Assembly (NCBI GenBank): GCA_051294905.1
Contig: CM119372.1
Location: 10,542,001 to 10,606,000, forward strand
Origin: Botryllus schlosseri
Lineage: Eukaryota
Reading direction: 5' to 3'
Length of the DNA: 64,000 bases
This document shows, in pieces, positions 1-64,000 of the stretch. The translations under genes were made by a program, and so were the position numbers. The stretch's first letter is position 1, and each line of letters opens with the position of its first letter. The notes beneath the pieces are model-generated. The model was not told where the DNA came from. It ran no database searches and saw nothing but the letters and a program-made list of their open reading frames with translations.

Positions 1-49
1 AATGCTTCATTCTATATGTTACGTTTTTTTTACCATACTTTTTATGTAG

Positions 50-2265
50 GAAAGTCACAATCCGAAAGCAGCCGACGTAAACGATCCTCCGTAATATGTT
101 CCCGGGAGAATCAGCCGGAATGTCAATATAGTGCGGGAGATAATCCGGAATTTAAAAGTGATACTTTCATCACTGTATTTGTTATTAGAAAATCTGATCC
201 AACACTGTGTATTCAGGTGCATCCAACTTAATCGCCGCGGCTGCGGAAATCGCTGGCGTTCCTACATCCATACATTCTGGTAAATTTTCATCCCTAGTTA
301 GGATACCTTATAATTGATATAAGATATAAAGTAGCTTGGTGTCTATTCACTAATATTCCCGCAGAAGCCGACGGAACAATCGCTGGGCCTTTTAATAAGG
401 AAGAACTGTCGTCTACACGAACCGAAGTTGAAGGTATGATTAAAATGCTTCAATCACTCCTGTTTTCAGTCATATGTTTCAGGGGACTAAAATATCTCTT
501 AACATGCAGAAAGTAAATCTACTATCGCGGATCAACATAAGCCCATTCCTACGTCGAAAAAATCTTCCAAATCTAAGAAGGAACCAAAGCCTCTGTCAAC
601 TCGTCGCATGCCTGTTGGAAAAAGTTGTCACGGATTTCTTGAAGTCTGTTTGTCTTGTCATAAAGATGATAGCAAAATTACGTATTCGATGCGCCGCATT
701 CCTTACGTACGAGCGTTACCATCGCTTGAACACGAAAACAAAACTTTAAAACCGTCCGCCAATGAGGATGAGTCGGAAGCATCTTTACTTGGAACCTCGT
801 GCACCTCCAAGACTTACGTGCGGATGCGTGATATTATTTGTTTGCTAAAAATCCCTGGAGAATCGTTGTACTCGCTGACAAATCGATGTGCTGTGGAATT
901 ATTTTATCCCAGTGACTATGCAATAAAATTGTTCCGCTCTGTTTACGACCCAGTAAGTGATTCTGATCCGATCATGGCCAAGATGATGATGACGAATTGG
1001 CGGGGAGAGATGTTTCAAGAATTTTTGAACCATATGATCATTTTGGACGAATTTTTACACTCCATGTTGCCGGTAAGTGCCGTCGGAATTGAACACGTGA
1101 CCCTGCTCAGTTGAATCATTATGTCGTATTGTTTTGCCAGCGATTTTATTCAGAATGTTTAGACATCCGTAGTACAGATGTTCCGAACTTTGTTAACGTC
1201 AAAATTTTCAAACCGATCCTGGGTATCGGTGAAAATGTTGTTGAGGTTAGTCTTGATTTCCGTGTAAACTCGATTATAAACAATGTAATCGAAATTTCGT
1301 TTCATAGATCTTCCGTAAGCCGTATGAATACAACTCCATCTTGTGGAAAATGGATCGCCATAATTTCGCTAAACCATCGCCCAGACAGAGATTTTGCACT
1401 GCTGCCCATTCTACTATACGCAAATGCAACAACACACCTGACACGAGATATTTTCCGGGTGGCACGCAAACTCACCAACCGTCGACACGAAACTCACCAG
1501 GCGTTGATCAAAACCGGAAAACAAATCCCCGCTCAACTGTCAACTTCATCGCTTCCTGGTCTCCACCGAGCGCGAGTAAAGGAAATGTTGACACGACAAA
1601 CTACTCTGTGTCTGCGCAACGACTGCAGTACATGAGGTATCCGCAACCTCAGGACCTTCCAAGAACCACAAATTTCAATACTCAAGGGCCACGTCAGTAT
1701 GATGGTACACTGAGAGTGATTCCTACGGATGCCAGGTTGATCACAAATAATCTACGACCACCTGGTGAAATGGTTCAGTATCACGGAGTCGTGCGGTATC
1801 GTGGAATGAGAAGTGTAAGCAACCATTGTGATGTTGAACAAAGAGGAGCTACTACCTATTTACAAGAAGCTATGACCACTGTCAATCATGAGCAGAACCA
1901 GAACTACCTAAACTCGACTCTTGCGGTGCGATATCCTAACGCTAGCGCGTCGGTACCGCGGCCACCTCCGCCGTACATTGCGCCTGGCACGATAAATATT
2001 ATGGAAAGTCCGCCTGCTGGTCAACGATCTTCAGCTACTTCTTCAACGCAAGAGATGAAGCGCCGTCTACCGATGAGTACACAAGGTAGTAAACTTTATT
2101 ATGTTATTACTTTTGTGCACGTAAAATGTCACTGAATATGATGCGAATTTGCCTGATTACTTGTTAATTATTTGCTAATTTGATGCGTTGTACATACAGG
2201 TAATGTCGAGTTTGGTTCAATTACGAAGAAGGGACGACCATTCTCGGGCATCGAAATGCTAGCAG
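50..2265 (+). CDS. Partial multi-exon gene, uncharacterised protein (5' end outside window; 3' end not resolved)
   Basis: Exons 50-157, 217-279, 365-433, 510-1072, 1141-1245, 1308-2085 and 2200-2265 all have AG/GT boundaries and compatible phases (1,1,1,0,0,1,1). They join into one open frame of about 584 codons that uses ORFs 608..1114, 1111..1635 and 1341..2135. Introns are 59-114 nt. No family recognised. Confidence 0.7.
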
Positions 2266-5134
2266 GTAAAATAATTCTTTATGCGCAATAGCAATGTGAT
2301 AATGTAGGCTGTATGAGGGAAATTGAGAACAACGAGTGCACCGTACGTTTAGTTGCCTATAGTCAAACGACCGTACGTTATATTTTGATTGGAAATTCTG
2401 CCGAATAAAGCTTGGCTAATCGAGTAGCTTGCCAATTCGATCGCAACCCTACCTTGCCTGTAACTATATACTTCGTACCTATCGAGGCCTTCTCTTGAGA
2501 CTTTGTCAATATAAACCACTGGTTTTCCGATAGGAAAATAATTTCATGGCTAACTAAAATTCACGTTCACATGTATTTAAAGGTAGCAGTCGCAACAGGT
2601 TAACAACAGTCAGCCCCCTTGGCTAATCTTCTATCTAAATACAATAACCATACAATCAACAGAACAATGTCAAATTACAACCTTTTCTTCCTAATTCCTG
2701 CTTCACATAAGATACAAATCACCCAAATAAGCAACAGACTGGAAGGAAAATGGCTATAAACCGCGAGGACGATGGCGCTACAATAGGCACCACTGAGCGT
2801 AATGGCTCATGTACAAACGAACAATTCCTCGTGTTACAACGGGAACTTATCAGATCCAGCGTCATTGGCCATTAAATTGGCTATCCCGATTATGAATGTA
2901 GTGTTGCCGACGATGGATAATGGAAAAACGACCATGCTTCTACCATGTGTCGACAGTCTTTGCTGTCGCAGGATTATGTGATCACGTGCAATTGGCGTTG
3001 TACAAATTACTTTCAACAATTTATTTCGATCATGTATCGGATTGTCTCATGCTCATCTTTGTCATTTCGCTAAATATCAAACAGCAACCATATTTAACAT
3101 CATTATATGTATGATGACGATGCCAACGGAACAGGGTTATTCGATTATCTTATCATCAGGTTTCTGAATGGTATTCTATATGCTAAACCTACTCGTCGTA
3201 TTGTAGCCCTAAATTGCAACCCAGTTTTTCACCAATGTTGACACGAAAATGACAATGGCGAATCTATTATTTTCATCCACTGAAGACACACAACATACAA
3301 TTCGAGGCACAAGACTCCATGCAATGTAATGTACAGATAAGGTGTTTAAACGATATCTCGATCTAATATATCCACCTCGGCCTAATGCCAGATGTAATAG
3401 TATTCGATTTCAACCCGTTCCTTTTCACTAGTTTTCCTTGTATTCGGACTTCTTTGTAAAGACATCGGGGATTTTGCAGTTAAAACTCGATTCACAAGTC
3501 GAGTTGAGTTAAGTTAAGTCTTATTAGCAAGAGTGCTTTTTCTGGTGTATATGTCAAACATAGGACATTATGAGGAAATTGACAAAAACGGCGACCGTAA
3601 ACCCGGTTCCAAGATGTAATGTTTAAACTGTTCGCACCGATTCATAATGCAGAACATCGTATAAAGTTCGCATGTTCTCACGCAGCGCGTTTTGTATTCT
3701 TATTACCGCTAATTGAAGTGTCGCGGTCACACTATAGAGTATGACTGGAGTGACGACTCGATTGTTCTCCCATTGTTAGCCGGCAGAATGGTCACGGTCA
3801 GATGGCTGCACCCAAAACAGGATCGCTCAGCGCTTGTTTATATGGCGTTCAAGGCGATTCGTCGTGTATTTCTTGAAGTTGCGTCGGATTTAGTTGGACA
3901 GTTCAACATTTAGGTAGCGGTGGCGAGTCGTTATGACTAGTGAATATTACCGTGTAGCCTATGTTACATTTCTCACGAGATTGATGTGATATTGTGGCTT
4001 TGATCCTTTATAGAGTTTGCTACGTATATAAATAATGACAGAAGGTATATAGAATTTCTGGTTCGTGTGCATTGGCTATTGTGAGATGAATTCATGGAAA
4101 GGACGACTGAAGAATACTACAAAGTGAACAAGTGAAAAGATCTTGAACTTTATCGATATGCAGTTCACAATAGCTTTGATTGAAAATATATCCTATATTA
4201 ACTGCAGAAATTCGAGTATGAATATAACAAATAATATCGCAACAGTCTTGGAGTCTTGTGTGCCTGTCCGATAACCGTAGAAACTTGAGTATGACTAGAA
4301 CCAGAGCCTTGTGTAATGTCAATGTTCTGCTTGATCTCGATTCACAATAGTTAGAGCCTACTCCTTGGAAGTATGCAAAATCGCACTTGAATGGAACTCG
4401 TTGTCATTGCCAAAAATACCAGAATACCCTGGAATTCGCTTGGAAGACCTCTGCCAGTCGACATTAGTAGAAAGCCAATGCACCACGTCAAGGTTTCGAC
4501 CAACGCATTGGTTTCCTTTTTTAGGTAGGGAATCTCGATGTGGATAGGCAGCATTTGCCACAGAGAGAAAAAAACTACTATACTAACACTACCAGAAACT
4601 ACATTCGCTCCATTTGCTTCATCTTTTCTTGGTCATGGGTTCCTTGCCGACTTTTGTCCAAGGATTTTGATCACCATAGGCTTATGTTGTATTGGCACCT
4701 TTCTCTCTCTTTATAGCCTTACGCTGGCATGAGGCATTTACTGAGCAACTGACTTGGCTAATATCTGGATTCCTGCTGTATCTCATCGAAGACCGCTGTT
4801 AACTTTTAACATTCGTGAATAATAATAATGAATGTCAACTGAAGTTACCAAAGATCCAAATGCTGCTTCCAGAACATCTTGTGTTGGGTCTCTGAGAGAT
4901 ACTGATTCCATAACACCATTCAAAAGCCGAATTGCTAGGTTGACCATATTCTTGGTCCATATTTGTATAGAACTCTGAATATAGTGTTCACTTTTGGCCT
5001 TCCTGAAATTGGATGTAAATTTCACCGACTTGTTACTAGTGGTAACTAGAGTGGAACCACATAGTCGGTGGTTATAATGGGACCTATGAACATGAGTATT
5101 TCCTGCCAAAAATCTCAACATTTGTAACAGATAT

Positions 5135-5235
5135 GCTGGAAAATATAAGAATATTTCAATCTACTCGGAATTGCTTCGCGGGCCGGATGAAATCGTCTGG
5201 CGGGCTGGATGTGGCCCGTATCTTTGACACCCCTG
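5135..5235 (-). mobile_element. hAT/Charlie-type MITE end nested in the P-like element
   Basis: Reverse complement begins CAGGGGTGTCAAAGATACGGGCC...GGCCCGCG, a typical Charlie-MITE terminus. Confidence 0.55.
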
Positions 5236-5367
5236 CTTTACATTATAGTAAACCCCACAGTGATAGCAGTAGCAATTGTCAGATTGGTAAAGAAATACCA
5301 TGGCTAATACAATTTCAGCAATAACAAAAAAGCAAAGACTTTCAAAGAGCATATTGTTCATTTTTTT

Positions 5368-6315
5368 TCAAGCTATCTCGCAAACATTTGGAAAATTGTG
5401 AGAACAGAAGTTATTCAAGTGTTTCATTGCCTTGTCCATGACATCCTCAACCTCATTTAGGTCTGAAACAGATTGAAGGGATACAGTATGAATCAATTTG
5501 TTATTGAATGGATCGCATTGAATTGCCTCAAGTACCCTGAAAAAAATTATCTTTTTCCGGGGTTTTGCCATTTCTTTACTGTGGATAAAATAAAATCGGA
5601 GAACCATGCCATTTCTGCATCACTTTAATGAGGTTTCCCGATGGTGCTGCAGTTGTTACGCATGTGGCAATTGCTTCGTTGGCTTGCTTAGAAATGGCTT
5701 CCAAAAGCACTCCACCAATATATTCAAGTATGTCTAAAAACATGTCAAAGTTTTTCCATGGAAAGGCAAAGTATAGGCTATTTACTTACCAGATTCCTTG
5801 CTGATGACTCCTCCAATCTCTGTGATTGGATGCTGCTCTTTACCGCAGACGAGAGAACCAAAAATCTTCAAAAGTAATGTAAAAGTAAGAAGCTGGCAAT
5901 TGTGGCAAACCCAGAAACTTGTTAGCTTGATGGCAGGATATTAGAGTAATGTTGATAAAATCCGTCAACACCAAGTTTACAATATTCAGAATGGAGTTTT
6001 TCCACCAATGGAACCGCTTTGGTCATGTCTAGTTCCTCGAATGATGGCGCGCATTCAAAGTATTTCGCTATTTACACAAGCCCTCTTCGAAACAGTAATT
6101 ACAGCATCCTCAGATATATTCCAATTACTGGTGAGAACATGATTTTTGTAATGTTTCTTCAAAGCTTTCGCAGTAGGAAAGGATGCTTCGAATTCCTCAC
6201 AGAAGATACACCTTTCCAGTTATTGAGTCCTTCGAAACATTCTTCAATTTCCATTTCAGTTAGTCCCTCCCAGTCATCCCCAAAGGCTAAAGTGATGCGG
6301 CCGAATCAGCCATGA
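5368..6315 (-). pseudogene. Decayed transposon-borne gene: C2H2-like finger followed by a YIGG-containing domain
   Basis: Minus strand reads FCEEFEASFPTAKALKKHYKNH at about 6136-6204. A 56-nt GT-AG intron (5734-5789) joins ISKES to DILEYIGGVLL...C...NLIKVM. Frameshifts and stops are present. Confidence 0.55.
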
Positions 6316-6717
6316 TACCGACTTCTATGCGTGACGAAGTATGATCTAATTCTGGCGAAAAATATAACAGAGGATACACGGTATTATTCACTAGTCATAA
6401 CGACTCGCCACCGCTACCTAAATGTTGAACTGTCTAACTAAATCCGACGCAGCTTCAAGAAATCCACGACGAATCGCCTTGAACGCCATAGAAACAAGCG
6501 CTGAGCGATCCTGTTTTGGGTGCAGCCATCTGACCGTGACCATTCTGCCGGCTAACAATGGGAGAACAATCGAGTCGTCACTCCAGTCATACTCTATAGT
6601 CACACCGCCATATACAATATAAGACGATATATATTGGATTTTGTATTTATCTTCTTTGTCGCTACGGTATAGATATCAGGCGATACAGGGGAACAATCCC
6701 TTTCGGTCGTGTTAGCC

Positions 6718-6753
6718 TATAGATAACTAACCTACGTAGGTTAGTTATCTATA
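6718..6753. mobile_element. 36-bp perfect palindrome with 7-bp TSD (minimal TATAG-type MITE)
   Basis: TATAGATAACTAACCTACGTAGGTTAGTTATCTATA is self-complementary. GTTAGCC occurs at 6711-6717 and 6754-6760. Confidence 0.75.
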
Positions 6754-9660
6754 GTTAGCCGTAGCACGATGCCGCCACGTGGTAAATTTCCGAAAAGAGA
6801 AGATACGTCACAATGTAGCATTTGATGCATGACGCTATAAATGGCGGTTCTTAGCCTGTACTAACCTGCGGAGCACGTCATTTAATCTGCAAACCTAAGC
6901 GGAACCCTAAATTTTCGTCGAGTCATAAAAACATAAATCTACCATATTGCACAACTAACAGCACATCTGATAAATAACAATAGATTACTGGTGAACAAAT
7001 GAATTGCGCATCAACAAAGTGTTGAAAGAACAAAACCATTGAATTATAATTTTCACACAAAACGAAGACGTTATAATAAAAGTTTACTCCAAATCAACGT
7101 GACTTCTGCCGTTCCCTTTGAGATTCCAGTTCAGAAATTAGAGGCTTCATATTGCAGAGTATCATCATATTGTTCGGTCGAAATGCAACAGCGTGATACT
7201 AATTTCTCAAATGTGAATATTGGAGTTAGAATGGGCCTTTCAGCATGACTGGATTTCGATTCCGAATCCCAATCTCCCATGCGTATGCCACTGCACATGA
7301 CGTACCACCACAGCACTACTGATAGGACATGATTACCTGCAATAATTGATGGGCAAGTCGGCGTGTCGTCACAGATCATAAGTATGAGACTGGCTCAGAG
7401 AACACCGGTCAAGAACGAACGGGCTTTGAATTACTAACCTATACGGAAGTGACTAATCTATAGTTTGGCAGAGATGAGAAATGAGCATGGATTTGGATTT
7501 GGATTCCATAGAACCCTATCCGAATTTTTGGCGGAACTAGAACGTATGTTTTTTTTTCAACTGGATTTGTAATTGGACTTGGTCAGTCATGAAAAATATT
7601 AAATCCTCTCATCTATGGCATATGGGCGAACGTTTTCATAATGTCATTGAAGCATGGTTACGTTAACAGTCTCAATGTTTCTCCGTAATCCAGGATAATT
7701 ACATAAGAATAACGTTCGCCACATCCCATCTGCTCGTGGATGGCGGAGTTACGAAAAACAATTGGTTCACAAACTTTATTGGCTTGTGGCACACGGGAGA
7801 AATGATACGCGGCACACGTAAAACAAAGCTGCATTTGAAGAAAAAACAATGTTGTAACACAATGGATATCCGTATTTGTACGAACATATATACGACTGAA
7901 CCGAAATTACATTGCATTGTTGATAAGAATATACCGGCATTTCGTCTTCATTTCCAAGTCCTCTCTCGTGCACACTGCACAGCTTTTAATTTCAGTCAAA
8001 ACAAGGAATATATGTTGTCACAGTCGTGGAGATACAAATGGCAATCAAATTCTGATTTCTTTTGCACCTATCATTGTAATGAGACAGCCATAACTCATCC
8101 GTTTTTGTGGAAAATGGCGTTTTAAAAAGCGGGACGTTTCGTAAATCAATGAGCTGTTCTTCTACAAAAAGATTGCTTGCTCATTACTTCCAAATAGCTG
8201 AACTACCCATCTAAAGATGTGAACGATGAATTAAGAGAAGTAATATTGCAATGCAAATTGAAGTCCGGGCAGTGTGCTCAGGCTTTGCGGAGTACTTTTG
8301 ATTTACCAGTAGCTTCGCTGCAAGAAGCAGGAAACGAATCTTCGCCACATAGCAGTCCAATTATCAGTTGACAGTAACCATACTCAAACGCAATGCCTAC
8401 GTTTCGGCTCTACAGTAACGGTATATGTCACTCCAAAACTGATTCGTAGCTCTTGTGCGCATTCACCATGGCTTTGAAATCGAGTATCCGAGATGCTAAT
8501 CCCCATGTCACAATCTTGTATGACATATGCATAAGCAGATTGTCTCAAACATACGATGCCCAAGGCTTTGTACCTGTTGATAAAACTCACCAATATAAAG
8601 ATTTAGAATGAGCGGACACATATTTATGATGGCAAACGTTTAAAATCCTGCTCGGGACATTTTTGATCATCACAAGATTTAATTTTATGTGGTTTCTCAA
8701 TTTCATTCTCAAGATACTGCCTACTTCTAGTGTTTTATTACATTATAAAATGACGCTTGTTCTAAAACGGTGAAATTTTCTCTCCAGAAGCCGCAGCGTC
8801 TGTCTCTGCATCTGATCGAGTAACGAGACGATCGAATGATGGGATCACCGTCAACATGGCAACAGGTATAGACATCTTTTTGTTGCTTCGACAATAGAAA
8901 AATCAGTTTTAGTATCGTTCAAGCTTCAAAGTTTCAAAGCATAATTTCAAAGCATCATTTGATCAACTGCGAATTGCCCAATATCGGAATCTCCAAAAGC
9001 CAGTTTCGTCCAACTCCAGCAACTAACACAGTGCTCATTATAAAACAAAGGATTTTAAATCTTTCAAGATACGACCCATTCAGATCAAAGCACTTGCATT
9101 TGTCTGTATATGATCTTCACTCCATTCCCTGTAGGACCTGCATCTGTGTTGAAACCTCGAGCGGTCTCCTAGTTACTCCCACTTTTGCCCAACCATCATC
9201 CAGTGACCAAAATAAACCAAGAGTGCCCATTGAGTATGATAGTTTTCGGAGTACTGGGTATACGACGGACGCAGTATATCCTATTCAAATCGTAACCTGC
9301 ACGCCATGATTTAACGTTTGATCGAACTCGATTTCGCTATGTTGGTTACCGTAGTTCTCGATCAACCCAGTGTGTATAATTGTGTATACATTCCGTAAAT
9401 GTCAGTATAATGAAACGAGTGACGAAACCCGCTCCAACCAGGTCGATTACAAGGTTCATGCTTCAGTATGAGATGAGAGGTTTTTCATGGCTTCCTCACA
9501 CAAGCCGGTCAGGCACTACCTTACCAAAGCATGTCTAGCCAAGTTCGGTCATCATCCTCTGGCGTACAGGCACAGTGAAAATGACTATGACTTCCGCTAT
9601 ACAGCGGAAATCGTATTGCCGTGGATATCGAAGAAAAAGTCGTTGTGCATTTTGATTTTG

Positions 9661-9708
9661 AATAGCACCTTTTTGAACTCTGAGTAGCACCTTTTTCAAC
9701 TCTGAATA
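9661..9708. repeat. Short tandem duplication (~22 bp x2)
   Basis: aatagcacctttttgaactctg / agtagcacctttttcaactctg. Confidence 0.7.
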
Positions 9709-10556
9709 GAAGAAGAATGACACAGAAAAGAAACAAGCATATTAGGGCATGACTTGAATTTACATGCTTTTTTATATCGATTAAAGTGTTAATTACATGT
9801 ATGTCGTTATTCATGATCATGATTTCTCGGGGACATAGGAAAGACTCAAATGAGCTTGGTCGGTTTTCCCGCCACTGACTTGTTTTGGACCAAATGATAA
9901 TTGCTATGTTTTTGTAATTGTATTAGTTTCTCATATCATTGGCCCTTTAATGGCATTTGAGATATATCAAATCTGAAGTCATTTGATGACAATAACCCAT
10001 ACCCATAATTACTCGAAAATTGCCGAGGCTTGGCTGACCCTAGATTGAGCGAGTAAAGTTCGACTCAACCATTAATATTTGTTTCGGCTCGCCATAGCTC
10101 TCTATGCTGAACCACTCAGAAGCCCAAGTAGGCAGGGCAGCACAGTGCGACTCGTACTATATGTGAACATTTCAAGAATTGCATCATATGCCTATTATCG
10201 CTCTGTCCATAGCAGAAATTACCAGGTGGGCCTATCTGACATGTTTTGGTTGTCTTAGCCACGTAATTTTGATTGCTATGGTCATTTCACTCAGGGCGAT
10301 CCGTTTATTTACGGAGTAGAAAAACGCCTGGTGCGTTAAACGGTGTAGTCTAAAATGACCCTAGCGGAAGTGCATCATAAAACCTGAAGTAATAAAATTC
10401 AGGCTGCATTCTCGGCGATGCTAGGCAGCAGGCACAATACTCCGAGTTCTTATGTTCGAGTTGAGTAATGATTCGATTAATTTGAAGATAAACTGCACTG
10501 AATGATTTTTGTGGTGACATAAAAATTTAAAAGCCGGATGATCTGTGTGTGCTATC

Positions 10557-12521
10557 TAGGGCGATTTTTTTAACTAAAAAAAACGGATGATTTTGACCTG
10601 ATGTATGTAAATTAGGTGTTTTCGCACATAATGTTAGAATCGCACTACGTATTTTCATTTCTGGTTGGAACTGTTTGGCCTGACAAAACCTTTTTTGACT
10701 GAAAAACTGTCAAATTTTGACATGAAAAACTTTACTTTAACTAAATCTGGACCTGTGAAGAATTCCAGTAGTTACATCACGCATTATGGTCGTTGGTCGA
10801 AATAATAAAAATTTGTTGTAGTACAGCGAAAGATACCTTCCTACGTTCTCGGGTAGAAAGTGTCTGTCCTTACTAAGTAGCTTGCCAAGAATGGGGAAAA
10901 AACGTTCAACAGCAGCAGTTGTTGGCTGGCGTAAACTGCTGGTGACACAATTAAGGTGTTGCTTCATTCTGACAATGTTGTCTATATGAGTGGTTCTCAA
11001 CCTTTTTCACCTCGCGGACCGGTAAAACTTTAAAAAATGTCTGGTGGACCGGTGCACTCTGAAAATTGAAATGAAGCCAAAATGTAAAGTATGCAACCGT
11101 TTTTTGCAATTATATGGTGCTGGAGAGTGACATTTAAAGGGTTTTGATCGTAATTAATTATCTTTATAACAGCAACCATGCGATTTTATGATAGTCAGTC
11201 TGCTGACTCGAAGTAAAATTGCCTTATCCAGATAAACCTGCAGTTTACAGTTTACACTCTTTCGCGCCGAAAGCCGTGGGTTTAAACGACCACGCCAACT
11301 CGAACCAAGTCGAACCAAGCACCTTACCGTGCTATACCTTGCTCATTGCCCACTTCCATCAGACGCATACGCTACTCTGGCAACTATACGAATACAATGT
11401 GTGCAGCAGGAAAACACCTTGCAGCAACTATAGCGGCCATCCGGAAATCCGGGCCGCAAAAGCACTTCGTTAGCCCATGCACCCCCAGAAAACGTTGGTC
11501 TTGGTCCCCCACAGGAAGATAAGCCAAACTTCCGGGGGATTCACCCACACACCCTACCTACAGTTCGGTGGATGTTTTCACCTGTACTTGTGAGCACATT
11601 CATTCTACTCGATGTAAGCAGAGAGTTTATGTAGCTTAATCGCGGCAATACCGAATATTATCGATCATTCATGACTGAATCGGTTTTCTCGCTGCCGAAT
11701 TTTTGGCACACACTTCGGAGTTCCGTGCTAGCCTATACTTCATTGGGGGTTGGTACGTCGTGGCGCGGTAATGGCTGACGCCGAAATGCCGAAAGAAATT
11801 GAAAATGTTGGAAAAAGTTTCAGAAAAATACGCCATGATTTAGGTTCATTTGCAAGATAATATTCGGCACTTTTTAAGCTCGACCCCTCTCCAATTGGGC
11901 GGTTTCGGGTGCCCCAGTTACGGTCCAACACAAAATGAATGAATCGAAAACGAATGATCGCTCAAACTGCGCTGTTTAGCGATGAGTCAGTTCGTACCCG
12001 TTCTGTACTTGTCGCTCGTCAAATAACACGTCTTGAACTTTAAGTCAAATCGAACATGTTTCAAGCCCTAATGATACCTCACGAACTTCTGAATTATTTT
12101 AAAATTTGATGTTTTATTTATTCTATCATTGGACAAGCCTTCAACATTACATCTTGAAATTGAAGTAGAAAATTGCAATATACCTCGCGGACCGGCGGTT
12201 GAGAACCACTGGTCTATATCACAATTTTTCATCACGCTCTTCTTGATATCGAACCAATGCTTCATTTGGGATGTTGAGATACGTTGAGCATAACACCATG
12301 TCGACCTATTTGTTTCATTTGACCGTTTATGATTCACAATGACCAGACAATGGACCGTCTACTACGCCAGGCTTGTAAAGTAGGCTACAAGCTGCAAACT
12401 GCCAAATGATAAGATCACCAACAGTGCAAGCATCTACGAGGAAACGAAATGCAGGTTGCAAAAAAATTTTTACTTGACGTGACAATTTCGACTTATTCTG
12501 ACAGGTCAAAAAGTCGCCCTA
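10557..12521 (-). mobile_element. Non-autonomous hAT element (TAGGGCG TIRs) with transposase C-terminal remnant
   Basis: TIRs TAGGGCGA...TCGCCCTA; TSD GTGCTATC/GTGATATC. ORF 10737..11000(-) contains [10 protein letters not shown] (hAT dimerisation motif). A second copy is at 53565-54438. Confidence 0.85.
10988..12211. mobile_element. Charlie-like hAT MITE nested in the preceding element
   Basis: Termini (G)AGTGGTTCTCAACC...GGTTGAGAACCACTG; perfect TSD GTCTATAT. Absent from the sister copy at 53565-54438. Confidence 0.85.
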
Positions 12522-13088
12522 GTGATATCCTTTGTATCACACTATTGCTAATATTTGAATAATTGACCGAACTTGAAATGTTGAAATGAAATCAGTCACG
12601 CGTTTGCTGCTAACCGCTCACCCATATTCGACATCGATTATGAAACATCGTTAACTGAAAAAAAACTTGACTGCGCCAAGGATTGTGGGAAACTGGCCGC
12701 TATAGAGACATCCCGGGTATACCATTTGTGTGTGTGTCCCTTCATTATGTCCCCATGAAATGCGAGAGCTGCGATGGCGATGTCACTGCTGGTGTTCATT
12801 GGCAATTTCCTAAATATATTCCCTGCATTTCTGGACTTGATTATAAATCCCCTTGACGTAATTAAAATCGTTTCTTACAGAAATCGTATAATCACTGCAA
12901 CATTATCCCAGAGATGTTTTGAGTTCAAATCGTACATAAAAAGCATGATCGTTTCCTGCCCTAGACTATACCCCACAACTTTCCTCCGCTGCGGCACCCT
13001 GCTAGATAGCCGGATAGATAGACGCCTCGCTGATCACACGTGGATATATACGTATATAAATTGAAAGAGATTAGATGTGTTGGACGCT

Positions 13089-13361
13089 ACAGTCTTAGCG
13101 AAAAGAGTGGGTGCTGTGTATTCACACCCAACGGGCTGAAAGGGTGGTACACGAACGTATTATCGCGGTCATAAATCCTACGTGACTACGTGCATACGTT
13201 CCTCCATGCATGCATAATTTTGGATTAAAATGTTGTGCTTGATTTATACCTCGGTATAAGTCTGAGGTATGTTCTGGTTTCGTGTGCCACGGGTGTATAT
13301 TCACACCCGTCATCACGGGTGGTATAGGGGTGGAAATACACACTTTTTTGCTAAGAGTGTA
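13089..13361. mobile_element. Probable CMC/EnSpm-type MITE
   Basis: Imperfect TIR ACAGTCTTAGCGAAAAG...CTTTTTTGCTAAGAGTGT. Confidence 0.45.
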
Positions 13362-13410
13362 CATGAAAACAATTCCAGGCTGCTGCAGCTATATATCGTG
13401 TAATAATCAG

Positions 13411-14362
13411 TAGGGCAAGTTTTTGTTGCGCTAAAATCGTGAGAAAGTTGCATTAGTATCTCTTATTATGGTATGACATACTAAGAAAGATTCCGTTGTG
13501 TAACCTAATAGTTTAAGATCTGCGAGGTGTATGCTTGTTCCACTTTTGTCCTCGCTATTCAATCGATTACGATCATGCATACACTTTTATGTTCTTTAGG
13601 TTTGAATCCTATCTGATAGCAATTCGCTGTCAGTTCCTGCAGAGCTGTCAAATTTGTTACTTTCCAATTTCACTGACGGTCTGGCGAAACCGCCGAAAAT
13701 TACATTTTTTGTGGTACAAAGCATGGAAGTAACCCAATGAGGAAATAATTTCCCTAAAAACGCCAAACAACATGGCGATATCCCATCCCCCTAAATAAAA
13801 CAAGTCAGATACCACAAGACGCCGAAGCCCCTCGGTCTGCAAACGTGACCCAAGGCATAGCAGAAAATCAGACCGGTAGCGGCTTCAACGAAATTAATAG
13901 CCTGAAAAACGGGGCACAAGTGAATATGTAATTATTGGCGGTATCTCCTGGGCGTCCGTGAAATGGGAAACTGTACCTCAAAATTAAACGTCCGAATTAA
14001 TAAAGCGATCTATTTCCATATTGTTCGGACACGGCCATGCTTCGCTGGGGTAGGCGAACTTCCAGCCTGCAAGCCAATGCGTCATAGATAGCATTGAGAT
14101 GCAGCTAATCCGCCATATTGCTCTTTGTAATGCAAATCAAAGAGAATAGAACCACACTAAAAATAGTTTAAAGCTTGTTGTTAAAATCACTCCTTTACTT
14201 TTCGCGCAATATTTGGTAAAAGTTGCAGTAGAAATTTGCGTGAAAAATTGAAAAGAAGTTGCAATATAGAATTCCTACAAACACAGAAACATTGTAGTAT
14301 TTTGATTCTGAGTACCTAGCAAGCTGTAAAAACAGTTGCAAAAGTTGCATAAACTTGTCCTG
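13411..14362 (+). mobile_element. hAT-like non-autonomous element (TAGGGCAAG terminus, AAGTTGCA subterminal repeats)
   Basis: TAGGGCAAGTTT...AAACTTGTCCTG; related copy at 54447-55048. No clean TSD. Confidence 0.65.
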
Positions 14363-14626
14363 CGACTGCGAATGAAATCCGTTATTTATGAATTCGCGTT
14401 CTCAGCAAATCTCAAATGGTCAATATCTTGCCATCTTTGTATGAAACATAGTAGAAAATTCAGGAATTATATTTTCATCGATTCAAAACATAAGAATACG
14501 AATTACGGTACTTTTTTCAATGTGACAAACGGTTCTTCAACTTCTATGGTCAATTGCTCAGTACACACTTAATTATCGTGAAGGCGTTAGTGTTAGATTG
14601 AACGATGTGTAGGAGACGATTTAGAG

Positions 14627-15309
14627 CAGTGGTTCTCAACCGCCGGTCCGTGGCAAGTTTCCTGCCAGTCCTCCAAATATATTCGAATTTTATATCTCAA
14701 TTCCAAATTGCAAGAAGTTATTGTTAGATGCTTTTACAATGTACAGTAATTAGAGAAATAAAACATCAAATTTTCAATTGATCCAGAAGTTAGGAACGTA
14801 TTTTTCTTCATGGCGTCGTGATAGACAGTTCTTGATCTACTTTGGCAGTAGCCTACGTTACATCGGTGCAAGTAGCCTATTGTATACGAAACTGTTTTTA
14901 TTTATGTGCTCGCTTCCGACAAGTTATATATGTAAGCTATACTGAGACTTTTACACAAGTTTCGTTAAATTCAGACAGTGTAATTAAGCGACAGTTGGCA
15001 GTATTATAAAGACCACAGCAAACAGCAAAGTCGCATTTCTTTCAAAGGATACCGAATAATCAAAATCAAGTTGGTGGTTTTTAATAGGACTTCGCGAGGT
15101 TTGCCTTGCAGAAACTTCAATAAAACCACGTAAGAATATCTAATATCAGAAATGCAGCCTTAAATGAAGTTTCCAATATTGCATTTGAGTTTCATACATT
15201 TGTCTGAAATAAATTTAGGGTACATTTTAATTTTTGAAAGTTCACCGGTCCGCAACATTTGTCTTGGAGTTTTATCAATTCCCGAGGTCAAAAAGGTTGA
15301 GAAGCACTT
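14627..15309. mobile_element. Charlie-like hAT MITE
   Basis: CAGTGGTTCTCAACC...GGTTGAGAAGCACT; TSD ATTTAGAG/ACTTAGAG. Shares terminal sequence with 10988-12211 in the opposite orientation. Confidence 0.75.
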
Positions 15310-15407
15310 ACTTAGAGGATATCTGCGATATGACTTTAACACGATGTTTCTCAGTCGCTATGAGGAGTGTTCACACGCTAACGTTTAGTCTATGGTTACC
15401 ATATTAT

Positions 15408-15998
15408 TATAGAAATTAAACATGGAACGGCAACGACCGATTTTGCAGCTTCGTTCCGCTTCGCCGGGGCTGGAGTGGAGAATTGTTTTGCGTAAGCGAC
15501 TGTAGGATTTCTGGCAATCCAAAAGCTATCTTCCCGAGCGCCGAAATTATTGAATCTGGTCTTGATCGAAAGCTACTGTTGCACTGATTCCGAAAATATA
15601 AAGTAAAATAATTATCAGGCACTGATCCACCTAGAATCCGTCCTCCAAGTCTGAAATATCGGCATTGTTCGAACAATCGGAGAGTCGCAACGGGTCATTG
15701 TTATGGTCATTGTGTTGCGGTTACCCGATTGTTCTAAACAATGCCGATATTTCAGACTTGGAGGACAGATTCTAGGTGGATCAGTGCCTGATCAATATTT
15801 TAATGTATATTTTCGGAATCGGTGCAACAGTAGCTTTCGATCAAGACCAGATTCAATAATTTCTGCGCTCGGGAAAATAGCTTTTGGATTGCCAGAAATC
15901 CTACAGTCGCTTACGCAAAACGATTCGCCACTCCAGCCCCGGCGAAGCGGAACGAAGCTGCAAAATCGGTCGTTGCCATTCCATGTTTAATTTCTATA
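15408..15998. mobile_element. Foldback element (two ~285-bp inverted arms) with TATAG termini and 7-bp TSD
   Basis: The arms give the near-identical ORFs 15416..15676(-) and 15703..15990(+). ATATTAT occurs at 15401-15407 and 15999-16005. Confidence 0.88.
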
Positions 15999-16344
15999 AT
16001 ATTATTGTAACAAATTCCGGGCGCTCTTTAGCGCCCACTAACGGACTTCAAAATGAGGTATGAACACATTTGGGTCAATATGACGTCACACCAGCAAAGC
16101 TTTGTCTATCGACTAGAGGTGGTCATGATCCGGTTCAGGAGTATGTGGTTGTGGTTGTAACCAGCAGGGCCGAAGCCACATTTTTCAGCCCCATCCCGCC
16201 CAAATGAACACTGATCTTGAGCCGACTGTAGGGTAATCGATGCAACTTCTGATGGCTTACTATATGCATCTGGTCGTTAAATGATTTGAAAGATTTATGT
16301 CAATAATATTGGGTTCCTCCACATATTGCTACATATGGTCAGAG

Positions 16345-16642
16345 TTGATGTTTTTGCGGCACGTACCGCCCACCGCTATATACACCGACCGATATACATA
16401 TACACGATCTGTGCATATGCCTACCATGAGTGCATGATGTGCACATGCCGCTGGACAAGGAAGGGGCACATATAGCCTTGTACGGCTTTCTAAGTCTTGC
16501 GCCACCCCTCCATGCTATCCCAATGGGCCAAGCGATGAAGTCATGGATACCAGTGTCAGGTCTTTGTTCTGACCTGACCGGGGATCGAACCCACGACCTA
16601 CTGATCAAGAAGCCGTACGCTTCACCATCACGCTACCTTGTC
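16345..16642 (-). mobile_element. tRNA-derived SINE
   Basis: Head with A-box (TAGCGTGATGG) and B-box (GGTTCGATCC), then a body shared with the copy at 62433-62740. Confidence 0.85.
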
Positions 16643-17762
16643 GGTTTGCGCCATCTTGTCGGTATCTTGTTCATCGTTAAGTCATGTCCAAACGGCCTAA
16701 ACCGACTCTATTATTATACCGTTATCTTGTAATTGCGATAACAATTAGATTTATTTCTGTAACTGAATGTTATTTTTAAGTATTTTTGATCACAGTTTTT
16801 GCGAGGGTGGTAGACCCATATTAAAACCGAAATATGTGTTGCTAAATCGCGCGTAGCGCGAAGAAAATTTCATGTAGCATAAGTCTGTCCAAAAATAATA
16901 TTGTTTATGTTGATTTAGGGAACAAGCTTACTTCAAAATTCCGGACATTTAGGCATATTTTAGAAATTCCCCTCGGACGCTGTTTTAACAGTGAAATTCC
17001 GAACATGTCCGGCAAATTCCGGAGGTATGGCAACCCTAGTGTAGTCCGACTATAGGCAATGCAATGACAACAATCGTTGACTATTGATGTCTCTTCTGCA
17101 GGCTGCGGCAAGACAATCCGAGATGCCGATGTTTTTGAATTTCCGGGTGACACTGAAGTACCTATTCGTAAATCGAAGAGAATAAAGACAGCTAAAAGCG
17201 TCTTGAAAAAATATGCTGCTCCGAGACGAAAGAGTAATGCTTGAATGTAATTAATATAACTTTTTGGTGTTGTGTTGATCCCTTTGTCTCCCTAGTTTCG
17301 TTCTTCGCGACCATGATGCCTCTATCGAATATAGTCGATATTTTTCTGCAGAAGATGCGTTGCTACTTTTCTTTGGAGTTACTACAGTATTATGCGTCTG
17401 TCAGAAGTTCGTTAACTTCCTAATTATTTTGAATATGCAAGTTATCATGAAAAAGCACCATAAAGTACTTCCTCTTTTTATTTACGTGCTAAGGTAGACG
17501 TAGTCCATTAGATGTGTAAAATACATTTGTGTGATGAGAGATTTTCCATATCTTTAGTTTTTTATCGTTAATGCGATACAGGGACTGCAGGATATCAACG
17601 GTTTGGTGTTAACCCGATTTTGGCTATACGAGCTGTTCCTCGTCGAATAATACAATAGTCATTAGTCATCTTGGTATCATCCGATGAGATGATACCATTT
17701 TTTTTTTTTAAATACAGTCTTGAGCGGAGATAGGATTTGATGTGTACACTAATAACCTAGAC

Positions 17763-18964
17763 CAGTGGTTCCCAACCTTTTTCGACTCATCGCCCCCTTT
17801 TGAAGCTCCACACCGATCATCGCCCCCCAAATATTGGGAAAGTAAAAACAGCACTTTGTCAGACCCCCGAACGTTGGTCTTTGACCCCATAGGGTGATAA
17901 ACCAAACCCCACACACCCCTCAGCCAGTGGGCCTTATGTCGCTACATATCAGCTATACCCTATTTCATGTACTGTTTGGTGAGTCACCGTATTTCGCCTA
18001 AACGCGCGAAGCGCGACAAATTTATATAATTCATGTTTGAATCGGTCAATATGGTCGGGAATTGCATATATATTGCTATCAATTTTTTATCCTCTCTGCC
18101 CGCGTAATCAGATTTACCGGTAGAGCTGAATGTGGTGTGCTGGAAAAGGTAGGACGCCTAAATAATAATTAAACATCTTCTGGCGGAATCGTTGTTATAT
18201 TGACTTCGGTACATGATGTTATTTCGTGATCTCCTATATCTGCTATGTCAGAAGATATGGAAATCGTCAAAACGTACCAAACTAAAAGACGCACATGATT
18301 TCAAATTGGTATTTCTGTACTGGCAAATAATTTTTTCCTTGCGGGATGGCATTTTTCCTGTAGGGTTAAAGTCGCTAGGACAGGAACATTCGACGCCAGC
18401 CATTGAGGCGCATATGGACAAGTATGTGTATATATATATCGAAGTTTTCGGTCAGCACAAGGGCATTCCTTTTCGGCCAAGGCCTTCTCGCTGCTGATCG
18501 TTCTGGCACACTTCTCGGAGTCGCATGTTACATGGCCTTTAACTTCATATGTCTTGGTGCGTCGTGGCGCAGTAATGGCCGACGACGAAGTCACCCATTT
18601 CCATAAATTATGCGTATCTTGTTGGGTGACTGGTAGCTTATCCCAAAATCAAGATATATGATATCATTAAATCGCACGCAGCGCGAAAAATTTCTGAACA
18701 AGTTGCATGAATTTCTAAAAGATTACTTTATAATTCATGTTAATTCACGAAATTATTTTGGGCCCCATCGAGTTCGGGCCCCCACCCCTAAATGTGGAGT
18801 TTGAGATGCGGTAGTTACGGTCCCGACTCTAATATAGCCGTTTTAACGCGCCATCGCCCCCTTCGTCCGTTTTCGCCCCCCTATCGCCCCCTTCGTTATT
18901 TTCGCCCCCCTAGACCGCCAAATCGGCCCCTGGGGGGCGATATCGCCCACGTTGGGAACCACTG
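17763..18964. mobile_element. Charlie-like hAT non-autonomous element
   Basis: CAGTGGTTCCCAAC...GTTGGGAACCACTG; TSD ACCTAGAC; sister copy at 25763-27128. Confidence 0.88.
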
Positions 18965-20561
18965 ACCTAGACCAGTGCTTTTCAACGTTTCTGAACGCCT
19001 TCCGCACTTTGTTGCGAAAATACATCATTCGCGCAAAGCGACCAAAATTTGTCATACAAAAATAATATGAAGCGACTTGAAAGTTTTTGCTTAGTCGTGC
19101 AACAAGTATGGGCTACCGGTTTAGGCCATCAAGTGTCTCAATAAAAAGAGAACTCTTCCTCGTTCCATGATTTCAACCATAGTGCACAAAAGCCTTTCTG
19201 GATGAAATAAGTTGCTGTACAAAAACTTCCAGTCCTTGGGTGGCCAGCTCTCCTATTCAAAATACAGCGTGTTTCCCGCGAGTGAAAGATAATTCTTGCT
19301 GAAGGAAATCTTTAAGAGTATGACACAAAGGTCCCGTAGGCTCCAATTCATCGAATCGGTGCAAAACTCTCAACTTCGTTTTAATGCTTCTGCCTGATGG
19401 TCTGGAAAATACGTTGTTTCAACTTGTGTTCTCCCCCTCCCAATTTGCCATTTTCTGACTCACGAATAGATGGGAACAGCAAAGAAAGTCACGTATTTAC
19501 GGTCACGTATAGGGTTGCATTTAAGACAAATTGTGTTTTAAAACACTACCTATACAATACGGCATGGTTCAAAGATATTTTTGGTTGGTTTAAGTCAGGA
19601 GTCGGAAGCCCTATATCACGGGTTCTCAGCTTCCCATGTGTTACGGGCCGCATTTTAATAGCAAAAGAGGATGCGGGCCACAGAACATTATTACCATGTG
19701 TTTGTAAGATATATTAAATACACTGTATTTACCGGTCGTATACGGACGTTTAATACATTTTTATGCATTCTGACGCAGTAGTGAACAGCGTTCACAAGTT
19801 TTCATTTACTGTTTTCTATGTGAATTAGTCACCTTCCAGTGGCGCAAGTCAGCTTTGTCAAGTTTATGTTTTTAGCTGGTCCTCGATAAAAGCTCCTCAG
19901 TACAGAACAACTGTCCCTTCCGCACGCTTGCCCGGCATTTCCTCTGTAAATGTGTCCATTGTGAGAAGATGCACCCATATTATTAGCTATGTAATATCTG
20001 TAGGCGAGTCGGTGAATTGGTCCAATGCTAGGCTAGAGTAGCCTGCGCGGCAACGGAACTACGATAAAAGATCAACTGACATTGCTGTTACTCTTCTGGT
20101 CACGGTTGAATCAGATAACTGTAACTTCGACGGTTGCCAGGTGATGTTGTCGCTATTGATAAATTTCTGAAACAGCGAATTCACACAGTCTTTCTTAAAA
20201 TCCCACCTTCTCTATCTGACTTCCTGGCTTTAGCGCTATTTTGAACAATGTCTCTGAACCGTTATTGCCTCGAAATGTGGATTGCTGGGATTGTCAGTAG
20301 CGACATTTCCCCCTAAGATCAGGTGGGCAATTTGGGTATGTATTTTTGAACTCTGGATGAAACTGTCAGTGGCAGTGGTGTCGTTTTAAACTTTAATTCT
20401 ATGCGAAAGCAAATTCAATGTTCCATGCAGAGTTGAAAACCCATTTTTCTTCGTTTAATTTCCCCTTTCCTTGTCGCGATCTGTTCAGGCCAGTCGTGGT
20501 GAGTGTAACACTCCTTGAAAGTGTACTACTAAGCGGGATTCTCTTAAACCAGAGTCCAGAC

Positions 20562-21710
20562 CAGTGTTGCAAACTCCGGATGGAAGAAAATCGCTAAAAC
20601 TGGTGTCAAAAATCGCTAGATGGCGCTATATATTGAGAAAAAAGCGCTAAAAAATAGCGCTAAATCTGCAAAAGGGGCTAAAGGTGTTAAATTGAACCAT
20701 TATATCGATATATTCTTCTCAGTTATATTTTACTCGTCTGGGGCCAAAGTCACTTATCATATTTCTAGTTCATAATAAGTAATAGTCATATCTAAGCGGG
20801 ACAAAACGGCAGTGCATTTCGCTTTGCGAAACGATCGCTATACGTGAACAGGAACACTGACCAGGTTTGCAGGCACAACCGCTCACTATATCAGCGTGCC
20901 TCACTCGATGCGTCCGTGAATACGTGATGCGATGTACCGTGGTTATGCGATTGACTTCTTCTCTAAACTGTGTTGGAGTTGGCCTACTTGAACACGACAT
21001 GCGACTTGACACACGTGTACACGACATGCGACTTGACCCGACACAACACGACATTGAAACGGGTTTGTTTGCCACTATAAGTAGAGACCTTACGAAAATA
21101 ATCCGATGACCAACCCGGTGTATGAGATGTAATTAATCTGGTCGTAAACGAATGACCAGACACTGGAGCGACCTCAAAACAGCCCCCAAAGCCAATCGCT
21201 GGACGAAATTGGTCATTGTTATGTTCATTGTGTTGCAGGGTGCACGGTTCCATTGTCCGGACGAGATTTTATTTTGTATTTTCGAAATCACTGCGACACC
21301 ATCTTTCGATCATGGCCATTGGCCAATTATATTAAATTTCAGCGTTCAGGTCGCCAGATGTAGCACTGCCAACTGTATGCTACTTTTAGATTACTCAGCA
21401 AGAAGCCACACTGTTCGCCCATGCGTAACCGCCAGGAGTTGCGTATCTACTACTATCTAATATCTATCGGTAGGTTAGTAATCTATAAATATCATCGGAG
21501 TCCGCACTCTGGTGACCGGTATAGCCAATGCAGTCGTCAGCCAGAACTGATCTTTAGTGGTTATTTTCGGAAAAAAGCGCTAAATAATCGCTAAATACTT
21601 TTTCAAAAATCGCTAGATTTATCGCTAGGCGCTAGATCCATATTTTTTGGCGCTAAACCGGATGAAAAATCGCTAGATCTAGCGCGAAAATCGCTAAATT
21701 GGCAACACTG
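20562..21710. mobile_element. hAT non-autonomous element (CAGTGTTGC TIRs, CGCTA subterminal repeats)
   Basis: CAGTGTTGC...GGCAACACTG; perfect TSD GTCCAGAC. Confidence 0.88.
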
Positions 21711-22272
21711 GTCCAGACGAATGCCGATTATGAAAGCAAGAACGATTTCAACTCGAGCATATCAAGAAACCAAAACAGACCAAAAAATTAGAGAGAGAGA
21801 GAGATTTATTGATTTCTCCAACCGTAAAGAAAACATCATTGGCACATAAAACAACAATAAATGAACTTAACGGTATAGGACAGGGTGTGACCGATATGAC
21901 TCTGGGTAGGGTCAACTGATCTGATCACACGCTGCATTAACAAATACAGATATTGTGTCATAAATTTGGTTGTGATCAATCAATTCAGCTCAGCATAATA
22001 ATAAAATACTAAAGAAACTACAAATTTGGTGTGAGACAAGCGGGTCATTGGTAATGGGAGATGAGGCGACTGAATAATTCCTTCTTGAAGGAGTGGTATG
22101 GGAGGTCCCGTATTGATGAGGGTATATAGCATTCCATATGACAGGACCGGCATAGACGATCGATTTCTTTGTGAGGTTACTGGTGGGTCGATGAAAATAG
22201 ATGTTGCCCTGGGAAGAAAATCTGGTATTGTGTGAGTGAACAGTTTGAGCAAGGACGAAGAAATCGTTAAAC

Positions 22273-22620
22273 CATAGTGTCCTATACGGTGTCGACACAG
22301 GCAAATCTCACGCCTCAATGAAATTGTATCACGTCACAATTTCCATTTGGCTACAGGCCATTTGACGGTCATTTTTGACCGGCTTGCCGAGCATTAAATT
22401 TGATAAAACGGGTATCAATCGAAAGCTGACTCTGCACTGATTACGAAAATATAAATTTTATTCCGTCCGTGGCCCTGGAACTCCCACAATCAGCCTCGAA
22501 TTTTTCATTGTTATGGAGATTGGCATTGGGACGCAACAATGCTGTCTGACTCTTTTTCTCTTGAGCTACTCTCTCGTTTCGCCAGACAGCATTGTTGCGT
22601 CCCAATGCCATAACACTATG
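22273..22620. mobile_element. CATAG-terminal MITE with 7-bp TSD (P-like) inserted in the LINE
   Basis: CATAGTGT...ACACTATG; perfect TSD GTTAAAC. Removing it restores LINE text PPLFN|DFFVL. A partial copy is at 60441-60780. Confidence 0.88.
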
Positions 22621-22955
22621 GTTAAACAAAGGAGGCAATTCATTTGAAAAATATTGATGCATAAATTTAGCTACTTCCAATGTAAAAATATCGTCAAATT
22701 TTAGAATATTGTATTTGCGGTAGTACTGGGATAATCTTGTTCGATGGGGCAAGCCAGCCATCAAACACATGGCTCGGTTTTGAAGGGTACGAATTTTAGA
22801 ACAATGTGAAGTACAAGCATTCCCCCATACAATTATGCTTTACTGTATAGATACGAGTAAAAAAGCGAAAAGTAAATTGTCCTAAGCACAGATCTAGGAA
22901 CTATGTGCTTGAGTTTTGTCATTACACCTTCACATCTAGAAAGCTGTGTTATGGT

Positions 22956-23330
22956 CAGAGATGATCGGATTTGGAATTTCTATGTCCTAATCCAAATCCG
23001 AACCTTCAAATCCAAATCCTAATCCATAATATTTTCTTATTCAAGTCCATGTCGAATCCTAATCCGATTCTAACTGGAAATTCAGAAAAAATGCTAATTT
23101 ATACAAGGGAGGAAATGGAAATTTCTCTTTCACAACCAACGATTCCTTTGATTCAAGATAACTCAGTAACGATAAGTACATTGATAACTGATCTGAATAA
23201 AGTTATTCGCCACACGACATATCGATATCCCAGAAAATCCTAATCCGTTCAGAAAATAATCTCTAATCCTAATCCAATCCAAATCCGACAAAATTTCACA
23301 AATCCTAATCCTAATCAATGCTCATCTCTG
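22956..23330. mobile_element. hAT MITE (CAGAGATGA TIRs, AATCC repeats)
   Basis: CAGAGATGA...TCATCTCTG; perfect TSD GTTATGGT. Confidence 0.88.
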
Positions 23331-23430
23331 GTTATGGTATGAGCAATATACGGCTTCCATGACAATTTAGAGTCAATTATGATTCCAATATATTTTGCTG
23401 AGTCACACAGTGAAAATGTGAAATACAGTT

Positions 23431-24277
23431 ATAGGGCCATAAAGTCATCAAAGTCATATTTTTTTCTATGCATCAGTAAGTCGTGAAATCAATTTGAACG
23501 CAAAAACCGCATGCCTATGGGGTATATTAAAAAAGTTATAAACTCATATAAAGTCATATTTTGCTGGTTAAGTCATAAAAAGTTGTAAAGTCATATTTTT
23601 AGTATAGTTTGAATAAAAAGTACCAATTTAAGCGGTGAAGCAATCAAGCACTAACAAACTAAGGCAGTTACTCGTTGGGGTAGCTGGTCGAATGCTGCTA
23701 AATATTATGTCGAGACGTAGACAGGTGAAGTTATTGTAAATAGCATCAAAAATTCAGTCAACGATCCAAAGTTGACTATTCAGTCAATTTGCCTCCACTA
23801 TAACAATATTTCAAATTTAATACTGAAAATGGAAAATTATAGCCTACGTAGGCTACACCGTCAACCTGATGTGACATTGTAATGGAAAGTTATAGCCTAC
23901 GTACACGCCCATGCTGATCTAAATGCCTTTAATTTCGGGAAAAATCCGCTTGAGCTCAAAAATTTCACCATCGCTTTAGGCAAAACTGCAGAAGTGTCAG
24001 CCCACATCAGCGTCTGTGGAGCGCTCATTTTCCTTACTAAAGTCATTTTACGTCCAAATCGTAACTTCGAATACTCTAACATTCCGCACTACATGAAACT
24101 GTACTACAACAGTGGCTTCAAATAAAAATGGATATGTTATGTTACGTATGTTTTACTCTTTAGTTCCGTGAGTGACGTTGTTCGCATGTAAAAATACACT
24201 ATTTTCAAATAAAGTCATATTTTCCGAAAAATAAAGTCATATTATGGATTTTTTAAGGTCATATAAAAATGGCCCTA
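23431..24277. mobile_element. hAT-like MITE (TAGGGCCAT TIRs, AAGTCATA repeats)
   Basis: TAGGGCCAT...ATGGCCCTA; interrupts the LINE reverse transcriptase frame. TSD not clean. Confidence 0.7.
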
Positions 24278-25089
24278 GTTATTATTTAGATTCACAGTAA
24301 GGTTATCAGAAGCAGTATTAAAGAGCATCATCACAGTTTTATCGGTATTTAAACTTAGTTTGTTAGCAGCAAGCCATTGAGAGACTTTTGTAAGTTCACT
24401 CTGCACAGAACTTTGTAGGTTGCTTATAGTATCGGATGAAAGAAAAAGATGGGTATCATCGGCAAACAGTGTAGTATAAAAGGAGGAACAGTTAATAATA
24501 TCATTGATGTAAATCAAAAATAGGGTCAGTTCTAAAACTGAGCCCTGAGGCACTCCACACTCTACATCCATTGTGTGAGTGATCATAGATCAGAGACGGT
24601 GCGATGGAAGTGCTAAATTAATATGTAACAGTACCGCATCAGTAGTAATTGCTTTCATGATGAAAGATGCAGCTGGCCGCGTGTTGAGAACCCCTGCCTT
24701 ATATTATAAATTGGCAATGTCACTCCACTGTGACGTCACAATTTAACTACCGGCTACGTCATGGCTAAAACACACAATAAAAACATGTATTAAAAACGGA
24801 CCCTGTTTTAAACATGTTTGTTTTATATTGATTTTTGTTTTAAATACAACCCCACCTTACCTAGATGTATGACATAGAGAACGCGCAGACAGCAGTTGTA
24901 CGCAACGCAGCTGTATGCAACATGTCTGAAGCACGCGATTATAAATTGGGCGGGAAAGTTTTCCTCTGCGGTTCACATTTGTACTACTGTCTACTGGAAT
25001 TGCAAGGACGGGACTATTTGGCGCCGACCATTTCGACGATCGGACATATCAATATCGAAGGTTTTGGCCACCGATATTTTAGGCTCCCA

Positions 25090-25262
25090 CTTTGCCCGAC
25101 CATAGTTTTAGTCCTGTAGAATTTTCGGTCAACCTAGAAAAAATTCTTATAAAGACGTATTATATACCGTTGGAAAGATAATTTTACCAGCTTTTCAATG
25201 ATGGGTTTTGTCACTTTTTTGACCTTAGGGAAAAAAGTTATTACCAAAAACGTTCCAGGGGA
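25090..25262. repeat. Interspersed repeat shared (inverted) with 34700-34880
   Basis: Shared text such as GGAAAGATAATTTTACCAGCTTTTCAATGAT and AAAGACGTATTATATACCGTTGG. Confidence 0.7.
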
Positions 25263-25435
25263 TAAAGCACTCTTTGCCTAACAATAAAATACAAATATAG
25301 GCTAAAATACGAGACCTTCGTATCAGAATACAACACCATAAATTGGAATATCACCCCCAGTAAAGCAAACTAACAATCGAACAGCAAAACAATGAAACAT
25401 AACTTTATTTAAGAGGTATTTATCATACGTTAGGG

Positions 25436-25735
25436 CAGTGGTTCTCAACCTTTTTTTAGACACGCCCCCCTTTATGATAGTGAAAAATCTCGCGCCCCCC
25501 TTATCGTCATATCACAAAATCCAACCAGGATGCTAGCAACCCCAACAGATTGTTTGATGGCATGGAAGGTTATGACTGTTGAAGAGAGTATTCGAAAATA
25601 TGAAATTCGGTCTATATATGGAGAAACACGCGTGAATTTGGGGTAAATCGCGCACAGCGCGAACAAAAAATTCAGTTGAGCGCTTCTTCGCGCCCCCTTC
25701 AGATGCCTTCACGCCCCCCAGGTTGAGAATCACTG
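25436..25735. mobile_element. Charlie-like MITE (~300 bp)
   Basis: CAGTGGTTCTCAACC...GGTTGAGAATCACTG; perfect TSD CGTTAGGG. Relatives at 33389-33702 and 39094-39411. Confidence 0.88.
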
Positions 25736-25762
25736 CGTTAGGGGGAAAAAGTTGACCTAGAC

Positions 25763-27128
25763 CAATGGTTCCCAACCTTTTTCGACTCATCACCCCCTTT
25801 TCAAACTCCACACCGATCATCGCCCCCCAAATATTGGGAACCGAAAAATGGGCATACAGACTGAAATCACCGGCGAGTTGACTAAGAAAAAAGGTCAAGT
25901 TTTCGGCTCGACCTCGAAATTACACTTTTCCAGCTAAATTTTGGTGAGTTGACTAACAAAAAAGGTGATTTCACCGACTTGATTCCAAAAGGACCGTAAC
26001 AGCACTTCATCAGACCCCGCCCCAATACGTTGGTCTTGAGTTTCCTCCATAGGGCGATAAAGCAAACTTATGCACCCCGCAGACCCAACTCCCCCGATAC
26101 CTCTTTACCGCTACTTCTCAGCACACATTCTTGGACTCTTTAATTAGTCGACTTAATTCGTGCGATGCGCGAAAAATTTCTATTATTTTCATTATCAATT
26201 TCTATCATTCATGATTGAATCGGTCAATATGATCGGGAATTGCATATATGTTGTGTCAATTTTTTATCCTCTCTCTGCTCATGTATTCAGATTTACCGGT
26301 AAAGCTGAGTGAGGTGTCTTGGAAAATGTAGGGCCCGTAAATCATAATTGAAGATATTCGGGCGGACCCGTGGGTATAATGACTTCGTTACGTAATGACA
26401 TTTCGTGGCCTGTCTGCTATGTCAAAAGATATTCAAATCGCTAAAAGCCGCACACGATTTCAAATTAGTATTTCTGCACTGGCAATTAATTTTTCTCTGC
26501 GAGATGGCATTATTTTTGTGGGGTTCTGATAGCCAGAACAGAAACATTTGGCGCCAGCCATTTATAGGTGCCCTTGGACAATTAAATATCTATTTATATC
26601 GAATATTTATAGAATTCGGTCAGCATGAAGGCAGTCCTTTTCCGCCAAGGTTTTTTCGTTCTGGCACACTTCTCGGAGTCGCATGTTACATGGCCTGAAA
26701 CTTCATATGTCTTGGTGCGTCATGGTGTGACAATGGCTGACGCCGAGATGCCAATTTTTATAACTCATGCGTATTATTTCTTGGAGGATGGGTATCCAAT
26801 AAGCAAGAAATATGTGATACGGAATGGCGCGCAGCCCAAAACGTTTTAAAAAAGTAGCCTAAATTTTTAAAATAATACTCTATAATTATTGTTAATTCAC
26901 GAACAAATTCTGGGCCCCCTTCAAGCTCGGGTCCCCCATCCCAATTGGGGGTTTGGGTGTGGCAGTTACGGTCATGGACGCCAATAAAGCCATTTCAACG
27001 CGCCATCGCCCCCCTATCGCCCCCTTCGTCCGTTTTCGCCCCCCCTATCTCCCCCTTGGCTATTTTCGCCCCCCTGCACCGACAAATCGCCCCCTGGGGA
27101 GCGATATCGCCCACGTTGGGAACCACTG
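25763..27128. mobile_element. Charlie-like hAT non-autonomous element (sister of 17763-18964)
   Basis: CAATGGTTCCCAAC...GTTGGGAACCACTG; TSD ACCTAGAC. Confidence 0.88.
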
Positions 27129-27674
27129 ACCTAGACGGAGATAACACTGGTTTACAAATTTCGAAAAAAGATTAGCGTTAAAAATTTCAATGATTGATTT
27201 AGGCTAATTTATGGTTGCTGAATTCGATTCTGTGCTAATAATTTCTCCATCACGTCAGATTTTTTCCGTATCAATTTTTCTCATATTCATAAATTAATGA
27301 GATTTCAGCTTTCATTAGTGTCGTCACGGTTAGCATACAATAGCAACAATTCAAATATTGTTATTGAAATCACCCATCATGAAACCTGGGTTGTTGTAAT
27401 ACCGAATGAGTGAGTTTTCGGTGAACTGAACTTGAATACAGTGATTCTCTATCATCGTTCAATCAGAAGCTCTTTTCGACCCATAAAGTTACACTGGTAA
27501 ACAAATTCAAAAACCCACACCAAATACCATATTGGAACAGAGGCAGAGATGTTTTTAAATGGTATCGAGGTTTTTTGTTTGTGTTTTGCAATATTAAGCG
27601 CCAGTTCTATATACAAAAAGCTTTACATTTTTGGCGGTTTCTGATTTGCCGTAGTATTTTAATATGAACTTGAG

Positions 27675-28516
27675 CAGTGGTTCTCAACCTTTTTGTAGTC
27701 GTGGACCCCTTTTGTACCGTCACGGACCCCCCTCCCGAAGTTTAAATTCAGATTTAGCTCAATTATCGTACAATCGTCATCTGTCTTGTGCAAATGATGA
27801 CTGTAGGATAGTGATAAACAGCAACAAAATTAATTTTCTTGAAAATAACAGCATTATATGTATGCAGAAACTGGGTTGACTCTTATTATTTCAAAGCTAA
27901 TTATTTAACTGCATTTTTTGAAATACGTGGTCGTGTCCTTCGATTTCATATCAACGAGTGCTGAAAATCCATTTAGACAAAGAAAGGGGGTGGCGAATGT
28001 AATAATAGGGCATAAAGTTTCCGACGACACATTTGGGTATGATCGCAACAATGATGACAACAAAATTGACAAACAATTTTATTTTTATTGCACATATAAC
28101 GTCAAGCCTGCTGTTAATTTATATCTAGCAGCTCACCTTAGAGTTAGTAGGGAAAATGGGTATGTAGGCCTATATCACAGGAGAAAACGGATTTTTGCGA
28201 ATATTTCGAAGTCTTGGTGATTGACTTTACTAATACAACCATTTATTTTTACACAATGCCCAACAAAACACGTCTATACAGCCACATATTTGTATCAGTG
28301 GGCTATTGGCAATTTAGCAACTGAAATGAGTCCACACAGCAGGATATTCCATCTCAGACGGCCATCCGGTTGATGTGAGTTCTACTGTAATGAAGCAAAA
28401 CTGCAGTCTCGTGATTTTACTAATTTGTAAAATATAAATTAGGTTTTCAACTATTTTGTAAATTTAGAGGCTTCGCGGACCCCCGAAAAATGCGGACCCC
28501 CGGTAGAGAACCACTG
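27675..28516. mobile_element. Charlie-like hAT MITE
   Basis: CAGTGGTTCTC...GAGAACCACTG; TSD AACTTGAG/AACTAGAG. Confidence 0.78.
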
Positions 28517-29017
28517 AACTAGAGTTTGTAGAAGTGATTGGTGTTGCTACTCAAGTAGCACAAGTAACGACCTATATTTTCTACTCAATTAACAGTTTAA
28601 GTAGTAATTTCTAAGACACGTGAAAACTACTTCAAGTGGCAGAAATATCAAGTAGGCCTATATTTGGTCGGGGTGAGGGTGGTCGCATACTTTCGACAGT
28701 CGGAGGTGGCTGCATACGAAATTGCAACATGTATCTTCTCGGCTAACGCAAAATGTTTATAATGACACAATACCCCCATGCATTGGTAGAATATTCGAAT
28801 ATATATTCAGTTACCGTGCTTTAGGGGCTGTTAAGGCTACTATATTTAGGAAATCATATGCAGTGAACATCGTCGCGGAGCGGAGCTTTGTTTGGAATAG
28901 GCCTACATTCGTGTTAAAATTAATAACTGATATCTCCATGACATTGCCAGTTGATTTACTGTAGTCACACAAAGCACTAAAACGGAACCCAATACATTTA
29001 ATTTCCCGTATTGCCAA

Positions 29018-30076
29018 TAGCGTTGGGACCCCGGGAAATCCCGATCCCGGGATTACTCCCAATGAAATCCCGAGATTTGTAAAGAGCATTTTCCAAGGCT
29101 TACTTAGCGCCATATCTCTTATTTTGGTAATAAAGCAATGTCACAAACTCTGCTGATAGTTTAAAACAATTCACAATTATTTGATATTAAAGCCAGCTAT
29201 GGCATATAACAATGTACTACACAATCACTTCCGTCGTAGTCTACGAATCGTAGCAGTGTAACTGAGTATCGGAAAGTCACAAGGACGGTGCTGTGGAGGT
29301 GAAATACAGGTCGAATAATGGCGAATTTCGAAGATGTCAACACAAAGAGAAAATCACATGTTTAGCGAAACTGTTTGTTTTATAAATCTACATAAAAAGC
29401 CAAATGCAACATGTGTCAAGACGTTTTGAAAGCTTCAGTGTCTAGCTAGCACAAAGGGACTATAATAACGCATTTAAGGTCCGTACAAATGATAGTAATT
29501 AAATCATGCATGATTCAATCAGACACGTCAAAGCAACATCAGCTAAAAATGAAGATGAGGAAGATCGATTCCTATAAAATAAGTCGCATAAGCCTCGCCT
29601 CAATGAACTTCTTAACCAGTTAACTGCTGTTGACAGGATTAACATTTATTCAATTACCCAAAGTGAGCGAATTCGTCGGGCCTTCAAGGCTTATGGCTAT
29701 GACTTGTCAAGATGTCACAAACGGGTTCGTGACTTGGTGATCGAACACAGTAAATAAATCCGTAAGTGTGTGGAAGAAGGGCTTATGGCAATGAAACGCA
29801 GCATTAGACGTTTTTCGATCACGTTTGACGAATCATTTTTTACACGAAACAGGCGGTACATGAATTTAAACGCTCATTATCCGGGTGGCCTTTGGTGGCT
29901 GGGTTTCATTCGTATTCACGGGAGCATGTTTTTTCGTCAATACTACAAGGAATAAATGTTGTGTGTGTAGCTTGTATGTGTATTTTACTACTTTGCTAAT
30001 CCCGGGATTGAGAAGCGCAAATCCCGGGAAATCCCGATCCCGGAATTTCAAATTTGATCCCGAAGTCCCAACCCTA
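29018..30076 (+). mobile_element. Internally deleted hAT transposon with transposase remnant
   Basis: TAGCGTTGGGAC...GTCCCAACCCTA with ATCCCG repeats; TSD ATTGCCAA/ATTGTCAA. ORF 29770..29955 reads RFSITFDE...NRRYMNLNAH...LGFIRIHGS (first catalytic D region of hAT). Confidence 0.85.
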
Positions 30077-30249
30077 ATTGTCAATCACAGATGGGAATTC
30101 GGATTGCGTACATCTGATTTAAAGCACATGGTATGAGCCCGACCCCGATGGCTGTTTAACAACCTTGATTTGACCCCGAATATACAACATACAAATAATA
30201 CATATATATACACATGTCGAATCATATACATGTCCTGGAAGAGTCATAT

Positions 30250-31079
30250 TCAGTCCCTAGAAACTAAATGATCACCGAAGTGCGGCCTGTTCTACAGCCT
30301 TGGGCGCTTCATGTCAGCATGGGTTCTTCTGATACTCTTTAAATCCTTAATCCAATCGAAGTTACATTATGGCATCCTCTGTTGGGGGGCTGCCAGTAAA
30401 ACTGCACTCAAGCCATTGCAGAAACTACAGCATAAAGTGCTCCGAATCATAGCTAGGGCCCCAAAGGGGCCTGGCTGCCCATCCAATAAGTCGCTGCTGA
30501 AGAGATTCAGCGTCCTAAACATAGAAGATATGCGGAAACTAGAAATCGCCAAGTTTATGTATCAGTTTCACTGCGGTCGTTGCCCCGAATATTTCAATGA
30601 CTTCTTTACCTCTGAATCAAAAGCGCACAAGTACAACACACGCGCGTCCACGTCGTCCAAATATCATATGATCGACCGAAAAGATCATCGCTCCATCAAA
30701 TATGCCGGACCTGATGTGTGGAACAGTATCCCGCCGGCCATCCGACAGTCGACGAGCATGTCCACATTCAAGTCGAAATACAAGCAATTACTACTAAATA
30801 AATACAGTCCATCCTCAAGATTACCGGACCACGACTAACCTATCGATCTCGCTTCCCATGACATGCCGCCCTATTTCTTGTCGCATTCTTCTTCTATACT
30901 ATCTTCTTTACTTTCATTCAGTGTGCATGCCTCCTCTTTACATCGCCTAGGCCAAGGTGGGTGTCAGTTTCCATAGACTACTCCTTGTCGCTTCGACATC
31001 TTCCTGTCTTTTCATTGTATCGCATTTTTGTGGTGTATTGAACTGATAAAATTGCTAATAAACCAATGATGATGATGAT
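30250..31079 (+). mobile_element. 3' fragment of CR1/L2-clade LINE
   Basis: ORF 30311..30838 (HYGILCWG, LQHKVLRII, EIAKFMY, HKYNTR, YAGPDVWNSIP), then AATAAA and an (ATG)n tail. Confidence 0.88.
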
Positions 31080-31833
31080 ATATGCGATTGAAGCGCAAAA
31101 TATTTCCAATAGGAAAATCTCAACCAGAAAACAGCGACCGGACTTTGACCTCTTACCAGGACCGTAACTGCCGCACCTCAAAGCGTCCAATTGGGGGTCC
31201 CGAGATCGAAGGGGGCCCGAAATTATGTCGGTGAATGAACATAAATTATTTATACATCACTTATTGACAATTTATAAAACTCTTTTAAATTTTTTTCGCT
31301 CTGGACGCGATTTCATGTTGCCAAATTTTTGATTATTGAGTACTCTACCTCCACGAAAAAAGCATGATTTATAGAAAATAAAAATAGGCATTTCGACGTC
31401 GACCATTACCACGCCGCGATGCACGTAAACATACGAAGTATTCGCCAATATAGTAATCCGAAAATTGTGCCAATAGATCGCCTGCGAGAAAACCTTATCC
31501 AAAAAGGATTGCCCTTATGTTGACCGTGAACTTCTAAATATATATAACTGTCCATAGCTGCCTAAATGGCTCGTGTCTAATAATTCTATCGTGGCAATCT
31601 GAACCCCACAGGTCAAATAACATTATCTCAGAGAAATATTATTTGCAAGTAAAGAAATACCAATTTTCGATGAAGCCACCACAAACATTTCTTGGATCTC
31701 GCATGATTTCCCAATAAATTACGGCATGGTGTGTAGATGTACGTAATATGGCCATTTTCTTAATTTTTCTGAAAAGTTGCGATCAGCGTTTCACAATTCA
31801 GTTTCCAAGAATAACCAATTATAGTGTCCAAAG

Positions 31834-32240
31834 TAGGGTTGCATTTAAAAGAAACGCTGTTTAAAAACAATTTGTTTAAAATATATTTTACACAAATGCC
31901 TTATTAAAAAAATATAAAATTATGCAGTAATTGTGTAAATACTTTCCAAAAACCTGTTGTATGAGCACACGGACAATTACCAACCAATTTAGCTCACGTA
32001 TATCGATATGGGATGGTTGGAAGTTGGAACCCTCAAAATAGTCGGTTCTGCAGTTGTAGTACAGATATTTCGTCAAAGAGGCTATATTTACCCAATATTT
32101 TCAATGGTCAATTTCAATCCATGACGTCATAATTGAATATTCGTGACGTCATGTTTTAAAATAAAAAAACGTGTTTTAAATTAGGGCCTTGTTTTAAACA
32201 TGTTTGTTTTTAATTCATTTTAGCCTTAAATGCAACCATG
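31834..32240. mobile_element. TAGGGTTG-type hAT MITE
   Basis: TAGGGTTGCATTT...AAATGCAACCATG; TSD GTCCAAAG/GTCTAAAG. Confidence 0.78.
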
Positions 32241-32404
32241 GTCTAAAGCAGGGGTGGGCAAACTACGGCCCGCGGGCCGCATGCGGCCCGCAACACCGTT
32301 CTGTGCGGCCCGCGAGAGTCTAAAGAAACTTTTTAAAAATGTTGATAAAATGCGTACAAAAAATCGAATTAATGCAGGGACTTGATTAAATTTTTCTTAG
32401 TATA

Positions 32405-33364
32405 GGGGAGATGTGGTACCGATGGATCACTGGGACCGAAAATACTTGAAAAATTCTCCATGATAATTCCATGATTACACTCCGTGATTTTGTCTACAAG
32501 TACATGTTGACAGAATCTTTCCTCACATGCAAAAAAAATCGACCTGGATGAGTTATGGGGTCTGTGACGAATGATTTACGTTTTAGGGGGTGTTAAGTAA
32601 ATTTGGATCGACATTTGCATTTTTCTATATCACCATTCAGACTAACAAACCCGCCATAATTTTTTATGTGAGGTATAGGACTTGTATCAGGGTATATACG
32701 GGCACATACTTTTTGAATCAATACCATCCTCAAGTGGACTATTTTCAAGTTAATTACAATATTTATGGGGTGGGGACCTATGGTACCATCGCCAAATCAA
32801 GCAAAATAGATGGACCAACTAATCACTTAACAACAGAAACTCGCCTACATATATATAGGCTTTAAATCATAGTTACCTGCGGTGTTTTATCGCTATTACG
32901 AGGTATTTGAAAGTCAAATATCGATTTGCGGATAATATGTATGTGGCATTAATTTTGTAAATTTAGACGTAAATCAAAACATAATTTTATGCCAACATTT
33001 GAGTTGATATAATGTATTTTATTCTTGAAGGTCGCGACGAAACATTCTTCATTGGCATGCTGTAGCTTAGCTTATAGTACACAACAAAACAAGTTAACAA
33101 ATTTGAGTTTTTGAGCGTATGTCTCATAGGTCCCAGGGTCGTGTGCCTTTGGACCCACCGGGTGGGGACCGATGACACGTTCGAGCAACAAATTTTAAAC
33201 GTTTATAAATATTTTTTGAAAAGGCGGATATTCATGTAAATGTCCGCGATAGGTAGAGCTTGTATCGAAGTGTTGAGCCAGCAAAAGATCTGCTATTCTC
33301 GGCTGAAGATTTAAGGGCCACAGATCATTTTGTAATTTTTGATCCATCAGTACCACATCTCCCC
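32405..33364. mobile_element. Tc1/mariner-pogo-like MITE
   Basis: TIR GGGGAGATGTGGTACCGATGGATC...GATCCATCAGTACCACATCTCCCC, flanked by TA on both sides. Confidence 0.75.
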
Positions 33365-33388
33365 TATTTCACCATGATAATTTTAAGA

Positions 33389-33702
33389 CAGTGGTTCTTA
33401 AACTGGTGGGCACGCCCCCCGTGGGAACGTGAAAGCATCTGAATGGGGGCGCGAAGCTGAGCCCGACTGAAAAAAATTTTCGCGCTTCGCGTGATTTATT
33501 CCAATTCATAGTTATTGCTCTGTATTTAGTATGAATTACATATCTTTAAATCTCTCACCTACAGTCGTCACCTTCCATGCCATCAAACTACCCGTTAGGT
33601 TTGCTAGCATCCTGGCTGCGTTTTGTGATATGACGATAAGGGGCGCGAAATCATTCACCATCATAAGGAGGGGGCGTGTCTTAAAAAGTTTGAGAACCAC
33701 TG
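33389..33702. mobile_element. Charlie-like MITE (family of 25436-25735, opposite orientation)
   Basis: CAGTGGTTCTT...GAGAACCACTG and shared internal sequence. Confidence 0.75.
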
Positions 33703-36504
33703 ATCTAAGGTACATACTCAATATCACAGCTGCAACGAGATTGACATAATTTGGATCACCAGTGGGATTTCAGATTGGCCACTCCATTTTTAATTATTTC
33801 AGTGATGTGTTATAAAAAACGATTCGGGCGTGTCTTGGGTAGATTCGTTGTCTGTATGCGTAGAATGGGGGTATTTATATTTTATTTACATTCTACACAT
33901 AGTAGAAGCGTGTTTGAAGCTAACATGGTTATGATGCTGTCAGCATTGTGTGTCCTGAAACGGAACCAAAAGTGGAATTAGTAAATCTATGAACAGATCG
34001 CTGCTCACAGATTCAAATTTCAATCCTGTTTTAAGAATCGGGCCGACCGACTTTCATCTCTATAGTTTTGACAAATTGGTTATTGATGTCCGCCAGCTTA
34101 TGAAATCTCGCCACTATATGTTTCTGACGCGTGTGCGTCAAAGCAATGTTTGGCTTGTTTTAAATAAGCAAATATATTATCTCCATGTCCTCACTATATA
34201 ATCAAATATCAATATTGCGTTTTGCTTTATAATCCCAATTTTATATAGTGCGGCCCGCAAATGAATTCAGATGTTGAATGCGGCCCCCGAGCTCAAAAGT
34301 TTGCCCACCCCTGGTCTAAAGGGTGTGTGGTACTATCACTATCGCAAAAATAAGCTCCCACGTGACACAGGGAATCTCCAGTCCGATATCTTTTTCTACA
34401 CTTAACACAAACAAATTGCTGTTTCTTTTTGACTAAGCACTATTTAAAAAAAACAAGCAAGGTAAATGAGACGGACCATAGTAAGTAAACAATAACATAA
34501 TGAAGTTATACGAACAACGACAGCTCTACCTGCGCCCCCCACACCCCCTGTCTTGCTCACTCTTACTCCCTGAATCAGATATATAATTCTATTTTTGTTT
34601 TCATTTACTCCTTTTGCATCTATATCCAGCTTTTCTGTTGATAATTCATTAGTTTCAAGCCTTTTGTTCATATTTTTATTTTTCCCTAATTTCAATTTTT
34701 ACTCCTTGGAACGTTTTTGGTCATAACTTTTTCCCCCAAGGTAAAAAAGTGACAAAACCTATCATTGAAAAGCTGGTAAAATTATCTTTCCAACGGTATA
34801 TAATACGTCTTTATAAGAATTTTTTCTATAGGTTGACCCATTTTTTGACCAAATTCTACAGGACTATTCGGCCAAAACTTCATGTCTTCATATGTCTCCC
34901 TGCGCGGAAGGAGTTGACATCGAAATACATATGTGTCTCACATAGTCCCGCTCGCTGCACTCTCCTACACTAAAGAATCCCAAAGGTCTCTGGCGGTGTT
35001 TCCAGGGAAACCTATATGTCGGACAGATTTTATCACGAATTCGAATCAATTTCTATTATACAAAGGTTTTCATGACCAAGCCATATTGTGGTAACGACTT
35101 TACTACGTCTAGTCTCAATGGGGCTATAATACTACGGGGTATTGGTTGAAAAAACTACTATTGGGGTTGGTTGAAAAGGCCAACTTACCGGCTCAACTCC
35201 AAAAATACAGTTTTTCATTCACACTTTACGTTTGTTGGCTAAAAAAAGGTCATCACTTTCGTTCGAACGACGAATTTCCTATTTAGCGTCATTTATGCCC
35301 ATTTTCCCTCGAATCGATCCACTATCTTAGCTCTAAAAGGTGTAAAGGAGGACGAATTGTCAAAAAGGAGGACATTACAAAAACCTGAAAAAGGAGAACA
35401 AATCCTCCTAAAGGAGGACGTATGGTAATCCTATATAATACCCAGCACAGTGACCTCACCTCGGATATTCAGGAATAATACACAGGAAATCGAGCGAAGA
35501 GTTATTTTTGTTGCAAGAATTCCCACAATATTGCATACACGTTCAATGATCGACCTGGTGCTGTCGCTGCCCTCACTTTAGGAGCCTCTGCCTTACAGAG
35601 AGATAATTTTGCATTACAGTAACTTGCTGCAAATTTGAGCAGTCTTCAATTTAACCTTTCCCGACCTTTTTTACTTCGCGACCCACTTTTCATCCAAATT
35701 TTATTGCGCGACTAGCGTTTAAACCATTGCTCGTAGGCGCTAGTTTCTTTGTTGTCAGTGCGTTACAATTATCTGGTCACGCTTAGAGCGTGATTATTTT
35801 CTCGAATTCATGATGGCACCCGATCAGTGATATTACCAATCGTGTGATACAAATATTACTACGATTTTTTGCGACAGCAATATTTGGAGACCGCTATTTA
35901 GGCGCCTATAGTCAATGGACTCTTCGTCATATATATACCGAAGGTTTCGAGCCTTATCGGCAACGATTTTCTTACTGTCGATCTTACTGGCAGCACATTT
36001 CGCGGAGACGCATGTTGGCCGAAACTTCATATGTCTTGGTATGTCGTGGCGGGGTAATGGCCGACACCGAAAGTCCTATTTCTATAAATTATGCGTATTA
36101 TTTTTTTGGGAGATGGGTACCCCTATTAAAACCAATAAGACATCTAACGATGTAAAATCGCTCACGGCGCAAACAAAATTTGAAAAATGTTCAATAAATT
36201 CTCCAAACAAATAGGCTATTAGTTATGTTGATTCATGAGATAATTTTGGCTCCTCTTAGAGCTCGATGCACCAATTGGGGGGATGGTATGCGGCAGTTAA
36301 GGTCCTGCATGTAATAGATGATGAAGGCTTCTATAGGCTCCTAGCCATCAGATCTGCTTCAGCGGTGTTTTAAAAGTCTGAAAGGGGATCGTGCTCTGAG
36401 TCGTCAGAGGCAGAATCCTAATAAGAATATCGGCCTGGTGTAAATGACCAACTGCATGACAATTGTATTAGACAATACACCATGGATACCACAAACAACA
36501 ACAG

Positions 36505-37165
36505 TAGGGCTGGGCACAATGATTCGAGAACTTGGATCTAAATCGAGTATTAATTTCAATGATTCGAGTCGAGTAGTAAAAGACGATTTTTCTCGAGTAG
36601 CCTACGGTAATTATAAGCTCCTGGCAACTAAAAGTTAATTTACCCACGAAAATTATAGTTTTGATACTATTTTCCGCTGAGGAAGCCTTGAAATCTGGAT
36701 TGGCCATGTCGATCGCAGCATGCGAGATATAGTACAAATCTACGAACGTTACTGGAAATAACACATTTCCGAAGTCATGATCATCCCACAGCATTGTCAA
36801 GAAGAGCAATGAAATCGGTATGGTCGAAAAAATACCAAAGTATCTTTAATGTGATGAATAACAGGCTTTGTGGAGGCATAAAAATTACGTAGGCTATTTG
36901 AACTTTGACATAGTAGGCTATATTATGTTGTGACGTAATAATGAGTGATACTGGAATACTCGACTCGAAGCGTAATGCATGATTCAGAATCGAATCACTC
37001 AGGTACTCGATTTTGCCCAGCCCTAATGGCAAATTTCAATTACGCTCCTCCTTTCCAAATCACCGAGATAGCCGAGAAGATTCACCAATTCAAAGTACAA
37101 TGGATGGGACAATGGGGTATTTAACGCAAATATTCAACGCTGTTTCTTGATTTTGCCCAGCCCTA
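36505..37165. mobile_element. hAT MITE (TAGGGCTGGGCA TIRs) with duplicated right terminus
   Basis: TSD AACAACAG at 36497-36504 and 37166-37173. TTTTGCCCAGCCCTA occurs at both 37011-37025 and 37151-37165. Confidence 0.8.
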
Positions 37166-37950
37166 AACAACAGACGAGGAAGCGTGCATCCAACCAGCAA
37201 TTTGTAAATTACGTTGAACATGATGGGGTTAAGTAGCTTGCGTTGCTGCAATTGTTTGCTGATTATAACGACAAATCGGGCTGGATTGCTGCATTTTCCG
37301 ATCAACGTTCAAAAAGCCTTTGGAGGAAATTATGAATTTCAAACTCACGCATACACAATAACCCACTGTCGGATTTCACGTTCCAATCAATACAGCTGTG
37401 ACGAAAATCTAGCTCTCGAATTACTGTGAGCACGCCAATGTGGCATATGGCGCTTATGGGCGCAAAGCAATTAAATTTTGAGGAGGAGAATGCGCATTTA
37501 CTCTTCTAATCTTAAGAATCAAAAATGTTTGGATATTTGAAAAATTGAATACGAAAGTGTAAAATTTAGAAGTCACTTTTATTTTTCATTTTTCTTGTGT
37601 GTCGCAGGCTCAGGCGTGCTGACTGAAAAAGCACTGCTTCAGACGACAATTCAGCTTACATTATTTGACTTTTCAAACACTTTCGATATATCGACGAAGC
37701 GTATATTTTCCACATAATACAGTAAGAATTGGAACTATGAGATATATAGGCCGTCTCGAGAAATTGCAGCAGTGACGTGCCAGAAATTTCACAACGGGTC
37801 AGGAAACGATGACGCGCTATGAAGAGTAACGTCTGCACTACATAGAACGCAAGTGTCTAAGCCTGTAAGCGGTGTCAAAGCACAGAAGTGGACCGTGCTA
37901 TAAGTCGGCAGCTACGGAATAAAAATAAAGATAATTGGCATGGTGTAAAG

Positions 37951-38786
37951 CAGTGGTTCTTAACCTGGGGGTAATTACCCCCAAAGGGGTAATTTGCCAA
38001 TTTTCGGGGGGTAATTCGAAGTGACATTTCTTATAAACTTATAACGCTGCACTTATAACGTAAATATTAATGTAGGCTTACTTACATTTTTGTGAGCTTG
38101 TAGGCTATATATTTTGTTTCACTTAACATGCCATGCCTGCTCTGATATCATAGTAACCATAACCAATAGTGATTATGAATAACAGAGTCGATTGTAGTTT
38201 AGTATAATGCTAGGTAAGTCCAATTTATTTTGCAGTAGTGAGGATCATATATTGTTACATATGCTGGCAAATTGAAAGACAACAAGGGCCGTCTAAGTTC
38301 AGCTTTACGCCTATAATGCAGTAACAATATCGTAAAAATATAGTTGTTAGTGTTGAAAAGTGTAGTGGTCTATTCCAGTCAGAAAAATTATGTCTGAAAT
38401 CATCAAAATGCCTTCCAAGAAAATTGGGGAAGATGTTGGAACCTTTTGGGTTCACCTTCAAAAGGCATAACCATTTTTCGTCATAATAGCGTTGAACTTT
38501 CTGATTGAATTTCCTTCAATGGTATCCATCAAAACGAAATAAGTTTGTGATTGACAATTGCATGAGATGCTATCTATTATCCTCCCCTTTTCCTTGATGT
38601 GACCACTGGATAACACAAAAACAGCATCAGCCTTCCTATTGATTTGATATTCTTAACAGGCATTTCAGTGTACATTATGACGTCACTTTGAGTGCAAGCT
38701 GTAATTTGTTATTTTTTGAAAGGGGTAATTGTATCCTGTCATTTTCTTCTTGGGGGTAACGGTATGAAATTGGTTAAGAACCACTG
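37951..38786. mobile_element. Charlie-like hAT non-autonomous element
   Basis: CAGTGGTTCTTAACC...GGTTAAGAACCACTG; perfect TSD GTGTAAAG. Confidence 0.88.
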
Positions 38787-39093
38787 GTGTAAAGTGTAAA
38801 CAGAGGTGGTCAAAGTAGTCAAGAAAGCTACTAAAGTAGAAGTAGTTGCGCAAAATCTACTCGAGTACGAGTAGAAGTAGTAATTTTATATGCAACCTCA
38901 AACGACTTCAAGTAGAAGTAGCATCGACTGACTCAAAATCTACTTCAGTAAGTAAGTAGTTTTGAAAACATTCGTAATTCTTTCACATGGACTGTCAAAA
39001 GCAGCAAATTGAGCTATGCGGAAGATGCAGAGAGATTGATTCGCATCGATGCATCGCAAATTAACTCTTTGGCCTGGAGAATGTCCTCTAAAG

Positions 39094-39411
39094 CAGTGGA
39101 TCTCAACCTTTTTTTAGACACGTCCCCCTTTTTGATAGTGAAAAATTTCACGCCCCCCTTATCGTCATATCACAAAATACAACTGGGGTGCTAGCAACCC
39201 CAACAGATTGTTTGGTGGTATGGACGGTTATGAATGTTGATGAGAGAATAAAAATATATGAAATTGGGTCTATATAGAGAGAAACACGCGTGCACTGTAG
39301 GCAAATCGCGCGGAGCGCGAAAAATTTCTTTCAGGTGACCGCTTCTTCGCGCTCCCTTCAGATGTTTCACGCCCCACAAGGGGGGCGCGCCCCCCAGGTT
39401 GAGAACCCCTT
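39094..39411. mobile_element. Charlie-like MITE
   Basis: CAGTGGATCTCAACC...GGTTGAGAACCCCT; TSD CTCTAAAG. Confidence 0.82.
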
Positions 39412-39419
39412 CTCTAAAG

Positions 39420-40450
39420 AATACTCATTGAGAGACGCTTCGCCGAGACCCTCCTCCCACTTGATTTTCGAGATATCGGCCTCGACCGTCGCAATTTTGG
39501 GAAACATCGAGGTTGGAGGGCCAAAAAATGCATGGATGCATGGACTCTCCAAACTCCTCATCGAGCGAGATAGTGTAATGGATATGCATCCGGCTTCTCG
39601 ATCGGTAGGTCGTGGGTTCGATCCCCGGCCGGGTCATAGGCTACCAAAGACTCGAAAATTGGTATCCGCAGCTATCCTGCTAAGGCGGTCAGCATCACAG
39701 AACGCATGGAGGAGAAAAAAACGGGGGCGCAGACTAGATGACCTCACGGCCGTATCGCAACTCCGTCGTCAAAGCATCTCGATGGTGCAGGCGAAAAAGA
39801 ATATCTCTCTCCTCAATCTTCCAAGCCTTTGCTCCAGACAAGCGCTTGTCAGTAATGCGCTTGAAACCTCCACGATGTTGCGTGACTCATTGAACTTGAC
39901 AGCCCAACACCCTCTGACCAGAAAACCTCCCTTGTGGCGGGCGTCGTTGTCCCAGTCCTCACCTGGACACAGAGCCCGAAGGCGTTCGGCCAGGCGCTTG
40001 AGCCCCTGCTGCTCCATGATCACAATGCCAAGACCCCGAAGCTTCGCGACGGTGGTGCTCAGCTTTGTGAGACTGTGACCATGCGATCGGAACGATCCGA
40101 TCCACCACTGCAGCAAAGGTGCACGCGACGGACTTTTCTCATCCATAATATCAAGGAGTTTGGCCAAGAGGCCACCTTCTTCATTGGCAACCAGCGGGCG
40201 TCAACAAACTTGGGGCGCGCACTTTCTATCTCCTTGATCAAGCTGCGTTGATGTCTGAAGCATCCAATCAGTCCCGTCATCGTGTGAACGAAGTGATTGT
40301 GACAGAGGTGGCGGTATTTGATTTCGTCGTTCCCATTGCCTCACCCAACCTGCCTTCCCGCCTTCTCTGCGTGTTGCACTGTGAAACTTACAGGAGTACA
40401 AAGACGGAGGAGGTCAGCAGAAACGTGGAGTGGAATGAGGGGACGTAGTT
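39420..40450 (-). pseudogene. GC-rich hAT-like transposase relic, interrupted by a SINE
   Basis: Minus-strand fragments: MTGLIGCFRHQRSLIKEIESARPKFVDARWLPMKKVASW, DEKSPSRAPLLQWWI...LRGL...EQ, and SMFPKIATVEADISKIKWE...LNEYSLE. These carry the hAT RW motif and a dimerisation-domain-like P.ATVE motif. Confidence 0.7.
39563..39721 (+). mobile_element. tRNA-derived SINE (truncated or related subfamily)
   Basis: TAGTGTAATGG A-box and GGTTCGATCC B-box, then ACCAAAGAC...AAAATTGGTATC core. The head is very similar to those at 62433 and 16642. Confidence 0.8.
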
Positions 40451-40786
40451 TTAGCGTTTCGGTGACGTCCTTCACACACATGCTTTTTTGTTGTTGTTGT
40501 GTTTTTATGAGTTTCCGGGTTCTTTACATCGCTCTGACTTGTTTATTTCACTAAAAACTCGAAAAACATCATCCAAAGAAATCTTGTTTTTCGATGTTTT
40601 CATATCTCATTTTTGGAGAATCTACAAATATGAAACCCAATATCCAAAAATAAACAGGCCTGTCCACCAGTCTCGCTGCAAGCACCATCTGGTGTAACTT
40701 CTCCATTAGCATTTTCCTCGAGATGGAAGCATAGAGTCGACAAACGCGAATCCCTGTCATGGACGTATCATCCTTTCAATGCCAAT

Positions 40787-41283
40787 CAGTGATGAGCATC
40801 GGAGCGGAGTCGGAGTGGATTAGGAGCAGAGTTTTGCCGATTTTGTGACAGTCGGAGCGGAGTCGGAGTCTACTACAGATATTTTTTCGGAGAATGTCGG
40901 AGTATTGTAACTTTTGTCTCCGATATCTTTGGATAGCTCTGACCAGAATACACTATTGATTATGATTACAAACCAAAACGCAGACAGTTGACACCTTGTA
41001 AAGTTGTAATATGACGGGTAACATGCAAAAATGATTGCCAAGTGCATAAAAATTAGCCATCTGCACTGCAATTGGGGGCTGGAGAGTAAACAATACTATG
41101 AGTCAACCACATTATCACATGTACCATGTACCATGCTTGCCACTGTTTCGGATACTTGACGAGATTCATCGGAGTATCTCGGAGTCTGGGATTGAGCTCT
41201 TCGGAGTCGGAGGGAGTTTTCCTCAGACCCTAAAGTTGTCGGAGGGATTCGGAGTCTCGAAAAGCACTATCCGCTCATCACTG
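40787..41283. mobile_element. hAT-like MITE (CAGTGATGAGC TIRs, TCGGAG repeats)
   Basis: CAGTGATGAGC...GCTCATCACTG flanked by TGCCAAT on both sides. Confidence 0.82.
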
Positions 41284-43325
41284 TGCCAATGCGAAGAGCC
41301 TTGGGCAGTCGGGTTTATCGTTTTCGTATTTCATATAACAGTTGCTGATTGGAGGTCTGGGCAAAATGGGGTGACTGATTCATTTCATAGCCGAGTATTA
41401 AGCTGCAAGTCGAGTCGAGTATTCAAGTGCCGCTCTCTGTGGGGTCATCATTAATCAACTGAACTGAACTGATGCGCACTTGCGCAGTGATTGATAGCGA
41501 TTAGCCAAGTTCAAGCATGTATCGTATCTCGCATACGACCACAAAGAAAACAATGCCAGTTGATAGTTAGCAAAATCTATATATTCTCATTTGTTAACCA
41601 AACAATGTGATAATACTCTAGGTTGATCACCACTCGAAAATATTGTGTCTCATTTCAGATTGAACATGCATATAGCTTCATGTTACATGTTTTAGATGCT
41701 ATGCTATCATCAGCCCATCAGGTCATTCGTTGTTTTACTTTGAAGGCAAGTTGACAGCTGAACAGTTGCGGGTATAAGTTGATGTTATAAATTGAAAGCC
41801 TTCAGTGCAAAATCTTTGAATCTAGTCACATTTTCTATTGATTATGCTACCCATTCTGAGCAACGAGTTGAGAGGACAATCCTTCTAGTGAAGCGTCTAG
41901 AACTCAAGTAGGAGGTGTCTTCGGTCCGATAAGCAAGTTTCTGGTATCAGCGACACTAAAATCAACCGCCCTGCATACCCTTGTATCTTGATTTACCACT
42001 TGTTTATCATATTCAAAATTTGCCACCCACAATCACAATGTAGGACGCAACTACCTACAAGAAGTACCAAAAATCTCGATCAGCAAAGAAACAGCTTCAT
42101 TTCCATTAATCTCTACATGGTTGATCCCTGGTGGTTATGTAGTCATTGCCGCACTGACTGAAACAGTAGAACACGACTGAATCTCCATCGTATTGTCTCT
42201 ATCTAATACTAATTAATTCATTTATCAGTAATTTTATCACGAGATTATGATGTTATCAAAACATCGACTAAAAATAACTTGGACTAGGTCTGTCAATCAA
42301 CTACATTATCCTACAGCTATGGTCAAGTTCATATTCCTAGTTATATCCTTTTGGGTTTACGTATTGTTACCATACCTGTTGTAGCAGGCTATGCTTATGT
42401 AAGTATACCAGTATAGCTATATGCTTCTTGTTTCGTTGTGGTCCACTAAAAGTCGATCGTTCTTTCGTTTATATGTCTTTAAACTTACGATGGCTCATGT
42501 GAAGAACGATGTTTTCCAAAATAGAATTCTGATTGTCTATTAAAATCGTGATTTCACGTTTGGCCTTTCCTCGCATTAAATTCAGACGTTGTAACATAAT
42601 TGAGATGAGGCCTAGTGAAAGACTGTTAAGGAGTTATTTGTGATCCTTTTGTTAATTTTTTGAATAGTGCTTCTTTGAGAAACTTTTATTGAATAGGTTT
42701 TGTAACATTTGAGCGACTTAACCGTAAATTATGGTAAAAAGCAGCAGACGACAAATGCCGACGTCTTCGTTTATACGTATTTGATTAGCATAATTTAAAT
42801 ATATTACTGTTTCAGTGTTTCACGATGTTTCTTGATGTTAATATTTTTACTGCTCCTTCTGTATCCACAAGTGACACTGGAAATCAGTGAATGTTATATA
42901 ACTTGGTGTCACCGTTTTAATTTCATGGTATTCGACTGTATGGCAGGTTGCATCAGCCCTATCCGTTCTTTCTCTGAATGCATGTATGCTGACTTGTCAA
43001 TATTTGGCCACTTTCACGTCAAGCGTGTAAGAATCTGCCTGCAGAGATTGAGTCCCGTTTAGGAGTCACGATAACTCTCCAATACTTGGAGATGGATTGT
43101 AGCGTCAACTTTATTCGCACTTAAACATTGGTGTTACAGAGATGAACGTCTCTGCGACTCACCGGACTTGCTTTTCATAATCTCGTGTCTGTATCATACA
43201 TACAGGTATAGTACATACAATTGATGGTTATTTGTAACAAGTAAGAAATATGTTGTAATTTGCTGTTCCGTCAATTGTACTCTTCCGTGCGTGAATATCA
43301 GTGTTAGAATCAACTAGACAGGAAC

Positions 43326-43508
43326 ATGGATAAACAAAAGCATACCTTCATAAAGCAGTGGGAGGAGAAGTTTCCAGGAACTCCCGCCCCGGATTTAAAA
43401 TTTGACGATGCCGAAACGCTAGAACAAGAACTTAAAAAGACTAAAGAGAGCGTGAAAAAACTGGAAGAGCAACTGAACCAGGCCAAATTTCAGATGATAT
43501 TTCTGCAG
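43326..43508 (+). CDS. BCR: BCR coding exon 1 (oligomerisation coiled coil)
   Basis: [17 protein letters not shown]...LEQEL...[10 protein letters not shown]; donor CAG|GTATAG, phase 0. Confidence 0.92.
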
Positions 43509-46500
43509 GTATAGTAACAACATTACTAAATCTAATCTAGTTGGCAGGGTTTTGTGGCTATTATGCTATTATACTTGTAAGTTGCTATAAAATTTAATTT
43601 CTTTTGTGGATATTTTGCTGGTTAAAAGCTACATTTACCTCTTTTCGTTTATGTTGGAATGCTAATGAATACGGACATTGTTATTGTTATGTCCCTTTTG
43701 AGCTAGCTATTTTGCATAACTCTCACCTTGTCAATATATAAGAAGAATTTTGCACATATGTGCAATGAGTATAATGGATAGTGGTGATAGTGATAAATAT
43801 TTCAATGAGGTAAGGCTCAATGCTTCAATGCTGTCGTCTTCGTTAATGTGTATTAAGCAAGGTGTACTTGTCTATTGGCAGAATATTCGAGTTTCTCCAC
43901 TTGAGCTTTTTGTGAAAGCCTTCCATTAGGGGGCATGCTCGGTGTCTGCATGGTGCAGCTAATGACTAAAGATTGTCAAAATTGTTTACGAAGTCAAAAT
44001 TTTTACGCAAACTTCATTTCATTGGTGTCGGAGAGGTTGCACAGTCGGAGAGCTTTTCATTTGACATTTAACGCCGTGTAGCCTACTTTACTGTTGTAGA
44101 TGGCCTATTGTCTAGTCATTGTGAATCATAAACCATCGAACAATACAAATAAGTTGACGTGGCGTGATGATCAACACACCTAAAAACGAGAGTAAAGTTT
44201 TTAGCGGGTGCGAAGTTTTTCCAATTTCACGCCAATATCTCGCTGAATGTAAAACTTGACTGGACATAGACCTCAGGCTAAGATACCCTGATGAAGGCTG
44301 GTATAGTGAATCTAAAGAAATATATCCTTGTACAGGGAATGATGATGAATTGTACACGGTAGTAATAAAACATTTTGTTTTGTTCTGCTCGAATCATTGC
44401 TCGCTGCATGATAGCAATCTCTCCTTATTTGCTGACAAATATCTGCAGACTTCTCTCGCTGTGTCTAAGAAGAGCTACGAACGGAAACGGTGGGGATACG
44501 GCTCTTCGATAGATTCCGAATCAGACCCGTCTAGCCCGCACGCACCCCTGGACAAGAGCGATGTATCTGAATCGCCGTTTGATAACGAACACTCAAACGA
44601 TTCCCAGACCGCCGCAGACCCTGTGGTATTCCGACCAAAGGCCGTAACGGCCGCGGCGCAGGAAAACAACGCCAATCGCACATCTAAGGTTTTGGAGAAT
44701 GTGAAAATGTTTGAAAACAAATCGGAAGAAAGCTCCCAAGAATCGGGCGTGGCGAATCGCGGCATCGCCAACCGGGCTAGCAGTCGTAAAAGAGCACCGT
44801 ATTTGGAAGTATGGGAGTGTAAAACCGGCATGGAGGAATTGAAGTTCCGAGACGCGGCGGAAGGTAAGCATCACTCGACCTCGGCCATCAATGCTGGGAC
44901 CACGGACTCGTTTACGGCTGCCGCCGTTTCCATGATGGACACTTCTGTGGGAGGTGGCGGATATTTGCGAAAGCCTTTGATCAAGTCCCAGTCGCTGCAG
45001 GATAACTCGGCTCGCCGAGAGTCAGCACCGCCACGGGATAACTACGTGGAAGTATGGAATTGTAGCACTGGCAGCGGGGAACAGATGGAGCCGGTTAGTG
45101 TGCTGGCAGTGACTAATTTCTGTTGTTTGATTTGTGGGAATGTGCGTTGTTGATTTTCGATTTGCTTTGCCTTGTGAAATAATAATAACGAATAACCGAT
45201 GTAGTTTTGGGTGAACCCTAATTTCTTATCCACATCGACAAATGCTCCTTACGGCATACACCAACCAATTTTCCCCATGAACACGTCAAGATAGTGTTTC
45301 ATGTGGTGTTCTCCACGAAACTCGATGTATGAACGTCGAAGATCCACGTGCTTATAATTGGTCAAGATTTCGGGGTTAGGGGATGGTAGGAGCACTCGTG
45401 ACCCTCATCCCCACCCATAAACCTAACCCTATCTATTCTAGCATAGGTTGTCTGGCTGAGACAGTAGCCTACACTTGTGAGTTGTGATCTTCTCTGATAT
45501 CACCGGCCGTCAGCTATTAAGTTTTGTGGAGAGCACCCCAGACGGTATCCTACCTATTGTATTGTGGATATGTCTGGGCAAGAAAGTGCACTTGTCGGTT
45601 GTGAACTTCACTTGTTCACGGATATCATCGTCCACCAATTTTAAAGTTGTGTGGAGAACGCAGTTGATAATCATGTAAAACTCCATGACTTTTGACATAC
45701 CTGTATTCATAGGGAGTACTTATCGGTGATTGTCATGAGAAACATTTCTCGGTGTGGATAAGAAAGTGTGCGCTGGACCCGTAGTTTTAAATGAGATATG
45801 ACATATTGACAATATGAATTCTAGCCTGACTACTCGTTGGAAGACATAGATGCCAAGGACGGCTATGGGAAAGAGCATTACACGCTTGCCGGCTCTGAAG
45901 TGAAATTGCGGGAATCCAGGGAATTGATCAATGATCCAGTCAGCAACAGATTGACTTGGCCCGCTACCAAGGCCAACACGCCACACGAATTTCAGGTTAG
46001 ATACTTATCTAGTTCTTCGATCAATATCCCTTATTCTCGTTGCTTGGAAATAGCAGGCATAGACATTTTCTCCTATTTTGTTGTATATCTGCCTTAATAC
46101 CTTGCTTAACAGACCATGTCAAAAAGATGATGATTTGCATCCAAAATCGAGCTTTGCTGGAGTTGCTAGTTTCTATATGTAAACGGTACACAGTGTTTCA
46201 AAGCGTATTCTGTTGTAACTATCAATCTGTACGACACTATAGAGACCTATGCATACGATCAACAATAATAGGGTTGACTGTGAGATAGACTAGCCTTGTA
46301 CCGGTATTCAATTTTTTATTAGGTTTCAGTGTGGAGATGTTCTAGTCAAAATTTAATGGGTAGTTGTTCTATGTTTGTCCAATGTACATGTAACATATTA
46401 CGGCCAAGCTATCTGTGCCTACGTGTAATAGTGAAAGCAGCCGTATTTATACCAGGTCATGATGGTTGTGGTTTGGTTGTTAAGTGTCAGTCACGAGACG

Positions 46501-49500
46501 TTCAAGATGTGATTTTGCTTGGAATATTAGCTGTTCTGGTCAATTTTTGGTTGATAGCGTGGTGACGTATTGAGTGAGCCGTTCTATTTTTGTTGTATAG
46601 TTGACGCATGCTTACCGAAGTGCGTAAAGTTTGCTTATGGCACAGTATGACGTAATTGATCCTAATTAGAGTCTTGTTTTGTATTAAAGTCTTGTGTTGT
46701 GCCATTATTGTTTGTACTATGTCTTATGAACCATGTCCTATTTGAACTATGTTGCTGTAATTTCCACATGAGTGTGATTCCGTACGAAATCATAGAAGTG
46801 TAACATGCCAGACAGTGTCGTTAACTACAAGCACGATCCAGTAGTTCCCAACATTGCTTGGTAGGCGTAGTGGTAGAACTTGAGATTGTTGTTTTGCTGA
46901 ATCTTAGAATGTGACTGATAACACAGGCCAAGCCATGAGAAGTGAGAACGCAGTCACAGTTTGTTATCTGAATGATATCAGGTCATCGCACGAAGACGTG
47001 GTCCTACTCGTGTCATGCATTTTGTTATTTTATACACTTGTGCTGCCATTATTTCCGATTTATTAGGCTTGGCTCAACTTGAATCGCGTTAGGATTGCTG
47101 TAAGCTTAGGTGGAGATATGTTTCGAGTGTAAATTGATTGGGAGCAATTTGTATTTTATATGTTAGGTTTTGTCAGCATTTGTAAAGTTATCTCAGGATC
47201 CTGGACGTGATGTTTTTGTGACAGCAAGGTGCATGCATGATATCATTCGCTCGACTATTTGTCATTGTGTAATGTATACCGGATAGTCACTCGGGTGTTA
47301 CTTGAGGAACTTGTTTTTCTCTGTTTTTTCGATAGATTTGTACTTAGCATGTTGTCAAGTCCGACCGGCAAGATGTTTTCGGAAGACAGCTGTTTGCAAG
47401 CTTTGGTGCTGGTGCCGACCATCGCTGTGCCTGTGACTAACGTTAGTTTGTGCGAATCATAGTTTTTGACAGGAAATGTCAAACATCCACAGTGTGTGAC
47501 TGGCGTCAGTCAGTCAGCTTATTTGCCCGGTGTTCCTCTGCTGTCTGTGGTTGCGCGCGCATTAAATCATTCGCGTGTTCCGACAATTTCGCGTTTTTCA
47601 GAACGAAAATTTGGGCATGGGAGAAAGCATTCCCGCGTTGTCACAAATGACCGTTCTCACCGAGGAAAGCTGCGATCTCAGTGACATAGATGACTCGTCT
47701 GGCAGTCAGCCATCTTCTGGATCGCCTGAATTTGACAGGCGCTCCATGGTGAGTGTGTTTTGAGGTTTGGAAAAATTGACAACAATAAAAAATTACATGA
47801 TTTCGGCAAGGAATTACTATTCAAGCTGGTTGTTCTGCTGCAAGCGTGGTTTACAATGAGTTTAATTACGAAATCACTCTACCCACAACATATTTGTCTG
47901 TTTATAACCTTATCATCGGTCAGTTCTTATGCTGGAGTATTTCGTCACTGTGGAAACGGAAAAGCTTATTATGTCCATTTTAAACATTTGAGAGAATTAA
48001 GTTTCTAGTAAGTTTTCAATTACTCTCGTCTCTACCATATCTTGGCTATGGTTAACTTAAAAACAATGTGACAAACGTAAGCATGACCTAGCTATGGCTG
48101 GAAAAAAATTGAAATTTTACAAAAGCATGGTTTTATCAAAATTTGAAAAATGGATCTCAAAATGGACATGGGAAATGGGAAAAATAGACAAGCCTCTTTG
48201 ATTCCGCAGCGATGATTTCTTATCAATGGTCGATTGGTTGATACAATTTGTAGTGTCTAAATATCTGTGTGTTGCAGCCACTTTTTCTTGAATAGAATCT
48301 TACAGGATTGATTGATTTTGGCATCCGAGTTGATGGTCTTGTTTTCAGAGTCAGGACGATATTGTGATCAAGTCAAGAACATTTCCCGAACGAGCTACAG
48401 GCTCTCCATTTCACAGACTTAGCCAAGCTAGGACCACTGATGAAAGGATTGATGCACTTGAAGGAGGAAGGGAAAGGTAATTACAATTGCTCTATCAAAA
48501 TAAGAATGTTGATGCAAAGAATTTTTCAACGGCCGGGCTGGTGCTAATTTTAAGTACGTTGTACTTTATTCAGTTGTACGTAGGGACGGAGACAATTAGA
48601 GTCTCAAAGTGATTCGATGCTGAATCGAGTATCCGGCTTAGAGTTCAGTGCTCGAGCACGATACAGTATGCCATATCAGCAGGGCAGGATGCACTACTTG
48701 GAATGTTCAAATATATGTATTTTTATGCAATTATAAAGAAAACAGTGCTAGTTCACGTCGAAAAAAAAATCGAAGTTTCTCATCCATTTCTATGTGATAG
48801 TGATATTGCACGGAAACGTCTCTGCAAATGATGATGCCCGTATCTTTGTGCTGCACGGAGCTTGTAATTTAGGCTACGCACTCGAAAATTCTATCTTTCG
48901 CTACTGAACTCGAGTATTTGCAATTAATACCTGGTTTGAGCGACCAGCCTTAGTCGTGGACATTACTCATTTTGACTTCCGGGCAGCATTATAGTTTTTG
49001 TCCCATATTGCTGTAGAGTTTTAGGATGTTGTGTGACTTATGCCAGGCGTCACCACCTTATTGCTTTGTGCAGCTATTATTCCGAATATTATGACGAATA
49101 CGGTGACTGGGTCGGCAGCACTCCCGACCATAACTCGGACCGTGACTTTACTGATGACGGTAAGATTTTCAGTTATGTTTCCGCGACGTGTGTAAATTTT
49201 TGAACTCTAACCTCCTACAGACGATGATACCGACAAGATTTCACTTGAGGAATCCAATTTGAGTCGGACTCCGTCGCACTTACGACGGTCAGTTATTTCC
49301 TCTTTAATCTTTCAAACCATTTTCGCCGTGTGGCACACCGTTACTGATGTTATTCTAGACTGGACGACACTACGAGTCTGGACAGTCTCAATAAAGAGGA
49401 CGACCGTATAGATTCTGGATTAGGGGAATATCGGGCGCACCGGGATGCTGAAATAAGTCCGTCTCGCAGCAGTGTGTCAACCGTATGTTGTGAAACGGAT

Positions 49501-52500
49501 TTGAGTGCTATCGATATTTTAGTTTGTAGCTGTTTTGCACTATATTCAGATTGAAAACGTGACCGGCATGGTGGATTATCAAAAAGTGCGGAGCATCGCC
49601 GAAGCGGAAAAGCTAAGGATGAGAAAATGGGTGATATCGTCGCTCTTAGACAGCGAAGAAGCATACTTGGAGTATTTAAACACACTTTTATTGGTACGCT
49701 TTAGTTTTTCCTCGGCTGTCGGTTTGCGTTAGGAACACTTTTTCGTTTCAGTATATGAAACCCTTGAAAGCGACGATCTCCACGTCCATGCCGGTCATGT
49801 CGAATCAAGACTTTGAGACTTTGTTTTATCGCGTCGAGGAGCTTCATTCGCTGCACGCCGAATTTTACGAAGGACTGATGCCCCGATTGCAAAATTGGAG
49901 CGCCGACACTCAAATCGGAGACCTGTTTCAAAATCTGGTAGGTTCTCTGCCGGTGCTGGGATTTGGTAGATACGGTGTATGCTTACAAGAGGAAGCTGTT
50001 CTTTGTGTGCTTCCGTCATGTGTTTAGTAGTAGTCAAATTAGGCCTGATAGAAATATTGAACAAAATAATCATTACATATTTGGTCCATTACTATTTCGT
50101 TATTGTATTGATGTTTTTGCTACTTATCAATTTTGCATTACGCTATCATCATGAGTTAACTATCACCTCAACAAATCATTGACCAATCTCAAATTTATGC
50201 ACCGGCTGACCCAATAAATGAGTTTGTAATTGGCATAAAATTAAGTGTGCTCTGCTCATGTTATGGTAGGCTGTAATATTGGTGTATATTACCGTATTTA
50301 ATTACTTATATTACAAAAGATGTGATTATATTCTGCATATGCATTTTCTTTATATATAGGCCTACCTGCATTGCAATTCATACTCTCGTGCCGAGTAAAA
50401 ATTCATATACCAGTTTTTTAAGTTTATTTTACAGACTTGATGTAGAATTTATCTTTTTTCCTTTGCTTATTATATATCAAACAGTGGCCCCGAGTGCCCA
50501 CCAAGCATGAAAGATATTAGTTGTCAAATATTTCTAGTGACAATGAAAAATTATTGTCTCGATAATTCAATAATTTTGTTTCAATCAATCGGCGTAACTG
50601 CAACGTACATGAATTCTGGGCAGTGAAACTCAGAATATTTTTTGTCTAATTTAAGAGACTTTTTCGTATGGAAACACTCATCCATGTCTTGATGAATAAA
50701 AAATCTTTCTCATTCTTTGCTGTCACGTGAATGACTACTTGGCCTGTGAATGATTCAACCTAATTTCCATGGTGTTACAGTGATTCCAGATGTGATACCA
50801 AGCGTTCTTGTCAAGTGAAATCCAAGCTAGCTAGCTTTTTCCTAATTTGGCTTTGCTGCATAATTATGTTTCAGTCATATGTCATCATGAAGACTTCAGC
50901 TGGCCACGTGGACCTGGTGTGGTGATAATGCATAAGAAACGTTGCTGTATATTTCAATCATAAGTAGATATACCATGAAAGTGACAGACAAGGAAACCTT
51001 ATTTTGGAATTTCCAAGTCTTTTGAAAGAGCGATTTGTCAAGTTGTTAGTCATGGCCAAATTTTGAAAGTATGGAGAAACTGCTTTTAAAAATAGAACTT
51101 CTATAGTTCCTTCAGTTGCGGAAAATGCACTCTGCATTCAGCCTCGGCGTTTCTCAATACGCCACCACTGATACGATAGTAATATCTGACAAGTTATAAT
51201 TACGTTGTTATTACCTTTTAACGACATACTCACAGTACTATTGTTGCACTTTTCTTTGAGAATGCGCAAATTGCGCATGTACAAACCTTAATTTGTATCT
51301 TCACAGCTCAGTAAGCTGCGTTATTACGAGGATTATGTAAATAACTACAAGAAAGCACAACACACTGCCGAAAAATGCGCAAAAGATAATCAACGGTTTG
51401 CAACCATTATTGAGGTGCCAGTGAGAGACTGTTGTTCTATGGGTGTGTTCTAACGCTATGCATTTCGTTCAGAGTTTGAAGGTGAAATCTAAAAAGAAGG
51501 AAGACTCGGAGTCTATTAGTTTAATTGGTGAGGCTTCTTAAATTGATGTTTGTCTCCCCGATTGGATATTTTACGGAAAATCATAGCGCCGTTGTTGACA
51601 GACACTTTGGTTTCTTTGTGGCAAACATTGAAAAGTTGTGTGACTTCTTTACAAATGTACGGTCCGACTAATTGTACTATAAAATCATCTACAAATTCAC
51701 CTGAAAATCTGTTTATATTTCTGATCATCGGGGAGCTTTGTGAAGCGTAATGTGAGGTATTCGTCCTCAAACGATGCCAATTTATAGGTAATTATGTATC
51801 GTTTAATTGTGATGTAAATAATTGTTACCATCATTTGCGGTAGGCTAATACTTTCCATTGTTATAATTGACATTTGCATTTTGAACGAGTTTTAATGGAC
51901 GCGAAACTTCAATATCAGAACAAATAATCTATCTACAATGCCAAATCTATCCACTCGAAGCTGTTCAGCTGACTGAGAGTGAATGTCAGTAGACTAACCA
52001 ACATATTCAAAATATGGAGAGAACAAAATTCACAGAATATTTACCCGTATTTTGAAGTTACTTTATCAGGTTCACCAACCTTCATTCCTGACGATTCGGT
52101 CAAAAAGATTGGATTAAATAAATTTGCCAATAGGATTATAGTTTTCAATGTGGTCATCCAAGTTAAGTTACTTTGTGTTTACAATCGCATCCTTATCACA
52201 GATATTCTGTATAAGCCTGCGGAAAGAGTAATGAGGAACACTTTGGTGTTGCAAGATATACTGAAGCATACTCCCCACAGACATCCCGATTATCACACTC
52301 TCAGACAGGTAAGTGTAATTTCGACTTTATAAAAGACTAAACCAAACACTTTGGGAGCATCCAACAACAAGGCATAGTTCGGCATAGTTGCGGTTCTCTT
52401 ATTTGAGAATTTTAATCTCACTTTGAATGTACTTTCTCCTTGGTGCCTACACTTGGTTACATAGTACTGCACTAATGGCTGCCACCTGTAAATCCCTTGA

Positions 52501-55500
52501 TCTGTACAGAGTCTGGAGTCAACGCTTTCTGTAAACAGTAAATTATTGCTTTACAGATAACAATGGAGTAATTTGCATAAAGGACTTTGAAGTTGATATA
52601 TAGCTGATACCTAGACGGATAGTTTTGTGTAGACTTCTCGTTGCTGATTGACTGATCCTCGTCTAGGATGATGTTTACATTGGTAGAACTTTCATTAGTG
52701 TGATGTTTGTTGGACTGTGATTCAACCGCAGATCCTACAACCATTCGTGAAAAGCTAAAGCAATTTTGCGGGATTCCTGGTCGACTGTTTGTTAAAAATG
52801 CCTTGGCCGGAAATAGAGTAATTGCAACCGTCATGAATTGCGACATCTGCGGTGGCTTCCGAAAATCTTGTTCATATCCGCCGGACAACTTTTAGAATAA
52901 GCGTAGTCGTTATTAAAAGGTTATTTTCAGACTGATATTTATTATCCGCTTAAGTGTTGACAGCTAAACTTACCCAGCATTCTTTGCGTTCATACTGGCT
53001 TTGCTTTTTTGTTTTTGATCAGTGCCAACGTTTCAACTCTAAAATAATCACGATCACGATGGCCGTTTTTTATTCATTTGTTTACTGAAACTTAATTCTG
53101 ATGCGGACACCAACCCTTCTCAACTCGCTGCAGGCCTTGAAGCAAGCGCAGCATTTCCTGAATCGCATCAACTCATCGTCGTCGGCGCCCAAGGGCAGGA
53201 AGCACCCCTCGTCTGCGTCTCTGGCGGCAGCGCGAACCGCCAATAGGGAGTTAGTCAAAGACGGATACCTCGTGGAAATATCGTCAGACGGCGGGAACCA
53301 GCGCAAGCTTCGGCACGTGTTTCTGTATAGCGATTTGCTGTTGTGCGCTAAACAGAAGCAGGCAGCTGGGTATGTATCGTCGGAAATGTATTTTGGCTTT
53401 GTGTAAATTTTGCTTGTGTAAATTTTTCCTAACGCTTCATCACATAACTGGGAAGGGGGGAAATTCTTGTCATCGACGAAAGTTACATTTCTCTACCAAG
53501 CTTACCTTTACTATCACCAGGGTTGCCAGCAATGTAATAAACAGATGACTGACATAGTCATCACTAGGGCGGTTTTTTTTTTACCTAAAAAAATGAACAT
53601 TTTGACCTAAAAAATCAAAATTTTGACTTTTTTACGTAAAAAAACTGAATTTAGACAAAATTTTGACCTAACGTATGCAAATTAGGTGTTTTCCCACATA
53701 ATGTTAAAATTGCACCTCTTATCTTCGTTTCTGGTTGGAACTGACTGTCCTAACGAAGTAGTTTGGCCTGAAAAATCGTTTTTGGTTAGAAACAGGCAAC
53801 TTTTTACATGAAAAAATACAATATTTCAACGAAATCTGGCCCTATGAAGAATTCCAGTGGTTACAATATGTATTATGGTAGAAATAATTAAAATATTTTG
53901 TAGTACAACGAGAGATACTTTCCTACATTCTTGTGTAGAAAGTGCACGTCCTTACTAAGAAGCTTACCAAGGACGTTCAACAGCAGCAGTTGTTGGCCGA
54001 CAACACCTAAGTTGTGCGTACACTGCTGGTGCTGGTGACACACCGTGTTGCTTCATTCTGACAATGTTGTCTACATCACAATTTTTCATCATGCCCTTCT
54101 ATAAGAATGATGCAATGCACAAGAAGTCTTTCTTCAGTTAGGATATTGCGGTACGTTGACCATAATACCATATCTACCTATTATTTGTTTTATTTGACCG
54201 TTTATGATTCACAATGAGCAGACAATTAGCCGTTTACAACGGTAGGCCTATAAAATAGTCTAAAAGCGGTAAAATATCAAATTATAAGTTCACCGACAGT
54301 GCAAAATCTACGATACAAACAAAATGCAGACGTCAAAAATTTTTTGACTTTATGAAAAATTTTGACAAATTTTGACCTAACGCTACAATTTTGACAAAAT
54401 TTTGACAAATTTTGACATGTCAAAAAAAAACCGCCCTAGTCATCACTAAAGTTTTTGTTGCAGTCAAATCCGTCGAAAGTTGCATTTATTTTTCACTAAA
54501 GTTGCAGTAAAAAGTTGCATTTATTTTTCACAACAGGTGCACTAAAAAGTTGCATTTGTGGACAAGTTCCTTGAAATTATTAGGGTATGAGATACTTGGA
54601 TCGATCCGTATGCAAGGAACTGTAGCAAAACTCAGTGTTGACGACTTCAACAAAATCAATAGCCTCAAAAAACTGACTCAGTGAAAATATTTACGTCAAA
54701 TCTCAAAATACGGTACCTCAAATTTAAATGACAGTGAAATAATATAGCGATCTATTAACGTATAGTGCCAAATATTTCTAGTAAAAAGTTAGTTGCATGA
54801 AAAATTGAAAAAAGTAGCATGAAAAATTGAAAAAAGTTGCAAAAAGTAGCATGAAAAATCGAAGAAAAGTAGCATGAGAAATCGAAAAGTTGCAAAAAGC
54901 TGCATGAAAAAAATGGAGAAAAGTTGCAAGAAGTTGCAATATAAGATTCTTCCAACAGCTTAAAACACCATACTACATAACTTCTGAGTATTTAGGAAGC
55001 TGCCGGAAGCTGTAAAAATAGTTGCAAAAGTTGCAAGAACTTGCCCTAGTCATCACTTTCACCCTGTCCTATTCATAGCCTCATTGCCACAAATATGCAC
55101 TCAATTCAGAAACAATTAGAAATCTGAGAAATGCGGACAATGTAGTCCTATTGCCCTTCAAAATAAGGACGAGTCTGAGAAGTAAGGACGGTACAGCAAC
55201 CAACCTTGCCTATCACACTCTACAGATTGTTTGTAGATTGTTGGTTATCAATATGTTGTGCTGTAGGAGTCAATCCTGAATCCTGATACTGATAAGGTAA
55301 TGGGTTGTCCTCACCAACCGTGAGATTGCTATCATGAAGCAGCATAGAGGAGTCCGGCTTCGTGATTGCAATCTCACGAAGCCGGACTCCTCTATGCTGT
55401 CATAGAAAGAATGCGATTGATGAAACTCTTCAACTAGTTGTGACTTATTGCTGTTTATGATTTGAGGTGTGTGTTTACATGCTACCTTGTGCTGTGTTTT

Positions 55501-58500
55501 AACCATGTTTTACCAAGTGAATAATATGTGACCTCTTTTGACAGGATGTTTCACAGCAAAGAAACGTACGAATGCAAATGGTACATACCGCTGGCGGACC
55601 TGTCTTTCAAACCGACAGATGATTCAGAAGGTATGTGGTTATCTGGATTACCGGTGTCTCAGGCAGTCATACCCAAGTCCAGTAATGACAAATATGATTT
55701 TAGAGTAAGTAAGCTGAAGCCTGGTATTCGTTGCTTATGACGGTGCTGCGATTATGAATGCCTTACCTAGCCACTAAATCAATACAATTCAGGTGACTTG
55801 TCATATTTTTTGATTTACATAAACTCGGTACATTTTTTTACAAAGCCTCTTGAAAAGTCTATTCATATTATCATATAGTACCGTAGCACGAAATATTACA
55901 TTGAGCTTAAGCTTAAGTACTAAGTACTACTAAGTACTAAGCCTAGAGCAATCTCTTCGCCCCGATTATTTGATATTTCATTCCGATGACGTCATATTTG
56001 GTGGATACGATTGTTGATATACAATGCTCTTTCCAATCCTGTACAGGTAGTAGTTGCTGACGATTACTCCTGACGAGTGTCAGCCGAAAATATTCGTGTT
56101 CATTTCAATAAAAATCTACTTTTCACTTGTATGTTGAAGTTCTGTACCAAGAAGTTCTTTAAAGCCCATTTTGCTAAATTTTGAAATTATCGGGTCAGGC
56201 CGGGTTAGATGGGGTTAAATTCAGTACAAAATAGTTTTTTGAGCGTCATATTACCTTTGTAGAATTTTATTAACAAAATTCCCAAAAAAGATCAGCGACT
56301 TGCATACGGATAAATCAAAGTCGAGACGAGAAATTACTCCAACACCTCACTTCGTGAGAGTTTAAATACGATGCCGTCTCAGCCCGCAATAGTCTTCGAA
56401 ACGTGTCAATTCTGCGCGTCATACAATCAAGGTAACCGTCGTACACAGCGATCAAAAACGAACTGGTTTACCAAGCACAAACCAACGCACACCATAGGTA
56501 ACACGCCAGGGTAATTAACTCAATGAAAAACAATCAAGCAATCAAGTCGGTTGGAACCTCTTCGGCTTGCGTATCACACGACCACTTGATGTTCGCTTTA
56601 CAACAACTGTAAGGCTATAATTTGACCAGCAAATCGTCGATACTTTGCTTGATCATATTACATGATATCTGTCAGACTCATTCAACATGAGGAGCATTTG
56701 AGGTAATTCACTCTCTCATCTATTCCGTGGTTATTATAATTGTTTCATGTTCCGACGCTGCAGCATTTCCTTTTTATCATCTTTAGCTGCGTTCGATGTA
56801 CCGGAGACTAGCGAAGATGACCTTCGCGAACTCAGCAACCGTGCGATCGAACTGAAAAAGGAAATTACACTAGAAAAGAAACGGTTGGCCGCGCGGAAAG
56901 GGCAAAACCCGCCATCGGGCCAGGACGCCCCGCCGAGGTCCAGCAGGCAACTGGAGCGAGCCAGGAAAAAGCTCAACGAAATCGAAGGGCAGATCGTGTT
57001 GTCCGCTCCGAATTTACCGCTTAGAATATTTCACATGCAGGGACGGGTATGTAGAGTTTTGTGTTGTGCAATCCGTAGGATTGATTGTCTTTTGAGCTTC
57101 GTTCGGTGCCAACTCACCACATATTATACAGTGTCTATTTATTGGTAATGATGCTATGTAGTGGAAATTTGACTCATTCTCGTTATGATGACGTATATAC
57201 TTTCACATGTGTAGAGTATACATATAGTTTTCCTGGTGTGACAGGTTTCTATATTTATATCAGTAATTTGTTGTGGTAGCATACACACCCCACACGTTGG
57301 TTTGCCTGACCGTCGATGTTGCTTAGCTTTTATCAATGCGCAACTAATCAAAACACAAATATCACTGAAGAACCCTTGTAAATACATCAAAATCTTCTAT
57401 AAATTACTGTGCTTTGTCCAAATATGTATAGAACAATTTGGTGGTCACGGGTAGATCGTTTTTGCCCTATTTTTTTATCGATGAGGTTTTTGTTTCTTGC
57501 ACTTTTGCACTCAAAAGTAACTACTTATTTCCTTCCTGCTTGTATGCTATCAACCTTTATCACGTTTCCGATTTGGCAGCAAAAGTCAACCCGAATGAAA
57601 AGAGTTAGCTCATGAAATCAAAAAGTTTCTATATAATATGTAGTCAGTGGGCCACCAAATGAAACGCACAGTATTTATTCAGATACTTTGTCGATGTAAA
57701 TCAGATTTTTATGTGTGTCGCTGTTTGTGTTGGCGTCATAATATTTTTGCTTTGTTTCTTTTGTGCCGCTCATCTCAGGAAAAAATCAAGGTACTACAAG
57801 TCACCTCGTAATGCACCTTTCACGCCGCGCTGTATACGTTATCTCTTTCATTCATTCAGTGTTACATGTTCCTGATGTCGTCCGACTACGAACGTGCTGA
57901 ATGGACGGAAGCTATCATGAAGCAACAAGAGTCCTGTTTCAAAAGCTTCTCGTTGGCTTCGATTGAAGTGCAATCACTGCTGGCTGCCTGCGTCAGACAA
58001 CGGAAAGTACGTATCTTCCATTCGTTCTTCGTAACCGTCGCAAGCAGCGTTGATAAACAGGGGTTAACACGTAGCCTGCATGTAAAAATATGCGATTTGT
58101 GTGGAATCTTTCATGTTATAGCAAACTAGAAATTTGGTATGAAGTACATGATACTTGATTTAGCCCTTTGCCGGGGCTAGGTGAGATGGAAAACGTGCAC
58201 TCCCATCAATTTTTGTTTCCAATCCTTGACGTCAATTACATTGAAATGTATCAGTGACCTCTCTCTGTCTGTTTAGTCTAATTTTTTCCGCAAAATAATG
58301 TTCATTATGGTCATATTATGTCCCTATCCGCGTCGGTACTAGTTTAAAAACGTGTGACTCACCAACTTTGTCCATCTTATTGCGGGAATAGAAAATTTGG
58401 ACATTTTTGATTGGCCACATGCTAAATCTGAGTCTCAACTACTCAAGTATATGTAGAAGTAACGCCGTAAATTTCTACTCTTTTACAAGTACATACCTAT

Positions 58501-61500
58501 GCTAGTACACTGCTTCAAATGGATATAGAATATGAAGACTTGGCATATACTCATGTAGGTAGTTTGAAAATGTAGATTTGGTCGAGACGTCACATATTTT
58601 TAATAGCGACTTTCCTACTGATGCAATAGGACTGATGCCACTACAAATTTATGCAATTTTCAAATTAATACATTCAGTTAACGTGATACAGGGACCGTTC
58701 CAACCAGTGATAATTTCACTATCAAACGTGTCCTCGTCAAACCCCAAAACTTATTTGTATTTTTCAAAATCAAAAGACTAAAGAGTGTGTTGTTCAACTA
58801 GAATTGGGACTAGTTTAAAAACATATCCACTTGAATATGTAGTGCAAGTAGGTGCAATTCTCTTGACTTCTCCGAAAAAGTAAAAGTAGTTGCCACTGAC
58901 CGCCCCTGCGATTGTCATACTTTCCGATTAGCTCGAGTCATGAGAAGGGAATTTACATTTGTAGCGATTTGCAAGTAGATTTGTATGAAAATTTGAGCAC
59001 TCTCCAGTCGAACTTATCACAACTGTGATTTTCCAGGGAAGCAACATGGGATCTATGCTAATAAACGATGACGAGGATCTGTTGTCGGGATATTTGACGG
59101 TCACTGTTCACTCTGGCGAAGGCTTCCTTCACGCTTGCAGTGAGTTACCGGAGTTACGGAGCCGGCGTTCCGCTCGTTATTGAACGCGGCTGCTCCCTTT
59201 CAGATCCGTACTGCACGCTGGAGGTGGACTCCTACGGGCATTTTCAGACAAAGGCCAAAACGAGGCTTTGCGAAAACACGCAAAAGCCGGAATGGGAGAT
59301 GGAATTCGAGTTGGAAGTCGACGGGGCTCAGACGCTGCGGATTCTGTGCTACGACCGAGCCAGGGGCGCTTCGTACAATGACGACGTGCTGATTGCTAAG
59401 GGAAAAGTCGGGGTGAGAATTGCTTCCGCTACTAATGCAACTATTGCACTTCGAACTGGAAATTTTTTTCGCATATTGGTTTTCAGGAAACAACTACCCA
59501 ACATTCAGAATTGCTGATCGTATAGTATAAGATCACTAAGGCAGTAACACGAGTAAGCTATTTCAATAAAACAATATTACTTCTATTTAAAGTTTTGTCA
59601 GTCATCTCGGCCACAGTTTGCCGATCACTGTTGTAATGCATTAGCGTTAGACTGGTATTGACGCGTAAGCACAAATGCCCAGACAAAAGTGGGTTTCTAT
59701 GTGTTAGTTGGGATATTTTCATATTATTGGCGACTGATGCAAAATAGTCTGAAGGAAAGAGACTGACGTTGGAGAATTACTACGGACTGTATGGGGCAGA
59801 CTTGGACAACTAGAAAATTTTCAGCTTTTTCAAATTAGATTAAAATTGGAATTAGAGCTACACAGTTTTTTCCAAATTAGATTAGAATTAGAATTGGAGC
59901 TACACAATTTTTCCAAATTAGATTAGAATTAGAATTAAAGCTACACAATTTTTCCAAATGAGATTAGAATTAGAATTAAAGCTACACAGCTTTTTCCAAA
60001 TTAAAATTAGATTAGAATTACAATTACTGAACTCGCAAAAAATGTAGAAATTGAATGAAATTGTGAATGAGAAATAAATACGGCAAATATCAAGTTCAGT
60101 TTATATCAAATCACAGTGCGTTGACATAACCTCGAGAACGGTTAACGTCTGTTCACCACGCTTGACTCGCTTTGCTCTCACCAGGGATCACCAAGACGCG
60201 GGCACATGCGACCGGTCATCTGATTTGTGATTTTAGAGGAACGCGAAGTAAATCATTCTGAAATGCTGAAATTGATTTCAGTTTCAAATTATTATTGTTG
60301 TAGGTAATATTTCAAAATATGCTATTCGCCTGTGCCCAACAACACTATTCCGCACTAGCTGAAACGGCTTTAGAGTTGTACTAACGCATGGCTATTATTC
60401 GTCACAGTTACTACATGATTGTAAGTAGCTACGGTGTAAGCATAGTGTTCTATATGGTGTCGACACAAGCAAATCTCACGCCTCAGTGAAATTGAATCAC
60501 GTCACAATTTCCATTTGGCTACAGACAATTTGACGGTCATTTTTGACCGGCTTGCCGAGCATTAAATTTGGTAAGACTGGTATCAATCGAAAGCTGACTC
60601 TGCAGTCTGCACTGATTACCAAAATATAAATATTATTCCGCTCGCGGCCCTGGAACTCCCATAATCAGCCTCGAATTTTTTATTGTTATGAAAATTGGCA
60701 TTGGGACGCAACAATGCTGTTTGGCGAAACGAGAGAGTAGCTCAAGAGCAAAAGAGTCAGACAGCATTGTTGCGTCCCAAACTGGATTTCCCTGCGCGAG
60801 AGGAATATTCTTGTTAACTCGCTGCAAAATGCCGCGGACAACAAGGTATTTTCCGGAAAACAATAAATTAGATTAGAATTAGTTAATTAGCACATGGGAC
60901 CATTTCACGAATTAGATTAGAATTAGAATTAGAGCATAGAAACGTTTCACAAATTAGACTAGAATTAGATTAGAATTAGAATTAGAGCATAGAAACATTT
61001 CACAAATTAGATTAGAATTAGAGCATCGAAGCGTTTCACAAATTAGACTAGAATTAGATTAGAATTAGAATTAGAGCATAGAAACATTTCACAAATTAGA
61101 TTAGAATTAGAATTAGAGCATCGAAGCGTTTCACAAATTAGATTAGAATTAGATTACTTGCATTTCGCTCTAATTTAGTGAAATTAGACAACTAGAATTA
61201 TCTAGTTGTCCAAGTCTGGTATGGAGGATATTATAGCTTCATTGCCCACGTACCCAAACCTACATACAGGTGATACAGCCAGAAAGTTATTTTGCACTAC
61301 TGCAGATTTTTTGTGTCTTTCTGTTGCATCCATATTTGATAATGGTACTGGTGCATTGCCGCAAAACGTTGCTGATACCGCATCTGAAGTCATTATATAT
61401 AGCTCCCCGAGTCCTTGGTTACTCATAATGCATATATTGAGGATTATTGACTTCAAGAATTAGTAAATTGTGTCTGATATTCCACCGGTCCTGTCAATTG

Positions 61501-61734
61501 TCAATTGGTAGTTATTTATGCCTGAGATTCTGTCTTCAATCACTGTTTTCATTTGCCACCTCAGCTTTTGCCGGGTTCGCTACGTAGCCATGACTGGATT
61601 GAGGAAACCGTGCTGATGAATGAAATCGAGATCAAGCTGTCGGTGAAGTTTGCTCCGAGAGAACAAAGCTTGCGGCGGTTGCCTTCACGAAAGTCGAACG
61701 GAGTCTTTGGCGTTAAAATCGGACAAGTTACCAA
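43326..61734 (+). CDS. BCR: Breakpoint cluster region protein / ABR homolog (coiled coil, DH RhoGEF, PH, C2; RhoGAP beyond window); 20 coding exons, ~1120 codons
   Basis: All 20 exons have AG/GT boundaries and compatible phases. Diagnostic motifs recalled from human [46 protein letters not shown]...[60 protein letters not shown]. Confidence 0.95.
44449..45093 (+). CDS. BCR: BCR exon 2
   Basis: [16 protein letters not shown]...EQMEP; CTGCAG| acceptor and |GTTAGT donor. Confidence 0.88.
45825..45995 (+). CDS. BCR: BCR exon 3
   Basis: PDYSLEDID...RLTWP...HEFQ; phase 0/0. Confidence 0.75.
47602..47748 (+). CDS. BCR: BCR exon 4
   Basis: NENLGMGES...DRRSM; TTTTTCAG| and |GTGAGT; phase 0/0. Confidence 0.75.
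48349..48476 (+). CDS. BCR: BCR exon 5
   Basis: [13 protein letters not shown]...EGGRE; TTTTCAG| and |GTAATT; phase 0/2. Confidence 0.75.
49074..49159 (+). CDS. BCR: BCR exon 6
   Basis: [14 protein letters not shown]...DFTDD; |GTAAGA; phase 2/1. Confidence 0.78.
49221..49287 (+). CDS. BCR: BCR exon 7
   Basis: [21 protein letters not shown]; phase 1/2. Confidence 0.75.
49359..49482 (+). CDS. BCR: BCR exon 8
   Basis: LDDTTSLDS...IDSGLG...SSVST; phase 2/0. Confidence 0.78.
49550..49693 (+). CDS. BCR: BCR exon 9 (start of DH domain)
   Basis: ...[25 protein letters not shown]. Confidence 0.92.
49752..49937 (+). CDS. BCR: BCR exon 10 (DH)
   Basis: [12 protein letters not shown]...IGDLFQNL. Confidence 0.93.
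51307..51414 (+). CDS. BCR: BCR exon 11 (DH)
   Basis: [36 protein letters not shown]. Confidence 0.9.
51473..51527 (+). CDS. BCR: BCR exon 12 (DH)
   Basis: [18 protein letters not shown]; phase 0/1. Confidence 0.82.
52202..52308 (+). CDS. BCR: BCR exon 13 (DH)
   Basis: [35 protein letters not shown]. Confidence 0.93.
53134..53369 (+). CDS. BCR: BCR exon 14 (DH end / PH start)
   Basis: [13 protein letters not shown]...[11 protein letters not shown]...[14 protein letters not shown]. Confidence 0.93.
53565..54438 (-). mobile_element. Non-autonomous hAT element (TAGGGCG TIRs), intronic
   Basis: TAGGGCGG...CCGCCCTA; TSD GTCATCAC; homologous to 10557-12521 without the nested MITE. Confidence 0.88.
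54447..55048 (+). mobile_element. hAT-like element (AAGTTGCA repeats) with damaged left terminus, intronic
   Basis: Right end AACTTGCCCTA; GTCATCAC on both sides; related to 13411-14362. Confidence 0.78.
55545..55630 (+). CDS. BCR: BCR exon 15 (PH)
   Basis: [28 protein letters not shown]. Confidence 0.92.
56787..57046 (+). CDS. BCR: BCR exon 16 (PH)
   Basis: ...LKKEITLEK...[12 protein letters not shown]...[14 protein letters not shown]. Confidence 0.92.
57860..58006 (+). CDS. BCR: BCR exon 17 (PH end)
   Basis: [19 protein letters not shown]...CVRQRK. Confidence 0.93.
59037..59139 (+). CDS. BCR: BCR exon 18 (C2 start)
   Basis: ...[24 protein letters not shown]. Confidence 0.9.
59204..59412 (+). 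CDS. BCR: BCR exon 19 (C2)
   Basis: [20 protein letters not shown]...[22 protein letters not shown]. Confidence 0.94.
59797..61218. mobile_element. hAT non-autonomous element with AATTAG subterminal repeat arrays, intronic
   Basis: TIR CAGACTTGGACAACTAG...CTAGTTGTCCAAGTCTG; TSD GTATGGGG/GTATGGAG. AATTAG arrays at 59833-60020 and 60866-61200. Confidence 0.88.
60441..60780 (+). mobile_element. Right-truncated copy of the CATAG MITE (cf. 22273-22620), nested
   Basis: Highly similar to 22273-22605 but lacks the right TIR. Confidence 0.8.
61565..61734 (+). CDS. BCR: BCR exon 20 (C2 end, lead-in to RhoGAP)
   Basis: ...[34 protein letters not shown]; |GTGAGT. Confidence 0.93.
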
Positions 61735-62432
61735 GTGAGTGGTTGGGCTGCTATTGTATAATCGAGCACTGTTTATATCAATATATCATGGCATGTTGTA
61801 CCTAATGGAATTTTTGGGTAAAGGTTGCTGTGGTGGCAGGAATATAAGTCACTCTAATCGTCAATTTGATATACACTTATGGACATAACATGTCAGATAT
61901 CACCGATTGACCCGTTTAATTATTGACTTCATATTAACCTGATTTAATCGGATTGGTGTAATTTACCAAATATCAAGTTGAAAAGAAAGTAACATTTTAT
62001 GTTTTGTAACTGTTCCTGTGTAAGAGGAATGAGCAATGAGCATCCACTGTCTTTCAAAGAATCTGCACTATATGAACTTTGTATTCCTAATATTGAATGG
62101 TGGGCTATCTGGCTAACATGGTACACCAAACATTTACGCCTTCTGAGTGATACTCCTTGATTGCTCACGGCTAAGATGTCTTTATGTCAGGGTCTGTTAA
62201 TCATTGTTTTATTGAACTTTGGTGTTATGGAGAAATGTTCTTTACTAATCGAGTCATTCAAGGCAAGATAGAACAACATTAATGGTCATCATCCATCACT
62301 TTGTTTCACTTCACCTGGGTATACACAATATTTGTTGACAACTTGGGAGGTTACTGACAAATTTCACTTTGGCCGCCTCCATTATTACCCGTTCAGTAAG
62401 AGATATTATATATTACCATGTGCATATTGACT

Positions 62433-62740
62433 GACAAGATAGCGTAATGGTGAAGCGTCCGGCTTCTTGATCGGTAGGTCGTGGGTTCGATCCCTGGCCG
62501 GGTCAGACCAAAGACCTGATTAGTAACACTGGTATTCATGACTTCCCTGCTTGGCGCTCATGCATTACTGGGATAGCATGGAGGGGTGGTGCAAGACTTA
62601 AAAAGCCGTAAAGTCTATATCTGCACCTTCCTTGTCCAGCGGCATATGCACATCATGCACTCATGGTATGCACACAGATCGTGTGTATGTGTATCATGAG
62701 TCGGTGTATATGCCGCAAAAACATCAAGGACAAAAATAAA
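62433..62740 (+). mobile_element. tRNA-derived SINE, intronic
   Basis: A/B boxes plus body homologous to 16345-16642. Confidence 0.85.
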
Positions 62741-63294
62741 GTACCGGTACGTCCTTTCCTATATTTGATGTACTCGCTAACAATTGCCTTGAAATTTGTA
62801 TGAATGGTTCACACCTTTGGCCTTTATTCCCTACTTGCTCTTTGTGGCTGCAGACGAACTATGGCCTTTTACAGTGATGTATTTCCTTTGTATTTCCTCT
62901 ATATTGCTTTGTAACAGGTGGTTGTGTTGTGCATTGCTTGAGGTAACGGTTTTGCTTTGGGTTTTACCTTGCCTGTTGTACGTGTGTTGACACTTGACAC
63001 GGTATATTTGTAGTTTTGTTTCTGAACAATATTTGGCTATTTTGATAATTGATAATAATTGTAATGAAAATGGTGTTCGACAAACTATTGCAATGGTATT
63101 TATTTCCGTAGCCATGTATCGGCTACCGACAACTAAACAAATTTGCAATTTTTTCAACCACTGGTTTGGTAGTAGGCTACCTAATTTTGACCATTATTAT
63201 TACTGTGTCATATTTGGGTTGGCTAAATTAATTCTGGCAGCAGACTCTTTGAAGTGAAAAATTGCGAGTTCTCCAATTTGATATGTGTGGTGGA

Positions 63295-63566
63295 CCGTGG
63301 ACATAAGAGCATGCGACTTTAGAGGATGCGCCGCTTTGGCATACGACAATTAGGCATGTGACACGTGAGCATGTGGGTTAAATTATGGGTTAGGGGTAGG
63401 TTAGGGTTGGATTCATGTTTGGGTTAGGGTTAGGATATATATAAGGGTTAATTTCAGTGCTATGTTTCCGGTTAGGGTAAGTTTTTGGATTGTAAGTCAC
63501 ATGCTGAAGTGTCCCATGCTGAACTCTCGTTTTCCATTGTGTCGCATGCTCATATGTCGGGCAACC
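63295..63566. repeat. MITE-like repeat with GAGCATGCGAC inverted motifs and TTAGGG-like internal units
   Basis: ACATAAGAGCATGCGAC (~63301) is inverted relative to GTCGCATGCTCATATGT (~63541). GGGTTAG-type units lie between them. Confidence 0.45.
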
Positions 63567-64000
63567 AAGGAAATAAAATGCATTTGTGGAAATTCACGCC
63601 CTCTTGTACCCCAATTCTCGGTTTAATCCACATGTAATATATATATAATTCGTTTGTTTGTATTGGTTTCTCGACATATGAGCGTGCGACACAATGACAC
63701 GGAAACGAGAGAGTCACACACAAATACGTGCTGAAGTATATGATACATTCAAGTAATATATTCCCACGCTCTCAAGATATATGTGCGATAGCAGTTGTTG
63801 ATGTCATAAGTGGGTTAGTCCCTTCAATTCATCTACCGTCTATGACTTTGTAGTCATCGTACATATTTCCCTTATGGATTGCCCTCAACACTAATGCAGT
63901 CATACTTCCTTCGAAGACGGTAACGTCCGGGTAATTACGTTTTCACAATTTACGCAGCTATATATCGCACCCGACGTTCCTTTACGCTTGGGATTAGGAT

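Follow-up and report, generated by a model that had tools for sequence, protein, structure and literature searches.

A Botryllus schlosseri transposon that may descend from a P-type lineage with its transposase split between two genes

A 64,000-nucleotide stretch of the Botryllus schlosseri genome (contig CM119372.1), referred to below as the window, contains a transposon with P/Galileo-like ends whose cargo does not read as one ordinary transposase, and the question that it raises is what kind of element it descends from. A sequence-only reading had proposed a split-transposase lineage in which a C-terminal-like module occupies a gene of its own. Our best explanation, to which we assign a probability of about 0.6, is that the element is non-autonomous and derives from a P-type cut-and-paste transposon with two genes, between which the transposase was split, though in a convergent and not a tandem arrangement. 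The window copy is dead, internally deleted and rearranged, probably also partly inverted, and as such is a poor specimen that shows the split layout only indirectly.

Termini, target site and extent

Direct reading and self-comparison of the window place the transposon at 3733-6598 (2866 bp). It begins with TATAG at 3733, ends with CTATA at 6598, and lies between two copies of the target-site duplication GTCACAC (3726-3732 and 6599-6605); both the TATAG termini and a 7-bp GT...AC duplication had been claimed beforehand and were borne out. The duplication is identical on both sides and the three further base pairs on each side form an inverted pair, this single insertion site thus reading GT...AC plus three inverted bases on each side.

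The terminal inverted repeats (TIRs) occupy 3733-3980 on the plus strand and 6351-6598 on the minus strand. They are real, as had been claimed, and measure about 248 bp rather than 225 bp, with 95.6% identity over that length (E 3e-112), the outermost 107 bp being perfect. Self-comparison found no second copy of the element within the 64-kb window.

A gene encoding a C2H2 finger and a C-terminal-like domain

The coding block next to the right TIR, here called gene 1, is located on the minus strand, where its ATG at 6313 is separated from the right TIR by 37 nt and from where it runs in decayed form to about 5342. Its earlier description (~5370-6315) as a decayed minus-strand C2H2 finger spliced to a YIGG domain proved accurate. 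Exon 1 (5790-6313) encodes an acidic start, one C2H2 finger and then ~110 residues with no Pfam match, and contains several frameshifts, as judged by an open 172-aa version of it (P0003) and by indels relative to other copies. A 56-nt GT..AG intron (5734-5789) is followed by exon 2 (5342-5733), the YIGG and GGLxxPS region of which resembles the C-terminal domain of P/THAP9 according to its relatives and its motif score. Exon 2 is damaged by a 38-nt deletion at 5612/5613, which is present also in an X12 contig, and by a frame break near 5400. Most indels of the window copy are absent from the X3 and X12 contigs.

A phmmer search of 1.84 billion proteins with one minus-strand frame (stops as X) returned three matches, all of them to gene 1. 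P0003 represents an open exon 1 with one C2H2 finger, which matches Pfam zf-C2H2_6 at E 8.4e-5 but falls short of the curated threshold; the window copy's own finger reaches only E 0.66 in Pfam. P0004 (91 aa) corresponds to the open beginning of exon 2 and retains the residues lost to the 38-nt deletion of the window. P0005 (98 aa), a distant relative with 36-38% identity, covers the end of gene 1, and its stop comes just after the word LRD.LK, which the window has at 5401-5366. Since the protein of this relative terminates at the same place, gene 1 was probably a stand-alone gene.

Motif 11 of THAP9 is presumed here to lie in the C-terminal domain of that protein. P0004 scores 26.5 on the published core of this motif, against a window maximum of 17 over 127,936 positions; the core was taken from the motif table of PMC10824691, which carries no coordinates. 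The spliced structure of gene 1 and the motif 11 match of P0004 agree with the placement of the C-terminal-like module in its own gene together with a C2H2 finger.

The fold of the C-terminal domain did not emerge from the AlphaFold model of P0004, which is of low confidence (pLDDT 41.8), from Foldseek, which gave no match, or from VIA, which gave no Z of at least 5. Comparison of gene 1 with Pfam and PDB sequences gave no assignment to the P family, and the Atlas clusters for P0003 were short C2H2 or unnamed ones only, with recognition below threshold. Word-index homolog searches yielded 0 of 7998 candidates with a profile of 81 positions in which the YIGG part was left out; in another run, the 7 candidates included no members beyond the two used as queries.

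Four RNA reads join 5734 to 5797, skipping the gene 1 intron and falling one base short of the spliced form of the window. RNA depth over gene 1 is ~3-12 per direction; of the RNA reads, 598 of 609 align only in part, and both directions are about equally represented.

Putative transposase pieces on two strands

The second coding block had been described as one minus-strand block at ~4000-5120. It does not hold together as such: the plus strand gives the best reading of 3981-4594 and the minus strand that of 4595-5343, and a MITE fragment lies inside the latter. The most plausible reading of the block is that of a wrecked P transposase with pieces on both strands.

The plus-strand part (3981-4594) would be the decayed 5' part of a putative transposase gene, with a frameshifted helix-turn-helix-like piece at ~4345-4480. 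The letters YS.E....A of the published THAP9 motif 3 occur within this piece, at plus 4359, which is their single occurrence in the six-frame translation of the 64 kb; the full motif 3 score of the piece is not above chance. RNA depth is ~10 per direction at 4044-4291, and none was recorded over 4540-5035. The earlier statement that no THAP domain is visible stands, as neither the THAP C2CH pattern nor Pfam THAP is readable in the element, the plus-strand 5' region being frameshifted and partly deleted.

The minus-strand part (4595-5343) is probably an inverted block with remnants of the catalytic core. A candidate remnant of the first catalytic-Asp strand lies at 5236-5343, with Ala where Asp is expected, and an exon at 4849-4974 carries a QDVLE motif with the putative third catalytic Glu at ~4869. 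A predicted 53-nt GT..AG intron follows at 4796-4848, with a GC content of 0.26, the exons on either side having 0.40 and 0.44, and with no RNA depth in X23. The putative last exon (4595-4795) supplies the remainder of the Glu pattern and then a short basic tail, beyond which there is no C-terminal-domain motif. The 8-letter first-Asp pattern matches 7 letters at minus 5334, the highest of 127,906 positions (one other position reaches 6), and the 10-letter Glu pattern matches 6 letters unspliced at minus 4881, the highest of 127,876 positions, and 9 letters when spliced over the 53-nt intron, the runner-up among 972,718 junction peptides reaching 6; both patterns were written after the sequence had been seen, and these ranks overstate their significance. 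Beyond the Glu exon the frame holds two stops in the window copy, at one of which most other copies have a Cys codon, and enters the basic tail, which ends near 4595.

On the published THAP9 motif 10 the score of the Glu site does not exceed the null, and with four other published THAP9 cores no clear signal over chance was obtained in the second block (best expected-by-chance value 0.08, at an unrelated position). The second catalytic Asp was not found. The distance from the first-Asp strand to the Glu is only 465 nt, MITE included, compared with ~300 residues in the fly enzyme; because there are no more than these 465 nt, both the second Asp and the GTP-binding insertion that lies between it and the Glu are presumed to have been deleted. 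No motif-11-like or YIxG word was found after the Glu exon. For this reason, and because the helix-turn-helix letters are on the plus strand, a reading of the entire second block as a tandem minus-strand transposase tail with a C-terminal domain of its own was dropped.

A 112-aa ORF in this region, P0001, probably combines exon and intron sequence with sequence next to the MITE and is thus chimeric; the Atlas gave no match of 0.9 for it. The word-index search for homologs of the second block returned 0 of 56 candidates, and the codon effects of 34 and 22 variants (among the 40 of 268 listed) gave no frame signal in this block. No part of the element was assigned to the P family by Pfam, by PDB sequences or by phmmer over the 1.84 billion proteins.

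A probable inversion and other copies of the element

The edges of 4595-5343 bear a 4-bp inverted microhomology (4595-4598 and 5340-5343) and coincide with the junctions of shorter variants (~4585/4594 to 5344). In X1, X3 and X12 contigs ~4585 is joined directly to 5344, and one X1 contig passes from 4594 to 5344 via 30 other letters; in other copies a stop-forming CTA adjoins 5344. When 4595-5343 is flipped, a frame that starts at 4529 stays open across the first-Asp strand as far as the MITE, the order becomes helix-turn-helix, Asp, Glu and tail, and the transposase end adjoins the stop of gene 1. The unflipped frame is likewise open for ~45 codons, and an uninterrupted frame over the flipped junction is, taken alone, weak evidence. 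No strand-switch joint occurs among the 15 of 42 joints listed. We give about two chances in three to the segment 4595-5343 having been inverted in the subfamily of the window copy.

Inside this segment, positions 5154-5235 correspond to one end of a MITE, which we take to be hAT-like from its terminal letters; an 8-bp duplication-like sequence is located at 5236-5243, and the other end is missing. A depth spike and many loose ends at ~5154-5235 are seen in all four of the public sequencing runs that were mapped onto 3300-7000. In the DNA run X1, the mean bin depth relative to the left flank, which is not a copy number, is ~440x for the left TIR, ~250x for 3981-4663, ~180x for gene 1 and ~77x for 4664-5035. 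The family is abundant, its interior is fully covered in three contig sets, and 4580-4844 is multi-copy and contiguous in X12. Since other copies span the whole interior, the cargo belongs to the family and is not host sequence found in the window copy alone; capture of host DNA that differs between copies, for which the sequence-only reading had allowed, is not what these copies display. A TIR pattern scan of metagenome, viral and genome contigs gave 0 matches, none of the 21, 15, 306 and 94 candidate stretches from four protein-seeded locus scans was confirmed, and an Rfam scan gave 0 matches.

Comparison with known transposons

TIRs and a duplication of 7-8 bp, which are among the features of the P superfamily, are both present in the element. 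According to the available excerpts of PMC7776569, PMC10824691 and PMC10983969, the P element, THAP9 and zebrafish Pdre resemble it in having TIRs, a short target duplication and introns, and the likeness extends at motif level to the helix-turn-helix, the first Asp, the third Glu and the C-terminal region. In the same excerpts their TIRs are 13-31 bp and their duplication 8 bp, whereas the window element has 248 bp and 7 bp, and they also differ in that the C-terminal region of the window element is in a separate C2H2-bearing gene, no THAP domain is readable and most of the core is missing from the window copy. In a canonical P or THAP9 protein the C-terminal domain and the core form one polypeptide; here the motif 11 match is found only in gene 1. 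The TA..TA termini also differ from the CA..TG that we take to be usual in most P elements.

With Galileo and 1360 the element shares, in the parts of PMC4168063 and PMC3698922 at hand, the 7-bp GT...AC duplication, long TIRs, abundant non-autonomous copies with transposase fragments and, as far as one insertion site can show, a palindromic target. Galileo is described there as having one THAP transposase gene of ~900 residues and, in D. willistoni, TIRs of ~760 bp, and its gene is intronless in the accessible text of PMC3698922, whereas gene 1 is spliced and an intron is predicted in the Glu region of the window element. At this one site, GTCACAC agrees with the Galileo consensus GTANTAC in 4 of the 6 fixed letters. 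The element can be regarded as working like P and Galileo, yet it is not filed as canonical P or as Galileo proper because the single-polypeptide layout fails.

Academ elements generate duplications of 3-4 bp. The duplication of MULEs, 8-11 bp, differs from the 7 bp found here, as does that of IS3EU/GingerRoot, 6 bp, which shares the TA..TA termini. A second element-encoded protein is likewise reported, in the excerpts of PMC9179366, PMC6446971 and PMC9587614, for Harbinger (transposase and Myb-like protein), MuDR (mudrA and mudrB) and Kolobok with KolX. In these sources, the second proteins are unrelated accessory folds, whereas the second gene of the window element appears to carry a transposase domain of its own superfamily. 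The same excerpts place promoters in the long TIRs of MULEs (PMC6446971) and describe the Myb-like protein of Harbinger as a partner of its transposase (PMC9179366).

A probable two-gene parent and its alternatives

The ends, the duplication, the abundance of the family, the structure of gene 1 and a degree of transcription are directly supported by the data. What we infer beyond this, namely which transposase parts the pieces represent, that a segment was inverted, how the parent was laid out and that the family moves in trans, can be combined as follows. In the parent, one gene would begin in each long TIR and the two would face each other. The plus-strand gene would encode a transposase core with a helix-turn-helix, a split RNase H and a basic tail soon after the third catalytic Glu, and the minus-strand gene a separate protein of ~310-330 residues comprising the C2H2 finger and the C-terminal domain. 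This second protein would most likely bind the core in trans and supply the contacts with the transposon end and the target DNA, the finger adding DNA binding. In the subfamily of the window copy, a MITE would have inserted, most of the core, including the second Asp and the GTP-binding insertion, would have been deleted, and the remaining 4595-5343 would have been inverted; the resulting copy may move only with proteins from intact relatives. Because the C-terminal domain of the fly P transposase contacts transposon and target DNA (PMC7776569, in excerpt), that of a separate C-terminal subunit would be the simplest role for gene 1. The part played by this domain in target capture was inferred from one cryo-EM structure. 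The proposed split-transposase lineage is largely supported in that the YIGG module occupies a separate gene; its tandem order, with gene 1 upstream of a second minus-strand gene, is not, as the evidence favours two convergent genes with an inverted catalytic remnant.

The same split lineage might have used gene 1 differently, its protein being a regulator (a repressor, an anti-silencing factor or an import helper) and not part of the transpososome, with the coreless high-copy family acting as a brake on the autonomous element. The open exon 1 of another copy (P0003), the scarcity of the window's indels in X3 and X12 and the RNA over gene 1, as against none at 4540-5035, are consistent with a regulator, for which the Harbinger Myb-like protein (PMC9179366) and mudrB and VANC (PMC6446971) offer two-gene precedents in the excerpts seen. 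The core, however, seems to end without the domain of gene 1, which suggests complementation, and the RNA reads may derive from intact parents; we regard a purely regulatory role as unlikely, though it is the strongest of the alternatives. Rather more doubtful is a tandem or circularly permuted layout without inversion, with all coding sequence on the minus strand and gene 1 preceding the core or reading through into it. Such a layout matches the order in the window, a minus-strand frame without stops leads from 5367 into the first-Asp strand, and the block is, as noted, multi-copy and contiguous at 4580-4844 in X12. Between 5344 and the first-Asp strand, however, a helix-turn-helix would not fit, whereas the plus-strand candidate joins in frame once flipped; P0005, moreover, stops after the tail word, and other copies have a stop at 5344.

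Somewhat less probable again is an ordinary single-gene P remnant that carries gene 1 as an unrelated passenger or as part of a second, nested element. Internally deleted copies are usual in Galileo and Pdre and no library links gene 1 to P, but gene 1 starts only 37 nt inside the right TIR with neither ends nor a duplication of its own, its depth is similar to that of the remainder of the element, and it carries the motif 11 match. Four P-like motifs inside the element and a duplication of 7 bp instead of 6 bp make it very improbable that the element lies outside the P superfamily and shows its motif likeness by chance, being of the IS3EU/GingerRoot type or some other TIR element, even though TA..TA termini are typical of IS3EU in the available part of PMC10045372 and Pfam gives no support for P.

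The two-gene P-type parent is retained as the preferred reading, and an undescribed split-transposase P lineage probably lies behind the window copy: no split or two-gene P element was found in open-licence papers, while published alignments or Repbase entries may already show the layout. We hold a wider reading tentatively, at slightly below even chances, in which an animal P lineage has its transposase split into two convergent TIR-driven genes and its target-gripping domain turned into a C2H2-bearing subunit, so that cutting and integration could be dosed separately, and in which a coreless family whose subunit gene was often kept, and is spliced and transcribed, could adjust the activity of its parent. 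If the split is true, leaving out the subunit could test the separability of excision and integration in a natural system, a two-component P-type tool may be possible, and one gene of the pair would be absent from repeat libraries or wrongly labelled in them.

Elsewhere in the window, exons of a BCR/ABR-like gene (RhoGEF and C2) are present.

Probable rearrangements within the transposon copy

The copy of the P-type TIR transposon probably carries an additional deletion breakpoint at window position about 4291, where the depth of the RNA run (X23) drops from about 10 to under 1 and before which the contigs of two sets, X3 and X12, differ in sequence from the window. A single minus-strand frame is open across 5161-5367, leading from the end of the C2H2-finger gene (gene 1) into the putative first-Asp strand of the transposase core, so that gene 1 could have become fused to a core fragment by rearrangement in some copies. 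The element also contains one end of a hAT-like MITE (5154-5235), which is adjoined by an 8-bp duplication-like sequence (5236-5243); the absent end of this MITE may represent the point from which the large transposase deletion started.

Other repeats and host genes

A perfect palindrome of 38 bp (6717-6754), located 120 bp to the right of the element, is the core of a separate repeat family, with very high depth in all four public runs compared and loose ends on both sides. Other repeats in the window comprise a 620-bp fold-back (15395-16011), the arms of which are 91% identical, and a repeat of roughly 1 kb present in at least three diverged copies (68-76%; 18019-18972, 26197-27136 and 31156-31666). 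Two ORF pieces that resemble each other (30272-30835, plus strand, and 22444-22839, minus strand), which look like the tails of LINE reverse transcriptases, had no match in a Pfam scan.

Open frames of 203 and 275 amino acids on the plus strand at 503-2132, likewise lacking Pfam matches, are probably host exons. The exons of a BCR/ABR-like host gene extend over 44260-59514 on the plus strand, and their domain matches include Bcr-Abl oligomerisation (weak), RhoGEF in two pieces, and C2.
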